Source of the DNA: Parcubacteria group bacterium
GTDB taxonomy: Bacteria > Patescibacteriota > Minisyncoccia > UBA6257 > JACRHW01
Assembly: GCA_016217555.1 (NCBI GenBank)
Contig: JACRHW010000017.1
Location: 5,093-69,092, forward strand
Length of the DNA stretch: 64,000 nucleotides
Direction of reading: 5' to 3'
A model generated the notes under the pieces. It was not told the origin of the DNA and did not search any database. It was given only the letters and a program-made list of their open reading frames with translations. A program made the translations under genes and the position numbers. Shown here piece after piece: positions 1-64,000 of this stretch. Position 1 is the stretch's first letter. The number at the start of each line of letters is the position of its first letter.

Positions 1-1
1 C

Positions 2-1279
2 GAGTCGGGATTGTTAAAAATAAAAGCGACACGGGTGGGAAGAGACTCTACACTCGAACGAATGGCAGAGCTTTTACGGCAGGCATCGATGCATAAGTCT
101 CATAGCGAAAAGCTTGCCGATCGGTTTGCGGGAATTTTTCTTCCTTTTGTTATCGTATTGGGAATTGTTACCTATTGGATAACGCACAATGTTTTTATGG
201 TTGCCTCATTGTTTCTTGTAGCATGCGCGGATGATATGGCAGTTGCTATTCCGCTTGCGATGACGGCCTCACTTGGATATGCAGCAAAACGTGGGGTCAT
301 TATAAAAGGCGGAGAGTGGCTTGGTGTACTTGGAAAGATAAAGACACTTGTGCTCGATAAAACAGGGACGCTTACGTATGGAGTGTTCGCAATTCAAGCG
401 GTGGATATTGAAAAGCATATTTCTGAGGAGCGATTTTTGCGTTTGGTGGGTAGGGCCGAAAAGTTTTCTGATCATCCTGTTGGCAAGACTATTTTTCGGT
501 CTGCTCTTCAAAAAATAGGTTCTCTTCCTGATCCAGAAGAAGTTAAAGCATACAAGGGGGGTGGAGTTTGGGCGCGTGTTGATGGTGTTGAAGTGGTGAT
601 AGGAAATGAGGCGATTCTTGAAGAACGAGGCATTGTTCTTCCCCACGGCGTCAAAACAAAACTGGAGGTGAGTCGTGAACGTTTCGGAGATACGGTGGTT
701 CTTATTTTCTTTGATGGCGAGTTTGCTGGTATGATCGCTGTTGCAGATGAACCTCGCGATGAAGCAAAAAGAAGTCTCTTGGCACTTAGGGAGATGGGAA
801 TTAGGAGCATCATGTTTACAGGAGACAATGAGCATGTAGCTTCACGAATTACAAACGCGCTTGGTGTGGATTCTTTTAAAGCATCTCTTTTTCCAGAAGA
901 TAAGGTGAGGGAGGTAGAATCTCTTGCAAAACAGGGGGTTGTCGCGATGGTAGGAGATGGAATAAATGATGCCCCATCGCTTGCCAGGGCAGATGTGGGT
1001 ATTGCGATGGGGAGCATAGGTACCGCTATTACTGTTGAAGCGGCAGATGTTGTTCTTCTCTCAGACAATCTTTCTCATATTCCCGAGTTAGTTCGGTTGG
1101 GGAAGAGAACTTCATCGGTCATTAAAGGAGATATGATCATTTGGCTTGTAACAAACTGTTTTGGTTTTATTATGGTGTTTACTGGCATTTTTGGTCCTAC
1201 TTTTGCGGCGCTCTATAATTTTCTTACTGATTTTCTTCCTCTCATAAATTCTGCACGACTGTTTCGTGACAAAGTATGA
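2..1279 (+). CDS. P1B-type heavy-metal-translocating P-type ATPase, C-terminal part; 5' end lies outside the window
   Basis: The frame is open from the window edge. Motifs DKTGTLT (phosphorylation site), SDHPV (HP motif) and MVGDGINDAPSL (hinge) are present, with C-terminal TM helices. Confidence 0.8.
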   Translation, partial: ESGLLKIKATRVGRDSTLERMAELLRQASMHKSHSEKLADRFAGIFLPFVIVLGIVTYWITHNVFMVASLFLVACADDMAVAIPLAMTASLGYAAKRGVIIKGGEWLGVLGKIKTLVLDKTGTLTYGVFAIQAVDIEKHISEERFLRLVGRAEKFSDHPVGKTIFRSALQKIGSLPDPEEVKAYKGGGVWARVDGVEVVIGNEAILEERGIVLPHGVKTKLEVSRERFGDTVVLIFFDGEFAGMIAVADEPRDEAKRSLLALREMGIRSIMFTGDNEHVASRITNALGVDSFKASLFPEDKVREVESLAKQGVVAMVGDGINDAPSLARADVGIAMGSIGTAITVEAADVVLLSDNLSHIPELVRLGKRTSSVIKGDMIIWLVTNCFGFIMVFTGIFGPTFAALYNFLTDFLPLINSARLFRDKV

Positions 1280-1323
1280 TATACTATAGATATGATAGAT
1301 ATGAGTAATAATAAAAAATAATT

Positions 1324-1800
1324 ATGTCATTTTTTCAAAAATTATTTTTGTTTTCAACCCGTGTAATAATGGGGTGGATGTTTTTTTATGCGGGATATAC
1401 AAAACTTGTTGATCCAAAATGGTCGGCTGAGGGGTATATCAAGGGGGCAAAGACATTTCATGGGTTTTATCAGATGCTTTTGTCTCCATCCCTACTCCCT
1501 GCTATCAATTTTATGAACGAATGGGGGCTTACCCTTCTCGGTGTTTCTCTTGTGTTGGGTGTCGGAGTCCGACTTAGTTCTTATTGCGGGGTATTACTAT
1601 TGGCACTTTATTATCTGGCGATTCTTCAGTTCCCATATCCAAATCCCCACGCCTATATTGTAGATGAGCACATCATTTATATAAGCGCTCTTTTGTTGCT
1701 TGCAAGTATGAAGGCGGGAAGGGTGTGGGGGCTTGAGACGTGGTGTTCAAAACTTCCCATTTGTAGGCGGTTTCCTCGTTTACGCGAATGGCTTGGATAG
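1324..1800 (+). CDS. DoxX-family small membrane protein
   Basis: 158 aa with 3-4 TM helices. The N-terminal pattern RVIMGWMFFYAGYTKL is typical of DoxX/DoxD-like proteins. Confidence 0.45.
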   Translation: MSFFQKLFLFSTRVIMGWMFFYAGYTKLVDPKWSAEGYIKGAKTFHGFYQMLLSPSLLPAINFMNEWGLTLLGVSLVLGVGVRLSSYCGVLLLALYYLAILQFPYPNPHAYIVDEHIIYISALLLLASMKAGRVWGLETWCSKLPICRRFPRLREWLG

Positions 1801-1975
1801 GGGATATGTAGCAGGGAGTAATTTAAAAACCACGCGTTGCGTGGTTTTTGTGTTTTATGATTTTTTAGGTGTTATACCATCCCTAACTAACCGGTTCCCT
1901 TTCCATGTCATTCTCACTTACGTCAGGAATGACAGAGAGACAAATGGAAAGAGAATGGGTTAATTGGAAATGGTA

Positions 1976-2908
1976 TTAGTGATGGGGGAGTTTTGGAACG
2001 AGTATATACATGAAATAGATAAGCCCTCCTGTGAGGCTGAAATAGTAGACGAGCCATTTTATTCTTGTGCTTCCGGAAATGATGTGGATTGGTTTTTCTT
2101 CTTTTTTGGGTAGTGTTTCGTGTCGGGTGTACTTAAATATCATGTAAAACAGGAAGTTAAGTAAGGTGACAAGTCCAATATCAAAGTTGTTTAGCCATGT
2201 GGGTTGGTTTCCGAAGCCCATAGACATGAGAACAATCATAATACATTCGCATACTATCCCAAGGATGAGCTTTGTGCGCGGGTGTATGTTAAAATCCGAT
2301 AATACAAGGACCCAGATGAGGAGCATCGATGGTTGCTTAAGAAGAACGGTAATACCAAGAAGTGTGAGCACGCCGATCCATTTAAACCATAGACCAATAA
2401 CCTTAGTAATTCTTCCGCCGTCGAGTGGGCTGAGTGGAATAAGGTTAAAGAGGTTAAGAAAGGCGGCAACATAGCTTAGGGCGAGGAAAAAGAGGTTTGT
2501 TGTCGGATTAAGGAGATATATTCCGTATGCCCCAAGAGCGGCGAGTGACCCCAAAAGTGGGCCACCATAGCCTACGAATGCTTCATCTTCTGGATGTTCG
2601 AAGGGTGGGGTGAAGATTGCTGCACCAAGAAAGGGGATAAAAATAGGTGCCGAGGTAGGAAGTCCTTTGATTTTGAGAGCAATAACATGCCCCATTTCGT
2701 GGATAAAAAGCATAACGACGAATCCAAGCGCAAACCACCATCCCCAGATAAAAGAATAGGAAAATACTGATACTATCATCGAAAGAATAAGCCAGAGAAC
2801 CTTCGTGAACTTAAGGAATTTCAACGCCTGAAGCGCCTTGAGGAGTTTTCCACCCTTGAAGACGATTGCAATAAAGGATCCAATAGGGGATCGTTTTTCT
2901 TGCATCAT
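1976..2908 (-). CDS. Peptidase M50 / site-2 protease family membrane metalloprotease
   Basis: HEMGH zinc motif lies within a TM helix, and NLIPLSPLDGGRI is the LDG motif of S2P. The protein is polytopic. Confidence 0.65.
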   Translation of the reverse strand: MMQEKRSPIGSFIAIVFKGGKLLKALQALKFLKFTKVLWLILSMIVSVFSYSFIWGWWFALGFVVMLFIHEMGHVIALKIKGLPTSAPIFIPFLGAAIFTPPFEHPEDEAFVGYGGPLLGSLAALGAYGIYLLNPTTNLFFLALSYVAAFLNLFNLIPLSPLDGGRITKVIGLWFKWIGVLTLLGITVLLKQPSMLLIWVLVLSDFNIHPRTKLILGIVCECIMIVLMSMGFGNQPTWLNNFDIGLVTLLNFLFYMIFKYTRHETLPKKEEKPIHIISGSTRIKWLVYYFSLTGGLIYFMYILVPKLPHH

Positions 2909-3058
2909 TTTGCCTCCATTTTTGTTTTCAAGAATCTAAGATAGGTGTACATGAAATCCTATGTGTTGTCAAAAACAGGAAGTGTGTAGATTTTTCCTTG
3001 TTTCGTGTGTTTCCTTTTGGTAAGATGAAGATATTATTAACAATAAGTATAATAGTAT

Positions 3059-3832
3059 ATGGAACAAAATATTAAAAATTATTTAGGTGTTGCAGGAATC
3101 ATTGCCATTCTTGCTGTGGCATATTCTAGTTATTCATATGTTGGGTCGTATGCGAGGTCAACAGATGTGAGGAGTTTTACGGTTTCAGCTGAAGGAAAAG
3201 CGATTGTATTGCCTGACGTAGCAAAATTTTCATTTAGTGTTATTACCGAAGGCGATAAGAACGTTGCTGACCTTCAGGGAGAAAATACAAAAAAAGTGAA
3301 CGACGCAATCAATTTTGTAATAGCGAAACACGTTGATAAAAAGGATATCAAAACCACAAATTATAATGTAACTCCTCGTTATCAGTATTCAAACTGTCCG
3401 CTTATGCAAAGCTCAAAACCATGTCCACCCCCATCAATCGCTGGATATACTATTTCCCAAGACGTTGAAGTTAGGGTTCGTGATTTCAGTGCAGTAGGGG
3501 ATATTCTTTCTGGTGTCGTGAGCAAGGGGGCTAATTCCGCTTCTGGGCTCTCTTTTACCGTAGATGATCAGACAAAGTATACGAATGAAGCACGTGCCGA
3601 GGCAATCCAAAAAGCGAAAGATCAGGCGAAGAGTATTGCACAGGCGGGTGGATTTCGATTGGGTCGTTTGGTATCGATACAAGAGGCGGGAGGGCAACAA
3701 CCATATGCGTATGATTCCTATGCTCCTAGTGGAATGATGAAGAGTTTTGCGGAGGTTGCGCCATCTCCTCGTATCGAGGCTGGTTCTAATGAAATAAAAA
3801 CATCCGTAACTCTTACCTACGAGATCGAGTAA
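3059..3832 (+). CDS. SIMPL/DUF541-family (YggE-like) periplasmic protein
   Basis: N-terminal signal anchor; the core shows a SIMPL-like pattern (GYTISQDVEVRVRDFSAVGDIL ... EARAEAIQKAKDQAKSIAQAGGFRLGRLVSI). Confidence 0.55.
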   Translation: MEQNIKNYLGVAGIIAILAVAYSSYSYVGSYARSTDVRSFTVSAEGKAIVLPDVAKFSFSVITEGDKNVADLQGENTKKVNDAINFVIAKHVDKKDIKTTNYNVTPRYQYSNCPLMQSSKPCPPPSIAGYTISQDVEVRVRDFSAVGDILSGVVSKGANSASGLSFTVDDQTKYTNEARAEAIQKAKDQAKSIAQAGGFRLGRLVSIQEAGGQQPYAYDSYAPSGMMKSFAEVAPSPRIEAGSNEIKTSVTLTYEIE

Positions 3833-4052
3833 CATCTATCTATTTTACGCATAGCTTTGTCAGAAACTACGTTTTTTATTCGCTGTACTGTCTTGTACAG
3901 CTCACAAAAAGCCTCGTTTCTTTCGCGCTCTGCATCAAAATATATAGATGTTATAGTATTTCCTGAGCTCGCCTGTGGTGAGTTTATCGAATCCATCGAG
4001 GACCCACTACTATTGTCCTATAAGCTATCAGCTAACACCTAAAAGCTAAACT

Positions 4053-4493
4053 ATGTTGAAACGACTTGCATTTGGGGCCACTCAATGGGTAGGCACCCCG
4101 CTTTCCATTCTTATACACACGCTGTTTTTTGTGGGTATTTTTGGTTTACGTTTTATTGGGATTGGTATTGATAGTATTCTCCTTATTCTCACGACGCTCG
4201 TCTCTCTTGAGGCTATCTATCTCGCTATTTTTATTCAGATGACGGTTAATCGGAGCATGGAGAGTCTGGCGGAGGTAGAGGACGATATCGAGAGTATCGA
4301 GGAGGAGGTGAAAGAGCTTGGTGATGACGTCGAGGATATTTCGGAGGATGTAAAGGGGCTTGAAAAGGATATGGATAAAATCCAGGAAGATGACGATGAT
4401 GATGAGAGTGCAACAAAAATGACACTCGAAAAGATTGAGGCAGGTCTCCAAAAGCTTCTCGCCGATATTGAACATCTCAAGAGTAAGCAATAA
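4053..4493 (+). CDS. Membrane protein resembling the bacterial low-affinity iron permease (Fet4-like) family, with an acidic coiled-coil C-terminus
   Basis: Pattern LKRLAxxATQWVGTPxS...TxxxLxAIYLAIFIQ...NRSMESL. Confidence 0.35.
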   Translation: MLKRLAFGATQWVGTPLSILIHTLFFVGIFGLRFIGIGIDSILLILTTLVSLEAIYLAIFIQMTVNRSMESLAEVEDDIESIEEEVKELGDDVEDISEDVKGLEKDMDKIQEDDDDDESATKMTLEKIEAGLQKLLADIEHLKSKQ

Positions 4494-4497
4494 GGAT

Positions 4498-5100
4498 ATG
4501 GACATTACGCATTTCCTTCAGACGTTTGGATATATAGGTGTCACCAGTCTCCTTATTACAGAGACTGGTTTGCTTGTTGGGTTCTTTTTGCCAGGAGACA
4601 CCTTGTTGTTTGCGATGGGGATTCTTATTTCACAACATATTTTTAATTTTCCTACTGCATTTCTCTCGATTATTGCTGGGGCACTTATTGGAGATACACT
4701 GGGATATATTATTGGTCGCGTGGCGGGGCCAATGGTATTCGCTCGCAAGGATTCTTTGTTTTTTGATCGTACGCACATTGAGGCGACACGTGAGTTTTAT
4801 AAAAAGCATGGATCACTCGCTGCGCTTATTGGCCATTTTTTTCCTATCGTACGTACTGCAGTGCCTACTTTTGCAGGGATAGGGCGTATGCATTTCCCCC
4901 GTTTCTTTCTCTGTGATTGTGTAGGAATAATAGTATGGGCATTTTCTTTTGTCTCACTTGGCTATTATTTTGGTGCAGCCATTCCTCATCTTGATAAATA
5001 TCTCGAAAAGGTGCTTCTTGGTATCTTTTTCATCTCCCTTTTGCCGGGTATTGTGCATTTTGTAATCCACAAATCAAAACTGAAGAAGACGCAACTTTGA
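4498..5100 (+). CDS. DedA/SNARE-associated family membrane protein
   Basis: Motif GLLVGFFLPGDTLLFAMG with a polytopic profile. The ATG at 4498 avoids overlap with the upstream gene; the track's start at 4435 is less likely. Confidence 0.6.
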   Translation: MDITHFLQTFGYIGVTSLLITETGLLVGFFLPGDTLLFAMGILISQHIFNFPTAFLSIIAGALIGDTLGYIIGRVAGPMVFARKDSLFFDRTHIEATREFYKKHGSLAALIGHFFPIVRTAVPTFAGIGRMHFPRFFLCDCVGIIVWAFSFVSLGYYFGAAIPHLDKYLEKVLLGIFFISLLPGIVHFVIHKSKLKKTQL

Positions 5101-5266
5101 CACAGCGTATTCAACTAGTTTAAAATAAGGACAATATCAATTTTTACATAATTTAGAAATAAATTAATTTTTAAAATTTATAGCAGAAGCATCAAAGGGC
5201 ATAGAAAAACCAAAAGAATCTCTCGTAGAAAAGGGCTTTAGTTGGCTTCTTAAGAAATTAAAATTA

Positions 5267-7744
5267 TTGTCTGAGAGTGATCTGAAATCAGAAGAGCGTG
5301 ATAATGAAGTACGAAAAGAAGGAGTTGTTTTTCAAGAAAAATTACGCGAACGAAATGAGTATGATGAAAAGCCTGATAGGGTTTTTGTTGTTTCTCGTGG
5401 CACGTTTGGGGAGTTTGAGGGGGCTATTACCAATCCAGAAGTATCATTGAAGGTTGGCGATCCAATCTTGTTAAAGAATCAAGAGGGAACAACGGTTGAT
5501 AGGCTAGTGACAGCGGAAGATGTTGAAAAACAACGCCTGATTAATAGCAATCGAGATTATCTTGGGGCTAAGGGTGGAGATCCTTTGCTTTGGGGCAGTG
5601 TTCAGGCTGAAGCCTGTAGTAAAAGAGCAGATGACATAAGCTCTAAATTATTAGAACTCCCTTCTTACAAAGGGGCTAATGCCAAGGAGCAAGTTGAATT
5701 AAGACAGATTTTTGGAGAGACTTCATCGCATATAGATAAGATGAAAGAGGACATGAAAGCTGAAAATGTTGAGAAGATGATTTCCGAGAAAATATTTTTT
5801 GGAAATGGGTCCGAAGAGGACGTTAAGAAATATAATTCTCTTCCGGAGGATCAAAAGAAGGCATTTAGAGAAGACAAGGTTAAGGATGTATTTTCTGGAA
5901 TAGCTGCGAAAGAAGTTGGAAAAATGAAACTTTCTGAAGAAGAGGCAATCCAAAAAATGGTAATAGAAGATATGGCAAAGCAGGGGAAGAATCCTACCAA
6001 AGAGGAGGTGTTGGATATTTTGAATGCTGGTGGTGGGGCTGGGAGGGTAGAGGCATTCGCTGAATTTAAGAGGAGGCAGCTGGAAGCAACAGAAAAAGAA
6101 AATATGTTTTGTGCGAATCAAGGAGATATTAAGGCGCTTGATCAGGCCCTCAAGGATTTAAATAATCCCGAGCTCAGTAAGGATAAAATTAAAGATGTTT
6201 TGCGCAAAATTAGTGGAAATTCTTTAAATGCTGCTGTTGATATTTCTTTCGCAAGGCAGGCAAAAAGAGATGGTTTTGATCGTGTATCAACTAAAGCTGC
6301 TGACCCGGAAATAATAGTACCACCAGTTGGTACGGATGGTACTTCTTCGTCGTGGATGCCGGGTGGGTATCCTGGAGAAAGGCATACTGTATCACCACTA
6401 CCACCCGAAGGGACACCGCCTCCATCATGGACTCCTGGTGGATATCCAGGAACTCGATATGATGTAAAGCCATTACCACCAGGAGGCCCAGGCCCTGGTC
6501 CGGATGGTCCTATTGGCCCAACGGGACCCGAAACCCCCCCCATTGGACCTCGTGGGCCAGAGAGAGTGGTATTTGTGCAGGATCTAAAAAATGAATACGA
6601 CCGATTGCGCGATGTATATATTATGGATCGTCGCGCAACGCGTGGAGCTGGTTTGGAGCGTGGAATTCTTGAGAGGGATAGAGCTGATATGGAACGCGCC
6701 AAGGAGGCGTATCTTGGTGCGCAGATGAGAGCTGCCATGGAGTCGGTGAGAAGCGCTACGGCAGGGATGGAGGGTGAGGAGGCCGCAAGGGCACAGACTG
6801 AGGCGCTTACAGCAATTGGACTTGATTTGAATACGCGACTTGATGCGCAATTCCTTCAAAGTGAACGCGAGCGTGAACCAAACGGATGGTATGCAAAATT
6901 TAATCGTTTTTGGATGAGTAAGGCGGGGAGTGCCGTGAAGGTGGTTGGTGGTGTTGGTTTAACCACAATCGGAGGATTCACGGGGTTGTTGCCGCTTGTT
7001 GGTCTTGGGACCACCATGGCTGCCTCTGGAATTGGGTGGGAGGCTGGTAAGGTTTGGAGCTTGGGAAGAAAAAACTGGGGAATGAATAAAATTAGGACGC
7101 CAGAAGAAATTGAACGCATGGCGCCAGAACAGGTAGATGTGGTGCTCAATTCTCAACGTGAACTTATGCGTAGGCAGGGTCGTGTGGATCCTGAACGCGT
7201 TGCTACGATACAAGCACTTGAGGCGCGACGTGATCAAATTCTACAAGAACGCATGAGGGAGCGTGTGCAACGCATGATTCTCGAGGAGGGCGGATTGTCG
7301 TCAGAGAATATCACACGAGCAACGACAGACGCGTTAAATCTTGAAAATGGTTCATTTCTAAGAACTGGTGAGGCGACAGATGAACGTGCTAGAGCTTGGG
7401 AGATACGAAGAAGGAAGATCGCTGGTATCGCGGGTGGTATAGGTGTCGGGCTTGCAAATTTGGCGGCTCAATGGGGTGCAGCCAGCGTCAATTTTGTAAA
7501 CGATGCGGCGACGCGTACTGCGATGAGAGCCGATTATAACAAGGATGGTGTTTGGAATTGGGTGAGAAATAATGGAAAAGAATATTGGGATACTGCGAGA
7601 CAAACATGGCATTCCACTGGTGGGACTGGTGGATTCTCTGGCGCAAAAGAAGTCATTCTCAATGTTCCAAATGAGGGCTTTGCATCATACTCATACCCTA
7701 GTCATCAATACCCGGCAGGATTCACCGAGGGTGTAACATTCTAA
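5267..7744 (+). CDS. Large hypothetical protein (825 aa) with a K/E-rich N-terminal half, a collagen-like Gly/Pro tract and one hydrophobic segment
   Basis: Long ORF with coding-like composition. Contains PGGYPGxRxxVxPLPP x2 and GPGPGPDGPIGPTGPETPPIGPRGPE. No recognisable catalytic motif. Confidence 0.5.
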   Translation: MSESDLKSEERDNEVRKEGVVFQEKLRERNEYDEKPDRVFVVSRGTFGEFEGAITNPEVSLKVGDPILLKNQEGTTVDRLVTAEDVEKQRLINSNRDYLGAKGGDPLLWGSVQAEACSKRADDISSKLLELPSYKGANAKEQVELRQIFGETSSHIDKMKEDMKAENVEKMISEKIFFGNGSEEDVKKYNSLPEDQKKAFREDKVKDVFSGIAAKEVGKMKLSEEEAIQKMVIEDMAKQGKNPTKEEVLDILNAGGGAGRVEAFAEFKRRQLEATEKENMFCANQGDIKALDQALKDLNNPELSKDKIKDVLRKISGNSLNAAVDISFARQAKRDGFDRVSTKAADPEIIVPPVGTDGTSSSWMPGGYPGERHTVSPLPPEGTPPPSWTPGGYPGTRYDVKPLPPGGPGPGPDGPIGPTGPETPPIGPRGPERVVFVQDLKNEYDRLRDVYIMDRRATRGAGLERGILERDRADMERAKEAYLGAQMRAAMESVRSATAGMEGEEAARAQTEALTAIGLDLNTRLDAQFLQSEREREPNGWYAKFNRFWMSKAGSAVKVVGGVGLTTIGGFTGLLPLVGLGTTMAASGIGWEAGKVWSLGRKNWGMNKIRTPEEIERMAPEQVDVVLNSQRELMRRQGRVDPERVATIQALEARRDQILQERMRERVQRMILEEGGLSSENITRATTDALNLENGSFLRTGEATDERARAWEIRRRKIAGIAGGIGVGLANLAAQWGAASVNFVNDAATRTAMRADYNKDGVWNWVRNNGKEYWDTARQTWHSTGGTGGFSGAKEVILNVPNEGFASYSYPSHQYPAGFTEGVTF

Positions 7745-7791
7745 GATAAAAATAGTCGAATATTATTATAATTTAATTTAAACTTTTAAAT

Positions 7792-8286
7792 ATGGCACAA
7801 CTAGTATTAAAAGAACTTATTGCGCGTTATCCGGAATTAAACCAAGATTTTTTCAAGGAGCTTGAGCTTGAAAATGTTCCTGAGGAGCAGAAAACTACAC
7901 TCATGGAGGCGTATTACGAAAATGTCGGAAGTCGTTTTATGGACACGGTTCTCACAGCACACTTAACTGATGAGCAAAAGAGTACATTGAGTGAAATTTT
8001 AGATCAGGAAAATGTAGACCAGGCTCCTGTCATTGATTTCTTGAATGAAAATGTTCCTGATTGGACAGAAATTCTGCAGGTACAAATGGCGCAGGCGAAG
8101 CTTGATTTGATGAATACCACAAAGCGTATTCAGGAGATGGCAAAACAGATTGTTGAGCAGCAGGCTCCAGCACAGCCCGCAGAGGCACCAATGCCAGTAG
8201 AGCCACAGCCTGTTGCTGTAGCGCCAGAGGAACCAAAACCAGCGGCCCCAGAACAGTCAGCACAGGAGCCAACACCGCTGCAGTAA
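7792..8286 (+). CDS. Hypothetical acidic protein with a Pro/Ala-rich C-terminal tail
   Basis: 164-aa ORF immediately downstream of the 825-aa protein. No known motif. Confidence 0.4.
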   Translation: MAQLVLKELIARYPELNQDFFKELELENVPEEQKTTLMEAYYENVGSRFMDTVLTAHLTDEQKSTLSEILDQENVDQAPVIDFLNENVPDWTEILQVQMAQAKLDLMNTTKRIQEMAKQIVEQQAPAQPAEAPMPVEPQPVAVAPEEPKPAAPEQSAQEPTPLQ

Positions 8287-8441
8287 CATTATTTGATTTG
8301 AATAGACAACAAAGCCCTTTTTCTAGGGTTTTGTGTTTTTGAGCTTAAACTATGGGAGTTGAATTTCCATAGTTTTTGAATTTTGGTAATAGTTGTGATA
8401 GCATATAACAATATGACGGTAGAAGATGTACAAAAAAAATA

Positions 8442-8699
8442 GTGCCTATTCTTGAGGAACATCGTGTAACTTACGCGGCTGTTTTTGGTAGTGTTGCACG
8501 TAATGAAGATACTCCCGAGAGCGATGTTGATTTGCTTGTTTGTTTACCTAGTCTAATGGGCATGTTTTCTTATATGCGTCTTATTCATGATCTTGAAACT
8601 TGTCTTAATAGAAAGGTAGATGTGGTAACGGAACAAAGTCTTAATAAATTTGTGAAGCCATACATAAAAGCCGATCTCAAAGTAATTTATGAAGGATGA
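8442..8699 (+). CDS. Minimal nucleotidyltransferase (MntA-like antitoxin of HepT/MntA-type TA pairs)
   Basis: VFGSVARNEDTPESDVDLLV is a GS...DxD nucleotidyltransferase motif. An upstream ATG at 8413 is separated from this frame by an A8 tract. Confidence 0.6.
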   Translation: MPILEEHRVTYAAVFGSVARNEDTPESDVDLLVCLPSLMGMFSYMRLIHDLETCLNRKVDVVTEQSLNKFVKPYIKADLKVIYEG

Positions 8700-8702
8700 T
8701 AG

Positions 8703-8880
8703 GGTATATATTGAACAGATATTAGAGGCAGTTGGTAAGATAAGGCAGTTTACCGAAGGAATAAACATGGAAGGATATTGCTGGTTTTCGTGATCGAGCA
8801 ATCCATGATTATTATCAAATCTTCCCGTCCTCGCAGATCATTTGAGTAGGCAATATTATTTTTAGTACAGGGTGTTTGGG
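8703..8880 (+). pseudogene. Decayed HepT/DUF86-like toxin remnant downstream of mntA
   Basis: Two frames encode ILEAVGKIRQFTEGI... and FRDRAIHDYYQI (the DUF86 RxxxxHxY motif), separated by a stop and a frameshift. The middle of the domain is missing. Confidence 0.4.
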
Positions 8881-8885
8881 TCAAC

Positions 8886-10061
8886 CTATTTTATATTTTT
8901 TGCGATTTCTACATCTCTTATTTTGTACATTCTTTTCATTGCAATCGATTTCATTGCGCGATTTGTGGTGTAGCCTATGATGGCGAGTGCGAGGAAATAC
9001 ATCATTCCAAATAGAGTAAATGTAGGGGGTTTTTGCGCAAATAGGCTGAGAATGCTTGCCCCTACCCCCATAGAGGTTACTACGGTGAGGCTTTGTATGG
9101 AGTTGTTCGTGCTCTGTGCTTGGAGGGTTTCAAAGAGTTTTATGGCCGAGGCAACATAATTTTTAGTCATTGTCCACAAATCCTTAATATATTCTAATGT
9201 GTCGCTCAATGCCTCATAGCGGAATTGTAAGACGTTGGCAAAATGACGAAGTGATTCTTTGTTTTTAAAGATTGTTTCGCGTGTATGAATGTAGGTACCC
9301 ATTTGGTTAATGCGCGCTTCGATAAAATTGATTGTCTTATTGTAACTCTCTATTTCATTTTTGAAGGTGCCTATATCTTTTCCGCGTATTTCACCGCGTT
9401 CTTTGACCTCTGCAATTTTTTCCCAGATAAGACGATGAAGATTTAAATAACGATGTACTTGTCCTTTGAATTCGCGTATAAATATCTGCTCATTAATAAA
9501 TTGTCCTATATTTGAAAATGGTTCTGAGAGGCTGTTAATAATATAAAGAATATCTCCTCTATAGATTTCAAACGAATCTGCTTTGATTTCAAAATACTTT
9601 TTCTGATGAAAATCCTTAAGAAGTTGTTCTATATCTTCTTTTGTCGCATTGTCGAGTACCACAAAATAAGGATAAATCGTTTTTATGTTCGCCAACTCTT
9701 TTGGTACAGGTGCTCCAAGGCTAAAAATGTAGCTTAACGCGGGGGAGAGCTTTTCTTCGTAGTAGGAGGTAAGTGCCTTAATATCTTTCTCAAGTTTTGA
9801 TTCGGGGTTCTTGTTAAGGACAATCAGGCCATCTTCATAAATAGTGATTTCAATCCCTTGTTTTTCGATGAGTTTTACATATTCAAAATCTTCTATGTTC
9901 ATCTCAAGAGAGTGGATTCCGAGCGCTTTTTGAAGGGTTTTTAGTTTTTCTTTGTCCAAATCCAAAGGCGATTCCGCATCGCGAAGAAAATCATATATTT
10001 CCGAGAGGTGTAGGGTCGTTCTCTGAAACCAACCCCTAATATATATTTTTTGTATAGTCAC
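8886..10061 (-). CDS. Hypothetical protein with two C-terminal TM helices
   Basis: 391-aa ORF with a soluble N-terminal domain and a C-terminal TM pair (SLTVVTSMGVGASILSLF ... LFGMMYFLALAIIGY). No GMN motif. Confidence 0.4.
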   Translation of the reverse strand: MTIQKIYIRGWFQRTTLHLSEIYDFLRDAESPLDLDKEKLKTLQKALGIHSLEMNIEDFEYVKLIEKQGIEITIYEDGLIVLNKNPESKLEKDIKALTSYYEEKLSPALSYIFSLGAPVPKELANIKTIYPYFVVLDNATKEDIEQLLKDFHQKKYFEIKADSFEIYRGDILYIINSLSEPFSNIGQFINEQIFIREFKGQVHRYLNLHRLIWEKIAEVKERGEIRGKDIGTFKNEIESYNKTINFIEARINQMGTYIHTRETIFKNKESLRHFANVLQFRYEALSDTLEYIKDLWTMTKNYVASAIKLFETLQAQSTNNSIQSLTVVTSMGVGASILSLFAQKPPTFTLFGMMYFLALAIIGYTTNRAMKSIAMKRMYKIRDVEIAKNIK

Positions 10062-10232
10062 ACGTGTAGAGCTTTTATTATATTTACATTATACCATACT
10101 GAAAGAATGTTAATTCACAACAAATCAAAAATCTGACGATCGTCATGAATTTGATTACATAAAGATAACCAAACATGAGTGGTATGATGTATCATACCAC
10201 TCATGTTTGGAGACAGGTAGGTTTTTAAAAAT

Positions 10233-10261
10233 TTGACATCATTGTTGGGGGGGGGTATTAT
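10233..10261 (+). promoter_or_regulatory. Sigma-70-type promoter TTGACA-N17-TATTAT with a G9 homopolymer in the spacer
   Basis: TTGACA lies at 10233-10238 and TATTAT at 10256-10261. G9 lies at 10247-10255. The ATG of the downstream gene is at 10284. Confidence 0.45.
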
Positions 10262-10283
10262 AAGAAAAAAGATTTAATATTTT

Positions 10284-11264
10284 ATGAAAGAAACACCTTC
10301 TCAAGAGAAACCAATAAATGTTGTTATAGATAAAAATGGTAATGCTGTTGGTACGACCGAAGATCTAAAGAGATATACAGAGCAACGAAGAAGGGAACAA
10401 GAGGCTTCAGGATTTGCGGCGCCAGAGAACAGTAGAGAAGATAGATTGAAGGAAAAAGAAATTGCGTTCGGGGCTGGGGCAGAAAAATTTAAACAATCTG
10501 CGAGTGCGCTTTGGCGTCGCTTAAAAGGTGGTGTAAAAAGCACGTTTGATATGATTAAAAAAGTTCCTGGCAAAATATATGCACACGTAGCAGTGGGGGC
10601 AGAAGATATTGGCACGCGATGGAAAGAAGAGATGAAAACAACGCAAGATGCATGGAAACAGGATAAGGAAAATCTTGGAAAGGGGCGGAGACAAATTGGG
10701 TCATTTATAAAAAAAGATTGGGAACATACAAAGGGTGATTGGGAAAACGTGAAAACGGGTGTTGTTGAGCGAGCTAACGATGCAGGTAGATTTATGGTTG
10801 AGATAAAAGATGGTTTTGTTGATGGATATAAAAACGTGCGAGACGGTGCAATAAAAGGATGTGGACGGATTTTGGAGGGTATCCGCTCTATGGTCAGCTC
10901 AAAAGCGCTCGAAGGATTAAGCGCAACCATCGATTTTTTAAACACCAAAAGGCAGGCAATAGAAAACGCACAGGGCATATTAAAAACACAAGCTGAGAAG
11001 CAGGATTTGCCAGGTAATTTTGAGAAAATTGTGGCAATGCAGACCGTGGGGGCAGTATATGACCCAAAACAAGAGGCGTTTTTGGAAGCACTTGCAGGAG
11101 GTGATAAAAAAACGTGGGAAGATTTTCGTAATAATAAAGCCTCTCAGAGCGCCAAAGATCGTGGCGATGATAATGATGGTTTGTTTTTGGGATGGGAACA
11201 AAAAGATTTTCAGGAACTTCTTAGAAGAAAAATGCGACATATAATAGATAGTCAACGTAAGTAG
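10284..11264 (+). CDS. Hypothetical K/E/D-rich soluble protein
   Basis: 326-aa ORF with no TM helices and no known motifs. Confidence 0.45.
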   Translation: MKETPSQEKPINVVIDKNGNAVGTTEDLKRYTEQRRREQEASGFAAPENSREDRLKEKEIAFGAGAEKFKQSASALWRRLKGGVKSTFDMIKKVPGKIYAHVAVGAEDIGTRWKEEMKTTQDAWKQDKENLGKGRRQIGSFIKKDWEHTKGDWENVKTGVVERANDAGRFMVEIKDGFVDGYKNVRDGAIKGCGRILEGIRSMVSSKALEGLSATIDFLNTKRQAIENAQGILKTQAEKQDLPGNFEKIVAMQTVGAVYDPKQEAFLEALAGGDKKTWEDFRNNKASQSAKDRGDDNDGLFLGWEQKDFQELLRRKMRHIIDSQRK

Positions 11265-11274
11265 ATTTTAATTT

Positions 11275-11703
11275 ATGATTTCAAAAGAAGAATTAGTACA
11301 ACTCGTTATTGAATTAAAAGCAAAGAGGGTTCTTAATGAAGAAGAGGCTGATCAATACCTTGTTTTGGCACAAGGGGACGATATTATTGGAGTGGCGATG
11401 AATCTCTCTTTATTGCTCGATGAAAAATCAGTACAGGTAGATACGGAAATTCTTGATGTTACCTCAGAATTAGTAGACACTGCGAAAAAGATTGCAGAAG
11501 AATCAAAAGACGATGCAGTGATTAGTGAAGTCAATCGCCTTGAGGATGAATTTTCCGGTGTTTTAGAACAGCTTCAAAAAGATACAAAAGAGATGAGGGA
11601 TGATTATGCAAGTCTTGCTCCTGTTTTTGCAGAGGCTGAGGAGATAATAAGGGAGGGTGCTATCGAGGAGCAACGACAGAAAATTCAAGGTTCCGGTGCA
11701 TAA
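11275..11703 (+). CDS. Hypothetical small acidic helical protein
   Basis: 142-aa ORF immediately downstream of the 326-aa protein. Confidence 0.4.
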   Translation: MISKEELVQLVIELKAKRVLNEEEADQYLVLAQGDDIIGVAMNLSLLLDEKSVQVDTEILDVTSELVDTAKKIAEESKDDAVISEVNRLEDEFSGVLEQLQKDTKEMRDDYASLAPVFAEAEEIIREGAIEEQRQKIQGSGA

Positions 11704-11731
11704 TAACTATATTGTCGTAACTATTCTGTTG

Positions 11732-11759
11732 CAAACCTCAACAATGAGGTTTGTTTTTT
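11732..11759 (+). terminator. Rho-independent terminator
   Basis: Hairpin CAAACCTCA-ACAA-TGAGGTTTG followed by a T-run. Confidence 0.5.
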
Positions 11760-11836
11760 GATTTCCGAATTATGGGAATTCAACTTCCATAGTTTTTGAG
11801 TTTTTGGAGGAGTGTGGTAGATTTAAAAAATAAAAT

Positions 11837-13048
11837 ATGCGAGATACACAAATAGAGAATCTAATTAAAAAGGAGACACAGCGACAAAACGAAACGTTGG
11901 ATTTAATTCCCTCTGAGAATTTTGTTTCATCAGAGGTGCTTAAGGCGCTTGGCTCAGTACTTACTAATAAATATGCTGAAGGGTATTCTGGGAAGCGGTA
12001 CTATGGTGGAAATGAGTATGTCGATCAGATAGAAACATTATGTATTGATCGCGCACTCAAGGTGTTCAAGCTCTCACCTAAAAAATGGCATGTGAACGTG
12101 CAACCCTACTCTGGTTCTCCTGCAAACTTGGCAGTGTATGCTGGTCTTGTTCCACTTGGAGAAAAGATAATGGGGATGCAACTTGATATGGGAGGGCATC
12201 TTACCCATGGGCATAAGGTAAGTTTTACGGGGAGTGCGTGGAAACAGATTCCTTATGGCGTAGATCAGAAGACTGAGGTGTTGGATTATCATGCGCTCAT
12301 GGTGCTTGCCGAAGCGGAGAAGCCAAAGCTTATTGTTGTTGGATATACGGCGTATCCCCGAAAAATAGATTTTGCAAAATTTAGAGCGATTGCAGATAAA
12401 ATTGGTGCTTATCTCATGGTGGATATGTCGCACTTCTCAGGGCTTGTTGCTGGTGGCGCACTACCGAGTCCATTTAAGTATGCAGATGTAGTAACCACTA
12501 CAACACACAAGACATTGCGTGGGCCACGAGGGGCGATGATTTTTTGTAAAGCTGATCTTGCGAGGTCTATTGATCGTGCAGTGTTCCCTGGCCTTCAGGG
12601 GGGGCCTCATGTAAATCAGATTGCGGCTACTGCAGTTGCATTACTCGAAGCTGGTCAGCCAACTTTTAAATCTTATGCAAAGCAGGTGATTCTTAACGCG
12701 AAGGCACTTTCAAATGAGCTAAAGAAAATGGGTTGGAGAATTGTTTCGGGGGGGACGGATACGCATTTATTATTAGTAGATACTTTTGCACGAGGGATCC
12801 CTGGCAAGGAGGCGAGCGACTTACTACAAGAAAATGGTATAATAGTAAATAAGAACACCATTCCCTTTGATGCACGTTCTCCTATGGATCCTTCGGGGAT
12901 TCGCTTGGGAACTCCAGCGCTTACGACGCGAGGTATGAAGGAAAAAGAGATGGTGCTTATTGCACAGATGATTCACGAGGTGCTTTTAGAGAAAAAGAAC
13001 GTGTTGGCTCAAATCAAAATTCTCTGCAGAAGATTTCCAATAAAATAA
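11837..13048 (+). CDS. glyA: Serine hydroxymethyltransferase
   Basis: Full-length SHMT signature including the PLP-lysine region TTTTHKTLRGPRG and GGHLTHGH. Confidence 0.9.
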   Translation: MRDTQIENLIKKETQRQNETLDLIPSENFVSSEVLKALGSVLTNKYAEGYSGKRYYGGNEYVDQIETLCIDRALKVFKLSPKKWHVNVQPYSGSPANLAVYAGLVPLGEKIMGMQLDMGGHLTHGHKVSFTGSAWKQIPYGVDQKTEVLDYHALMVLAEAEKPKLIVVGYTAYPRKIDFAKFRAIADKIGAYLMVDMSHFSGLVAGGALPSPFKYADVVTTTTHKTLRGPRGAMIFCKADLARSIDRAVFPGLQGGPHVNQIAATAVALLEAGQPTFKSYAKQVILNAKALSNELKKMGWRIVSGGTDTHLLLVDTFARGIPGKEASDLLQENGIIVNKNTIPFDARSPMDPSGIRLGTPALTTRGMKEKEMVLIAQMIHEVLLEKKNVLAQIKILCRRFPIK

Positions 13049-13055
13049 TAGCTTA

Positions 13056-13173
13056 AGAAATCAAAACGCAAAACGCAAAATTACAGCTCAAAACTAAAAA
13101 CTATCTTACTATTTTTTAAGTTTTAATTTTTTTGGTTGTAGTTTTGCCTTTTGACTTTTAAGTTTTGAATTTC
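13056..13173. repeat. AT-rich CAAAAC-type long imperfect palindrome (family A, copy 1)
   Basis: Arms of about 45 bp (GAAATCAAAACGCAAAACGCAAAATTACAGCTCAAAACTAAAAAC ... GTTTTGCCTTTTGACTTTTAAGTTTTGAATTTC). Homologous copies lie at 14889-14988 and 37035-37136. Confidence 0.6.
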
Positions 13174-13231
13174 TACTGTGCTTAACTACAACTTTAATTC
13201 ACGGTTTCGTTTTGTGAAAGCGTCTACGATT

Positions 13232-14878
13232 ATGGATTTTAAAACCCAGCTTAGTTATGTCGTGCAAGGCGAAGTTGATGATACACAAGAAACGTGTGAG
13301 AAGTATAGTCACGACGCAAGCATATTCGAGGTAGTACCCCATACAATAGTATATCCAAAAGACAGTGTTGATATCACGCGTCTTGTTGCTTTTGTGAACC
13401 AATCTTCTCACGAGGCGCTTTCTTTGACTCCGCGTTCGGGGGGGACTGATATGGGGGGCGGGTCAATTAATGAGTCTATTATTATTGATATGACACGCCA
13501 TATCAATCGTTTAAAGCGAATAGAGAAAGGCATTGATGAAGGAAATGCGATTGTTGAGCCAGGAATGTTTTATCGTGATTTTGATAAGGAGACGCAGAAA
13601 CAGGATCTTTTTATGCCCTCATATCCTGCATCGCGTGAGATTTGCACGGTGGGGGGTATGGTGGCAAATAATTCAGGAGGCGAAAAGACGCTTGTGTATG
13701 GGCAGACAATTCGTTATGTGAATTCCTTGAAGGTAGTACTTCAGGATGGAAATGAATATGCCTTTCGTGCTGTAAATAAAGACGAGCTTGAGGGAAAGAT
13801 GCAGCTGCATACATTTGAGGGTAAGATCTATCGAGATGTATACGAACTTCTTAAAAAGAACGACGACATGATCAAGGCGGCTCGTCCGGCGGTTACTAAA
13901 AATTCTGCGGGGTATCAGATATGGGATGTATGGGATAAGGAGAAGGGCGTGTTTGATCTTACAAAACTTTTTGTAGGGTCTCAGGGGACGCTTGGTATTA
14001 TTACCGAGATTGGGTTTCGATTGGTGGCACCAAAGAAGCACTCGACGCTTCTTGTTATATTTTTGAAGAATCTCAACGAACTTCCAGAAATTATTAAGCG
14101 AGTGCTCGAGCATCATCCTGAAAGTTTTGAATCGTATGACGATCATACCCTTGGGCTTGCGATTAAGTTTTTTCCCGATGTGATGAAATTTTTTAAGGCA
14201 GGTATTTTTAGGATTGCGTTTCAGTTTCTCCCCGAAGCGTGGATGTTTTTGACAGGGGGCATGCCAAAGCTTGTGTTGATGGCAGAGTTTACGGGAGAAA
14301 CTTCGGAAGAGGTTCAAAGGAAAGCGGCCGAAGCGATAAAGAGTCTCAAGGGACTACATCTTAAGGCGCGTGTTACAAAATCGGAGGAGGAGGCGCAAAA
14401 ATATTGGGTAATTCGAAGAGAGAGCTTTAGTCTTTTGCGTAAACATATTCAAGGTAAGCACACTGCACCTTTTATTGATGACATGGTGGTGCATCCGAAG
14501 GATCTTCCCGAGTTTCTTCCTAAGCTTGAGGCGATTTTAAAACCTTACAACCTTACGTATACCATTGCGGGCCACGCAGGCGACGCAAATTTTCATATTA
14601 TCCCTCTCATGGATTTTTGTGATCCTCATATGCGTGAAATTGTGACCGAACTTTCAAAAAAGGTGTATGATCTTGTCTTTGCATTTAAGGGTTCTATGAC
14701 GGGGGAGCATAATGACGGCATGGTGCGTGGACCATTTTTACGCGATATGTATGGAGATCGAATTTATGCGATTTTCCAAGAAATCAAAACCATTTTTGAC
14801 CCTAAGAATATTTTTAATCCCCATAAAAAAACAGACGCCACCCTTGAATACTCGATGCAACATTTGAGGAAAGATTAA
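13232..14878 (+). CDS. FAD-linked oxidase (GlcD / D-lactate dehydrogenase-like; FAD_binding_4 plus FAD-oxidase C-terminal domains)
   Basis: Pattern PRSGGTDMGGGS ... GTLGIITE is typical of FAD-binding PCMH-type oxidases. The start was moved to the ATG at 13232 because the upstream track residues fall in a repeat. Confidence 0.65.
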   Translation: MDFKTQLSYVVQGEVDDTQETCEKYSHDASIFEVVPHTIVYPKDSVDITRLVAFVNQSSHEALSLTPRSGGTDMGGGSINESIIIDMTRHINRLKRIEKGIDEGNAIVEPGMFYRDFDKETQKQDLFMPSYPASREICTVGGMVANNSGGEKTLVYGQTIRYVNSLKVVLQDGNEYAFRAVNKDELEGKMQLHTFEGKIYRDVYELLKKNDDMIKAARPAVTKNSAGYQIWDVWDKEKGVFDLTKLFVGSQGTLGIITEIGFRLVAPKKHSTLLVIFLKNLNELPEIIKRVLEHHPESFESYDDHTLGLAIKFFPDVMKFFKAGIFRIAFQFLPEAWMFLTGGMPKLVLMAEFTGETSEEVQRKAAEAIKSLKGLHLKARVTKSEEEAQKYWVIRRESFSLLRKHIQGKHTAPFIDDMVVHPKDLPEFLPKLEAILKPYNLTYTIAGHAGDANFHIIPLMDFCDPHMREIVTELSKKVYDLVFAFKGSMTGEHNDGMVRGPFLRDMYGDRIYAIFQEIKTIFDPKNIFNPHKKTDATLEYSMQHLRKD

Positions 14879-14888
14879 CCTCGGTAAA

Positions 14889-14988
14889 ATAAAAACTCAA
14901 AACGCAAAAGTCAAAACTACAACTAAAAACGTAAAACTTTTGATTTTTGAGTTGAAGTTTTGTGTTTTGACCTTTACGTTTTGAATTT
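14889..14988. repeat. Family A palindrome, copy 2
   Basis: AAAACTCAAAACGCAAAAGTCAAAACTACAACTAAAAAC ... inverted arm GTTGAAGTTTTGTGTTTTGACCTTTACGTTTTGAATTT. Confidence 0.6.
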
Positions 14989-14993
14989 ATACT

Positions 14994-15248
14994 ATGTATC
15001 GTTCCTTTAAGGACATTGCTTTAAAAAAATATGGGCGTATTCTCTCGAGAAACGTAGTAACAAAGATGTGTAATCAGCTTATTTTTGATATTGTGGGGGA
15101 TGATGCGCGTATTGAACGTCATTTTGGAAATACGGTCGTAGTAAAATGCAACAATGCTTCAGCCGCCGCGTTTTTGAGGGCACGAGAGCAGGGGATATTA
15201 GGCGCAGTAAAGAAGTTGGGAATCACAACAATACATTACAGGACGTAA
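14994..15248 (+). CDS. DUF721-family (DciA-like) small protein
   Basis: Pattern IFDIVGDDARIERHFGNTVVVKCNNASAAAFLRAREQGIL matches the DUF721 layout. Confidence 0.4.
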   Translation: MYRSFKDIALKKYGRILSRNVVTKMCNQLIFDIVGDDARIERHFGNTVVVKCNNASAAAFLRAREQGILGAVKKLGITTIHYRT

Positions 15249-15384
15249 CATCTTATAGTATTATTCCTCACGTCCTTCTGTGCAACTCCCACCTTCGTTA
15301 TGTCGTTTATATGTATTGAGATTCTATTTGTTCACAGTGTAAAAATAAAACTCTCTGGGCGTTGCTAGAGAGTTGTTGACTTTT

Positions 15385-15636
15385 CTATTCGTTGAATGCG
15401 GCCATCATTGCGGCAGCTCCAGGGATGATGAGAACCGTCGCGGAGATAAAACCGGCAATACTTGCGCCAAAGATTTTCGCAAGTCCGATTGCAACACTCA
15501 GTGCTTCGACACCACCAGGTGCCTTGACTGCTTCGATGAGCTGTACGATTCCACCAATGAAACAAAGCCATACTCCTACATAGAGACCAAGAGCGATACC
15601 GCCCAAAAGCATAAGAAGTCCAAGCACTAGTTTCAT
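15385..15636 (-). CDS. Hypothetical small membrane protein (2-3 TM)
   Basis: 83-aa hydrophobic ORF. Confidence 0.3.
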   Translation of the reverse strand: MKLVLGLLMLLGGIALGLYVGVWLCFIGGIVQLIEAVKAPGGVEALSVAIGLAKIFGASIAGFISATVLIIPGAAAMMAAFNE

Positions 15637-15761
15637 AACTGCACCCTCCTGTTTGTTTTTTGTCGCTGATAGGATTACTCCTACCTAAGGGTAATTTAGA
15701 ACATTATTATTATTATGTCAATAGTTCCTATTTGGTTGGTTTGGGTTATCATGTTTGAGTA

Positions 15762-16613
15762 TTGAGTATGAAAAATGCGTATCAGAACAATAAAATAGAG
15801 GGCAAAGGAATCGCGCGGGAGATTATTGAGGAGCTAAAGAAGCGTGAGGCGCCAGAGAAGTTTTTGGCTGCGTTTTTGGTGGGCGAGGATCCTGCTTCAT
15901 TGAGTTTTTTGAAGAAAAAGGAGGAGGTGGCCGATGAGCTTGGGATAGAGTTTCGTTTGTATCAATTGGTTCCTTCTGCGGGGGTGGTTCAGGTACGCGA
16001 AGAAATTATGCGCGTGCAGGAAGAGGAGGATTGTGGTGGGGTTTTGGTACAGCTTCCTCTTGCAACGCATTTAGGCGCTCATGACATTTTAAATGCAATT
16101 GATGTTACAAAAGATGTCGATGTTTTGGGGGAGTCGGCGCGTGGGCTATTTTATAACGGTGATAGTTTAATTCTCCCTCCAGCCGTGTCTGTTGTAGAAG
16201 GAATTTGCATGCGTCAAAATAGAGAACTTGCAAAAGCTCGCGTGGTGGTCTTGGGGGTTGGGTTTTTGATTGGAAAACCGATTGCAACTTGGCTTATGGG
16301 GAGGGTAAAGGAGCTTACTGTGCTTACTCGCAAAAGTGATTTGCTTGATCCTGCGTGTGGACTTCACTCAGCTGATCTGGTAATTACTGGCACAGGAAGT
16401 TCTGGTGTTATTCAACCAAGCATGCTTAAAGAAGGTGCGGGCGTCATAGATTTTGGAACAAGTTTTGTGGAGAAAAAACTTAAAGGAGATTTAGATACTT
16501 CCTATAATGAGGTTTCAAAATTATCATTTTATACTCCCACACCAGGAGGGACGGGGCCAATATTAGTCGCGAAACTTTTCGAAAACTTTTATAAGTTAAA
16601 TGAAAAATACTAA
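15762..16613 (+). CDS. folD: Bifunctional methylenetetrahydrofolate dehydrogenase/cyclohydrolase
   Basis: FolD architecture with a Rossmann VVVLGVGFLIGKPIATWL and C-terminal TPTPGGTGP. Confidence 0.85.
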   Translation: MSMKNAYQNNKIEGKGIAREIIEELKKREAPEKFLAAFLVGEDPASLSFLKKKEEVADELGIEFRLYQLVPSAGVVQVREEIMRVQEEEDCGGVLVQLPLATHLGAHDILNAIDVTKDVDVLGESARGLFYNGDSLILPPAVSVVEGICMRQNRELAKARVVVLGVGFLIGKPIATWLMGRVKELTVLTRKSDLLDPACGLHSADLVITGTGSSGVIQPSMLKEGAGVIDFGTSFVEKKLKGDLDTSYNEVSKLSFYTPTPGGTGPILVAKLFENFYKLNEKY

Positions 16614-16703
16614 TATACGAATCCATACAAATGATACGAATGGTTACGAATACGTACGATATTCGTATTGATTTGTAGTATTAGTATCATTCGTATATTG
16701 GTA

Positions 16704-17540
16704 TGGTTAATTATGTTGTTTGATTCTCATACTCATCTACAATTTGCGGGATATGATGAAGACCGCGATGCGGTGATTGCTCGTGCAAAAGCAGTGGGTG
16801 TTTCTATGGTTAATGTGGGGACTGATGTACAGAGCTCTCTTTTTGCTCTTGAGCTGGCGAAACAGTATAAGTTTGATGGCATGTATGCAACGCTTGGCTT
16901 TCATCCCACCAACATAGAGAGACGTCACGATATTCAGGAGAAGAAGGAGGCGTATTATGAGGAGTTTGATAAAAAGCGATTTTTTGAGCTCGCAAAAGAT
17001 GACGGATTTTCCATGATTGGGGAGTGTGGACTAGATTATTTTCACATAGAAGACGAAGCGCTACGAAACAGGGAGAAGGAGATATTTTTAGATCAATTTG
17101 AGGTTGCTGTTACCTACAAAAAACCTCTTATGATTCACTGTAGGCCTAGAGTTGGCAATGATGCTTATGATGATCTTTACAAGCTTTTAAAATTAGAGGT
17201 TGGTGGATTGCCCGCGAATCCTGGAATTCTTCATTTTTTCGTGGGGGATAATGAGATAGCTAAAAAGTTTCTTGATCTTGGATTTTATCTTAGTTTTGGT
17301 GGTGCAATTACGTTTAAGAATGCAGAAGTTAATAGGGAGCGTGTGCGGTATGTGCCCCTTGATCGTATTGTGCTTGAGACGGATGCGCCCTATGTGACTC
17401 CAGAGCCTTACCGGGGAAAGCGAAACGAGCCCTTGTATGTAAAATATGTGGCAGAGATATTAGCCGGGATTAAGGGTCTCCCGCTTTCTAAGATTGAGAC
17501 GCAGACGTTTCAGAATACTAAGACTGTTTTGGGGATTTAA
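16704..17540 (+). CDS. tatD: TatD-family metal-dependent hydrolase
   Basis: MLFDSHTHLQF, GECGLDYFH and LETDAPYVTP. The ATG at 16704 is preferred over the track start. Confidence 0.8.
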   Translation, partial: WLIMLFDSHTHLQFAGYDEDRDAVIARAKAVGVSMVNVGTDVQSSLFALELAKQYKFDGMYATLGFHPTNIERRHDIQEKKEAYYEEFDKKRFFELAKDDGFSMIGECGLDYFHIEDEALRNREKEIFLDQFEVAVTYKKPLMIHCRPRVGNDAYDDLYKLLKLEVGGLPANPGILHFFVGDNEIAKKFLDLGFYLSFGGAITFKNAEVNRERVRYVPLDRIVLETDAPYVTPEPYRGKRNEPLYVKYVAEILAGIKGLPLSKIETQTFQNTKTVLGI

Positions 17541-17601
17541 GAAAACATTGCATATTTTTTATAGTTGTGGCATAGGATAGTTAGTATATCTTGAAAATGG
17601 G

Positions 17602-18273
17602 GTGTTTCTAGTGAAGAAGATTTCTAGGGGCGTTAGGGATGCTGTGTTTTATGGTGCGTGGATTCTTTTTATGTTTTTATTGCTTGGAAACTGGAATCTT
17701 TTTTATGGTGTGAGTAGGGCCTCATTTTTTCTCTTGAGTTATGTACGTACTGTGCATGTGGCTCGAGTGTCGTGTGGTGAACTCACCGTTGATATCTATC
17801 GCGAGAAGGATATTGGACTTCGGCACGAAGACGCGTTGCAAACCACGGTTGTGGATGCATATAATGAACTACCTCGGTATCTCAAAATCTACTATTCATA
17901 TTTTTCAGATTCGGAAGAACCAATGTTTAAACGAGTACCGAGTCGGGTTAAGATCGTTATCTTGAGTGAGGCTACGTATGCTCTTTATGATCAGACGCTT
18001 GCGATAGATGGAAAAGCACACAATGAGAAGAAGAAACACCAAAAACAAACCATTAATACAGATATAATAACTCTGGGAATGCATTCTGGACCCCTGAAGA
18101 CTATTTACGTAAGGGGTAGTGGTAATGAATTTGATGCTATCGAAATGGAAAACGAACGAACGGTGCGCCACGAACTCTTTCATCATTTTTATTATGCCTA
18201 TGATCTTGGTGCGGTGATCAATGAGTGGGACGCCTATGAATTTGGTGATGAGGCGCGGGTTGAGAGGCGTTAG
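17602..18273 (+). CDS. Hypothetical membrane-anchored protein with a C-terminal HExxH motif (paralogue 1)
   Basis: N-terminal TM helix; the C-terminus carries TVRHELFHHFYYAY. Confidence 0.4.
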   Translation: MFLVKKISRGVRDAVFYGAWILFMFLLLGNWNLFYGVSRASFFLLSYVRTVHVARVSCGELTVDIYREKDIGLRHEDALQTTVVDAYNELPRYLKIYYSYFSDSEEPMFKRVPSRVKIVILSEATYALYDQTLAIDGKAHNEKKKHQKQTINTDIITLGMHSGPLKTIYVRGSGNEFDAIEMENERTVRHELFHHFYYAYDLGAVINEWDAYEFGDEARVERR

Positions 18274-18286
18274 CTATAAAGCGGAT

Positions 18287-18310
18287 GCTCTACACAGGTA
18301 GAGCTTTTTT
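18287..18310 (+). terminator. Rho-independent terminator
   Basis: GCTCTAC-ACAG-GTAGAGC followed by TTTTTT. Confidence 0.5.
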
Positions 18311-18384
18311 ATTTCTTTTTTTATGGTAGGACTAAAGAAGGAGCTTGAAAAGTGAAGAGGTGAACCGACGTGGAGGATTGGGAA

Positions 18385-18975
18385 ATGTTATTGGTGGAAT
18401 GGTTTGGGATACTTTTTGCAATTGTGTGGATTGCGTGGGTGGTACGTGAGTATCTCTATGTATATAAACTTGCTTTGGTTTTTTGGGTGCAGTATTATGC
18501 GGTTACTACGTTTGCAAGAAAACGATGTGTATATGACGAGTCTGTATTAGGAGCACGTGTTTTGATATATGTAGAGGATGGTGTCGTGCTTCGCGACCTT
18601 GAATTGTTGCCACAGTGCATTGAGGAGATATATGAAGATTTTAATTTATTTGTCGTTTTCTTTAAACTTGAGGAGTTCCTCTCTGATAAAGACCCACACG
18701 ACGTAACCGCTGTTTTTTATAAAGAAAACACGTATAATATCCTTGATCGATTGTGTCATATGAATACACGTGGATTTTATCTGCCAGCTTTAAGAAAAAT
18801 GTCGCTCAGGACAAATGCAATACTTTGTGATCTTGACGGTATGCTTGGAAAAACGGTGCGCCACGAGTTTTTTCACTACTTGGTACATGCATTTTTTGTG
18901 AAGGGTGCACTTACGTATGAACAAGAGGAGGGGTGTGCGCGTGTGTTTGAGGAGTGGCGGTCGATGGCAAAATAA
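18385..18975 (+). CDS. Hypothetical membrane-anchored HExxH protein (paralogue 2)
   Basis: TVRHEFFHYLVHAFF sits at the same relative position as in the upstream gene, and the layout matches. Confidence 0.4.
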   Translation: MLLVEWFGILFAIVWIAWVVREYLYVYKLALVFWVQYYAVTTFARKRCVYDESVLGARVLIYVEDGVVLRDLELLPQCIEEIYEDFNLFVVFFKLEEFLSDKDPHDVTAVFYKENTYNILDRLCHMNTRGFYLPALRKMSLRTNAILCDLDGMLGKTVRHEFFHYLVHAFFVKGALTYEQEEGCARVFEEWRSMAK

Positions 18976-19061
18976 TTTTCATTATAATGACCCCATGTAG
19001 ATGGGGCTTTGTTTTTTCTTTGGTTTTATGACATAGTTACAATAATATCTTGAATTAAGAA

Positions 19062-19204
19062 GTGTGTATTTCGAACCATTCCGCAGACGCGAAGCTGGGT
19101 GTTGTCAACCCCGAGTGGAAACGAGTTGGGTTGACAACGGAGCGTCTGCGGGTGGAGTGAGTCGCCGCGGGAGTGACGAACGCGTGAGAAACACACATTT
19201 CGTA
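19062..19204 (-). repeat. Structured about 140-170-nt repeat element, family C copy 1 (reverse orientation relative to copies 2 and 3)
   Basis: Its reverse complement aligns with 32616-32746 and 60190-60361. It has an outer stem CCGCAGACGC/GCGTCTGCGG and an inner stem GTTGTCAACCC/GGGTTGACAAC. Confidence 0.7.
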
Positions 19205-19296
19205 ATTCAAGGAATAATATGTCTTCGAGTATTTTTTTATTTATCGTATTCATCTCCCTATTTTATATAGGTGTTCTTTCAATTTTTATCTAAGAT

Positions 19297-21804
19297 ATGC
19301 AGAAATATAACCATGAAAAAATAGAGAAGAAGTGGCAGAAGGAGTGGGCGAATGATAATTTTGCTGCCTGGCGTGTAGAGGAGGGGGGTAAGAAAAAAAA
19401 GAAGTATGTTCTTGATATGTTTCCGTATCCTTCGGGGGATGGGTTGCATGTAGGACATATTGAGGGATATACCGCTTCCGACATTGTGAGTCGTTTTTCT
19501 CGGATGAGAGGATACAATGTACTTCACCCTATGGGATGGGATGCTTTTGGGTTGCCTACTGAAAATTATGCTATCAAACACAAGGTGCACCCTGCGAAGG
19601 TAACTGAAAAAAATGTTAATAATTTTCGCGCTCAGTTACAGCGTATGGGGTTTAGCTATGATTGGTCGCGTGAGGTAAATACTACAGACCCCGAATATTA
19701 TAAATGGACACAATGGATTTTTTTAGAACTTTTTAAACGCGGGCTTGCTTATGAGGCGGAGGTACCAGTCAACTGGTGTCCCAGCTGCAAAACAGTGCTT
19801 GCAAATGAGGAGGTGATTGATGGAACGTGTGATAGGTGCCACTCCGAAGTTATTCATAAAAATTTAAAACAATGGATTCTTAAAATTACTGCTTATGCAG
19901 ATAGGCTTCTTTCTGACCTTGATGATCTCGATTGGCCAGAACGTATTAAGGAGATGCAGAGGAATTGGATTGGAAAATCTTATGGGGCGCTTATAAAATT
20001 TCCTCTAGCGAATTTCAAATTTCCGCTTTCAGTTTTTACGACCAGACCCGATACGTTATTTGGTGTAACCTATGTGGTTCTTGCTCCAGAACACATACTC
20101 ATACAAGAGTTAAAAGATTATATTACGAATTGGGATGAGATCGTGGAATACGTAGGTGTAGCACGAAATAGGAGCGAACGTGAGCGGCAAGAGAAGAAGG
20201 AAAAAACAGGAATTGAACTTAGGGGTATAAGTGTTATCAATCCTGCAAATCAAAAAGAAGTTCCCGTGTGGATTGCTGACTATGTACTTATGGGGTATGG
20301 CACAGGGGCGGTAATGGCAGTACCCGCGCACGATGAGCGTGATTTTGCTTTTGCTAAGAAATATAGACTTCCTATAACAACGGTTATCCAGCCACTTTCT
20401 TATGAATGGGATGTTACGGTAGCGGCATACACCGACGAGGGGAGAATGGTTAATTCGGGAGAGTTTGACGGATTAGGTTCGGAAGAGGCGAAAAGGGCAA
20501 TTGTTGTAAAACTTCGGGAGCAAGGTTTCGCAGAAAATACGGTAAAATATAAACTTCGTGATTGGGTGTTCTCGAGACAAAGATATTGGGGAGAACCCAT
20601 TCCGCTTGTATTTTGTGAGGCGTGTGCGGAAAGAGTGAGAAAACAGAAAACAGAAAACAGAAAACAGAATGTGAACTTGGGAGAGATATTAAACCCCGGA
20701 TGGATGGCGGTGTCGGAGGGAGATTTGCCGGTTACCTTACCAAACGTAAAAAATTATGAGCCGACGGGAAACGCGGAGTCACCACTTGCTGGGATAACAA
20801 CATGGGTGAAAACGACATGTCCAAGGTGTGGAGGGGTTGCGCGACGGGAGACAAACACAATGCCACAGTGGGCGGGATCAAGCTGGTACTACCTCGCTTA
20901 CGTTATGCGAGGGAATTCAAAATTCAAAATTCAAAATTCAAAATTGTTTCAGTACTGGTTGCCTGTCGATATGTATATCGGGGGAGCAGAACATGCGGTG
21001 TTGCACCTTCTCTATGCGCGTTTTTGGCACAAGGTGTTGTATGATGCAAAAATCGTTTCTACCAAGGAGCCTTTTTATGCATTACGAAATCAGGGTCTTA
21101 TTCTTGGTCCCGATGGGGTAAAAATGTCTAAATCACGTGGAAATGTGATTAACCCCGATGCGGTGGTAAGGGAGTATGGTGCTGATACTCTTCGTATGTT
21201 CGAGATGTTCATGGGCCCACTTGAGGATTCAAAACCATGGGATATACGTAGTATTGTTGGCGTGCGAAGATTCTTAGAGAGGGTTTGGGGGTTACAAATA
21301 AAAATTAAAGATCAAAAATTAAAGATCAAAAATGACGGTGAAGACATAAGGAGACTTATGCATCGGACAATAAAGAAGGTGACGAAAGATATCGAGGAGA
21401 TGCGTTTTAATACTGCAATTTCTGCGCTTATGGTATATGTAAACGCGCTTGGAGGACAGGAGGATATTTCAAGGGAATCTTACACAACACTTCTTGTTTT
21501 GCTTGCGCCATTTGCCCCACATATCACTGAAGAATTGTGGCAATTGATGGAAAACAAAAATTCAATTCACTTTGAAAAATGGCCTATCTATGATCCGAAA
21601 CGTATCATAGAGGAGTATGGTATTCTTGTGGTACAGGTAAATGGGAAAACAAGAGATTCCATTGAGGTGGCAAAAGGTGTTTCTGAGGAAAATGCTTTGG
21701 AAATTGCCACCAAAAGGGATCGTATTGCTTTTTGCCTTAAGGGGAAAGAAATTATACGTGTGGTGTATGTGCAGAACAAACTTATCAATATTGTAGTAAA
21801 ATAA
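19297..21804 (+). CDS. leuS: Leucyl-tRNA synthetase
   Basis: HIGH motif (HVGHIEGY), KMSKS (VKMSKSRGN) and class-I LeuRS architecture. It contains in-frame tandem-repeat insertions. Confidence 0.92.
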   Translation: MQKYNHEKIEKKWQKEWANDNFAAWRVEEGGKKKKKYVLDMFPYPSGDGLHVGHIEGYTASDIVSRFSRMRGYNVLHPMGWDAFGLPTENYAIKHKVHPAKVTEKNVNNFRAQLQRMGFSYDWSREVNTTDPEYYKWTQWIFLELFKRGLAYEAEVPVNWCPSCKTVLANEEVIDGTCDRCHSEVIHKNLKQWILKITAYADRLLSDLDDLDWPERIKEMQRNWIGKSYGALIKFPLANFKFPLSVFTTRPDTLFGVTYVVLAPEHILIQELKDYITNWDEIVEYVGVARNRSERERQEKKEKTGIELRGISVINPANQKEVPVWIADYVLMGYGTGAVMAVPAHDERDFAFAKKYRLPITTVIQPLSYEWDVTVAAYTDEGRMVNSGEFDGLGSEEAKRAIVVKLREQGFAENTVKYKLRDWVFSRQRYWGEPIPLVFCEACAERVRKQKTENRKQNVNLGEILNPGWMAVSEGDLPVTLPNVKNYEPTGNAESPLAGITTWVKTTCPRCGGVARRETNTMPQWAGSSWYYLAYVMRGNSKFKIQNSKLFQYWLPVDMYIGGAEHAVLHLLYARFWHKVLYDAKIVSTKEPFYALRNQGLILGPDGVKMSKSRGNVINPDAVVREYGADTLRMFEMFMGPLEDSKPWDIRSIVGVRRFLERVWGLQIKIKDQKLKIKNDGEDIRRLMHRTIKKVTKDIEEMRFNTAISALMVYVNALGGQEDISRESYTTLLVLLAPFAPHITEELWQLMENKNSIHFEKWPIYDPKRIIEEYGILVVQVNGKTRDSIEVAKGVSEENALEIATKRDRIAFCLKGKEIIRVVYVQNKLINIVVK

Positions 21805-21811
21805 TCGTAGT

Positions 21812-22339
21812 ATGTCTTTTGATGCTCGGGTTGTTGTGATGTTAAACAAGATGATTGTTTATTCACCGTGGTTTAGTTTTCTGTGGGTGTTTATAACCAG
21901 TTATTTTGGATATCTCCTCATCGTAGGTACGGTGGTATATTGGATTCTGCAGAAAAAGAGTGATCAGGAAGCCTATCGAAATCTTCTTTTTATTTTTTGT
22001 GTTATGGTACTTTCAACTCTTGTGTTTACTGAAGGGATTCGCTATTTTTGGTATCGTCCGAGACCCTTCCTTGCATTATCTGGTATCCATGTTCCCTATG
22101 TTCAGGCGGGATCATCATCCTTTCCCTCGGGACACACCGCGACATATTTTGCTCTCGCTTTCGCAATGTACTACTTCAACAAAAAGATAGGGGTTTGGTA
22201 TCTTGTTGGTGCGGGACTCATTGCGCTTTCGCGTATCATTCTCGGTGTTCATTATCCGAGCGATATTGTTGGGGGAATCGCTATTGCTTGGGTTTCACTG
22301 GTGATTATTAAGCATTTATTTACATATCGTTTTGAATAG
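21812..22339 (+). CDS. PAP2-family phosphatase (undecaprenyl-diphosphatase-like)
   Basis: PSGHTA ... SRIILGVHYPSDIVGG are PAP2 motifs 2 and 3. Membrane protein. Confidence 0.6.
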   Translation: MSFDARVVVMLNKMIVYSPWFSFLWVFITSYFGYLLIVGTVVYWILQKKSDQEAYRNLLFIFCVMVLSTLVFTEGIRYFWYRPRPFLALSGIHVPYVQAGSSSFPSGHTATYFALAFAMYYFNKKIGVWYLVGAGLIALSRIILGVHYPSDIVGGIAIAWVSLVIIKHLFTYRFE

Positions 22340-22353
22340 ATAAAACAAAGTCT

Positions 22354-22436
22354 TTGTATCTAGTATCTTGTATCTGGTATGTGTTCATAGGGGCAGATAA
22401 ATACTAAATACAAGATACTATATACTAACTACTAAG
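22354..22436. repeat. GTATCTAGTATCTTGTATCTGGTATG-type hairpin repeat (family D, copy 1)
   Basis: 5' module GTATCTAGTATCTTGTATCTGGTATG and inverted 3' module ATACAAGATACTATATACTAACTAC. Related copies lie at 31886-31921 and 45431-45556. Confidence 0.5.
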
Positions 22437-22441
22437 TAATT

Positions 22442-23152
22442 ATGATTACTTTTCATATTATTACTATCTTTCCTGAAGCACTTGAGGGATATTGTAATGC
22501 ATCTATATTGAAGCGTGCGCAGGTGAAAAAGCGTATCAAAATCATTCTTCATAACCTTCGTGATTTTTCGAAGGACAATCACAAATCTGTTGATGATCGT
22601 CCCTTCGGTGGAGGGCCCGGTATGGTACTCATGGTAGATCTTCTCGTGGGGGCGCTGAAGCATATCCTCAAAAAAGATTTCAAGTTAGATGCAGGAGGAA
22701 AACTTGTGGTGGATTCAACAAAATATCGTATTGTACTTTTCGACACCCGCGGAGAACCATTTACCCAAGAAATTGCCCGTTCATTTTTGCCCAACCCTAT
22801 AAGCCATAAGCTAAAAGCTAAAAGCTCTCACATTATTCTTATCTGCGGTCATTACGAAGGGGTCGATGAACGTATCAAGGAATTTTGTACAACGGATGTT
22901 ATTTCTATTGGTAATTATGTTCTTTCGGGAGGAGAGGTGCCTGCCATGGTGGTAGTAGATGCTGTTACACGCCTTATCCCTGGTGTTTTAGGAAATGAAG
23001 AATCTATTGAAGAGACAAGGGTAGTTAAGGGATATGCAGTATACACCCGCCCGCGCGACTATTCTCCCAAAAGGAACATTGTATGGAAGGTACCAGACCC
23101 TCTTTTTTCGGGAGACCCTAAAAAGATAGATGAGTGGAGAAGAGAGCATTGA
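22442..23152 (+). CDS. trmD: tRNA (guanine37-N1)-methyltransferase
   Basis: N-terminus ITIFPEALEGY... and the ICGHYEGVDERI SPOUT-knot motif. Confidence 0.85.
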   Translation: MITFHIITIFPEALEGYCNASILKRAQVKKRIKIILHNLRDFSKDNHKSVDDRPFGGGPGMVLMVDLLVGALKHILKKDFKLDAGGKLVVDSTKYRIVLFDTRGEPFTQEIARSFLPNPISHKLKAKSSHIILICGHYEGVDERIKEFCTTDVISIGNYVLSGGEVPAMVVVDAVTRLIPGVLGNEESIEETRVVKGYAVYTRPRDYSPKRNIVWKVPDPLFSGDPKKIDEWRREH

Positions 23153-23292
23153 TTTTGACTTATTTCCTGTTTTGGGATACGCTAGTAGTACTTAGTTCTT
23201 TGGAATTAGGGTAAAGGTCATAACTAGTTCCCAATGTAAAAAAAGAGAACCGTAGTTTCGTTTCGTTTTTTGAATATTGTGAGAACACAATA

Positions 23293-23481
23293 ATGTACTC
23301 CGATAATAATGGTGGTGGTCAATTCGGTGGTCCACGTCAGATGTATGACATCAAGTGCGCGGATTGCGGAAAGGACGCTCAAGTTCCTTTCGAGCCACGA
23401 GGAGATCGACCTGTGTACTGCAGAGATTGCTTTTCAAAGCATGCTCCTGCACGTCCTCCACGTCGTGATTTCCGAAGATAA
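23293..23481 (+). CDS. Small zinc-ribbon protein (CxxC-x8-VPFxP-x5-PVYCxxC)
   Basis: CADCGKDAQVPFEPRGDRPVYCRDC. The same motif recurs at the C-terminus of the 653-aa ATPase. Confidence 0.45.
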   Translation: MYSDNNGGGQFGGPRQMYDIKCADCGKDAQVPFEPRGDRPVYCRDCFSKHAPARPPRRDFRR

Positions 23482-23543
23482 TATAAAATCCCCCGAAAGG
23501 GGGATTTTATATTGTAAACCATAGTATGCCCTCCAAGTGATAT

Positions 23544-23682
23544 AGCGCTGTTCGGTAACCTCATACGTATTAGTGCCTGAGCTTGTCGAAGGCCCACCTT
23601 TCTCTAAGGAAACCCTTCGACTTCCTTCGACAAGCTCAAGACAAGTCGCTCGGGGAATACCATGTTTCCGAACAGCGTCGCT
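23544..23682. repeat. Composite palindromic repeat with AGCGCTGTTCGGTAAC terminal inverted repeats (family E, copy 1)
   Basis: Ends are AGCGCTGTTCGGTAACCTCA ... TTTCCGAACAGCG. The interior is CCTGAGCTTGTCGAAGG / CCTTCGACAAGCTCAAG hairpins. Confidence 0.6.
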
Positions 23683-23797
23683 AGATGTTATTGACAGATT
23701 TATTGTGCGTGGTATATAAAAATACAAGTTCGTTGTATACAGAGTTTCTGCTTTGGTGCGGCGGATAGAGGTAAGAAAGAGAAGGAGAGTAAAGAAC

Positions 23798-24304
23798 ATG
23801 GGAGTTCTTTTTGATTCGTTGGAGAAGAGTGCTGTAGAAACAGTGAGAGATCGAACGATTGCTTTTGGAGAGTCCTTTGAAAATCAGAGAAGAAATTTTG
23901 GAAAGGGCTATCAGGCCCAGAATGATCTTATTTTGACATCAAAGGTTGGAGTAGGGGCGTTGAAGTCGGGAGATGCTGTTGAAGTTGAAAGATGTAAGCA
24001 AAGGATGTTTCGACTCTGGGACGATATTGATAATATCATTGTTCCTCTTGATACGTGGTGGCAGTTCTCAGGAAATGCTGGACAGGAGTTTGTTGAATTT
24101 CTTGGTGTTGCAGCCCTTTGGCCTTATGTGAGCGGAGTAGCACAAGAGGTAGATCTGATTCCTTCAGTCGATGAATTGCACATGTGTCCTCAGACGTGGC
24201 TTCGTGGTCTTGGTGATGTGCCTGGAGAGCTTGGAAAAATGGTGTTGGATAGGCTTCTTGAGATGGATTTTTCAAAAATAGAATGGGGAGGGGGTGGGGT
24301 GTGA
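23798..24304 (+). CDS. Hypothetical protein
   Basis: ORF with an RBS-proximal ATG at 23798. The track start at 23753 overlaps a repeat. No known motifs. Confidence 0.3.
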   Translation: MGVLFDSLEKSAVETVRDRTIAFGESFENQRRNFGKGYQAQNDLILTSKVGVGALKSGDAVEVERCKQRMFRLWDDIDNIIVPLDTWWQFSGNAGQEFVEFLGVAALWPYVSGVAQEVDLIPSVDELHMCPQTWLRGLGDVPGELGKMVLDRLLEMDFSKIEWGGGGV

Positions 24305-24580
24305 GGAGGAGATTGTGCATCATATTCGGGATTCTTGGCATTATTTGTTTCCTAGTCAGTGTGGTTTTTGAATACCTGGGGGTTACCAACCATCATATGG
24401 TTTCTGTTCTTGCTGTTTTTTTTCTGGCTTCAGCCATGGGTATGATGGAGTAGTGTGTAAAACGCACATTTTTAACTCGCCTCTAAAATATTTGTCGCAT
24501 GGTATCTCTGTGCGACTTTTTATTTTTTCGGGATTGTAATTTTTTGAAATATTGCATAAAATTGGTAAATACGACAAAAT

Positions 24581-24653
24581 GCGCCCATAGCTCAGCTGGT
24601 AGAGCAGCTCCCTTTTAAGGAGATGGTCGTAGGTTCGAATCCTACTGGGCGCA
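24581..24653 (+). tRNA. tRNA-Lys (anticodon UUU)
   Basis: Cloverleaf GCGCCCA...TGGGCGC-A with anticodon loop CTTTTAA and T-loop GGTTCGAATCC. Confidence 0.85.
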
Positions 24654-24655
24654 CT

Positions 24656-25990
24656 ATGAACAAAAAAAATATTTCTTTATTTATTGTTATTTTATCAATT
24701 GCTGCACTTGCGGCATTTTATGATTATCCTATGGGGTGGGATAGGGGGGCGGATTATCTTACGGGTAAAATTCACCAAGCTCCTTTTGCGTGGGCGCAGA
24801 AGGTTGCTATTCCACATTTTTTGAACAAGCCCTATGTGTTGGGGTTGGATGTCGCAGGGGGTGCACACCTTGTGTATAAGGCGGATGTGTCGAAAGTTCC
24901 TTCTGGAGACCAGGCGTCTACTATGAGTGGGCTTCAAAACGTAATTGAGCGGAGGGTAAACATCTTTGGAGTAAGCGAGCCACGGGTGGAGACGCAAAAG
25001 GTGGGGGATTCGTGGCGTCTTGTGGTGGAGCTTGCGGGGGTTAAAGACGTGGGTGCTGCAATTGCGGCAATCGGAAGTACCCCCTATCTTGAGTTTCGCG
25101 AGGAGGGGGTGGAGCCGAGCACGGTGAGTGCCTCTGGCACTGTTGAAATAAATGGTACACAGGGTTTTAAGGCAACCAATCTTACGGGTAAATACCTTTC
25201 ACGTGCATCACTTGATTTTGATAAGACGACGTTTCAGCCAACAGTGCAGTTGCAGTTTAATAATGAGGGTGCAAAACTTTTCGAGGATATTACCGCACGC
25301 AATGTAAAGAAGCGGGTTGCAATAGCTATTGATGGGGTTATTATTTCAGCTCCTGTGGTGAATGAGAAGATTGTGGGTGGGCAGGCGGTGATTTCAGGAA
25401 ATTTTAGCCTTGATGAGGCAAAAAAGCTTGTTGCTAATCTGAACGCTGGTGCACTGCCTGTTCCCATCGATCTCATTTCCCAGCAGACTGTTGGTGCAAG
25501 TTTGGGGGAGAGTGCCCTACGGCATAGTGTGAAGGCGGGGTTTATTGGGCTCATTGTAGTCTTTCTTTTTATGGTTTTGTATTATCGTTCGCTTGGGTTT
25601 TTTGCTTCGCTTGCGTTACTTATCTATACCGCGCTTGTTCTTGCAATATTTAAGACAATTCCTGTTACCATTACTCTTGCGGGTGTCGCTGGTTTTGTAC
25701 TCTCTATCGGTATGGCGGTTGATGCGAACATTCTTATTTTTGAACGTGTTAAGGAGGAGAGAAAAAGAGGGAAGGGTGGCAAACAGGCTATTGAGGAGGG
25801 GTTCTTGCGAGCGTGGACATCTATTCGCGACTCGAATGTTTCAACTATTATTACGAGTCTTGTGTTATATACGTTTACCACGTCCATTGTGCAGGGATTT
25901 GCCCTCACCCTTCTCATCGGGGTACTTATAAGTATGTTTACAGCAATTACCGTAACAAGGACGATGTTGCGAATATTTTTAAAAGCATAA
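24656..25990 (+). CDS. secD: Protein translocase subunit SecD
   Basis: LGLDVAGGAHLVYKAD, a periplasmic domain and a C-terminal 6-TM bundle. The start is at 24656 because the track start overlaps the tRNA. Confidence 0.85.
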   Translation: MNKKNISLFIVILSIAALAAFYDYPMGWDRGADYLTGKIHQAPFAWAQKVAIPHFLNKPYVLGLDVAGGAHLVYKADVSKVPSGDQASTMSGLQNVIERRVNIFGVSEPRVETQKVGDSWRLVVELAGVKDVGAAIAAIGSTPYLEFREEGVEPSTVSASGTVEINGTQGFKATNLTGKYLSRASLDFDKTTFQPTVQLQFNNEGAKLFEDITARNVKKRVAIAIDGVIISAPVVNEKIVGGQAVISGNFSLDEAKKLVANLNAGALPVPIDLISQQTVGASLGESALRHSVKAGFIGLIVVFLFMVLYYRSLGFFASLALLIYTALVLAIFKTIPVTITLAGVAGFVLSIGMAVDANILIFERVKEERKRGKGGKQAIEEGFLRAWTSIRDSNVSTIITSLVLYTFTTSIVQGFALTLLIGVLISMFTAITVTRTMLRIFLKA

Positions 25991-25997
25991 TACTTCT

Positions 25998-26888
25998 ATG
26001 AACATTATTGGACACAGAAAATTATATTATAGTATCTCAGGCACTGTTATTATTATCTCCCTCGTTGCGCTTGCGTTGTGGGGGTTTAGGTCGGGGATAG
26101 ATTTTACAGGAGGGTCTTCGTGGCAGGTTCGTGCAAGTGGTATCGATGTTGTTGCGGTGACAAAACTTTTTAGCGAAAATGGAATAGAGCATGTGTTTAT
26201 TGAGCAGGGGGCTGGAGGTGAACGAACGCTTCGTTTCGAGGAGGTATCTGAGGGCAAGCACCAACAGCTTTCATCTCAACTCAAAAAAGTATATCCCGAT
26301 CTTGTCGAAGAACAGTTTTCGGTAATTGGACCTACGATCTCCGGCGAGCTTCGTCAAAAGGCAATGTTTGCTATTGTCTTTGTTTTGTTTGGTATCTCTC
26401 TTTATATAGCACTTGTTTTTCGTCAGGTTTCACGCCCACTTTCTTCTTGGGTGTATGGGATAGTAACCCTATTTACATTATTTCATGACGTAGTTGTGCC
26501 TGCGGGTGTTTTTGCCATCCTCGGGCATTTTTGGGGGGTGGAGATTGATTCAAATTTTGTAGTAGCTATGCTTGTAGTAATGGGGTTTTCTGTTCACGAC
26601 ACTATCGTTGTGTTTGATCGCGTACGCGAAAATTTGAAGCGTATTACAAGCAAGGTGTCGTTTGAAGAACTAGTAAATAAAAGTATGCTTGAGACGTTTG
26701 CGCGATCGGTGAACACGTCTCTTACGGTGGTACTTGTTCTTCTTGCTTTGCTTTTCTTCGGTGAACCTAACCTTAGATATTTCATTACGACCCTTCTTAT
26801 TGGTATTCTTACGGGAACATATTCTTCCATATTTATTGCGAGTCCTATTCTCGTTGATATTGCGCTTTTGAAGGCAAAGAGAAAATAG
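25998..26888 (+). CDS. secF: Protein translocase subunit SecF
   Basis: GIDFTGGSSWQV and a SecF TM bundle; adjacent to secD. Confidence 0.85.
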   Translation: MNIIGHRKLYYSISGTVIIISLVALALWGFRSGIDFTGGSSWQVRASGIDVVAVTKLFSENGIEHVFIEQGAGGERTLRFEEVSEGKHQQLSSQLKKVYPDLVEEQFSVIGPTISGELRQKAMFAIVFVLFGISLYIALVFRQVSRPLSSWVYGIVTLFTLFHDVVVPAGVFAILGHFWGVEIDSNFVVAMLVVMGFSVHDTIVVFDRVRENLKRITSKVSFEELVNKSMLETFARSVNTSLTVVLVLLALLFFGEPNLRYFITTLLIGILTGTYSSIFIASPILVDIALLKAKRK

Positions 26889-26891
26889 ACT

Positions 26892-27004
26892 GGCGCTGTT
26901 TTGAAACACAATATTCCCTGAGCGAAGTCGAAGGGTTTCCTTAGAGAAAGGCAGGCCTTCGACAAGCTCAGGCACTAGTAATTATGAGGTTACCGAACAG
27001 TGCC
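26892..27004. repeat. Family E composite palindromic repeat, copy 2 (reverse orientation, internally deleted)
   Basis: GGCGCTGTT ... CCTGAGCGAAGTCGAAGGGTTTCCTTAGAGAAAGGCAGGCCTTCGACAAGCTCAGGCAC ... GGTTACCGAACAGTGCC. The interior is the reverse complement of the copy-1 interior. Confidence 0.6.
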
Positions 27005-27016
27005 AAATAGACTTGA

Positions 27017-27117
27017 CCCCGTTAGAAGTAGACAAAATGTGTTAAAATCTTTAGGCTAAAAATGTGGTATCTAGATGTATTGAATCTTAAAAACGTTTTC
27101 GCTACTTCTAACGGGGT
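27017..27117. mobile_element. MITE-like element with 15-bp terminal inverted repeats CCCCGTTAGAAGTAG (family F, copy 1), flanked by TTGA/TTGA
   Basis: CCCCGTTAGAAGTAG ... CTACTTCTAACGGGG is a perfect TIR. The flanks are ACTTGA|...|TTGACTT. The second copy at 51688-51786 has TGAA flanks. Confidence 0.55.
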
Positions 27118-27190
27118 TGACTTAAAACAAAGAATATACCATAAAGAGGTAGAAACATTTTTATGGTATGCGAGGTAGTATACAAAGGGT

Positions 27191-28309
27191 TTGACTTCAA
27201 AATCACTCTGTGTTATATTATCAGCATATAACCACTCTATGCAAAATAAAACTCTTATACAATTAATTCATGATGCGTTGGGGATTTTAAACAAGAGGTC
27301 GAGGATTATCATCGAAAAAAGATACGGTTTGAAAACCGGTAATTTTGTAACTCTTGAGGCGATCGGGCAGGAGTATGGCATTACACGAGAGCGCGTGCGT
27401 CAAATCGAGGCGGCGGCCCTTACCAATCTTAAGAAGCATCGCATGCTTGATGGTCTAGAAGAGCCCATCCAAAAAACCAAAAACCATCTTGCACAATTGG
27501 GGGGTGTCTCTAGAGAGGATGTCCTTCTCGCTGCCGCAGCTCCTTATTTTGGTGTCGAGGATTCTAAAAAATTAAAAGCTTTTTATCCTTACTTCTATTT
27601 TGTTATGGAGCAGTCAGGATTGAAGCACTTGCCAGAAAGTGAGGAGTTTCACTCCGCATGGTATTTAGATACTGCATCGTTTCATCGCGCCAAGGATACT
27701 ATCCAGAAGTTCGAAGCATATCTTGAGGAGGTGGAGCGTCCTTTGGCTGCACATCTCGTTTCAGAACATATCAATCTGTTTTCAAAAAGTGGTACGGCAG
27801 TGAGTGATGAGTATTTGCAGAATCTTATTTCACTTTCAAAATTGTTTGGAAACAATGTCTTTGGGGAATTTGGGCTTGTCTCATGGAAGGAGATTGCGCC
27901 ACGTGGTGCAAGAGACAAGGCATTTCTCGTTCTCAAAAAGCATACAAAGCCACTTCATTTTCGACTTATCACACAACACATTAATGAGGCCAAATTTGCT
28001 CCCAAAAAGAGCCATCCGCTTACCGTCCACAATGAGCTTATTAAGGATAACCGATTCGTGCTCGTGGGGCGTGGGGTATATGCCTTGAAGGAGCGGGGGT
28101 ATGAGGCGGGAACAGTGCGCGATGTACTCAAAAGCCTTCTTCGTAAGAATGGTCCTCTTCCTCTCGCTTCACTTACACAATTGGTAAGCGATCAGCGCTT
28201 AGTTAAAGAAAACACGATCTTACTTAATCTTCAAAATCGTCAACACTTTTTAAAAAGTTCTGATGGGGTGTATACTGTGAAGGGCGATAGTTCAAACAAA
28301 ACAAAATAG
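27191..28309 (+). CDS. Sigma-70 region-4-like HTH protein with a 300-aa C-terminal domain of unknown function
   Basis: The N-terminus RSRIIIEKRYGLKTGNFVTLEAIGQEYGITRERVRQIEAAALTNLKKH matches the sigma-70 region 4.2 consensus. The start could alternatively be the ATG at 27239. Confidence 0.5.
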   Translation: MTSKSLCVILSAYNHSMQNKTLIQLIHDALGILNKRSRIIIEKRYGLKTGNFVTLEAIGQEYGITRERVRQIEAAALTNLKKHRMLDGLEEPIQKTKNHLAQLGGVSREDVLLAAAAPYFGVEDSKKLKAFYPYFYFVMEQSGLKHLPESEEFHSAWYLDTASFHRAKDTIQKFEAYLEEVERPLAAHLVSEHINLFSKSGTAVSDEYLQNLISLSKLFGNNVFGEFGLVSWKEIAPRGARDKAFLVLKKHTKPLHFRLITQHINEAKFAPKKSHPLTVHNELIKDNRFVLVGRGVYALKERGYEAGTVRDVLKSLLRKNGPLPLASLTQLVSDQRLVKENTILLNLQNRQHFLKSSDGVYTVKGDSSNKTK

Positions 28310-28461
28310 GATTTACGCGTTTGGCGCATTTTTTCGTCAGAAACTCCGGTACAGAACGCAGTATATTTTTAATATTGCTTATTCTGATGAATGAAACGAA
28401 TAGTTTCGTTCATCGTTTTCTCCTCGAACTGCATCCAAACGCGTAAATCCTACAAAGATTA

Positions 28462-29715
28462 ATGCTTGAGGGAATTTGGTATAGCATACTTATTGTATGG
28501 GGATATGTATGGTGGCTGGCAACGCCACTCATACTTTTTTATGTTTTTTCTGATTTGTGGATGATGTATGTGGGGTTGGAGTATTTTAAGAGTATCGAAT
28601 GGGTTACTCTTGAGGTACGTATTCCTCGTGAAATTTTAAAGACTCCAAAGTCAATGGAGCAGATTTTTAGTGGAATGCATGCCATTCAGGCTTATATTTC
28701 AAACCTAGATAAGATTTTGAAGGGTAAGTTTCAGGAGTGGGTAAGTTTTGAGATAGCAGGGACGGGGGGAGGGGTAAATTTTTATATGCACACTCCTGTT
28801 CAGTTTAGGAATCTTATTGAATCACAAATTTATGCTCAGTATCCTGATGCCGAAGTGATGCCAGTTGATGATTATACACATCTCATTTCCCACAGTATTC
28901 CAAACGAAGAGTACGATATGTGGGGGGTTGATTATGTATTTACAAAACCTAGCCCTTATCCTATCAAAACATATCCACTTTTTGAGGATATAAAAGATGA
29001 GCGTCGTGTCGACCCTCTTTCAAGCGTGATTGAAACAATGAGCCAACTCAAAAGCAATGAGATGATGTGGATTCAGTTGCTTATTAAACCCGCCCCAAAG
29101 GAGTTTAAAGAGGAATCAGATGCAATTATTGATAAGCTTGTGGGTAAGGTGCCAAAGCCCAAGAAGGGTTCCTTTACGGCGTTCGTAGATGGGCTTCTCG
29201 AGTTTACATGGAATCTTGCAAAAGGGCTTGTTGAGTATCCAGAGTGGAAATCTCAGGCTGAGGCGCCAAAAGATGCTGATGCCGCAAAACTTACTCCGGG
29301 TAAAAAAGAAGTACTCGAGGCAGTAGAACACAAGGCATCTCACTTGGCATTTCAGACGGGGCTTCGATTGATCTATATCGATAAGAGGGATAGTTTTACG
29401 CGTGTGAATGTTGCGGCTTTGAGTGGAGGGTTTAAGATTTTTAATACTTCAAATATGAATTCCTTTATGCCAGATTTAATCACTATGCCAAATTCTCGAG
29501 GATGGTTTTGGTTGTTCAAGAAGCAGAAAGAATATATGATGAAGAGGAGTATTGTCGAAGCGTATCGATTGCGCTTGTTTCCCAAGGGAAGCATGGTAAT
29601 GTCGAGTGAAGAGCTTGCAACGATATATCATTATCCTAACTTAAACGTGGCCGCTCCATTTTTACGACGGCTTGAAACAAAGAAGGGGCAACCGCCACCT
29701 AATTTACCCATCTAA
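28462..29715 (+). CDS. Hypothetical membrane-anchored protein (two N-terminal TM helices plus a 350-aa soluble domain)
   Basis: 417-aa ORF immediately upstream of the coupling-ATPase-like gene. Confidence 0.45.
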   Translation: MLEGIWYSILIVWGYVWWLATPLILFYVFSDLWMMYVGLEYFKSIEWVTLEVRIPREILKTPKSMEQIFSGMHAIQAYISNLDKILKGKFQEWVSFEIAGTGGGVNFYMHTPVQFRNLIESQIYAQYPDAEVMPVDDYTHLISHSIPNEEYDMWGVDYVFTKPSPYPIKTYPLFEDIKDERRVDPLSSVIETMSQLKSNEMMWIQLLIKPAPKEFKEESDAIIDKLVGKVPKPKKGSFTAFVDGLLEFTWNLAKGLVEYPEWKSQAEAPKDADAAKLTPGKKEVLEAVEHKASHLAFQTGLRLIYIDKRDSFTRVNVAALSGGFKIFNTSNMNSFMPDLITMPNSRGWFWLFKKQKEYMMKRSIVEAYRLRLFPKGSMVMSSEELATIYHYPNLNVAAPFLRRLETKKGQPPPNLPI

Positions 29716-29922
29716 CGAGGGGTTAGGTTTTAGTGTGTTAGGTTCCAAGGGCTAGAAATATCATGATCGTGCCTCGTTTCCTAATAAATCCCGTTAAAGG
29801 TAGAAAAAATAGTTAGTATATATTATTATTCATGTGTTAAAAACTATGCAACTATCTAAAACAGTCGTTTGTACCTACCCCTAACGGGATAAACTAATTC
29901 CTAAAAGCTAGAAGCTAATACA

Positions 29923-31884
29923 ATGTCTGACGCACAATTTGATCTCGCTATTGGGGAGACGAACTTTCGCAACCAACGCGTGAGATTTGGTATTCGCCAA
30001 GACGATCGTAGGCGTCATACATATGTAATAGGTAAAAGCGGTATGGGAAAGAGCGTACTCCTTGAAAATATGGCCATCCAGGATATGGAGGCGGGGCGTG
30101 GTCTCGCATTTATTGATCCTCATGGAGATACCGCTGAGAAGCTTTTGGATTTTGTCCCAAAGTCTCGTATTAACGACGTTATTTACTTTGATCCTTCGGT
30201 GCTTGATCATGCAATCGCCCTTAACCCCATGGAAAATGTATCTATTGATCGGCGTCATCTTGTGGCATCGGGGCTTATGAGCGTGTTTAAGAAAATATGG
30301 CCTGATGTGTGGTCTGCGAGAATGGAATATATTTTGAATAATTGCCTCATGGCGCTTCTTGAGATTCCCGATGCAACACTTCTTGGTGTCATGCGTCTTC
30401 TAAACGACAAGGATTATAGAAAATATGTTATCGATCAGCTTACTGATCCTCTCGTGCGAGATTTTTGGACGAAGGAGTTTGCGCGTTATAAAGACCAGTT
30501 TCAGACGGAGGCAATTGCGCCTATTCAAAATAAGATTGGTCAGCTTACCATGAATCCTCTTATCCGTAATATTATTGGACAACCCAAATCGACCATTGAT
30601 ATTCGAAAAATAATGGATGAAGGAAAGATTTTTTTGGTAAATCTCTCTCGTGGGAGAATTGGAGAGGATAATAGCAGCATCCTTGGTTCTTTGCTCGCCA
30701 CAAAACTTCAGCTCGCAGCTATGAGTAGGATTGATATTCCACGCGAGGAGGACAGAAGAGATTTTTATTTGTATATTGATGAGTTTCAACATTTTGCGAC
30801 GCCGTCATTTGCTGCCATTCTTGCCGAGGCGCGCAAGTTTCATCTCAATCTCATCGTAGCTAATCAATACATGACTCAGATGGATGAGACGGTGCGAGAC
30901 GCCATAGTAGGAAACGTAGGGACTATGATGGTGTTTCGCATTGGTGCAGACGACGCCGAGTTTTTTGAAAAGGAGATGTTCCCTGTATTTCTTATGACTG
31001 ATTTGGTAAATCTTCCTCGTGCCCAAGTTATTATGAAGCTTATGATTGACGGGGCAACTTCTCCGCCTTTTTCCGCAGTGACACTTCCTCCGGCATCAAA
31101 ACCAGAGGTCAGTTTTCGTGATGAGATTTTGAAGGTTACCTACTCCACTTATTCTATTGCTCGTGAACGCGTAGATGAGATTATAAATGAATGGTTGAGT
31201 ACTAATTTTGTTTCTGACAAAGATGGTGGTGTCGATGGCGTCATTCCAGGAGGTGTAGCTCCCCGCGAAGGTGTTGGGGCAAGTCAAGACGTGGGTGTAC
31301 AACCTCAGCGTGAGATGTTTAACGCGGTGTGTTGGAATTGTACCGCAGAGACGCAGATTCCTTTTCAGCCCGATCCAAAGTGTGCAGTATATTGCAAAAA
31401 CTGTCTTAAACTTATTCAAGCCGGGAAGATTCTTCCACCGACGCGTCCAAGAGGTGGAGCACCTCTTCCGTCACAAGTACAACAGCAAAGCGCACCTCCT
31501 ATGCCGCCGTCACCACTACAAGCACAACAACCCGTCGTGAAACGGCAAGATGTTTCGTCTGTTCGCCAAGAAACTCCAATAGTAAAGGAATCACAGCAAG
31601 CACCTCGCCCACAATATGTTTCCGGGCAACATATGTCTTCCCAACCTCAAGCGCCGCAGTCTTCTGGGTCATCAGAGCAACCACCTATGCAACAATCGCA
31701 ACAAAACATTTCTTCGAGGTCACAACCTCTACAGGTACAACATTCATCTGCGACATCGTATCTCGACACTATGCTTAAGCAAGCTCCACCTCGCGAGGCG
31801 CGCAAGTTTGCTCCCCCAAAAAAGGAGGTAAATCTCGACGAGCTCAAAAAAGCGATTGAGGAATCTTTGAAGTCTGTGAAGTGA
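29923..31884 (+). CDS. VirD4/TraG/TraD-like (type IV coupling protein family) P-loop ATPase with a Q/P/S-rich tail and a C-terminal zinc ribbon
   Basis: Walker A is HTYVIGKSGMGKS. The TraG-D_C-like Walker B region is FYLYIDEFQHF...AEARKFHLNLIVANQ. The zinc ribbon is CWNCTAETQIPFQPDPKCAVYCKNC. Confidence 0.55.
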   Translation: MSDAQFDLAIGETNFRNQRVRFGIRQDDRRRHTYVIGKSGMGKSVLLENMAIQDMEAGRGLAFIDPHGDTAEKLLDFVPKSRINDVIYFDPSVLDHAIALNPMENVSIDRRHLVASGLMSVFKKIWPDVWSARMEYILNNCLMALLEIPDATLLGVMRLLNDKDYRKYVIDQLTDPLVRDFWTKEFARYKDQFQTEAIAPIQNKIGQLTMNPLIRNIIGQPKSTIDIRKIMDEGKIFLVNLSRGRIGEDNSSILGSLLATKLQLAAMSRIDIPREEDRRDFYLYIDEFQHFATPSFAAILAEARKFHLNLIVANQYMTQMDETVRDAIVGNVGTMMVFRIGADDAEFFEKEMFPVFLMTDLVNLPRAQVIMKLMIDGATSPPFSAVTLPPASKPEVSFRDEILKVTYSTYSIARERVDEIINEWLSTNFVSDKDGGVDGVIPGGVAPREGVGASQDVGVQPQREMFNAVCWNCTAETQIPFQPDPKCAVYCKNCLKLIQAGKILPPTRPRGGAPLPSQVQQQSAPPMPPSPLQAQQPVVKRQDVSSVRQETPIVKESQQAPRPQYVSGQHMSSQPQAPQSSGSSEQPPMQQSQQNISSRSQPLQVQHSSATSYLDTMLKQAPPREARKFAPPKKEVNLDELKKAIEESLKSVK

Positions 31885-31885
31885 C

Positions 31886-31921
31886 CTTGTATTTAGTATA
31901 TCGTATCTTGTATAGTGTATG
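31886..31921. repeat. Family D repeat fragment (copy 2)
   Basis: CCTTGTATTTAGTATATCGTATCTTGTATAGTGTATG. Confidence 0.4.
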
Positions 31922-31954
31922 AATCCGCCGCAGGCGGATTATATCAGATACTAT

Positions 31955-32524
31955 ATGTTAACTATCAACGATCTTGAACCAAAATTAGTTGTGTCAATCG
32001 AGGGTGATCCCTATCAAATTCTCGAGGTGTCTCATCAGCACATTGGTCGCGGAGGATCAAACGTGCAGACGCGCATTAAAAACTTGAGAACAGGTGCTGT
32101 TTTGAGTAGAAATTTTAAACCTGCCGATAAATTCGAAGAGGTAGAAGTAGAGAAAAAACCAGTGAAGTTTTTGTATATGAATAAGGGGGAGTACTGGTTT
32201 TGTGAGGAGGATAAGCCTGCCAACCGATTTACCTTAGCGTCGGAGGCGTTGGGGGAGAGTGCTATTTTTTTAAAACCGAATACTCCAGTCGAGGCCATTA
32301 TGGCGGACGAGAAGCTTCTTAACATTGAACTTCCTGTCAAGATGGATCTTAAGGTTGTTGAAGCTCCACCAAGTATCCGTGGCAATACTGCTCAGGGGGG
32401 GACAAAAATCGTAAAACTCGAAACAGGGGCCGAGGTAGCCGTACCTCTTTTTATCAACGAGGGAGACACTGTGCGTGTAAATACGCAAACGAAACTCTAC
32501 GTAGAAAGAGTCGAGAAATTCTAA
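31955..32524 (+). CDS. efp: Elongation factor P
   Basis: Start MLTINDLEPK; contains QHIGRGGSNVQTRIKNLRTG (loop region with the conserved K/R). The track start at 31919 lies in a palindromic repeat. Confidence 0.85.
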   Translation: MLTINDLEPKLVVSIEGDPYQILEVSHQHIGRGGSNVQTRIKNLRTGAVLSRNFKPADKFEEVEVEKKPVKFLYMNKGEYWFCEEDKPANRFTLASEALGESAIFLKPNTPVEAIMADEKLLNIELPVKMDLKVVEAPPSIRGNTAQGGTKIVKLETGAEVAVPLFINEGDTVRVNTQTKLYVERVEKF

Positions 32525-32525
32525 T

Positions 32526-32600
32526 ATTCCTTGAGCGAGGTCGAAGGGCTATTATACTTGTTTGTCATTCCCGCGCAGGCGGGAATCCAGTGTAAATAAA
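32526..32600. repeat. Fragment of palindromic repeat modules (GTCGAAGGG... plus the GTCATTCCCGCGCAGGCGGGAATCCAG hairpin)
   Basis: ATTCCCGC-GCAG-GCGGGAAT is a perfect hairpin, related to the family E interiors. Confidence 0.5.
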
Positions 32601-32615
32601 TCGCATCCTATATAT

Positions 32616-32746
32616 TTCTCACCCATTCGCCACTCCAGCGTGCGGCTCACTCATCCACAGACGCTTCGTTGTCAACCCAACTCATTCTGATTCGGAGTTG
32701 ACAACACCCTGCTCCGCGTCTGCGGAATGGTTCGAAATACATGTGT
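32616..32746 (+). repeat. Family C structured element, copy 2
   Basis: CTCACTCATCCACAGACGCTTCGTTGTCAACCC ... GGAGTTGACAACACCCTGCTCCGCGTCTGCGGAATGGTTCGAAATAC. Confidence 0.7.
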
Positions 32747-32805
32747 TGTGATTCAGAAAATTTTATACGTATCAGCTCACAAGACTGAGTGGAAAAATAA
32801 GATAG

Positions 32806-32866
32806 TGCCTGAGCTTGTCGAAGGCCTACCATAAGGAAACCCTTCGACTTCGCTCAGGGACTATAG
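32806..32866. repeat. CCTGAGCTTGTCGAAGG / CCTTCGACTTCGCTCAGG hairpin module (family E interior type)
   Basis: GTGCCTGAGCTTGTCGAAGGCCTACCATAAGGAAACCCTTCGACTTCGCTCAGGGAC. Confidence 0.5.
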
Positions 32867-32975
32867 ATAAAGACTAACTTACTCAGAGTTGTGAGCTGAT
32901 ACTTTTACACCTATTGACTAAACTACACCGTTTGTGGTATTTTTGTTTTAGCACATAGAAAAAGGAGGTAGTGAG

Positions 32976-33752
32976 ATGAAAACACGGCAGCGTGTATTTT
33001 GTGGGGAGATGCGCAGTAAAGCGCGGTTGGAGCATGGTCTTATTGAGATTCTTGAAAGTTATCAGGGAGAATTAGGGCACGTATCTGTCTTTTGTGTTCC
33101 GGTGAGGGTTAATCGAAGAGGCGTTGACATTGCCACGTGTATTTCAGGTCAAAGGGGGATAACCCCAAAGGATCTTGAGATATGTCTTGTTTCCGAAGAG
33201 GAAGATGATTTTATCGTTAATGGACAAAAAATTACGAAACCGGAAGGCTGGGGGCTTGTGGGTGGTGGTGTGGACATTGTCGATATTTTGAATGATGGTG
33301 GTGAAAAGGAACGCCCGCTTCCAAAAGAAAAGAAAAATGCCATTGTTCGTGAACTACTGAACAAAGCTACCACCGACGAACTTCTTGTGATTATTGAAAG
33401 TGCACTCTATCGAGAAGTTCGTGAAGAGGCTGGTCTCACTGTTGATCCTTTCTGGGGATTGTTCAAGATTGATCCGAAGGAAAATGATGATGGAACGGTG
33501 AATATTGTTGTTACTGTGCTTTGCGAAGTACTTAGTATGTCTGACGAGAGGGATGAGGAGGAGATTCGGGAAAAGCGTTTTTTCCTCACGGAACATATTG
33601 TTGAGGCAATCAAGACCGCACCGATTGTTCCAGGAAAACCGCGCTGGATGTATACTTCGCATGCAAGACGGCTTAGAAAGATTTTAACTTTTTTCGGAAG
33701 GGATTTTGAGGGTGTAATAACCGCCCTTCAACACATGTTTGGTAAATATTAA
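32976..33752 (+). CDS. NUDIX-family hydrolase (with an N-terminal extension)
   Basis: Nudix box ESALYREVREEAGLTV (Gx5Ex7REVxEExG). Confidence 0.5.
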   Translation: MKTRQRVFCGEMRSKARLEHGLIEILESYQGELGHVSVFCVPVRVNRRGVDIATCISGQRGITPKDLEICLVSEEEDDFIVNGQKITKPEGWGLVGGGVDIVDILNDGGEKERPLPKEKKNAIVRELLNKATTDELLVIIESALYREVREEAGLTVDPFWGLFKIDPKENDDGTVNIVVTVLCEVLSMSDERDEEEIREKRFFLTEHIVEAIKTAPIVPGKPRWMYTSHARRLRKILTFFGRDFEGVITALQHMFGKY

Positions 33753-33773
33753 CATAAAAAATACCCCCACCGA

Positions 33774-33799
33774 TTGGGGGATTTTATTTAAGTGGGGAT
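33774..33799 (+). terminator. Rho-independent terminator
   Basis: CCCCCACC-GATT-GGGGG followed by ATTTTATTT. Confidence 0.5.
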
Positions 33800-34215
33800 T
33801 TATAAGATTGAATGTATTGTACAATTTATGGACAAAGAGAACTCCGTGTGCTATTTTTACTTCAGCTCATTTTCGGAACACAAACGTACTCAACTTCCCG
33901 AAGAGGTGAATACCTTTTTCCGGTGAGGGAAGATCTCTCCAATTATTGCCTTGTTTTTGAAAGAGGAAAATGCTCGTGAGTGTTTCGACGCAAATGATCT
34001 TAAGCCTTGTGACGCGCGCTGGAAATTGCAGACACAGGAAGTCTTAGAAACAATTGGTTCCGATCACTCGGTCTTCATTCCTGCCAAGCCCCCCTTCGCA
34101 ATTTCATTTTAATATAATTTGTCGCCAAACCAATGGCGGCTTTTTCTTACTCCACGGACTCCTGCCCGCAGTTTTCGAGGGGTAATAAAAAACCGCCCTA
34201 TGGCGATTTTCTGTG

Positions 34216-34779
34216 TTAACTCCCAAGTTTCACAAAAACAAATGGTTTTCGAACCCCAGTAGAAAACCTTTGTGCGGCCTCAAGTGCAATGTGTACCCTC
34301 CTTTTTAAATTTCTATCTTTCTGGGATGTATACAAAGAACCTTTGGCCGCGTCGGATCCGCAACCCACTGCACCGAATGGATCCATTGGTTCCTCGACCT
34401 GATAATCATTATAAATAACAAAAATCCTTCCAAGAAGTCCTATAATAAATGTACCTCCGCTTTCCCGTCCTTTTTCTCGTTCAGCCCAACCACCTTTTTT
34501 AAAACATTTTCTTAAACTAAAAATAAACTTCTTAACCATGAATCCGTAAAGATCTTTTCTCGCCCTTGCATCAACCTTTGGAAGCGTTAGTTCATACTGA
34601 ATTAATTCACCCATTCTAAAACTTGTCGTAAAGCCAAAGACCCATTTTGTTTTATCCAAACCAGTTCTCTGAAAAACTTTTCTATCTTTTCGAATTGTTA
34701 AATCGGAACCTCCGACACCTGCAGAATCTCCCCCCATCACAATATTTTCTCCGTCTGTCGCTATCGCAATGCATGTCAT
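34216..34779 (-). CDS. HslV/proteasome-beta-type Ntn-hydrolase peptidase (orphan; no HslU nearby)
   Basis: Thr immediately follows the initiator Met (MTCIAIATDGENIVMGGDSAGVGG), with GAVGCGSDAAKGSLY later. About 187 aa, which is HslV size. Confidence 0.5.
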   Translation of the reverse strand: MTCIAIATDGENIVMGGDSAGVGGSDLTIRKDRKVFQRTGLDKTKWVFGFTTSFRMGELIQYELTLPKVDARARKDLYGFMVKKFIFSLRKCFKKGGWAEREKGRESGGTFIIGLLGRIFVIYNDYQVEEPMDPFGAVGCGSDAAKGSLYTSQKDRNLKRRVHIALEAAQRFSTGVRKPFVFVKLGS

Positions 34780-34927
34780 TTGTCCGAACCTCCTAATGGA
34801 TTTTAAACGAACTATACATAAATTAACATGGATAGTTTGTATTGTCTACAAAACTCGGTTCGAACCATTCAAATCGCTAGTGTATTCAAGACAAAAGAGG
34901 CATTTCTGCCTCTTGAGTCTGCCAGAG

Positions 34928-35000
34928 TGGACCGGAGCGGACTCGAACCGCTTACCTCGTCATTGCAAATGACGCGTTCTACCAGGTGAACTACCGGCCC
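34928..35000 (-). tRNA. tRNA-Ala (anticodon UGC)
   Basis: Reverse complement GGGCCGGTAGTTCACCTGGTAGAACGCGTCATTTGCAATGACG...GGTTCGAGTCC...CCGGTCCA. Carries the G3:U70 identity pair. No encoded CCA. Confidence 0.85.
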
Positions 35001-35144
35001 GATTGTCTCTTATTAGATTATAGTATATCCGACATTTTTGAAATACGCTAGAGTGTGCGGAGTGTGAGGACAAGATAGACGTAATTCGATCAATCTGTTT
35101 AACTGAGGATAGGATATTGATAATGTAATAAAGGAGGTGATCGT

Positions 35145-35648
35145 GTGGTATTTTTAAAACGACTTGGCTATATCTTTTTTCTTGGAATTGCAACGTTTGT
35201 GCTTATTGGCGCATCGGTTGGGTTTATGACGTTTGCTTTGCGAACACCACTCATGCTTCTTGAGCTTGTAAGTCCCATCAAAAATGGTATGTTTCTTGTG
35301 TTTCTGGCTCTTGTCGTTCTTTTTTTGGCAGGCATGGGGATGGACTTAGCATTTCGGCACGGGTTTTCGTTTGGAAACAAGAGCATGCTTAACCAAACTC
35401 CTGCTTTGACTTCAGATGGAAGTGTCGTATTTGTGATGGGCGAGGAGGTTGCTTCGGATGGTCGGGTGTATGTAAAGGTACTGATGCCCATTGCGCACCC
35501 TATTCCGGGATTTCTCAAGATCATCCCAAGAGAGAAGATTATGTTACTTAATAATCCACCCACAGAAATGATTAAGGTAATTATGTCGAATGGTGTTATT
35601 CAACTTGGTGGGCTTGAGATCAAGGAAGTTGAAAAAAAAGAAGAATAG
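35145..35648 (+). CDS. Hypothetical membrane protein
   Basis: 167 aa with 2-3 TM helices and a soluble C-terminus. Confidence 0.3.
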   Translation: MVFLKRLGYIFFLGIATFVLIGASVGFMTFALRTPLMLLELVSPIKNGMFLVFLALVVLFLAGMGMDLAFRHGFSFGNKSMLNQTPALTSDGSVVFVMGEEVASDGRVYVKVLMPIAHPIPGFLKIIPREKIMLLNNPPTEMIKVIMSNGVIQLGGLEIKEVEKKEE

Positions 35649-35732
35649 TGTAACAAAAACAGCTTATCATAGCTGTTTTTTATATTGTGGAAGGGACGTT
35701 TTTTTTATATACTCAAGACATAATGTAAACAT

Positions 35733-37034
35733 ATGGTTAAAAAATCAATTTTGTTTTTATTAGGTTTTATTATCATATTTTTAGTAGTGTTTGGTGTCGT
35801 AAAGAAATATCATATTTTTTCACGGTTTGTATCTCTACGTGGTTCGTCGTTGTCTGAACTGTCTTTTGAGGATGCATTAAAACAGGGTTTTCAGAAGAAA
35901 ATTCAGAGAGAGGTCCTCCTTGCCACAACATCAGACAAAATAACACTAGAAAGGAAGGAGGAATATGTTGCCGTAGTAGACTACGAACAGAGAGTAATTC
36001 GTGCCATAGAGAAGTCGTCGCCTGCGGTAGTGAGTGTGATTATCTCTAAAGATGTGCCAGTACTCGAGCAGTATTACGCAACCCCTCTTAATAACGATCC
36101 ACTTTTCCAAGATTTTTTTGGGGGACAAGTACAGATTCCTCAGGTGCGTCAAGGGGGGGTAGAGCGTAAGGAGGTGGGAGGGGGCTCGGGGTTTATTATT
36201 TCTTCCGATGGTCTTATCGTGACTAATAAACACGTTGTTTCTGATCCGAATGCTTCGTATATTATATTGCTTAATGATGGGAAGAGATTTCCTGCAAAGG
36301 TGCTTGCGAAAGATGCACAGCAGGATATGGCAGTTCTTAAAATAGAGGCAAGTGGGCTTCCTACTCTTTCGTTGGGAGATTCTGATACGGTGAGAATCGG
36401 GCAAACGGCAATTGCAATCGGAAATTCATTGGGTGAATTCCGGAATACTGCTTCTACCGGAATAATTTCCGGATTGGCGCGTACTATTACCGCAGGAGGG
36501 GGTGGTATCGTGGAGACACTTCAGGGAGTTATTCAGACTGATGCGGCAATCAATCAGGGGAATTCGGGTGGGCCACTTCTTAATCTTCGTGGTGAGGTAA
36601 TTGGTGTTAATGCGGCAATAGCTCAGGGTGCTCAGAGTGTTGGATTTGCCATTCCTATCAACAAAGTAAAACGTGCTATTGAGGATGTGAAAGCTACCGG
36701 AAAGATCTCCGCTCCCTACCTTGGAATACGGTATGTTATTCTTGATGAGATAGTACAAAAAAAAGAGGGGCTAGGTGTTTCTTATGGTGCTTTCGTCCGT
36801 AGTGGTGAGAAGGGTGGCGTAGCCATTGTTCCCAATTCTCCTGCAAAGAAGGCGGGTATTAAAGAAAGGGATATTATACTCGAGGTTAATGGCAAGAAAG
36901 TGACCAAGGACGTTCCCTTGACCGATATAGTAAGCCAGTATAAGGTAGGGGATACGTTGACGCTTAAGGTCTTGCGTGGGAGCGAGACGATTGAAGTTAA
37001 AATAACCCTAGAACAAAGACCAACAAATCTTTAA
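35733..37034 (+). CDS. htrA: HtrA/DegP-family serine protease (trypsin domain plus PDZ)
   Basis: Catalytic triad context TNKHVV ... D ... GNSGGPLLN, with a C-terminal PDZ-like region. Confidence 0.85.
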   Translation: MVKKSILFLLGFIIIFLVVFGVVKKYHIFSRFVSLRGSSLSELSFEDALKQGFQKKIQREVLLATTSDKITLERKEEYVAVVDYEQRVIRAIEKSSPAVVSVIISKDVPVLEQYYATPLNNDPLFQDFFGGQVQIPQVRQGGVERKEVGGGSGFIISSDGLIVTNKHVVSDPNASYIILLNDGKRFPAKVLAKDAQQDMAVLKIEASGLPTLSLGDSDTVRIGQTAIAIGNSLGEFRNTASTGIISGLARTITAGGGGIVETLQGVIQTDAAINQGNSGGPLLNLRGEVIGVNAAIAQGAQSVGFAIPINKVKRAIEDVKATGKISAPYLGIRYVILDEIVQKKEGLGVSYGAFVRSGEKGGVAIVPNSPAKKAGIKERDIILEVNGKKVTKDVPLTDIVSQYKVGDTLTLKVLRGSETIEVKITLEQRPTNL

Positions 37035-37136
37035 CTCAAAAATCAAAATGCAAAACTACAACTAAAAACTGAACGAACCAGCAAAAAAGTTTTATGGTTT
37101 TTAGTTGAAGTTTTGACTTTTGATTTTTAATTTTTT
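37035..37136. repeat. Family A palindrome, copy 3
   Basis: CTCAAAAATCAAAATGCAAAACTACAACTAAAAAC ... GGTTTTTAGTTGAAGTTTTGACTTTTGATTTTTAATTTT. Confidence 0.6.
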
Positions 37137-37141
37137 ACACC

Positions 37142-39754
37142 ATGTTTGCCCCATTTAATCGTTTTACATTGAAGGCTCAGGAGGCGATTCAGGCGGCGCA
37201 GGATCTTGCTCTTGAGCGGAATAATGCTGAGCTTAAATCACTCCATCTTTTGGTTGCCCTCCTTGATCAGGAGGAGTCTTTGGTATTTGTTGGGCTTGCA
37301 AAGTTGGGGGTAAATTTGAATTCATTGCGTGCCGCAGTTGAAGTCGAACTCAATCGCCTTCCTCGCGTCGCAGGAGGTGCGCAAAAGGCCCAGCTTTATA
37401 TTTCACAGGAGATGATGCAGATCCTCGAGATTGCGTCTCGAGAGGCGGCTAAAATGAAAGATGAGTTTATCTCGTGTGAACATCTCTTTCTTGGTGTGCT
37501 TGAGGTCGCATCAAGGAGTCGTGAGGTGTTGAAGAATTTTGGAATAAATTATGCAGAGTTTGTAAAAACCCTCCTTGATGTAAGGGGGGGTATGCAGGTG
37601 AACGACGAAACACCAGAGACGAAGTTTAAGACACTTGAAAAATACGCAATCAATCTTACTCAGCTTGCGCGTGAGGGGAAACTTGATCCCACTATTGGGA
37701 GGGACAATGAGCTGAGGCGATTAATACAAATTCTTTCGCGCAGGACAAAGAACAATCCTATTTTAATTGGTGAGCCAGGGGTGGGAAAGACGGCGATTGT
37801 TGAGGGGTTAGCGCAGCGCATTATATCGCAGGATGTACCTGATTTGCTTCAGGGAAAGGAGGTGATTTCACTTGATCTGGGGGCGCTTATTGCTGGTACT
37901 AAGTTTAGAGGTGAGTTTGAGGACCGTCTGAAGGCGTTTATCAAAGAACTTCAAAAGCAGCAGGGGAGGTACATTCTTTTTATCGATGAAATTCATATGA
38001 TTGTAGGGGCTGGTGCTGCAGAGGGGGCGGTTGATGCAGCAAATCTATTAAAATCTCCCCTTGCACGAGGAGAGCTACGTGCCATTGGAGCGACAACGCT
38101 CAAGGAGTATCAGCGACATATCGAGAAAGATGCGGCGCTCGAGCGTAGATTTCAACCTATTCTTGTGGAGGAGCCAAGTATCGAGGATAGTATCGCTATC
38201 CTCCGCGGTCTTAAAATTAAATATGAAATGCATCATGGTGTCAAAATTTCTGATGGTGCTATTGTCGCGGCGGTAAATTTAGGAAGTCGTTATATTTCTA
38301 ATCGCTTTTTGCCCGACAAGGCGGTTGATCTTATAGACGAAGCTTCATCAAGTGTAAAGATTGAGATGGGGTCTATGCCAGTAGAACTTGAGAAGGGTTC
38401 TCGCCTTATTACTCGGCTCGAGATAGAAAAAGAATCGCTTAAGAAAGAGTTGTCGATGGTAAGTAAGAAGCGTCTTCACGAGATAGAGATCGAGCTTACA
38501 AAACTCCATGGAGAAAAGGATGGCTTGATGGGGCAATGGAAAAGCGAAAAAGATGCAATAGAAAAGGTGAACGTATTGCACCGCTCTATTGACGAATTTA
38601 AGCAAGATGCCGAGCGCTACGAACGGGAGGGTGATCTTGAAAAGGTTGCCGAGCTTGTGTATGGAAAAATTCCGCATGCAGAGAAAACACTGACGAATCT
38701 CGAAAGAAAAACAGCAAAAGCACAGCAAAGTTTCCAATTTGTAAAGGAAAAAGTTACCGAGGAGGAGATCGCAAAGGTGGTTTCGCGATGGACGGGCATC
38801 CCTGTTCACAAAATGCTTGAGGGCGAATCTGAAAAACTAAGAACGATGGAGGAGGTGCTGCATAGGCGGGTGGTGGGGCAGGAGGAGGCGGTTACCGCCG
38901 TTTCCCGGGCTATTAAGAGAAGTCGTCTTGGACTTTCTGACGAAAATAAACCGATCGGCTCCTTCTTGTTTTTGGGGCCTACAGGAGTGGGAAAGACAGA
39001 GCTTGCAAAAACGCTTGCTGATTTTATGTTTAATGATGAAAATGCAATTATTCGTCTTGATATGTCTGAGTATATGGAACAGCATTCTATTGCGAAGCTT
39101 ATCGGTTCTCCTCCGGGATATGTCGGATATGATGAGGCGGGGCAACTTACTGAAATCGTAAAACACAGGCCATACTCTCTTATTCTTTTTGATGAAATCG
39201 AAAAGGCACATCCCGAGGTCTTTCATATTCTTCTTCAGGTTCTCGATAATGGGCGCCTTACCGATTCGAAAGGGAGAATGGTGAATTTCAAGAATACGAT
39301 TATTATTATGACCTCAAATATTGGAGGGGAGTTTATCCAGGAGGGAAATCTTGGATTTGCAATGGGAGATAGGTCGGTGGGAGAGGTAAATACCAAAATT
39401 AGAATTCAAGATGCGCTTAAGGGCTATTTCCGCCCCGAATTTCTTAATAGAATCGACGAAATTGTGATTTTTAATGCTTTGCGTGAAGAGGATTTGGAAA
39501 AAATTATTGATCTACAATTAACACAAGTGAGAGAGCGTCTTGCTAAAAAGAATATCGTTTTAAAGATAGACGAAAAAGCACGGAAATATCTTGTCGAGCA
39601 TGGCTATGATCGCGATTTTGGAGCGCGCCCCCTGAAGCGTCTTATACAAAAGCTTGTCGTAGATGCTGTTGCTCAAAAGCTTATTTCCGGAGAACTTAAG
39701 GAGGGCAGGGTGAATGTATCGATGAGGGGACAGGAACTTGTCTTTAGCCGGTAA
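37142..39754 (+). CDS. clpB: ATP-dependent chaperone ClpB
   Basis: Two AAA+ modules (GEPGVGKT and GPTGVGKT), a long coiled-coil M-domain between them and a Clp N-domain. 870 aa. Confidence 0.9.
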
Positions 39755-39822
39755 CATTCATCATCGCCTTGTCATTCTGAAGCGTCATCCGTCAACTGGT
39801 GGAGAAGAATCTCCCGATATCT

Positions 39823-39936
39823 TACCCCACCCGAGACCAAAGCTCATCTCCAAAGGGGAGACCGTTACAACCCCCCTATTATAGCGATAACACCTGACTC
39901 CCCCTTGAGGATGATCATTTGGTCTCGGGTGGGGTA
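39823..39936. mobile_element. MITE-like element with perfect 19-bp terminal inverted repeats TACCCCACCCGAGACCAAA (family G)
   Basis: TACCCCACCCGAGACCAAA (39823-39841) and TTTGGTCTCGGGTGGGGTA (39918-39936) flank a 76-nt interior that has its own hairpin. Confidence 0.5.
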
Positions 39937-39964
39937 CTTGAATGAGGCTTTATGAATTATTTAT

Positions 39965-40747
39965 ATGAAATTTCTTAGACGATATTACAATGAGCTTTTT
40001 TCTTTGTGCGTTTTTTCCCCCCTGGTGATACTTGGGATGCGGTCTGGTGTGGTTGGGGGGATAGGTATTGCGGGTTTTCTTACGTTTTTTGCGGCAATAA
40101 TATTCCGGAATAACTATATTACCGCTTTTTCCGTGTTGTTGCTCATACCCTTTTTGGTATTTGGAGATGTGAGTTCTTTTTTTGGAATCGGACCGACAGC
40201 CTTCGGCTCCCTTATTTCTTTAGTATTTTACCTCTTTTGTTCCTCTTTTTTACACAAAAAAAATTGGATATGGATGTGGTATATTCCGGTATGGCTTTTT
40301 GGTTTTGAGCTCTTAGGTAGTATTTCGTTTGATATATTGAAAGATAGTACTATTTTTGTTGCATTTTTCAGTCTCACACACCTTTTTCTTGCTTTATCTG
40401 TTCCGCGAATCCGTCAGCCGGCGGAGGGAATCCAGAAAACATCGATGTTACCACTGGATCCCCACCTTCGTGGGGATGACACCATTACTGTGGATAAGCC
40501 CGTCCTACTTCGTTTTTTTGCTTTTCTTTTTTCCACACTTTTGTTTGAGCTTTTTTGGGTCATACGGGTACTTCCTTTAGGAGTTTTTTTGGGTTCTCTG
40601 TTTATTGTGGTTTTCTTTTATTTCATTACCCACCTCTATCGTGGTTATATTTTAGAAAAGCCCATTCAGTATTATATTCGTCCTAGCGCGTTTACTTTTC
40701 TTTTATTGCTTGCTATCCTGATAACTGCAATTAAAACTCCTTTTTAA
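39965..40747 (+). CDS. Hypothetical polytopic membrane protein with an in-frame palindromic-repeat insertion
   Basis: About 8 TM helices. A hydrophilic loop ...RIRQPAEGIQKTSMLPLDPHLRGDDTIT... is encoded by GGGAATCCAG ... CTGGATCCCCACCTTCGTGGGGATGACA, a repeat module also present intergenically at 63640-63705. Confidence 0.45.
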   Translation: MKFLRRYYNELFSLCVFSPLVILGMRSGVVGGIGIAGFLTFFAAIIFRNNYITAFSVLLLIPFLVFGDVSSFFGIGPTAFGSLISLVFYLFCSSFLHKKNWIWMWYIPVWLFGFELLGSISFDILKDSTIFVAFFSLTHLFLALSVPRIRQPAEGIQKTSMLPLDPHLRGDDTITVDKPVLLRFFAFLFSTLLFELFWVIRVLPLGVFLGSLFIVVFFYFITHLYRGYILEKPIQYYIRPSAFTFLLLLAILITAIKTPF

Positions 40748-40751
40748 TAGT

Positions 40752-42728
40752 ATGCGTACACTTGTAAAAATCTTTCTTTTTCTTTCTATTTTTTCTTTAA
40801 TAATTTTTTCTACCGATTTATTTTTTCCCTATATTACGGGTAAGATTTTTGCATTTCGTTTTTTCATTGAATTTGCTTTTATCGCATGGATTCTTGATCT
40901 TTTTTTGCGAAAAACGTTACGGTTCCGTTTTTCCGAGCCAATAGTGAAGGCTCTTCTCATTTTTTCCGGCTCCCTAATTGTTTCTGCCTTTTTTGGAGTA
41001 AATCCTTCGTTTAGTTTTTGGTCTGATTTTGAACGTAGCGAGGGACTATTCTCCTTTTTTCATTATCTCGCGTTCTTTATTATGCTTCTTGATGTGTTTG
41101 TCATGGATGATTACTATCGTTTAATTAAAGCATTTCTTATTATTTCTCCTTTTATTGCCTATTATCAGTTTTCTAATTATGTAAATATTGAAAAACATGC
41201 TTTTGGAAGAATTAATGGACTTCTTGGAAATCCTTCCTATGTGGCAACATTTCTTCTTTTTGTTTTTGGTCTTGGTTTTTATCTTGTTCTTAAAAATAGA
41301 GAACTGTTTCGCTCAACAAAAGACGTCTTTGTGTTGTTTGAGAACTGGCTTTGGTGTTTAATTTTATTGATTGACATTCCTGCCTTTTTCTTTACACAAA
41401 CACGTGGAGCATATGTGGGCGTTTTTGTGGCATTGGTTGTTTATCTTATTATGCTTGGGCGATATGGGGTGGCAAAGGAAAAAAAGATGGCCCGGTACAG
41501 TCTTCTTTTTCTGAGCATTTTTATCGTTTTGGGCAGTGTGCTTATCTTAAAAACAAATGTACTCCCATCGAATTTAAAAGATCCGGGAAGTTTGGTTTCT
41601 CGTTTTTCTACATGGAAGGCCGCTTTGCGTGGATTTCTTGATCGTCCTTTGCTCGGATATGGTCCCGAAAATTTTAACATTGCTTTTGATAGACACTATG
41701 ACCCAGTCCATTCGGGACTAGAGACGTGGTTTGATCATGCACACAATCTTCCCGTTGAGCTTCTTGCGGTGACAGGCGTTGTCGGTTTTCTTGCGTATTT
41801 ATATATTTTTTATATTTTTTTTCGCTATTACTTCTCGATTATCCTTAAAAAACGTCCTATCTATGAAGCGGCTCTTTTCCTTGCAATCCCTGTAGCATAT
41901 TTCATTCAAAATCTTGCCCTATTTGATTCTCTTACCTCTTATGTTTTATTTTTTACATTTCTCGCCTTGGCACGCACCATCGTACTAAGGGAAACCAATA
42001 CATATAGTACCAATATAGTGTATTTTGGACGACCATTATTTATTGGGTTGTGTTGCATCATTCTTTTTTTTGCCCCCCTTTTTGGGATATATTCAAACAT
42101 ATTTGCACTACAAAAAAACATGCGCCTTCTCGCCACATTTTTACCACCACAACAATCGTTTTCTCCGAGCGCAAAAGTAAATGTATATAAGCAACTGTTT
42201 GATTTGCCGGGTTTTGTGGGGAGACGTGAGATTTCTACCGCTCTTGCAAAAGATATATTCGATTGGTCTTCTTCTCGTAATCTTAGTAAGTTTTCCAGAG
42301 AAGATTTTGATGCTTTGAATGAAGGAATAAATATGAGTGAAGAATATCTAACACATGACCCTTCTCATATTCGCAATTATTATTTGTTGGGATATGCTTA
42401 TTCATCAATTGGGGGTTATTTTAAAGACAGAAAGGCTCTGATTCGCGGAGAGGATATCCTCAAAAGAGCAGATAAGTTGAGTCCTGGTAGAATAGAATTT
42501 CTTGAAGTTCTGATTAAAAATCTTGGCGCGCAGAAGAAATATGACGAAGCTCTTAAGTATTCTTTAGAAATTATACGATTGCGCCCCGATATGGAGGCGG
42601 GTCACCGATTCGCCGGAGTCTTTTATCAAAAGATAGGAGAGACAAAGAAGGGGAAAGAAGAGCTTGGCAAAGCATTATTGATTAATCCATCTTCAACCGC
42701 ATCCATATTTTTAGAAGAGAACAAGTAG
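40752..42728 (+). CDS. O-antigen-ligase-like (Wzy_C) membrane protein with C-terminal TPR repeats, paralogue 1
   Basis: TQTRGAYVGVF ... WFDHAHNLPVELL is a Wzy_C/O-antigen ligase signature. The C-terminal 200 aa are TPR-like. 658 aa. Confidence 0.55.
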   Translation: MRTLVKIFLFLSIFSLIIFSTDLFFPYITGKIFAFRFFIEFAFIAWILDLFLRKTLRFRFSEPIVKALLIFSGSLIVSAFFGVNPSFSFWSDFERSEGLFSFFHYLAFFIMLLDVFVMDDYYRLIKAFLIISPFIAYYQFSNYVNIEKHAFGRINGLLGNPSYVATFLLFVFGLGFYLVLKNRELFRSTKDVFVLFENWLWCLILLIDIPAFFFTQTRGAYVGVFVALVVYLIMLGRYGVAKEKKMARYSLLFLSIFIVLGSVLILKTNVLPSNLKDPGSLVSRFSTWKAALRGFLDRPLLGYGPENFNIAFDRHYDPVHSGLETWFDHAHNLPVELLAVTGVVGFLAYLYIFYIFFRYYFSIILKKRPIYEAALFLAIPVAYFIQNLALFDSLTSYVLFFTFLALARTIVLRETNTYSTNIVYFGRPLFIGLCCIILFFAPLFGIYSNIFALQKNMRLLATFLPPQQSFSPSAKVNVYKQLFDLPGFVGRREISTALAKDIFDWSSSRNLSKFSREDFDALNEGINMSEEYLTHDPSHIRNYYLLGYAYSSIGGYFKDRKALIRGEDILKRADKLSPGRIEFLEVLIKNLGAQKKYDEALKYSLEIIRLRPDMEAGHRFAGVFYQKIGETKKGKEELGKALLINPSSTASIFLEENK

Positions 42729-42776
42729 CGTGTTCAGGAGGCCAATAATTACAATCAAAACTTTTTTTAAAATTCC

Positions 42777-44753
42777 ATGCGTGTTCTTGTAAAAATCTTT
42801 CTTTTTCTTTCTATTTTTTCTTTAACGTTTTTTTTAGCTGACTATTATTTCCCCTATATTGTCAGCAAGGTATTTCCTTTTCGATTGTTTATCGAGCTTG
42901 CGACAATCTCGTGGCTCATCAATCTCTATTGGTTTCGTATAATACGTTTTAAGTTTTCTGAACCTATTGTAAAGGCTGTTCTTGTTTTTTCTGGGGCACT
43001 TCTTGCCTCCACTCTTTTTGGGGTGAACCCACTCTTTAGTTTTTGGTCTAATTTTGAACGGAGCGAGGGGCTTTTTTCTTTCTTGCATTATTTAGCATTT
43101 TTCATCCTCCTCATTGATGTATTTTCTGAAGATGACTACTATCGTCTTATTAAGTTTCTTCTTCTCCTCTCCCCGCTTATTTCTTATTATGGGTTTTCGA
43201 GTTTTCGGGATGCTAATACTTATCAGTATGGAAGAGTGTTTGGGGTTTTTGGAAATCCCTCATACCTTGCGGCATTTCTTATTTTTGTGTTTGGGTTTGG
43301 TGTGTTGTTGATTTTGAGAAATATAGAATTTGCTAAAGTTTTGAAGGATCCCTTGTTGATTGTCGAAAATATACTTTGGATAGTTCTTTTGTTGGGAGAT
43401 GTTCCAGCATTCATTCTTACACAGACAAGAGGTGCTTACATTGGACTTTTGGTTGGCGTGCTTGTTTTTCTTATCTTTCTTTTGCGGCAGGGAAAGGGGG
43501 TTCAGAAAAAATATGCTGTCGGAGGTCTCATTGTACTTCTTTCTCTTGTTGCGCTTGCGGGGTTTGTCATTTTAAAAACCAAAATAGCTCCGGCGAATCT
43601 TAAGGATCCATCCACACTTGTCTTTCGTTTTGCTACGTGGGGTTCAGCATGGAAATCATTTCTCGACCATCCTCTTTTCGGGTATGGTATGGAAAATTTT
43701 TCAGTTGGATTTGATAAGCACTATAACCCAATCCATTCGGGTGTTGAAGTCTGGTTTGATCACGCCCACAGTGTGATATTTGATGCACTTGCAAGCACGG
43801 GTCTCTTGGGACTTATTTCCTATATTGCTATTTTTGTAGTACTATTTCGTTTCTATCTTCCCGTGATCACAAAACGACGCCCGGTGTTGGAGGCTGGTGT
43901 ATTCTTTGCCCTTCCTATTGCATATTTTGTCCAAAACCTTGTTTTGTTTGATACCCTTTCTTCCTATATCCTTTTCTTTCTCTTTCTTGGTGTGGTGCGT
44001 TCAGTGTTTTTGAAGGAGACAAGCAAGAATAAAGAGAAAACTTTTTTTGCGGCACACCCCATACTACTAAGTTTTGTAGTGGTGATGCTTGTTATTGCTG
44101 TAGTTTTTGGTATTTATGCGAACTTTGTTGCTTATCAAAAAAATAGGGAGTTAAGGACCGCCTACACTCTTTCTCGCCAATCCCAACTTCCTCGTGGAGT
44201 GGAGGAGTATCGAGGATTACTTGATATGCCAGGATATTTAGGAAGAAGGGAGGTGATTAAGGATTTTGCCGCTTATTTGTATGAGTGGTCCGCAAAATCT
44301 GATTTGCGGTCTCTTTCCAAAGAGGATGGTGGTGCCCTGGGTGGGGGCTTGAGGACAGTAAACGATTTTCTTGACAAGGAAGATCCTCAATACCTTAATG
44401 GATATTATCTTTTTGCGAATACCTATAACGTGATTGCATTTAAATTGGGTGATGCTACCGTGTTTCAAAAGACGGAATCTACCCTAAAAGAAATGAATAC
44501 AAAGAGCCCAAATCGCATAGAAATAATCAATTTGCTTGCAGATAATCTTATTGCACAGAGAAAGTATGACGAGGCGCTTAGTTATGCGCTTCAAATTACA
44601 ACACTGCGTCCTGACATGGAGGTGGGGCATAGGCTTGTTGGGTTTGTATACAATAAGATAGGGAGGCGTGACGAAGCTAAAAAAAAGGGGGAGGAGGCTT
44701 TACGTATCAATCCAAGCTCTACCGCCGCAGAATATCTTAAAAAAATACGTTAA
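42777..44753 (+). CDS. O-antigen-ligase-like (Wzy_C) plus TPR membrane protein, paralogue 2
   Basis: Same length (658 aa) and architecture; TQTRGAYIGLLVG ... WFDHAHSVIFDAL. The 5' 50 nt are nearly identical to paralogue 1. Confidence 0.55.
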   Translation: MRVLVKIFLFLSIFSLTFFLADYYFPYIVSKVFPFRLFIELATISWLINLYWFRIIRFKFSEPIVKAVLVFSGALLASTLFGVNPLFSFWSNFERSEGLFSFLHYLAFFILLIDVFSEDDYYRLIKFLLLLSPLISYYGFSSFRDANTYQYGRVFGVFGNPSYLAAFLIFVFGFGVLLILRNIEFAKVLKDPLLIVENILWIVLLLGDVPAFILTQTRGAYIGLLVGVLVFLIFLLRQGKGVQKKYAVGGLIVLLSLVALAGFVILKTKIAPANLKDPSTLVFRFATWGSAWKSFLDHPLFGYGMENFSVGFDKHYNPIHSGVEVWFDHAHSVIFDALASTGLLGLISYIAIFVVLFRFYLPVITKRRPVLEAGVFFALPIAYFVQNLVLFDTLSSYILFFLFLGVVRSVFLKETSKNKEKTFFAAHPILLSFVVVMLVIAVVFGIYANFVAYQKNRELRTAYTLSRQSQLPRGVEEYRGLLDMPGYLGRREVIKDFAAYLYEWSAKSDLRSLSKEDGGALGGGLRTVNDFLDKEDPQYLNGYYLFANTYNVIAFKLGDATVFQKTESTLKEMNTKSPNRIEIINLLADNLIAQRKYDEALSYALQITTLRPDMEVGHRLVGFVYNKIGRRDEAKKKGEEALRINPSSTAAEYLKKIR

Positions 44754-44791
44754 TTATAGTATTGCCTGAGCTTGTCGAAGGCTTACCATTT

Positions 44792-45445
44792 ATGGAAGAT
44801 TTTTCTCAGATATTTCAGACTATCGTTCGTGCGCTTTACATGGTTGCAGGGGGTATTTCTGATGTTTCTTATAAGGAACATTTTAAGTCTGAAATTTTTC
44901 TTTTTGTAGAGGCATATTTTAGACGCGATGTGGAATTGTTTAAAGAACGTGGTTTTATTCTCGATTTCTTTTTGAAGACGGCTATGGATTTGCAGTTTAC
45001 GGCAGAAGAAAATTATATTGTTTTGCACAGGGAAATAAAATCCTTTACAGACAAGTTTGTGGCACATGCAAACGACAAACTTCTTGTTTCCGGTATTCTC
45101 GATTTCCGGAAACTGTTTCCGGAAAAACCAATGCCTGAAGGAGGAGAGGCGGAAGGGGTGGGAAGCCGTTTTGGGATCAATCTCCCTATCCGTGCACCAA
45201 AGATGCGATCGTTTTCTGGTAACAGGATTGTCGGGCTTACGGAACGTCAGCAGTCTATTCTGGAACTTCTCTGTGAAAAAGAAAGTATTCCGCTTATGGA
45301 TGTCCTTGCTCGTTTTCCGGAAATGAATGAGAAGACTATTCGGAATGATCTTCGACTATTGTGTGAGAAGGGGTATGTAAACCATATAGGAAGTGGCGGG
45401 CGGGGAAGTAGATACCAGTTTGTACGTGAAGTATCTAGTATTTAG
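44792..45445 (+). CDS. Hypothetical protein with a C-terminal winged-helix/DeoR-like HTH
   Basis: RQQSILELLCEKESIPLMDVLARFPEMNEKTIRNDLRLLCEKGYV. The start was moved to the ATG at 44792 because the track start lies in a repeat. Confidence 0.4.
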   Translation: MEDFSQIFQTIVRALYMVAGGISDVSYKEHFKSEIFLFVEAYFRRDVELFKERGFILDFFLKTAMDLQFTAEENYIVLHREIKSFTDKFVAHANDKLLVSGILDFRKLFPEKPMPEGGEAEGVGSRFGINLPIRAPKMRSFSGNRIVGLTERQQSILELLCEKESIPLMDVLARFPEMNEKTIRNDLRLLCEKGYVNHIGSGGRGSRYQFVREVSSI

Positions 45446-45556
45446 TATCGTGTATCTGGTATGACCAACCAATAAGAAAGAATTAATAGTAAGGAAAATC
45501 AAAGAATGTGCTTGTGGGGTATACTAACTACAAGATACTGGATACAAAATACACAT
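45431..45556. repeat. Family D repeat, copy 3
   Basis: GTATCTAGTATTTAGTATCGTGTATCTGGTATG ... GGTATACTAACTACAAGATACTGGATAC. Confidence 0.5.
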
Positions 45557-46088
45557 TCTGTAACGTAATTTCTTATCGATTCGTTATAATTAACAAGGAA
45601 CACAGTGTTTTTTATTAGTTTTCCACAGTGAGATCTATTGCAAGGGGGTTGCTTTTTTTGCTAAAATAGAGTATACTAAGCAGGACTCAAGGAATGTAGG
45701 AAAACACTAGGTTTTTTCGCCAAACGGGCGGGCTTTTAGGGAGCGTTTTTCTTTTCACACCTGTTTTATCGCAATGTTGTGATACAATAGGTGTGAAAAG
45801 AAAAGGGACGTAACGATTGCAGTAGATAGACAGGAGGTGATGGACTGTTATTTGAAAACTGAATAAGGGCTAGATAAAAAATGGTAGCGCCTGAGCTTGT
45901 CGAAGGCTTACCAAATTAATTCTTTTTTTCTCGATGTAATGAGTCGTAATCAAGGTCGGTGATTCGTTTAACACGAATCATGCTCTCGGCTCTTCTAGAA
46001 ATGTGTATGTAAACAAATAATTAAGCGATTTGTTTTGTGGCGTCGAACCACAAAGGAATCGCGTAACAAAAATTAAATACAAAAAATT

Positions 46089-49000
46089 ATGGGTAATTCC
46101 AAATTTAAAAAAGTTGCGACGAAAGTTGTTGCAGTAAGCCTTTCGCTTACTACCGCAATTTGGCTTTCTGGCGCGGCTATGGCGCTTCCTTTGGCAGCGA
46201 AAGCGGCCACTGTTGATGAGCTCATGGCACAAATCACTGCACTTCAAGCGCAGGTTGCTAGTATGCAGGCTCCAGTAGCTTCAAGTGCGTATTCTTACAC
46301 ACGCAATCTTACGGTGGGATCGCGTGGAGCTGACGTAACAGCTCTTCAGGATACATTAATCTCTGGTGGATATCTCAAAGTATCTGCAACAGGATACTTT
46401 GGTGCTTTGACTAAGGTAGCTGTAAAGGCGTGGCAGGCAGCAGCCGGACTTCCTTCAACAGGATATTTCGGTCCTATGTCTCGCGCAAAGGTAGCAACCG
46501 TTGGTGGAACACCTACCTCAGGTACAACACCAACACCAGGCATAACACCTACCCCAGGTACAACACCAGTTCCAACTGGCACTGGCTTGGCCGTAGCAGT
46601 TGACGCATCAAATCCGGCAGCGGGTAGTTTTCCAGCTGGTGGAAGTCAGATTCCATTCTTGAAATTGAAGTTCACAGCAGGTTCAGCGGATACAACCGTA
46701 ACTGCAATGAATGTATATCGTGGAGGACTCTCTAGCGATAACGATATCTCGAATGTTTATTTGATGGATGGTTCATCGGTTTTGGCAACCAATCTTGGTT
46801 TGTCGAGCGGAAAAGCTTATTTCTCTCTCGCAACTGGATTATTTACAGTTAAGGCGGGAACAAGCAGGGTTGTTACTGTTGCTGCAGATATTTCTGCAAC
46901 AAACACAGCATCTCATGCTTATACATTTGGTGTAAATTCAGCAGCTGATATTACTCCATCTGCGGGTGTTACAGGTACATTCCCAATGACGGGTAATACC
47001 ATGACAGCCGTTTCAGTAACAAATCCGGGACTTGCAACACTTACAGTTGCCAGCGTTTCAACAGGTGGTTCTGTAAACGCAGGAACAACTGGTTTCTTAG
47101 CTGGCCAATTCTCTCTACAGTCCGCAAATAGTGCAGTAAGTGTAAAATCTGTTAAGTTGACAGATGTAGGAACCAATACTCATTCATCAGATATCTCAAA
47201 CATCAAATTGATGAACGGAGGAACACAGGTGGGTGCAACCATTGTGAATGCAAATTCAGATGGTACGGTTGTGTTTAATCTTTCAAGCAATCCTCTACGG
47301 GTTGCATCAGGTCAGACAATTAACCTTTCTGTATATGCTGATGTTGTAGGAGGTGTTAATCGAACACTTCGCTTCACAGTTCAGCACTCTTATGATGTTA
47401 CCGCTACCGACATGACATATAATGTTGGTGCTGGTCTTCTTGGAACATATCCAGTACAGGCTTCTTCTGTAAGTATCAGCTCTGGCTCTTTGGTGGTTAG
47501 CAAGAACGCAGCTTCTCCAACAAACTATATTGCTCGTGGTGCAACCAATGCAACATTGGCAAAGTTTGACTTTAATGCTTCTGGTGAAGCAGTGAGGATT
47601 ACTGCTATTACCTATCAGGTTGGTACTTATAGTGCTAATCAAGAAAATGCAGTATGGAATAACTTGAAGCTCGTTGATGATCAGGGTGTTCAAATTGGAA
47701 CAACCGCTACAGCCGTTTCTTCTGATAGCGTTTCCACAACACAACACTCAACGGCCCTTACTGGCTTGAACTACATTATTCCTGCAAATACAACTCGTTC
47801 GCTTTCTATTGTTCTTGATACTGTATCAACATACGCAGGAAGCATGACAGGAAGTATTACTTCAATAACAGCTCAGGGTTACACCTCGCTTACAGCTATT
47901 CCAAATCCTGGTCCAGATACTTCAACACACGCAGGGAATGCTCTTAGCGCATCTTCAAATCCATTCGTTGCTTCACTTAACAATGGTGTAGGTGCAATTA
48001 GTAGTGTTTCTGGTGCACAAGGTATCAAAATAGGATCTTTTGCCTTGGCAGCAGGTGCAGCAGAAGGAGTAAATGTTACAAGTCTTACCGTGAAAACCGG
48101 TTCGGCCGTTTCATCTCAATATCGTAACTTGAAAGTTATGGTGGGCAGTACTCAGCTAGGTAATACGAACTCAACGCTTACTGATAGTACTGAGTATTCA
48201 GTTTCAGCTTCTAATATCATGATCCCAGTAGGTGGACAGATTGTTGTAGATGTCTATGCTGACACCGTTTCTGGTGCAACATCGTCAGCTGCAGCCGTTC
48301 TTCTTTCTGGTGGTTCAGCAAATGGTGCTTCAACCAACACAACGAGGACTCTTACTAATTCTAGCGGCACAAAGCTTACGAGCTCTGTTACTGTAACTGG
48401 TCAGGTTGATACTATAACAGCATCAGGGAATCTTACAGACGCGTTAGCTCCCTCACCTGTAGTGTCCCAACAAGTTGCTATGGGTGTAACAGGCGTGGTT
48501 CTTGGAACGTTCAAACTTTCTGAGACAACCAATAGCGAGTCAATTGATGTTACGAGCATTGTTGTAAATTCAACTTCAACATCTGCCAACGACATCAAGA
48601 ACCTTAGGCTTATGAATGGAACAACTCCAGTTGGTTCATCTGTGGCAGGTCTTCCTGGTTCAGGTGCACAAGCAACTACCTTTACGATACCTATCGATCC
48701 TGTCACTGGTCACTCTGTCTTTATTGTTCCTCAGAATAACTATGTAACTTTGAGTGTTGTTGCTGATACTAATGATGCAACAGGTGGTGCCGCTTCTAAT
48801 GACACCATAACAGTTGGTCTTGGTGCAGTTACTGGTCAAGGACATTCCTCGGCAGCACCTGCAAATGCAACACCTACAAGCGTAGACAGTTCCGCAACCT
48901 TTACTCTTCATCGCGCAACAATGAGTGTTGCCGTTGCTTCCGGAAGTTATGTGGATAACAGCATTACGGACAACAAGATCGTGGCAAAGTTTAGCTTTAC

Positions 49001-49379
49001 TAATTCAGGGAATTATGATGCTACTATCGCTACATCTTCTATCCAACAGGTTGGTGCAGCGGTAACATCGACTGGTGTTACCTTCACCTTCTTTGATGGA
49101 GACACGAATGCTTCAATCGCAACAACTGGTGCAGTTACAGCAAGCACTTCTGCTGCTGTAGTAACATTTAGTACTGCGGTAACGGTTGCGAAGAATACAA
49201 CGAAGACTATTATAGTGAAAGCGAATCTTTCTACTGCAAGTTATACCTATAGCAATCCAGCTAAGTCATATGCAGTCAATCTTACGGGTTTTGCCTGGGG
49301 AGATGGCTCAGTGACAGGTATTTCTCCTGACACAAGCAAGATTACTTTCCCAATTTCTGGTCCTTCAATGTCCCTGTAA
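46089..49379 (+). CDS. Large secreted surface protein: signal peptide, PG_binding_1-like peptidoglycan-binding domain, Thr/Pro linker, then about 8 degenerate 100-120-aa S/T/G/V-rich beta-type repeats (S-layer/adhesin-like)
   Basis: Signal peptide MGNSKFKKVATKVVAVSLSLTTAIWLSGAAMALPLAAKA. PG-binding domain RGADVTALQDTLISGGYL...GYFGALTKVAVKAWQAAAGLPSTGYFGP. Linker TPTSGTTPTPGITPTPGTTPVP. Recurring blocks (D/N)I(S/K)N(I/V/L)xLM(N/D)G(S/T). Confidence 0.6.
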   Translation: MGNSKFKKVATKVVAVSLSLTTAIWLSGAAMALPLAAKAATVDELMAQITALQAQVASMQAPVASSAYSYTRNLTVGSRGADVTALQDTLISGGYLKVSATGYFGALTKVAVKAWQAAAGLPSTGYFGPMSRAKVATVGGTPTSGTTPTPGITPTPGTTPVPTGTGLAVAVDASNPAAGSFPAGGSQIPFLKLKFTAGSADTTVTAMNVYRGGLSSDNDISNVYLMDGSSVLATNLGLSSGKAYFSLATGLFTVKAGTSRVVTVAADISATNTASHAYTFGVNSAADITPSAGVTGTFPMTGNTMTAVSVTNPGLATLTVASVSTGGSVNAGTTGFLAGQFSLQSANSAVSVKSVKLTDVGTNTHSSDISNIKLMNGGTQVGATIVNANSDGTVVFNLSSNPLRVASGQTINLSVYADVVGGVNRTLRFTVQHSYDVTATDMTYNVGAGLLGTYPVQASSVSISSGSLVVSKNAASPTNYIARGATNATLAKFDFNASGEAVRITAITYQVGTYSANQENAVWNNLKLVDDQGVQIGTTATAVSSDSVSTTQHSTALTGLNYIIPANTTRSLSIVLDTVSTYAGSMTGSITSITAQGYTSLTAIPNPGPDTSTHAGNALSASSNPFVASLNNGVGAISSVSGAQGIKIGSFALAAGAAEGVNVTSLTVKTGSAVSSQYRNLKVMVGSTQLGNTNSTLTDSTEYSVSASNIMIPVGGQIVVDVYADTVSGATSSAAAVLLSGGSANGASTNTTRTLTNSSGTKLTSSVTVTGQVDTITASGNLTDALAPSPVVSQQVAMGVTGVVLGTFKLSETTNSESIDVTSIVVNSTSTSANDIKNLRLMNGTTPVGSSVAGLPGSGAQATTFTIPIDPVTGHSVFIVPQNNYVTLSVVADTNDATGGAASNDTITVGLGAVTGQGHSSAAPANATPTSVDSSATFTLHRATMSVAVASGSYVDNSITDNKIVAKFSFTNSGNYDATIATSSIQQVGAAVTSTGVTFTFFDGDTNASIATTGAVTASTSAAVVTFSTAVTVAKNTTKTIIVKANLSTASYTYSNPAKSYAVNLTGFAWGDGSVTGISPDTSKITFPISGPSMSL

Positions 49380-49407
49380 TCAGTTTCTCGATAGCACACA
49401 ATCGTTT

Positions 49408-49438
49408 AAAAACCCCTCTTTTTGAGGGGTTTTTAATT
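49408..49438 (+). terminator. Rho-independent terminator
   Basis: AAAACCCCTC-TTTT-TGAGGGGTTTT followed by AATTTT. Confidence 0.55.
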
Positions 49439-49502
49439 TTGTCTTCTTCCGTGTCATAAAAAAGTTGCGTAGGAAAATGTTTTATGTTAGTATCTCTACT
49501 AT

Positions 49503-49736
49503 ATGAAAAAGACTATTCACCCAGAGTATTTTGAGGCACATGTCTCTTGTGCGTGTGGAAACACATTTACGGTAGGTTCTACGCAGAAGGAGATACGTAC
49601 CGAAATTTGTGATAAATGCCATCCTTTTTATATTGGAAAGGAGCGCTTGCTTGATGTCGCAGGACAGGTTGAGAAATTTAAATCAAGGGCGGGGAAGGCG
49701 GTAACGAGAAAAAAGAAAACAGTAAGTAGAAAATAG
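49503..49736 (+). CDS. rpmE: 50S ribosomal protein L31
   Basis: [17 protein letters not shown]...[10 protein letters not shown] is the L31 zinc-ribbon signature. Confidence 0.85.
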
Positions 49737-49739
49737 AAC

Positions 49740-50498
49740 ATGAACAACACAAATACAACAATACCAACACCATCTGTTCCCGTTTCTGGGGAGGGGGTTT
49801 TAGATGTCCATACACGAGAGATGATGAAGGCGGGGGTGCATTATGGACATCGTACTTCACGAACACATCCCAAAATGAAGCCTTTTGTCGCTGGCGTCAA
49901 AAACAACATTGAGATTATTGATCTCGAGGCGACGCGTGATCAGCTAGAGAAGGCAATGACCTTTTTAAAAAGTTTGCCTAAGGATGCGCTTATTCTTTTT
50001 GTAGGGACCCTTCCTCCCTCTCAATCAATTGTACGTGAAATTGCTACGGAGCTTGGATGTCTTTCGGTGACAGAGCGTTGGCTGGGCGGGCTTCTTACCA
50101 ATTTCAAAATGGTATCAGGAAGAATCAAGAATATGATCGATCTCAAAAAGAAAAGATTGGCAGGAGAGTTTGAAAAATATACTAAAAAGGAACAACAGGG
50201 TATCAATCATGAAATTCAACGCGCAGAACGAGTTTTTAGTGGACATGACGCACTTATTCGTATTCCTGATGCATTAATCGTGGTAGGTGTAACCCCCCAC
50301 ATGACAGCTATTAACGAAGCGCGTATTAAAAATGTTCCTATTATTGCTCTTGTTGACACCGATGCAAGTCCTGTTCTTATCGATTATCCTATCGCAGCAA
50401 ACGACAATGCTCGTTCAAGTATTGCATACATCTTATCTCGACTTGCTACTGCTATCAAGGAAACACGTGGTACTACTACGCAGGAAGTATCTTCATAA
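49740..50498 (+). CDS. rpsB: 30S ribosomal protein S2
   Basis: MMKAGVHYGHRTSRTHPKMKPFVAGVKNNIEIIDL matches the S2 N-terminus, and synteny with tsf supports it. Confidence 0.9.
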   Translation: MNNTNTTIPTPSVPVSGEGVLDVHTREMMKAGVHYGHRTSRTHPKMKPFVAGVKNNIEIIDLEATRDQLEKAMTFLKSLPKDALILFVGTLPPSQSIVREIATELGCLSVTERWLGGLLTNFKMVSGRIKNMIDLKKKRLAGEFEKYTKKEQQGINHEIQRAERVFSGHDALIRIPDALIVVGVTPHMTAINEARIKNVPIIALVDTDASPVLIDYPIAANDNARSSIAYILSRLATAIKETRGTTTQEVSS

Positions 50499-50529
50499 TC
50501 TGGTATAATCAGACTATAAAATTTAATTC

Positions 50530-51114
50530 ATGGAAAACTACGATCTTATTAAAAAACTTCGTGAGGCAACAGGCGTCTCTCTTATGGAGTGCAAAAATGC
50601 ACTTGAGGAAATGGGGGGTGATTTTGATAAAGCATTCGAGTTGATGAGAAAGAAGGGGATTGCCAAAGCAGAGAAGAAGGCAGAGCGAGCCACAGGGGTA
50701 GGAAGAATAGAGGCGTATGTTCACGCAGGTAATCGTGTGGGAGTGCTTCTTGATATTCGTTGTGAGACAGATTTTGTCGCTCGAAATGAAGTATTTATAG
50801 AGTTGGCGCACGAGGTTGCCATGCAGATAGCAGCACTTTCTCCAAGGTACGTGAATAGTGATGAGGTTCCTGCGGAGGTTATTGCAAGTGAGCGCGCTAT
50901 ATTTGAGGCAAGTATGGCAGACCAAAAGAAACCAAAAGAAATGCTCGATAAAATTATCGATGGTAAACTTGCAAAACGTTTTGAGGAGATGTGTCTTTTA
51001 GATCAGCCTTTTATTAAGGATCAGACGATGAAGGTGCGCGATATTATTAAAAATTATATTTCAAAGTTGGGTGAAAATATCGTGGTGGCACGCTTCACCC
51101 GTTTTGAGGCATAA
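50530..51114 (+). CDS. tsf: Elongation factor Ts (short form)
   Basis: LIKKLREATGVSLMECKNALEE (UBA-like N-terminus) plus a dimerisation core; lies downstream of rpsB. Confidence 0.85.
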   Translation: MENYDLIKKLREATGVSLMECKNALEEMGGDFDKAFELMRKKGIAKAEKKAERATGVGRIEAYVHAGNRVGVLLDIRCETDFVARNEVFIELAHEVAMQIAALSPRYVNSDEVPAEVIASERAIFEASMADQKKPKEMLDKIIDGKLAKRFEEMCLLDQPFIKDQTMKVRDIIKNYISKLGENIVVARFTRFEA

Positions 51115-51119
51115 TCTTC

Positions 51120-51476
51120 ATGTACGCGTTTTTCCCTTATTTCGGTATTTTCCTTGGGTTGGGTTTGGTGCTTTACGTAGTGATTAAAAATATCCCTGCA
51201 ACAGGAGACGAAGAGCTGATGCTTCTTTATGAGCGGTTTTCTATTCGGCGCTATGTTTCACATGCTACTATAGAGAAAATAGATGGATATGCTGCAGTGT
51301 ATTCAGAGAAGGTGTTAAGAAAGACGAGGGTATTTCTTCTTAAGGCAGAACGTTCTGTTTCAGGCGCTCTTCACCACATGAAAGAAATTGCCCACAGAAC
51401 TTCTCATGCAAAGAAGAATAGTATCGTAAGTTCGGTTGCAGAAGAGAAGAAAGAAGACGAGAAGTCTGCCAAGTAG
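51120..51476 (+). CDS. Hypothetical small membrane protein
   Basis: 118 aa with one N-terminal TM helix and a K/E-rich tail. Confidence 0.3.
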   Translation: MYAFFPYFGIFLGLGLVLYVVIKNIPATGDEELMLLYERFSIRRYVSHATIEKIDGYAAVYSEKVLRKTRVFLLKAERSVSGALHHMKEIAHRTSHAKKNSIVSSVAEEKKEDEKSAK

Positions 51477-51580
51477 TGCCACCTTAGCTCAGCTGGCAGA
51501 GCAACACTTTTGCTCCGATATTGTATAAAATCATAAATTTTGTACAATATCGAGAGTCCTCGATTTTATAAAAAAAATTT

Positions 51581-51654
51581 GCCAGAGTAGCTCAGCTGGC
51601 AGAGCAACACTTTTGTAAAGTGAAGGTCGCGAGTTCGAATCTCGCCTCTGGCTC
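51581..51654 (+). tRNA. tRNA-Thr (anticodon UGU)
   Basis: GCCAGAG...CTCTGGC-T acceptor stem, anticodon loop TTTGTAA and T-loop GTTCGAATC. Confidence 0.8.
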
Positions 51655-51687
51655 ACGCAAATTTTTATAAAATCGGGATAAAGTGAA

Positions 51688-51786
51688 CCCCGTTAGAAGT
51701 AGGTAAAAACATTTGTTGTTCGTCTCGTGTATATCATAGATGGTACAATAATGTAGAAAAATTGTTTTTGTATACTTCTAACGGGG
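51688..51786. mobile_element. Family F MITE-like element, copy 2, inserted into the 3' half of the split tRNA (TGAA duplication)
   Basis: CCCCGTTAGAAGTAG ... CTACTTCTAACGGGG. The flanks are AAGTGAA| and |TGAAGGTC. Confidence 0.55.
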
Positions 51787-51827
51787 TGAAGGTCCTCGGT
51801 TCGAATCCGAGAGGTGGCTCAGGTATT

Positions 51828-51910
51828 GGGTGCGTCGCATAGCGGCAATTGCATGTGGCTGTAAACCACACGTCCTCGTGACTACGGGGGTTCGAGTCCC
51901 TCCGCACCCA
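51828..51910 (+). tRNA. tRNA-Tyr (anticodon GUA)
   Basis: GGGTGCG...CGCACCC-A acceptor stem, a 3-bp D-stem, anticodon loop CTGTAAA and a long variable arm (type II). Confidence 0.8.
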
Positions 51911-51926
51911 CTTAATGGTGTATAAG

Positions 51927-51957
51927 AAAAGCGCCATTGTGTGGGCGCTTTTTGTTT
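51927..51957. terminator. Bidirectional Rho-independent terminator
   Basis: GCGCC-ATTGTGTG-GGCGC followed by TTTTTGTTTTT, between the tRNA cluster (+) and the patatin-like gene (-). Confidence 0.5.
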
Positions 51958-52821
51958 TTAGATTTGTTGGAGGGCTTGAATGGTGAGTTTGTATCCTTGA
52001 TCGATAGAGTCTGAAATCTCTCCTTTTGAGAAATTGACGACGGTAAGATTCTGATACGTCTTGATCGGCTTAATGATGAGGATTTTCTTTCTGCCCACGA
52101 TCATTTCAAGCATGCGTAAACTTTTCTTTAGATTGTCAAAATAGATATAGTTGGATCCCCCCAGAGACTTCCAGCTTCCGGCAGGCATAAGGATGGGCCT
52201 TAATGCAGGCGTAAAGGGGTCTATTTGATGTTCTGGGTCAATTACAATGATGAGGTCAAGCATCTTTTTTATATCTTCTAGGGCTTCGGGGATCCATACA
52301 AAACCATCACAATAATCCATACCATTTATATGAACAGGAGGCATAATACCCGGAATACTTGCAGAAGCAAGAATTAATTTAATCAGGTACTTTTCGTTAT
52401 TACCTTGTGTCTTTAAACTTTTTGAAGAGAATAATTCTGCTTCATTGGTATTAAGATTTCGGGCTATTATGTCTAGGCGGGCATGAGAGGCAATGATTTT
52501 TCCTGCATCTATTTTTTTGATCAGTTCTTCAACGCGTTTATTGGGTTTATTTCTTCCTGCCTGGTTTAAGATAATGGTAAGTAAATCAAATAACTGACCA
52601 ACCCCCATCCGTTCTACATCTTGCCAAACACGTATTAGGGGATCGGCTGTAAAGTCATCTGAAATAAATTTTGCACCGTTGAATGTTCCTCCTGATACGA
52701 CTTGTAGGTAGGGGATATTTTCCTTTGGAATGTATTCTGTGATTGCTTTAAGGGCACCCGCCTGGAAGGCACATTTACAACCTCCGCTGGGCAGTATAAT
52801 TCCGACTTTTTGATGTTTCAT
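51958..52821 (-). CDS. Patatin-like phospholipase family protein
   Basis: N-terminus ILPSGGCKCAFQAGAL (Gly-rich oxyanion motif) and VVSGGTFNG (GxSxG-like). Confidence 0.45.
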   Translation of the reverse strand: MKHQKVGIILPSGGCKCAFQAGALKAITEYIPKENIPYLQVVSGGTFNGAKFISDDFTADPLIRVWQDVERMGVGQLFDLLTIILNQAGRNKPNKRVEELIKKIDAGKIIASHARLDIIARNLNTNEAELFSSKSLKTQGNNEKYLIKLILASASIPGIMPPVHINGMDYCDGFVWIPEALEDIKKMLDLIIVIDPEHQIDPFTPALRPILMPAGSWKSLGGSNYIYFDNLKKSLRMLEMIVGRKKILIIKPIKTYQNLTVVNFSKGEISDSIDQGYKLTIQALQQI

Positions 52822-52957
52822 AGTTTTTCCTCCTTATTGTGTCAAAGTGCACACCTTACTACTATCTAGCGCGAATGAGCCTTTCTGTAAACCCATACAC
52901 TCTACTCTTCTCTTTTTTCTAAAACTTTGATAAAGTAAGTCTTAGTGTATAGATATC

Positions 52958-53029
52958 GCCGGACTAGCTCATTGGTAGAGCGCATCCCTGAAGAGGATGG
53001 CGTACCCAGTTCGATTCTGGGGTCCGGCA
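52958..53029 (+). tRNA. tRNA-Phe (anticodon GAA)
   Basis: GCCGGAC...GTCCGGC-A acceptor stem, anticodon loop CTGAAGA and T-loop GTTCGATTC. Confidence 0.85.
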
Positions 53030-53094
53030 CAATAGAGCTCTATCTTCTAAAGAATAAGCTTTGCTACGGGCTTATTTTTTGTTATCATGAAAAT

Positions 53095-53679
53095 ATGATT
53101 AATAAAGAAAAGCTTTTTGAATTATATACGCATGAAGGTAAATCAATGCAAGAAATTGCAATACTTTTGGGTTGCTCTGTTCACACTGTGGTTTATTGGA
53201 TGCAAAAGTATGATATTAAAAGGCGTTCTATAAGTGAGGCGGTATATAGAAAATGTAATCCAGGCGGAGATCCTTTTGAATTTGTTTTTCCAACCAATCA
53301 AGAAGAAGCACAATTATTTGGTTTAGGGATTGGTCTTTATTGGGGAGAGGGAACAAAAGCAAACGAGAGTTCTGTCCGTTTAGCCAATACCAATCCCGAG
53401 CTAATTAAGAAATTTATAGAGTTTCTTATTACATTTTTTAATATTAAAAAAGGTGATCTTAGGTTTGGCTTACAGATTTTTACAGATATTGATCCTAAAA
53501 AAGCTATGGACTTTTGGATAAAAAAGCTTACAATAAACAGGGATCAATTTTATAAGACGATTATTACGAAATCTGGTTCACTGGGTACTTATAGAAAGAA
53601 AAGTGAATACGGAGTGATTAGTGTTATGTATCACAATACTAAGATGAGAAATGTGTTAGTTGGTCTTTTGCCAATGTAG
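53095..53679 (+). CDS. HTH protein with a LAGLIDADG-like motif (candidate free-standing homing-endonuclease-like gene)
   Basis: N-terminal HTH KSMQEIAILLGCSVHTVVYWM, then LFGLGIGLYWGEGTK, which resembles the LAGLIDADG / GxxxGEGS motif. The stop overlaps the next tRNA. Confidence 0.35.
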   Translation: MINKEKLFELYTHEGKSMQEIAILLGCSVHTVVYWMQKYDIKRRSISEAVYRKCNPGGDPFEFVFPTNQEEAQLFGLGIGLYWGEGTKANESSVRLANTNPELIKKFIEFLITFFNIKKGDLRFGLQIFTDIDPKKAMDFWIKKLTINRDQFYKTIITKSGSLGTYRKKSEYGVISVMYHNTKMRNVLVGLLPM

Positions 53680-53742
53680 CTCAGCTGGTAGAGCAACTCC
53701 ATGGTAAGGAGTAGGTCCGCGGTCCGAATCCGCGCATTGGCT
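53670..53742 (+). tRNA. tRNA-Thr (anticodon GGU)
   Basis: GCCAATG...CATTGGC-T acceptor stem and anticodon loop ATGGTAA. Confidence 0.85.
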
Positions 53743-53813
53743 CTGGTCTGGTTTTCTTGAAAAGCTTGTTACTTTTTTGGAAGTGTGATATATATGTTTA
53801 TTACCTTATAATT

Positions 53814-53984
53814 ATGGCAACATCAAAATTTACTGCGAATTTGTTACGTCTTAAATGTACCGGCTGTGCCCGGATGAATTATTATACCCGCAAGAACAAA
53901 AAGACTGTTGAGCGCAAGCTTGATCTCAAAAAATATTGCAAGTGGTGTAAGATGAGGAAGTCTCACAAAGAAGTAAAGAAGTAA
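53814..53984 (+). CDS. rpmG: 50S ribosomal protein L33
   Basis: KCTGCARMNYYTRKNKKTVERKLDLKKYCKWCKMRKSHKE is the L33 signature. Confidence 0.8.
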   Translation: MATSKFTANLLRLKCTGCARMNYYTRKNKKTVERKLDLKKYCKWCKMRKSHKEVKK

Positions 53985-54063
53985 TAGGATAGTTTTTCTT
54001 GAATTTCGGATACAATAAGTTACAATTGAAACACATCCCAAGAGATGTGTTTCTTTTAATAAT

Positions 54064-54134
54064 GGGGCTATAGTTCAATGGTAGAATGTTGGTCTCCAAA
54101 ACCAATGATCAAGGTTCGAATCCTTGTGGCCCCG
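54064..54134 (+). tRNA. tRNA-Trp (anticodon CCA)
   Basis: GGGGCTA...TGGCCCC-G acceptor stem, anticodon loop CTCCAAA and T-loop GGTTCGAATCC. Confidence 0.85.
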
Positions 54135-54307
54135 CAGTGAACGAAGTGAGCAAGGGGCCAAGCACGCCAACTGCTTGGCGTGCGTCAAGGATTCGAAAGC
54201 CGGAGCATGTCCCGAGTTTGTTGAGGGACGCGAGGCGGGGTCGACGGGCTTCCGAAGGAAGAACCGGTGACCGCATCTTTGTGGCGACTGAGTATATAAA
54301 AAATATT

Positions 54308-54868
54308 ATGGATGAAATACAGCAGAGAAATATAATCCTCTACGGAGTTCCCGGTTCTGGTAAAACATCTCTTGGGCAGGCGCTAAGTGAAGAGCTAAAA
54401 CTTTTTTATATAGAGGCGGATGAAATAAGAAAAATTGGTAAACAAAATCGGTCTTTAGAAACCGATCCGTTTTTCTTTTTGCCTACCACAGAAGCGTATC
54501 AGGCTATTGGAGAATGTACTGGTGAAAATATAATAAAAGGGTTGTTTGGTGTGCGCGGTGCTTATAGGGATTTGGTTCATCGAGAGGTTATTTCGCATGA
54601 AGAACCATGTATTATTGAGGCTGCTTTCCTTGATCCCATCTTCTTAAAAAACGAGGGGTTAGAAATATTGGTTGTTGTATCTTCGGAGGAAAAACATCGA
54701 CAGCAGTTTTTTACACATCGCACAGAAGATGCTCTCACCGAGAGGCAGTTTAAGAACGCAAGAATTATTCAAGATTTTTTAATCAGGGAAGCAGGGCAAG
54801 TAGATACCACTATTCTCGAAAATGACGGTGATATAAAATCCTTGGTTGAAAAATTAAAAAAGTTGTGA
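54308..54868 (+). CDS. Hypothetical P-loop NTPase/kinase-like protein
   Basis: Walker A ILYGVPGSGKTS; about 186 aa. The track ORF extends upstream over the tRNA and is not believed. Confidence 0.4.
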   Translation: MDEIQQRNIILYGVPGSGKTSLGQALSEELKLFYIEADEIRKIGKQNRSLETDPFFFLPTTEAYQAIGECTGENIIKGLFGVRGAYRDLVHREVISHEEPCIIEAAFLDPIFLKNEGLEILVVVSSEEKHRQQFFTHRTEDALTERQFKNARIIQDFLIREAGQVDTTILENDGDIKSLVEKLKKL

Positions 54869-54910
54869 CCGCATTTGGGTGGACTTGGAAAAGTTTAAAT
54901 ATTTTAGTTT

Positions 54911-55516
54911 ATGATAACGGCAATTATTTTTGATTTTTGGGAAACCCTTGGCACCAAGAATGTCGGTATTTCAAAGTCGCTACAGCAGCAATTTGATATT
55001 CCTAAGGGTGACGATTTTTCTGAAAAATATGAAAAGGCGGTGCAGTTGCACCCATGGGAAAATGAGGAACAAATGGCGAGGAATTTTCTTCTTGAATTTG
55101 GTGTAGACCAGATTGGAGAAAATATACAATTTGTAACTGAACTTTTCAAAAAAGGGGTGGATAATGCAAGTCTATTTGATGGCATTAAGGACCTTCTCGT
55201 TTCTTTGAAGGAAAAAGGTTTTAGATTAGGACTTCTTTCCAATACCACTATTTTTGAATCCACAGTTCTTAAAAACCTACAGATTGCTGATTTATTTGAT
55301 GCAGTTGTATTTTCTTGGCATAAAGGAAACCTGAAGCCGTCATTGGAATCTTTTGAGCATATTCTTTCTGAACTCAAGCTGTCAAAAGACCAGGTGATTT
55401 TTATTGATGATACCAAAAAGAATATCTCTGCTGCTGAACAGTATGGAATACGGTCCATTAGGTTCGAATCGGTTTTACAGCTTTTGGAAGAGTTGAAAAA
55501 AATAGGGATTTTATAA
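54911..55516 (+). CDS. HAD-superfamily hydrolase
   Basis: Motif I IIFDFWETLG (DxW variant), LLSNTT and IFIDDTKKN. Confidence 0.5.
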   Translation: MITAIIFDFWETLGTKNVGISKSLQQQFDIPKGDDFSEKYEKAVQLHPWENEEQMARNFLLEFGVDQIGENIQFVTELFKKGVDNASLFDGIKDLLVSLKEKGFRLGLLSNTTIFESTVLKNLQIADLFDAVVFSWHKGNLKPSLESFEHILSELKLSKDQVIFIDDTKKNISAAEQYGIRSIRFESVLQLLEELKKIGIL

Positions 55517-55539
55517 TATCTAAACAAAGGAATTATTAA

Positions 55540-55565
55540 TAAAACCCCTGTGTGGGGTTTTTGGT
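55540..55565. terminator. Bidirectional Rho-independent terminator
   Basis: AAAACCCC-TGTGT-GGGGTTTT lies between convergent genes. Confidence 0.5.
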
Positions 55566-55569
55566 TTAA

Positions 55570-55821
55570 TTATCGGCATCCTTGGTGGTTTTCGCCATGT
55601 TCTTTGAGAAAGTCTTGGCGGAACTGTTCTATTACGCCGGGGCGTAGCTTTTTTGTTACTATATAAAGGTCTTCTAGTGTTTTCCAATCATCTTGACCTG
55701 AAGGAACAAGTTCTCCTTTTTCATCGATTGTGTCGGTTGTGTATTTCTTAAGGGCTTCGAGCACTTCTTCATCGGGAATAGTTTCATTTTCAATGAGCTT
55801 TTTGATATCTTGAACTTTCAT
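55570..55821 (-). CDS. Hypothetical small acidic protein
   Basis: 83-aa ORF. Confidence 0.3.
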   Translation of the reverse strand: MKVQDIKKLIENETIPDEEVLEALKKYTTDTIDEKGELVPSGQDDWKTLEDLYIVTKKLRPGVIEQFRQDFLKEHGENHQGCR

Positions 55822-55943
55822 TTTTTATCCCCCTATTAGTAGACAGTGTATTTATACAGTATCCATGAAGTTGATATTTGTCAAAGAAGGAAGCTTGAGA
55901 GTTCTTTGTTTTTTTGAATCTGTTACTATATAGCTATAAATAT

Positions 55944-57029
55944 ATGAACAGAGAAGGATTACAAAAAATAAATAATAAAGTTGTTTCTTCTGGTGATGTT
56001 GTGCCCGACAACGATGGGAGGGATTTTTTGTGGAATAATGTAGATTCTACTTTCAGCGAAAGAATTCGAGAGGTAAGAACATTTGATGAACTTATTGCTG
56101 CAATAGTAGAATCTCGCTTCTCGGTTAAAAATGAACACAAGGGAAATGATCACCCAGAGCATTTGATAAAACGTATTGAAATGGCGCGATTGTTTCATTA
56201 TGTAGAGATTATCCCTCCTGGCCTTGAATTACGAAAAAAAGTTGCAACGTGGATGAAGCAGGATGGTATTGTACTCGAGGATCATGTTTCGCTCGACGCA
56301 TATAAAAATTATCTCGCGCATAAACTATCTATTCTCACCACTGCCCTAAGTGATGAGGAGCTTGGAACTATTGCACAAAAAATTTCACCTGATATTTTTG
56401 CAACAATTGATACGCCCCTTGAGCGCACCATGCTTCTTTTGAATGCTCTTGCTGGGGTACAGACAAGATTTTCTTGTGCGGGACACGTTAGGGATTTGAA
56501 GAGTGACCTCGGTCTTTACTCTGGTTATATTTCGATTAATGGAATGCCCGATGAATTAGTGAAGCAAATTAAAGCCATTTTTTCTGATAAGAATTTTTTT
56601 GTTGAATGGGAGTCTGGTAATGTTTTGCGTTTTTATCAAATTCCTAATGAAACATATTGTAAAGAAAAGGGCTACCCATCTACAGAGGAAGTTTTACTTT
56701 TGGGAAAACACAAGATTGAGGCATTATTTGGTGGGGAAGTATTTTCATGGTGGCCTCTAAATGCTCAAGAACTCTTTTCATCTCATTATAGCTTTCGTGT
56801 TGAGCTACAAAAGATGTTACAACATTTTATGGAGACGAAAAAAATTGCTCAGAGTGAATACAAGGCTCTTTTTGATGTCACTGATGATTTGGAGCCAGGA
56901 AAGTTAATAAGAGGGGTTTATGGGGATTATTTTCATAGTCATGAAGCAGAAGCGGCAAGGGACAGATATATTAAAAAGCTTGAGGAGGTGCTTATACGTT
57001 ATCGTGAAAGTCTTACAAATGCTTTATAG
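55944..57029 (+). CDS. Hypothetical protein
   Basis: About 360-aa ORF starting at the ATG at 55944. No recognised motifs. Confidence 0.35.
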   Translation: MNREGLQKINNKVVSSGDVVPDNDGRDFLWNNVDSTFSERIREVRTFDELIAAIVESRFSVKNEHKGNDHPEHLIKRIEMARLFHYVEIIPPGLELRKKVATWMKQDGIVLEDHVSLDAYKNYLAHKLSILTTALSDEELGTIAQKISPDIFATIDTPLERTMLLLNALAGVQTRFSCAGHVRDLKSDLGLYSGYISINGMPDELVKQIKAIFSDKNFFVEWESGNVLRFYQIPNETYCKEKGYPSTEEVLLLGKHKIEALFGGEVFSWWPLNAQELFSSHYSFRVELQKMLQHFMETKKIAQSEYKALFDVTDDLEPGKLIRGVYGDYFHSHEAEAARDRYIKKLEEVLIRYRESLTNAL

Positions 57030-57120
57030 CATTATCCCCAGTATTTACTCGCAATATTGTATTATTGGGTTGGGGGAGGTATCGTAGGAAATACAGTACC
57101 TTGAAAAGGAGGGGATAAGA

Positions 57121-57522
57121 ATGCCGACGGGAGAGTTTCTGTTTTCTGACTTTTTGAAACACTTTTTGGAATATGCAGGAGATGAGAATGGGGTAATAAG
57201 TTTTTCGCCTCCCAACGCACGTCCTTGGCATCTATTTTTGTGGCATACGCGTTCTCTTTTTCTTGATGCGCATCTTCCTTATGGTTATTTCGGTGGTTTT
57301 TCTTTTGATAAGGGTACTCCTGAATCGATGGATGTTATGAGGGCAATGGAGGCGTTACGGTGGGTATTCCATGTGCGTCATCCCGATTGGCGAATTGTTC
57401 TTTATCCAAAGATGTACCGAGAACCTATCTCATCTCATTTTCCTAAGGACCCTACGCTTACTCGTTCTCTCGAGATTGCTTATGCGGTCGCAATAAGAAC
57501 AGATGGATTTCTTGAGCTTTAG
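57121..57522 (+). CDS. Hypothetical protein
   Basis: 133-aa ORF. Confidence 0.3.
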   Translation: MPTGEFLFSDFLKHFLEYAGDENGVISFSPPNARPWHLFLWHTRSLFLDAHLPYGYFGGFSFDKGTPESMDVMRAMEALRWVFHVRHPDWRIVLYPKMYREPISSHFPKDPTLTRSLEIAYAVAIRTDGFLEL

Positions 57523-57633
57523 AAATATAATAATCAACGACTCACACGAGTCGTTTGCTTTTATTCTTACTATGTGATATAATGTACAGTGATCGGAATA
57601 GATCATTGAAAATAGAGAAAGAGGTGATAATGA

Positions 57634-58251
57634 GTGCATAGGATCAAGTGTGTTTTATTTGATTGGGACGGGACACTACAGCGTGGTTCTCTCGTAAAGT
57701 ATTACGGATATTTAGTGCTTGGTGTTTTTTTGAGCAGGAGGATGAAGCAATTTGTTTTCGAATGTATCGAGCTTGTCGATTCTTTTTTTGCGCGACCACA
57801 TCTTGTTCTGTCTGAATTTGAGTTGTGGAAGTTAAAGAAGAAGTATCACATTGGTATTGTGACCAATAGAAGCAAGATGTTTATGGAGACGATGCTGAAA
57901 CGAGCTGAAATTAAAGAAGGTTTTTTTGAGGTGATTGGTGCAACGCGTGGGCTTTGGAACACGTGGGATAATGCTTCTCGAGGGTGGATTTTAATCGATC
58001 CAAAGCCTTCATTGTTTTTGTCTCAATTTCCTTTTCTCGCTTTTTTGAAGAAGCATAAGATAGATTTGTCAGAAATTCTTTTTGTGGGGGATGATGTGAG
58101 TGACTATCTGTCTGTGAAGGGAACGCAGGTTTATTTCGCAGGGATCGCCTGTACCGAGGCACAAAAGAAAAGTTTTCTTAATGCAGGACTTTCTCAGGAA
58201 TACATTTTCGAAAATCTTAAGGACGCACTTTCCTATTTTGGTATTTGTTAG
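57634..58251 (+). CDS. HAD-superfamily phosphatase-like protein
   Basis: Motif I VLFDWDGTL; VGDDVSDY is motif IV. Confidence 0.5.
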   Translation: MHRIKCVLFDWDGTLQRGSLVKYYGYLVLGVFLSRRMKQFVFECIELVDSFFARPHLVLSEFELWKLKKKYHIGIVTNRSKMFMETMLKRAEIKEGFFEVIGATRGLWNTWDNASRGWILIDPKPSLFLSQFPFLAFLKKHKIDLSEILFVGDDVSDYLSVKGTQVYFAGIACTEAQKKSFLNAGLSQEYIFENLKDALSYFGIC

Positions 58252-58299
58252 GTAACAATAAAAACCGCTTGCATGGGCGGTCTTTTTTTTATCATGTCC

Positions 58300-58686
58300 T
58301 TATGCTAAGAAGAATCTTTTTAGAAAGGATACCTTTGGTGCAAAGATAAGCCATGCGATGACAAAGCTTCCAAGGGCAGCGATGAGCACGATGCCTGCCA
58401 TGAGGTCTTTGATGGCACCTACTTTATCATTATCTTCGGGGTAGAGGAGGTCAAGGAGGCGTTCTACAATACTATTAATAAGTTCAAGGACAAGTACGGA
58501 GAAAATCATGACCCATACCACCGCGCGTTCCGTACGAGAAAGGGGAAAGAAGGACATCGCAATGACACTTAAGACTGCAGCAAAGCCAATGATGCGAAAT
58601 GAAATCTCTTCCCGGAGAGCGATACCCAGGCCTTTAATAGATGCCTTAAGATTTTTTTGTATACTTCTTTTGTGGTTTGCGTGCAT
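58300..58686 (-). CDS. dgkA: Diacylglycerol/undecaprenol kinase (DgkA family)
   Basis: Three TM helices, LELINSIVE and a C-terminal GIVLIAALGSF; a 128-aa prokaryotic DAGK. Confidence 0.65.
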   Translation of the reverse strand: MHANHKRSIQKNLKASIKGLGIALREEISFRIIGFAAVLSVIAMSFFPLSRTERAVVWVMIFSVLVLELINSIVERLLDLLYPEDNDKVGAIKDLMAGIVLIAALGSFVIAWLIFAPKVSFLKRFFLA

Positions 58687-58732
58687 ATATAAAGAAGGTT
58701 AGAATATCTGTGGTTATTATACTTCAATTATT

Positions 58733-60169
58733 TTGATTATGAAAGATCCTCTTATTGCATTAAGCTACGACGATGTGCTTCTTGTGCCTCGTTTTTCGCG
58801 TATTCGTTCGAGAAGAGAGCCGGTACTTAAAACACGATTTACAAAAAACATTGCACTTAATATCCCTATTGTGAGCGCTAATATGGATACCGTGACAGAG
58901 TCAAAGATGGCGATTGCGCTGGCGAGGTTTGGAGGCATTGGCGTAATACATCGTTTTCTCTCCATTGAGCGTGAAGTAGAAGAGGTTTCAAGAGTAAAGC
59001 GTGCAGAGGCATATGTGATCGATGACCCCTATACTGTTTCTTCTGAGATACTTCTCAAGGATGCAAAGCAGAGGATGTATACATTAGGAGCTGCGTTGTT
59101 GGTAATTGATGAGCATAGAAAACTTATTGGTATTCTTACTCACAGAGACGTAGAGTTTGTTGATAGTACTACCTTGCGTGTATCTGATGTAATGACGAAG
59201 GAGTTAATTACTGCATCACCTAAGATTTCTTTGGATGGGGCTAAAGAAGTATTTATGAAACAAAAAATAGAAAAACTCCCTCTTGTTGATGCGAAGGGAA
59301 TTTTGAAAGGGCTTATTACCAAAAAGGACATTCTTGCACGTATTCGGTATCCAGAAGCTGCAAAGGATAAGAAGGGAAGATTGCTTGTGGGTGCTGCTGT
59401 GGGGGTTGTGGGGGATTATAAAGAACGTACCAAGGCGCTCATCGAGGCTGGTGTAGACGTAATTGTAATCGATATCGCACATGGGCATTCGATCATGATG
59501 AAGGAAGCGATGGCGAGCATTAAAAAAATAACAGGAGAACACGTTGATATTATTGCGGGAAATGTTGCGACGAGAGATGGGATGCGCGACTTGGTGAGGT
59601 GGGGCGCTGATGCGGTAAAGGTGGGGATTGGCCCTGGGGCGGCATGTACTACACGTATTATGACGGGTGTTGGAGTACCTCAGTTTTCTGCGGTATATGA
59701 GTGTGCAGGAGAAGCTAAGAAACTTCGTGTCCCTGTAATTGCAGATGGGGGGGTTAAAAATTCTGGTGATGTGACGAAAGCGCTTGCCGCAGGTGCCGAG
59801 ACGGTGATGATAGGAAGTATGTTTGCCGGTACGGATGAAAGTCCGGGGCAGGAGATCGTAAAAAACGGGGCGCGGTATAAACTCTATCGTGGCATGGCAT
59901 CGATTGGTGCAAACGTCGCCAAAACAAATATCTCCGGATTACAAAAAGGTGTTAACTATGAACGTATTACACCAGAGGGGGTGGAGGCAGTAGTGCCCTA
60001 TAAGGGTAAGATTGACGCGACCATTTCGTTGCTTCTTGGGGGGCTTCGGTCGGGGATGAGTTACTTGGGTGCAAAGACTATTCCCGAGATGTCAAAGAAT
60101 GCTGAATTTATACAAATTACACAGGCGGGACTTAGAGAGAGTAATAGCCATGATATTGATGTGAAATAA
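58733..60169 (+). CDS. guaB: IMP dehydrogenase family protein (tandem CBS domains inserted in a TIM barrel)
   Basis: N-terminus [13 protein letters not shown], catalytic loop [11 protein letters not shown] (Cys), a CBS pair, and C-terminus [12 protein letters not shown]. Confidence 0.75.
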
Positions 60170-60189
60170 TTATTTTTGTAAATTATGAT

Positions 60190-60361
60190 TTACGAAACCT
60201 CTCTTCCTCACACGTTCGGATACCTAGCGGTATCCTCACTCATCCGCAAGCGCTTCGTTGTCAACCCAACTCTCCGCCATCCGCCAACTGGCTGAGGCGG
60301 ATCGGGGTTGACAACACCCTGCTTCTCACTTGCGGAATGGTTTGGAAGAGATGTTTCGTAA
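60190..60361 (+). repeat. Family C structured element, copy 3 (full length, with 19-bp TIRs TTACGAAACCTCTCTTCC / GGAAGAGATGTTTCGTAA)
   Basis: The core CTCACTCATCCGCAAGCGCTTCGTTGTCAACCC...GGGGTTGACAACACCCTGCTTCTCACTTGCGGAATGGTTTGG is shared with copies 1 and 2. The loop carries an extra CCGCC/GGCGG hairpin. Confidence 0.7.
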
Positions 60362-60471
60362 GTCATCACTATAAAAGTACAATATACTTTTTAAGTCAAG
60401 TTCACTAATTATATAAAAGAGGTACACTGGGGCTAGTTACTTTGAAAAAAGAAAAAGGGAGTGTGACTGTC

Positions 60472-62607
60472 ATGGAAAAGAAGAGGAAGGTTATTCCGAA
60501 GAAAGTTCCATTGAAGAAAAAGGTACAAGAAATCGAGAGTGATGTGCAGGTGAAACACGTTGATACTACCTATGAGTGGAGATTTGCTGCTATTTCTCAG
60601 CTCAATTTTCCCGAACTGAGTCGTGACTATTTGCCAGCCTTGCTTAAGGAAGTCGTTGTTGAGAGAAAGGTACAAACAGTGATTCTTGCGGGTGGTGTTC
60701 TTTCGGGGAGATTTTTGGAGAATCTTTTGAAGAGTGAGATTGCAGAAAATGGAATTAAGGGAAGCGAAGAGAAGGCAGAATATCGTGCAGAGTTTGCTGA
60801 TTATTGGGCGAGACAGTTGAGCGCCTTTTTGCCTGTACTTGGCGATGGTATTAACTACCATGTTATTACTTCTCCAACGATTGCTTATGATACAACGAAT
60901 GAGAAAGGTATTGGAAGGCAAATCCTTTCGCGTTTGTATGAAATTAGAGATGAAAAAGAAAAAGACATTCGGTTGTATCTTGATGACGCGGAACCGCGTG
61001 TGCCCGTTCAGTGGCCAAAGCCTACGGAGATTCGTGTTCTTGTTCCCCAGCATAAGCCTTGGTATTCGAAACTTGTGTCCAACCTCCTTCAGCGTCTCGT
61101 AAATCCATTTGTGGCACGAACATTTTCTGATCGACCCGCATTGATTCTTGCTGGATGCACAGGGTCGGGTGTTAACATTCCTGCCTACAAGGGTATTCCT
61201 GCTATTTCAGTTCCTGCGTTTTATAAGATTAACAAGGTACGTTCGACGGAGAGTATGGTGGGATGTATTGTTGTTACAATGCGTCAAAAGAAGGGGCGCA
61301 CTACGTATAATGTAGACACGTTTGATTTTCGTCCCTTTGTGGGTGCTGAGCGTCAGTCACTTATTCCCGAGGATATGCCTCCGGAAAAAAAGCGTGTGTT
61401 GTGGCATTTGAGCCAAAACAGCCAGGGGTTCGATACTCTTCATAGTCGTTTGTATGGGTTTCGTGCTGATACAAAGACGCCAGAGAAGATTGCTGAGGAG
61501 AAGGCTCAACTGCAAAAACACCTTGATGCACTTATTGCCAGAAATTATGTAGTGTTCAAGCCGGAGATTAATCGCTATGAGCTCTCCAAGAATCTCAAAT
61601 ATGATGTGAAGGGTAGCCTCGCAACTTCATTGGAACGAGCCAAGCGTATTCGTGTGGTAGCATATGCCTGTCTCCATGTGGGGGCACTTAAGACCTTGTA
61701 TGCGACGTTTGAGCATGATATTCCCACCGTTGCTGAAGATGCAGATGCACTTGTTGATTGTGGTGACACTATTCAGGGGCTTGCTCACAACTTTGAATAT
61801 AATGGTGAATTGGTTCCCACGCTTAATACGTATGATAAGCAGAGTTTGAAGGCGGCACAAATCCATGCAAATGTTCTCCTTCAAATTTTTGACAGAAGGT
61901 TTGCAAAATATGCATCCGAGAAAAAAAATCTTGAAGAATACGTTGAGAAATGCTTGATCAAATTCATTTATTGTCTTGGTAATCACGATACGTGGTTGCA
62001 TTACAGTAAGTTGGGGTTGCCACTGTGGGATTTTCATCGAGAGATAGCATCGCTTCTTATTGCTGGTGTTATGCAACGTGTTCCTGAAATGCCCTACGAG
62101 GTATTGAGCCGTCTCGTTAATGAGAAGATTGTGCGTGTTGGTGAGAAGGAGCTTGTTGAAATTAATGGCGTTGGTATTGGTGTTACTCATCCTCACAAGG
62201 GCGGAGCAGAGACAAAAAGTGCACGTATTCAGCAGGTCATTGAGAGTCACGTTGCGAAGAAACATCCTCTTGAGGTTGTGCTTGAGCTTGTAGGAAATTT
62301 CCATACTGCCGCAGCAATCCACTGTACGTTGTTCAATAAAACATACGTTGGTGTTATGCTCGGTGCCATGCTTTCTGATACTCAATTTGAACACAAGATC
62401 AACAAGGTTGTTGACCATGGCCCTGTTGTAGTAACAGTATGGGTTGATCCACGAACGGGTCACCTGTTGCGCGATGAAATAGAGTTCTTTGACGATATGG
62501 TTCATCCCATTGACCGGCGCGTTGTTGAGGCCGATAAGCTTACTGAATCAACTGTTGTGGATATCGCAAAGCGTCTTACTCGCTATGGTGTCATTCCCTT
62601 GAGATAA
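60472..62607 (+). CDS. Hypothetical protein with a C-terminal metallophosphoesterase-like domain
   Basis: ALVDCGDTIQG (GDxxDxG-like), IYCLGNHDTW (GNHD) and GVTHPHKG (GHxH-like). The N-terminal half is unknown. Confidence 0.4.
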   Translation: MEKKRKVIPKKVPLKKKVQEIESDVQVKHVDTTYEWRFAAISQLNFPELSRDYLPALLKEVVVERKVQTVILAGGVLSGRFLENLLKSEIAENGIKGSEEKAEYRAEFADYWARQLSAFLPVLGDGINYHVITSPTIAYDTTNEKGIGRQILSRLYEIRDEKEKDIRLYLDDAEPRVPVQWPKPTEIRVLVPQHKPWYSKLVSNLLQRLVNPFVARTFSDRPALILAGCTGSGVNIPAYKGIPAISVPAFYKINKVRSTESMVGCIVVTMRQKKGRTTYNVDTFDFRPFVGAERQSLIPEDMPPEKKRVLWHLSQNSQGFDTLHSRLYGFRADTKTPEKIAEEKAQLQKHLDALIARNYVVFKPEINRYELSKNLKYDVKGSLATSLERAKRIRVVAYACLHVGALKTLYATFEHDIPTVAEDADALVDCGDTIQGLAHNFEYNGELVPTLNTYDKQSLKAAQIHANVLLQIFDRRFAKYASEKKNLEEYVEKCLIKFIYCLGNHDTWLHYSKLGLPLWDFHREIASLLIAGVMQRVPEMPYEVLSRLVNEKIVRVGEKELVEINGVGIGVTHPHKGGAETKSARIQQVIESHVAKKHPLEVVLELVGNFHTAAAIHCTLFNKTYVGVMLGAMLSDTQFEHKINKVVDHGPVVVTVWVDPRTGHLLRDEIEFFDDMVHPIDRRVVEADKLTESTVVDIAKRLTRYGVIPLR

Positions 62608-62713
62608 AATAGTATAGTTGCCCGCCCTCGTGCGGGTTTTTCTTTTCTCGACTTTGTATGTGTTTTCTGTTATTTTTAACACAGTTCATTGTTAATATGA
62701 GGGGGAGAATGGT

Positions 62714-63568
62714 ATGCGACTAGATAGTTTTGAGAGTAAGTTAAAGAGTTTGGGAGAAAATCCTGAAAAAAGTTTGTTGATGGAGATCGCTTCTGATATT
62801 GGAGATGAATTACCTCGAAATAGGTGGGAAGTAGTACGAGAGGCGAGGTCTTTAATGGCGGCGTGTAGGGAGCATCTTGGTGATAGTGAGGAGGCATGGC
62901 TTGCTAGGGGATATTTGATGGCGTTGTGTAATGTATGTGCTTCTTTTGAGGCTTATGAAAGAGATCAAAAAGTGATTAAGACATACAAGCCGATTCTCTT
63001 CGTCGATTTTGACGGCACCTTGTGCCACGACAGATTTTGGAGGAGCATGCCTCCAAACGAGCAGAATGCAATTCAGAAATGGCTATTTCAGGAAAACAAA
63101 GATTTGGTTCGCATGTGGATGGTTGGTGGTTGTACAAGCGAAGAGATAAATCATTGTATTGCTGATCAGCTCAACATTCCTTTTGAGAGACTTTGGGAGG
63201 TGTTTGTGCGAGATTGTAAAAGTATGGTTGTCTCTTCTTCTGTTCTCGAAAATCTTGTACTACTGAGGTCACGATTTGAGCTCGTACTCCTTACTGATAA
63301 TATGGATTGTTTTACCCGGTTTGCAGTACCAGCCCTTAATTTGTGGAAGTATTTTGATAGGATTATAAATTCGTATAACGAAAGGATGTCAAAACGAGAA
63401 CTACTTCTTTGTCTTATTCCCGAGTCTTTAAGAAAATTAAGTATCATCATCGATGATTCCCACGGTATATGTGAGTTATTTGAACAATTGGGTGGCGTAT
63501 CTTGTTTGGTTACAGCTGGACAAGACATCGATTATCATATCGACATATTATTGCGTAGGGATAGGTAA
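62714..63568 (+). CDS. Hypothetical HAD-like protein
   Basis: ILFVDFDGTLC (DxDGT motif I). Confidence 0.35.
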   Translation: MRLDSFESKLKSLGENPEKSLLMEIASDIGDELPRNRWEVVREARSLMAACREHLGDSEEAWLARGYLMALCNVCASFEAYERDQKVIKTYKPILFVDFDGTLCHDRFWRSMPPNEQNAIQKWLFQENKDLVRMWMVGGCTSEEINHCIADQLNIPFERLWEVFVRDCKSMVVSSSVLENLVLLRSRFELVLLTDNMDCFTRFAVPALNLWKYFDRIINSYNERMSKRELLLCLIPESLRKLSIIIDDSHGICELFEQLGGVSCLVTAGQDIDYHIDILLRRDR

Positions 63569-63613
63569 AAATACAGAAGGGAGCTTAGCGGCTCTCTTTT
63601 TTTGCATTGCATC

Positions 63614-63735
63614 TAGCGCTGTTCGATAACCTCGCATTTGTCATTCCCGCGTAGGCGAGAATCCAGGTTTTTTCATACTCTGGATCCCCGGGTCAAGCCC
63701 GAGGATGACAGAATTGTGGAGTTATCAAACAGCGC
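63614..63735. repeat. Family E composite palindromic repeat, copy 3 (same TIRs, different interior hairpins)
   Basis: Ends AGCGCTGTTCGATAACCTC ... GTTATCAAACAGCGCC. Interior GTCATTCCCGCGTAGGCGAGAATCCAGG and CTGGATCCCCGGGTCAAGCCCGAGGATGACA. Confidence 0.6.
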
Positions 63736-63846
63736 CCGCCCTTAAGTATTGACAAATCCACAAAAACTGGTATTCTCAACCCAGTACACGATGCTAGTTT
63801 CTATTAATGAAAAAGCATCAAAAAACAAGAAAAAGGAGAACCAACA

Positions 63847-64000
63847 ATGAGTAACGAACGGTTGATGCTCGATGTTGGACAAGCCAATGAGTTGAAACTC
63901 GCCTTTCGGCGAGGCAACTGGACAAACAAGGAGATCAAGGTTCTTTTGGAAGGCGATATGCTTACTCGAGTGCGAGAGGTAATACTTGGTCGTTCAGAAA
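63847..64000 (+). CDS. 5' part of a hypothetical CDS that runs off the window edge
   Basis: AAAAGGAGAA RBS followed by ATG (MSNERLMLDVGQANELKLAFRRGNWTNKEIKVL...); open to the end of the window. Confidence 0.25.
   Translation, partial: MSNERLMLDVGQANELKLAFRRGNWTNKEIKVLLEGDMLTRVREVILGRSE

Follow-up and report, generated by a model that had tools for sequence, protein, structure and literature searches.

Downstream of the IMP dehydrogenase gene (guaB), the 64-kb window, that is, the whole stretch of 64,000 nucleotides that was analysed, contains a structured intergenic repeat with two further copies in the same stretch. The question raised by this locus is what kind of element can be dispersed among unrelated genes and still carry a branched fold with compensated base pairs. 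In the earlier note, the repeat was regarded either as a mobile, hairpin-forming terminator or MITE, or as a small structured RNA family. The evidence assembled herein makes it probable that the repeat, referred to as Family C, is a MITE, in other words a non-autonomous DNA transposon, that belongs to a single genus-level clade within Parcubacteria, a group of the candidate phyla radiation (CPR).

Copies and architecture of the repeat

The three copies of the window (c1, c2 and c3) are all intergenic and share a common architecture of 160-180 nt; across all copies of the family, element size ranges from 159 to 191 bp. The places given for them in the earlier note were confirmed, with true limits that are slightly wider because the closing stem, P1, belongs to the element:

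19049-19211, minus strand (the canonical strand of the element): copy 1 (c1), whole element, 163 nt, CM R1 score 168.8 bits
32597-32755, plus strand: copy 2 (c2), whole element, 159 nt, CM R1 score 166.5 bits
60185-60366, plus strand: copy 3 (c3), whole element, 182 nt, CM R1 score 167 bits, folding at -90.7 kcal/mol (z = -10.9)

Copy c1 lies between an intrinsic terminator (18991-19006) and leuS (start 19297), c2 occupies the spacer separating efp from a NUDIX gene, and c3 directly follows the IMP dehydrogenase gene (58739-60169) and precedes a gene of 711-721 aa (start 60442 or 60472). Pfam confirms the identities of leuS, efp and guaB, already named as the neighbours. Scanning the 64-kb window with the family covariance model matched c1, c2 and c3 and nothing else, and a search with a 12-mer of the inner stem returned the three hairpins and one chance site. 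At least five further small repeat families are stacked in the same spacers of the window.

On the canonical strand, the element begins with the closing stem P1 (18-25 bp, varying in sequence between copies), followed by TCAC and by P1b, a conserved helix in which A-C-x-CGTTC pairs with GGAATGGT and which includes a conserved G.T pair. Next come the side hairpin P2 (5-10 bp; conserved loop C(C/A)AGC(G)), then CTCACTC, P3 (8-10 bp), TTC and the inner stem P4 (GTTGTCAACCC/GGGTTGACAAC), whose loop either measures 19 nt or is longer and contains the hairpin P5. On the 3' side of P4, the order is ACACCCxGCTxC, P3', AATGG, P1b' and P1'. Each arm of P4 is in addition an interrupted palindrome (GTTG-N-CAAC). 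In c3, these parts are placed as follows:

60185-60207, plus strand: 5' arm of P1 (terminal inverted repeat), ATGATTTACGAAACCTCTCTTCC, pairing with 60344-60366
60218-60235, plus strand: P2 side hairpin, GGATACC-tagc-GGTATCC
60244-60253, plus strand: 5' arm of P3, CCGCAAGCGC, with its partner TCACTTGCGG at 60326-60335; 8 of 10 positions pair
60257-60315, plus strand: P4, GTTGTCAACCC / GGGTTGACAAC around a 37-nt loop
60279-60302, plus strand: P5, an extra hairpin and subfamily insertion in the P4 loop, ATCCGCC-aactggctga-GGCGGAT
60344-60366, plus strand: 3' arm of P1, GGAAGAGATGTTTCGTAAGTCAT, pairing with 60185-60207

Both c1 and c3 fold far better than shuffled sequences on either strand (z = -6.4 to -10.9). 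Several details of the first description were refined by this anatomy. The inner 11-bp stem, said to be identical in all three copies, is identical in c1 and c3, and c2 carries one C.A mismatch (GGAGTTGACAAC). Of the loop range of 16-37 nt, the upper value was recovered in c3, and the loops of c1 and c2 each measure 19 nt. The extra CCGCC/GGCGG hairpin reported in the loop of c3 is real: ATCCGCC...GGCGGAT recurs in the copy L004a, and shorter forms of P5 are found in L010 (TCCGCC/GGCGGA) and L004b (TCTCCC/GGGAGA). The 19-bp terminal inverted repeat attributed to c3 is likewise present; as TTACGAAACCTCTCTTCC / GGAAGAGATGTTTCGTAA, it pairs at 17 of 18 positions, and it extends further outward (ATGA.TTACG.../...CGTAA.TCAT). 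By contrast, the ends of c1, described as degenerate versions of these repeats, turned out to form a closing stem of their own, 24 bp long with 3 mismatches (CTTGAATTACGAAATGTGTGTTTC / GAAATACACACTTCTTAATTCAAG).

A protein-coding element was also considered and rejected. The best reading frame, on the reverse strand, is open in 9 of 21 copies and interrupted in 12, and insert lengths across subfamilies are not multiples of three.

Covariation and conservation in place

Covariation was assessed on a structure-blind MAFFT alignment of 18 copies, with the fold predicted by RNAalifold. The prediction comprises 51 pairs, 29 of them with compensatory changes. Paired cells amount to 90.8%, compared with 75.0% after column shuffling and 38-42% with slid partners, and cells changed on both sides number 147 against 47.7 in shuffles. 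None of 500 shuffles attained any of the five measures, and the slid controls likewise all remained below the family-wide values. The covariation is carried by P1, P2 and P3. In P1 (helix 1), both sides have changed in 19 of 20 pairs with 85.8% of cells paired; in P2 (helix 3), in 4 of 5 pairs, with variants such as GCCAC/GTGGC, GTCATCC/GGATGAC and CAAGAATGCC/GGCATTCTTG; and in P3 (helix 4), in 6 of 8 pairs. P4 is invariant at 10 of its 11 pairs in the 18-copy alignment, and its variants GTTGTCAATCC/GGATTGACAAC in L004b and L129 are compensated by a change from C-G to T-A. P5 covaries as well, with TCCGCC/GGCGGA facing TCTCCC/GGGAGA in L004b. The double compensatory change that had been noted in the outer stem, P3, between c1 (CCGCAGACGC/GCGTCTGCGG) and c3 (CCGCAAG.../...CTTGCGG) is a true one; the outer stem of c3 has two more mismatches (C.A and C.T) closer to the loop.

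Copies that occupy the same site in different genomes permit a second comparison. Host genomes sharing a filled site are only 0.41-0.65 identical at fourfold-degenerate positions, whereas the cores of the same-site copies are 0.76-0.90 identical, and three same-site pairs together contain 21 compensated versus 5 uncompensated double changes. This combination argues for maintenance of the fold at the site. Unpaired columns exceed paired ones in identity in two of the three pairs (0.80 and 0.83 versus 0.68 and 0.66), and the pair L010/L004b is reversed, with 0.89 for paired and 0.84 for unpaired columns. The closing stems of L001 and L005 are 57% identical, with pairing kept in both; since these two copies share derived features absent from all other copies (GTTCCGAC...GGTCGTyACAA), they are orthologous by descent. 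Judged from the aligned copies, the same-site comparisons thus show constraint in place, and the selection on secondary structure proposed in the earlier note is supported both family-wide and within same-site pairs. The covariation evidence is equally compatible with a DNA hairpin and with an RNA fold.

Core subtypes, defined by the sequences of P2 and P3, do not track sites. For instance, the copy downstream of efp is of type B in the window and of type C in L078, L001 is of type C and its orthologue L005 of type B, and at unrelated sites one P1 type accompanies three core types. Such mixed subtypes count against the MITE account and would require gene conversion among the dispersed copies or insertions that recur at a single spot.

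Insertion, terminal repeats and host range

The mobility of the element is most directly visible at c1, which is flanked by a direct repeat:

19041-19048, plus strand: first copy of the target-site duplication, AATAATAT, matching 19213-19220 at 8 of 8 positions
19213-19220, plus strand: second copy of the target-site duplication, AATAATAT, separated from the element by an extra G at 19212

The locus reads GTTAC-AATAATAT-[CTTGAATT...AATTCAAG]-G-AATAATAT-GTCTTC, and an alternative reading gives a duplication of 9 bp (CAATAATAT/GAATAATAT) with 8 of 9 positions matching. Four relatives whose LeuS proteins are 71-83% identical (L128, L129, L130 and L131) have no copy upstream of leuS. When c1 and one AATAATAT are deleted in silico, the interval from GTTACA to TCGTATT shrinks to 30 nt; L128 has exactly this length, and the two align without a gap. 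A perfect 8/8 flank match is found at c1 alone among the 22 copies; for the other 21, the best matches are 2-6 of 8, which are not distinguishable from chance in AT-rich flanks.

The remaining window copies are polymorphic in the same manner. Copy c3 is absent downstream of guaB in L132, L133, L134 and L135 (GuaB 74-89% identical), and in two of these four relatives the spacer is only 95-105 nt long. At the c2 site, L078 has a copy and L010 has none, the entire spacer of the latter measuring 125 nt. Conversely, a copy upstream of SHMT (L129:1280-1462) is without counterpart in the window. Altogether, the presence and absence of copies at orthologous sites, together with the 8-bp duplication of c1 and its exactly colinear empty site, show that the element is mobile and that its target was duplicated in one copy, which bears out the MITE option of the earlier note. 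The hallmarks of MITEs are found in the family, namely small size, lack of a conserved ORF, terminal inverted repeats and dispersed polymorphic copies, and for c1 a target duplication as well.

Neither the window nor about 400 kb of related loci yielded a parent insertion sequence or a transposase with ends that match. Pfam detected no transposase domain, and no Y1_Tnp domain, in the 28 ORFs of the window, and neither solitary left or right half-elements nor another locus with the terminal repeat next to an ORF was found. One terminal-repeat match, in L007, was rejected as a lead to an autonomous element; it lies in coding sequence. Insertion of the core into a pre-existing P1 palindrome was rejected as well: solo P1 palindromes do not exceed chance in the window, and a given type of P1 can accompany different cores at sites that are not orthologous.

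Within the element, sequence varies most in the terminal repeats, which is unusual for ends recognised by a transposase. A consensus repeat, (C)TTGAATTACGAAAT, is found in c1, L028, L047 and L129. Among these, c1 and L129 are lineage-private; c3, lineage-private too, is three mismatches off the consensus, and the shared, older copies (c2/L078 and L001/L005) have repeats that have diverged yet still pair. This comparison of young and old copies, in which the ages of L028 and L047 play no part, involves few copies, and it hints at a link between the age of a copy and the sequence of its terminal repeat.

In terms of host range, the covariance model identified 22 non-redundant copies in the window and related contigs, all intergenic and three of them in the window. 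An exact-pattern scan for the inner hairpin, across one genome per species, returned seven loci in two CPR MAGs. A metagenome scan with the P4 pattern gave 118 matches; most of these are unrelated palindromes and were discarded by means of flank motifs and the covariance model, and every true member sits on a CPR-like contig that was recovered from a groundwater or lake sample. No copy was detected in about 36 kb of a relative whose LeuS and GuaB are 71% and 78% identical (L131, L134), or in 21 kb of another with 74% GuaB identity (L135). Phage and plasmid collections contained no match to the element, and a lone match on a viral contig, a palindrome hit on both strands, was taken as chance. 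Family C thus appears confined to one genus-level Parcubacteria clade, at roughly one copy per 10-20 kb. The genomes of CPR bacteria are tiny and densely packed with genes, and mobile DNA is usually said to be scarce in them; literature searches for MITEs in these bacteria found no description. There is a good likelihood that Family C is a previously undescribed non-coding MITE of groundwater and lake Parcubacteria.

A mobile element with a maintained fold

The account considered most probable combines an insertion phase and a resident phase. A transposase acting in trans would insert the element of 160-180 bp into AT-rich intergenic DNA and, in doing so, duplicate 8 (possibly 9) bp of target. 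New insertions would carry the terminal repeat (C)TTGAATTACGAAAT, so that sequence-specific ends would matter at insertion, and as a single strand the element is predicted to adopt the branched hairpin of P1 (about 24 bp), P1b, P2, the P3-P4 arm and sometimes P5. During a long stay at its site, the terminal repeat would drift with pairing retained, the stems would change by compensated substitutions, and the unpaired junction and loop sequences would be conserved; after insertion, only the pairing and the core would be maintained. Such constraint may stem from a need of the element to fold as a single strand and to be recognised. The likeliest setting would be RNA, with the element forming the intergenic part of operon transcripts. 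Many copies fill the entire gap between co-directional genes and are therefore probably co-transcribed. A near-perfect duplex of at least 20 bp could then serve as a substrate of RNase III or as a barrier to exonucleases. This mechanism of RNA-duplex processing or stability is preferred by analogy with other MITEs (PMC3184786) and with Correia and ERIC elements.

A DNA-level explanation of the same fold competes with this setting and is judged unlikely. According to it, the element would be a mobile palindrome, and the complementarity of its arms would be preserved not by RNA selection but by a mutational process, either quasi-palindrome template switching during replication or repair in extruded hairpins; the unpaired motifs and invariant GTTGNCAAC stems would be sites bound by a transposase or some other DNA-binding protein. 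RNA and DNA hairpins cannot be told apart by covariation, and the two strands fold equally well. Furthermore, wobble pairs designate no consistent strand. On the canonical strand, A.C outnumbers G.T by 46 to 13 in the variable helices, which favours the opposite strand, whereas P1b shows the opposite trend (G.T 23, A.C 2); these counts are not phylogenetically independent, and strand assignment by wobble pairs was rejected on account of their contradiction between helices. At sites between co-directional genes, the canonical strand is sense at about 9-10 and antisense at 3, a bias that is not significant. The palindromes in the arms of P4 are as expected of a dimeric DNA-binding site, and the mosaic of core subtypes at one site suggests DNA exchange between copies. 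However, template switching fits the short helices P2 and P5 and is less likely for P1, whose arms are about 120 nt apart yet retain 86% pairing with 19 of 20 pairs covarying. In addition, unpaired junctions that are conserved in place beyond fourfold sites are left unexplained by a mutational process unless they are bound by protein.

The DNA transposon account can also be extended. Resident copies may have been domesticated, in the sense that a CPR-specific protein or RNase would recognise the three-way junction and the invariant P4, in operon transcripts or in DNA; this extension is rather doubtful. If it were true, a module for regulation or processing in the host would have been dispersed by a MITE across a streamlined genome of roughly 1 Mb, and the in-place purifying selection, unpaired motifs and mosaic exchange of subtypes would be signatures of function and not of transposition.

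A small structured RNA encoded by a multi-copy gene, or an RNA regulating in cis, whose apparent mobility would reflect gene duplication and loss, is much less probable still. The covarying multi-helix structure with its conserved loops and junctions would suit such an RNA, as would the persistence of some copies in place across genomes with near-saturated synonymous sites. Against this, only tRNAs pass the gathering score when the window is searched with Rfam 15, and at permissive thresholds c3 matches mir-2392 best, with 22.8 bits where the gathering score is 90. Promoter-like sites were found neither within c1-c3 nor consistently beside the elements, and the small structured RNA family put forward earlier finds no support as an independent small-RNA gene. 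A cis-regulator is difficult to reconcile with unrelated neighbour genes (leuS, efp, guaB, SHMT and others) that are flanked in both orientations, and c1, with its 8-bp duplication and exact empty site, bears the marks of insertion rather than of duplication and loss. Finally, a mobile rho-independent terminator, to which the stable GC-rich hairpins downstream of efp and guaB might point, is hardly credible: most copies have no U-tract after P4, P3 or P1 in either orientation, the flanks read directly contain no T-runs, scans find no terminator within c1-c3 and ordinary ones beside them (for example at 18991-19006), and many copies end a few nucleotides from the next co-directional gene, which termination would silence.

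Under the MITE account, Family C has known counterparts. A MITE with a compensated fold is a known kind of bacterial repeat, of which Family C is a well-behaved example; MITEs whose RNA-level folds are kept by compensatory changes include bcr1 and others (PMC3184786). The element that Family C resembles most is bcr1, a MITE-like repeat from the Bacillus cereus group with a length of about 155 bp (160-180 bp in Family C) that is intergenic and dispersed, is not conserved in distribution between related genomes, has flanking direct repeats and is predicted to adopt a branched, cruciform-like fold kept by compensatory changes (PMC3184786). The two have no sequence similarity and belong to different host phyla, and the flanking duplication is 5 bp in bcr1 versus 8 (or 9) bp here. 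Moreover, bcr1 is known to be transcribed, whereas Family C is known from DNA sequence alone.

Correia/nemis elements of Neisseria and ERIC/IRU elements of enterobacteria are similar in that they too are MITEs, about 100-170 bp long and bounded by terminal inverted repeats, and they give rise to long RNA hairpins on co-transcription with adjacent genes. De Gregorio et al. reportedly found that RNase III cleaves the Correia hairpins and that mRNA stability is altered by those of ERIC. Correia, ERIC and REP sequences have been reported to act through RNase III cleavage or as exonuclease barriers in transcripts. Conserved terminal repeats of 26 bp, a TA duplication and an IHF site characterise Correia elements, in contrast to the copy-specific repeats, 8-bp duplication, side hairpin and near-invariant inner stem of Family C. 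REP and REPIN sequences, which RAYT transposases mobilise, are likewise abundant intergenic palindromes, and REPINs form long hairpins with arms that stay complementary. REPs, however, are units of 20-40 nt without target duplication, associated with a RAYT (Y1/HUH) gene flanked by REPs, whereas Family C has a 160-180-nt unit with a three-way junction. With that unit length, an 8-bp duplication and no Y1_Tnp domain in the ORFs of the window, Family C was not assigned to the REP/REPIN-RAYT group. Palindrome-associated elements derived from IS200/IS605 have asymmetric ends with subterminal hairpins and neither terminal inverted repeats nor target duplication; Family C has both of the latter and was not placed among them.

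The window presents one well-defined MITE family with a datable insertion, old retained copies and clear compensatory evolution in place. For the mining of structured RNAs in intergenic regions of CPR genomes, the family is a caution, since covariation alone would flag it. It can serve as a marker for strain and population genomics of groundwater CPR, and it is a candidate for testing effects on the processing of operon transcripts in organisms not yet grown alone.

Possible core exchange among dispersed family C copies

Two pairs of family C copies, members of a MITE family of 160-180 nt, occupy the same orthologous site and carry different core subtypes, with the sequences of the side hairpin (P2) and the arm stem (P3) both differing within each pair:

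window 32597-32755 versus L078 (a related locus, as are the other L-numbers) 7640-7800
L001 3675-3835 versus L005 5055-5215

In addition, one type of terminal repeat (closing stem P1) recurs at unrelated sites, where it encloses cores of three different subtypes. Together, the unlike cores at shared sites and the pairing of a single terminal-repeat type with three cores suggest that dispersed copies of the family exchange sequence.

The first of these pairs lies between efp and a NUDIX gene, in a spacer that differs in length and repeat content among three loci:

window 32525-32975, 450 nt, with four different repeat elements stacked
L078 7632-7907, 277 nt, with family C as the sole repeat element
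L010 9273-9396, 125 nt, with no repeat element

A promoter-like or terminator-like motif, TTGACT...TGGTATTTT, is kept 5' of the NUDIX gene in all three.

Other repeat families in the spacers

A second intergenic hairpin family, GCCTGAGCTTGTCGAAGGC / CCCTGAGCGAAGTCGAAGGGT, was observed in the window, with arms that reach 85 nt in length and 91% complementarity. A third, ACCCCGTTAGAAGTAG...CTACTTCTAACGGGGT, is present in the window as well as in L128 and L129. The short palindrome TTTGTCATTCCCGCGCAGGCGGGAATCCAG occurs twice in the window, with 93% identity between its copies, and the window's spacers also hold two AT-rich inverted-repeat families.

Repeat copies in the window and related loci
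Second hairpin family: window 23540-23624, 26911-27008, 32527-32560, 32794-32864, 44751-44790, 45876-45913
Third hairpin family: window 27012-27123, 51681-51791; L128 ~3925-4050; L129 ~6995-7125
Palindromic repeat TTTGTCATTCCCGCGCAGGCGGGAATCCAG: window 32561-32590, 63637-63666
AT-rich family AAAACGCAAAA...TTTTGCCTTTTG: window 13054-13180, 14886-14996, 37023-37149
AT-rich family GTATCTAGTATCTTGTATCTGGTAT...ATACTAAATACAAGATAC: window 22353-22437, 31884-31929, 45438-45552

The leuS and guaB sites

In both L128 and L129, one copy of the third hairpin family lies directly 5' of the leuS start and is bounded at both ends by ATGC(A/C) direct repeats; L130 has no such copy, and neither does this site in the window. 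The segment separating family C copy 1 from the leuS start codon (window 19221-19296, ~76 nt) is common to L128 and L129 and missing in L130, where GTTACAGTGGT is followed immediately by the leuS start. This segment looks like another old insertion with ATGC repeats at its bounds.

Downstream of guaB, the site occupied by family C copy 3 in the window holds another element in L132 (~2860-3000). Its ends are inverted, CAATGTTCCGCAGAGAC...GTCTTTGCGGAACATTG, and it gave no match to the family C model. In a database search, the IMP dehydrogenase encoded by the window (58739-60169) matched its own small clade at 74-89% identity. Beyond that clade, the top matches were archaeal (Nitrososphaera and other Thaumarchaeota, 54-58% identity) rather than from other Patescibacteria, which hints at an archaeal origin of the gene.

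A partial tRNA copy and tandem paralogues

A 36-nt partial tRNA copy (window 51477-51512), not called as a tRNA by Rfam, lies ~100 nt upstream of the tRNA gene at 51581-51653 and is 92% identical to its 5' half. Two tandem paralogous genes of 658 aa (window 40752-42728 and 42777-44753) share ~70% DNA identity, and a domain scan of the first alone identified an O-antigen-ligase (Wzy_C) domain.
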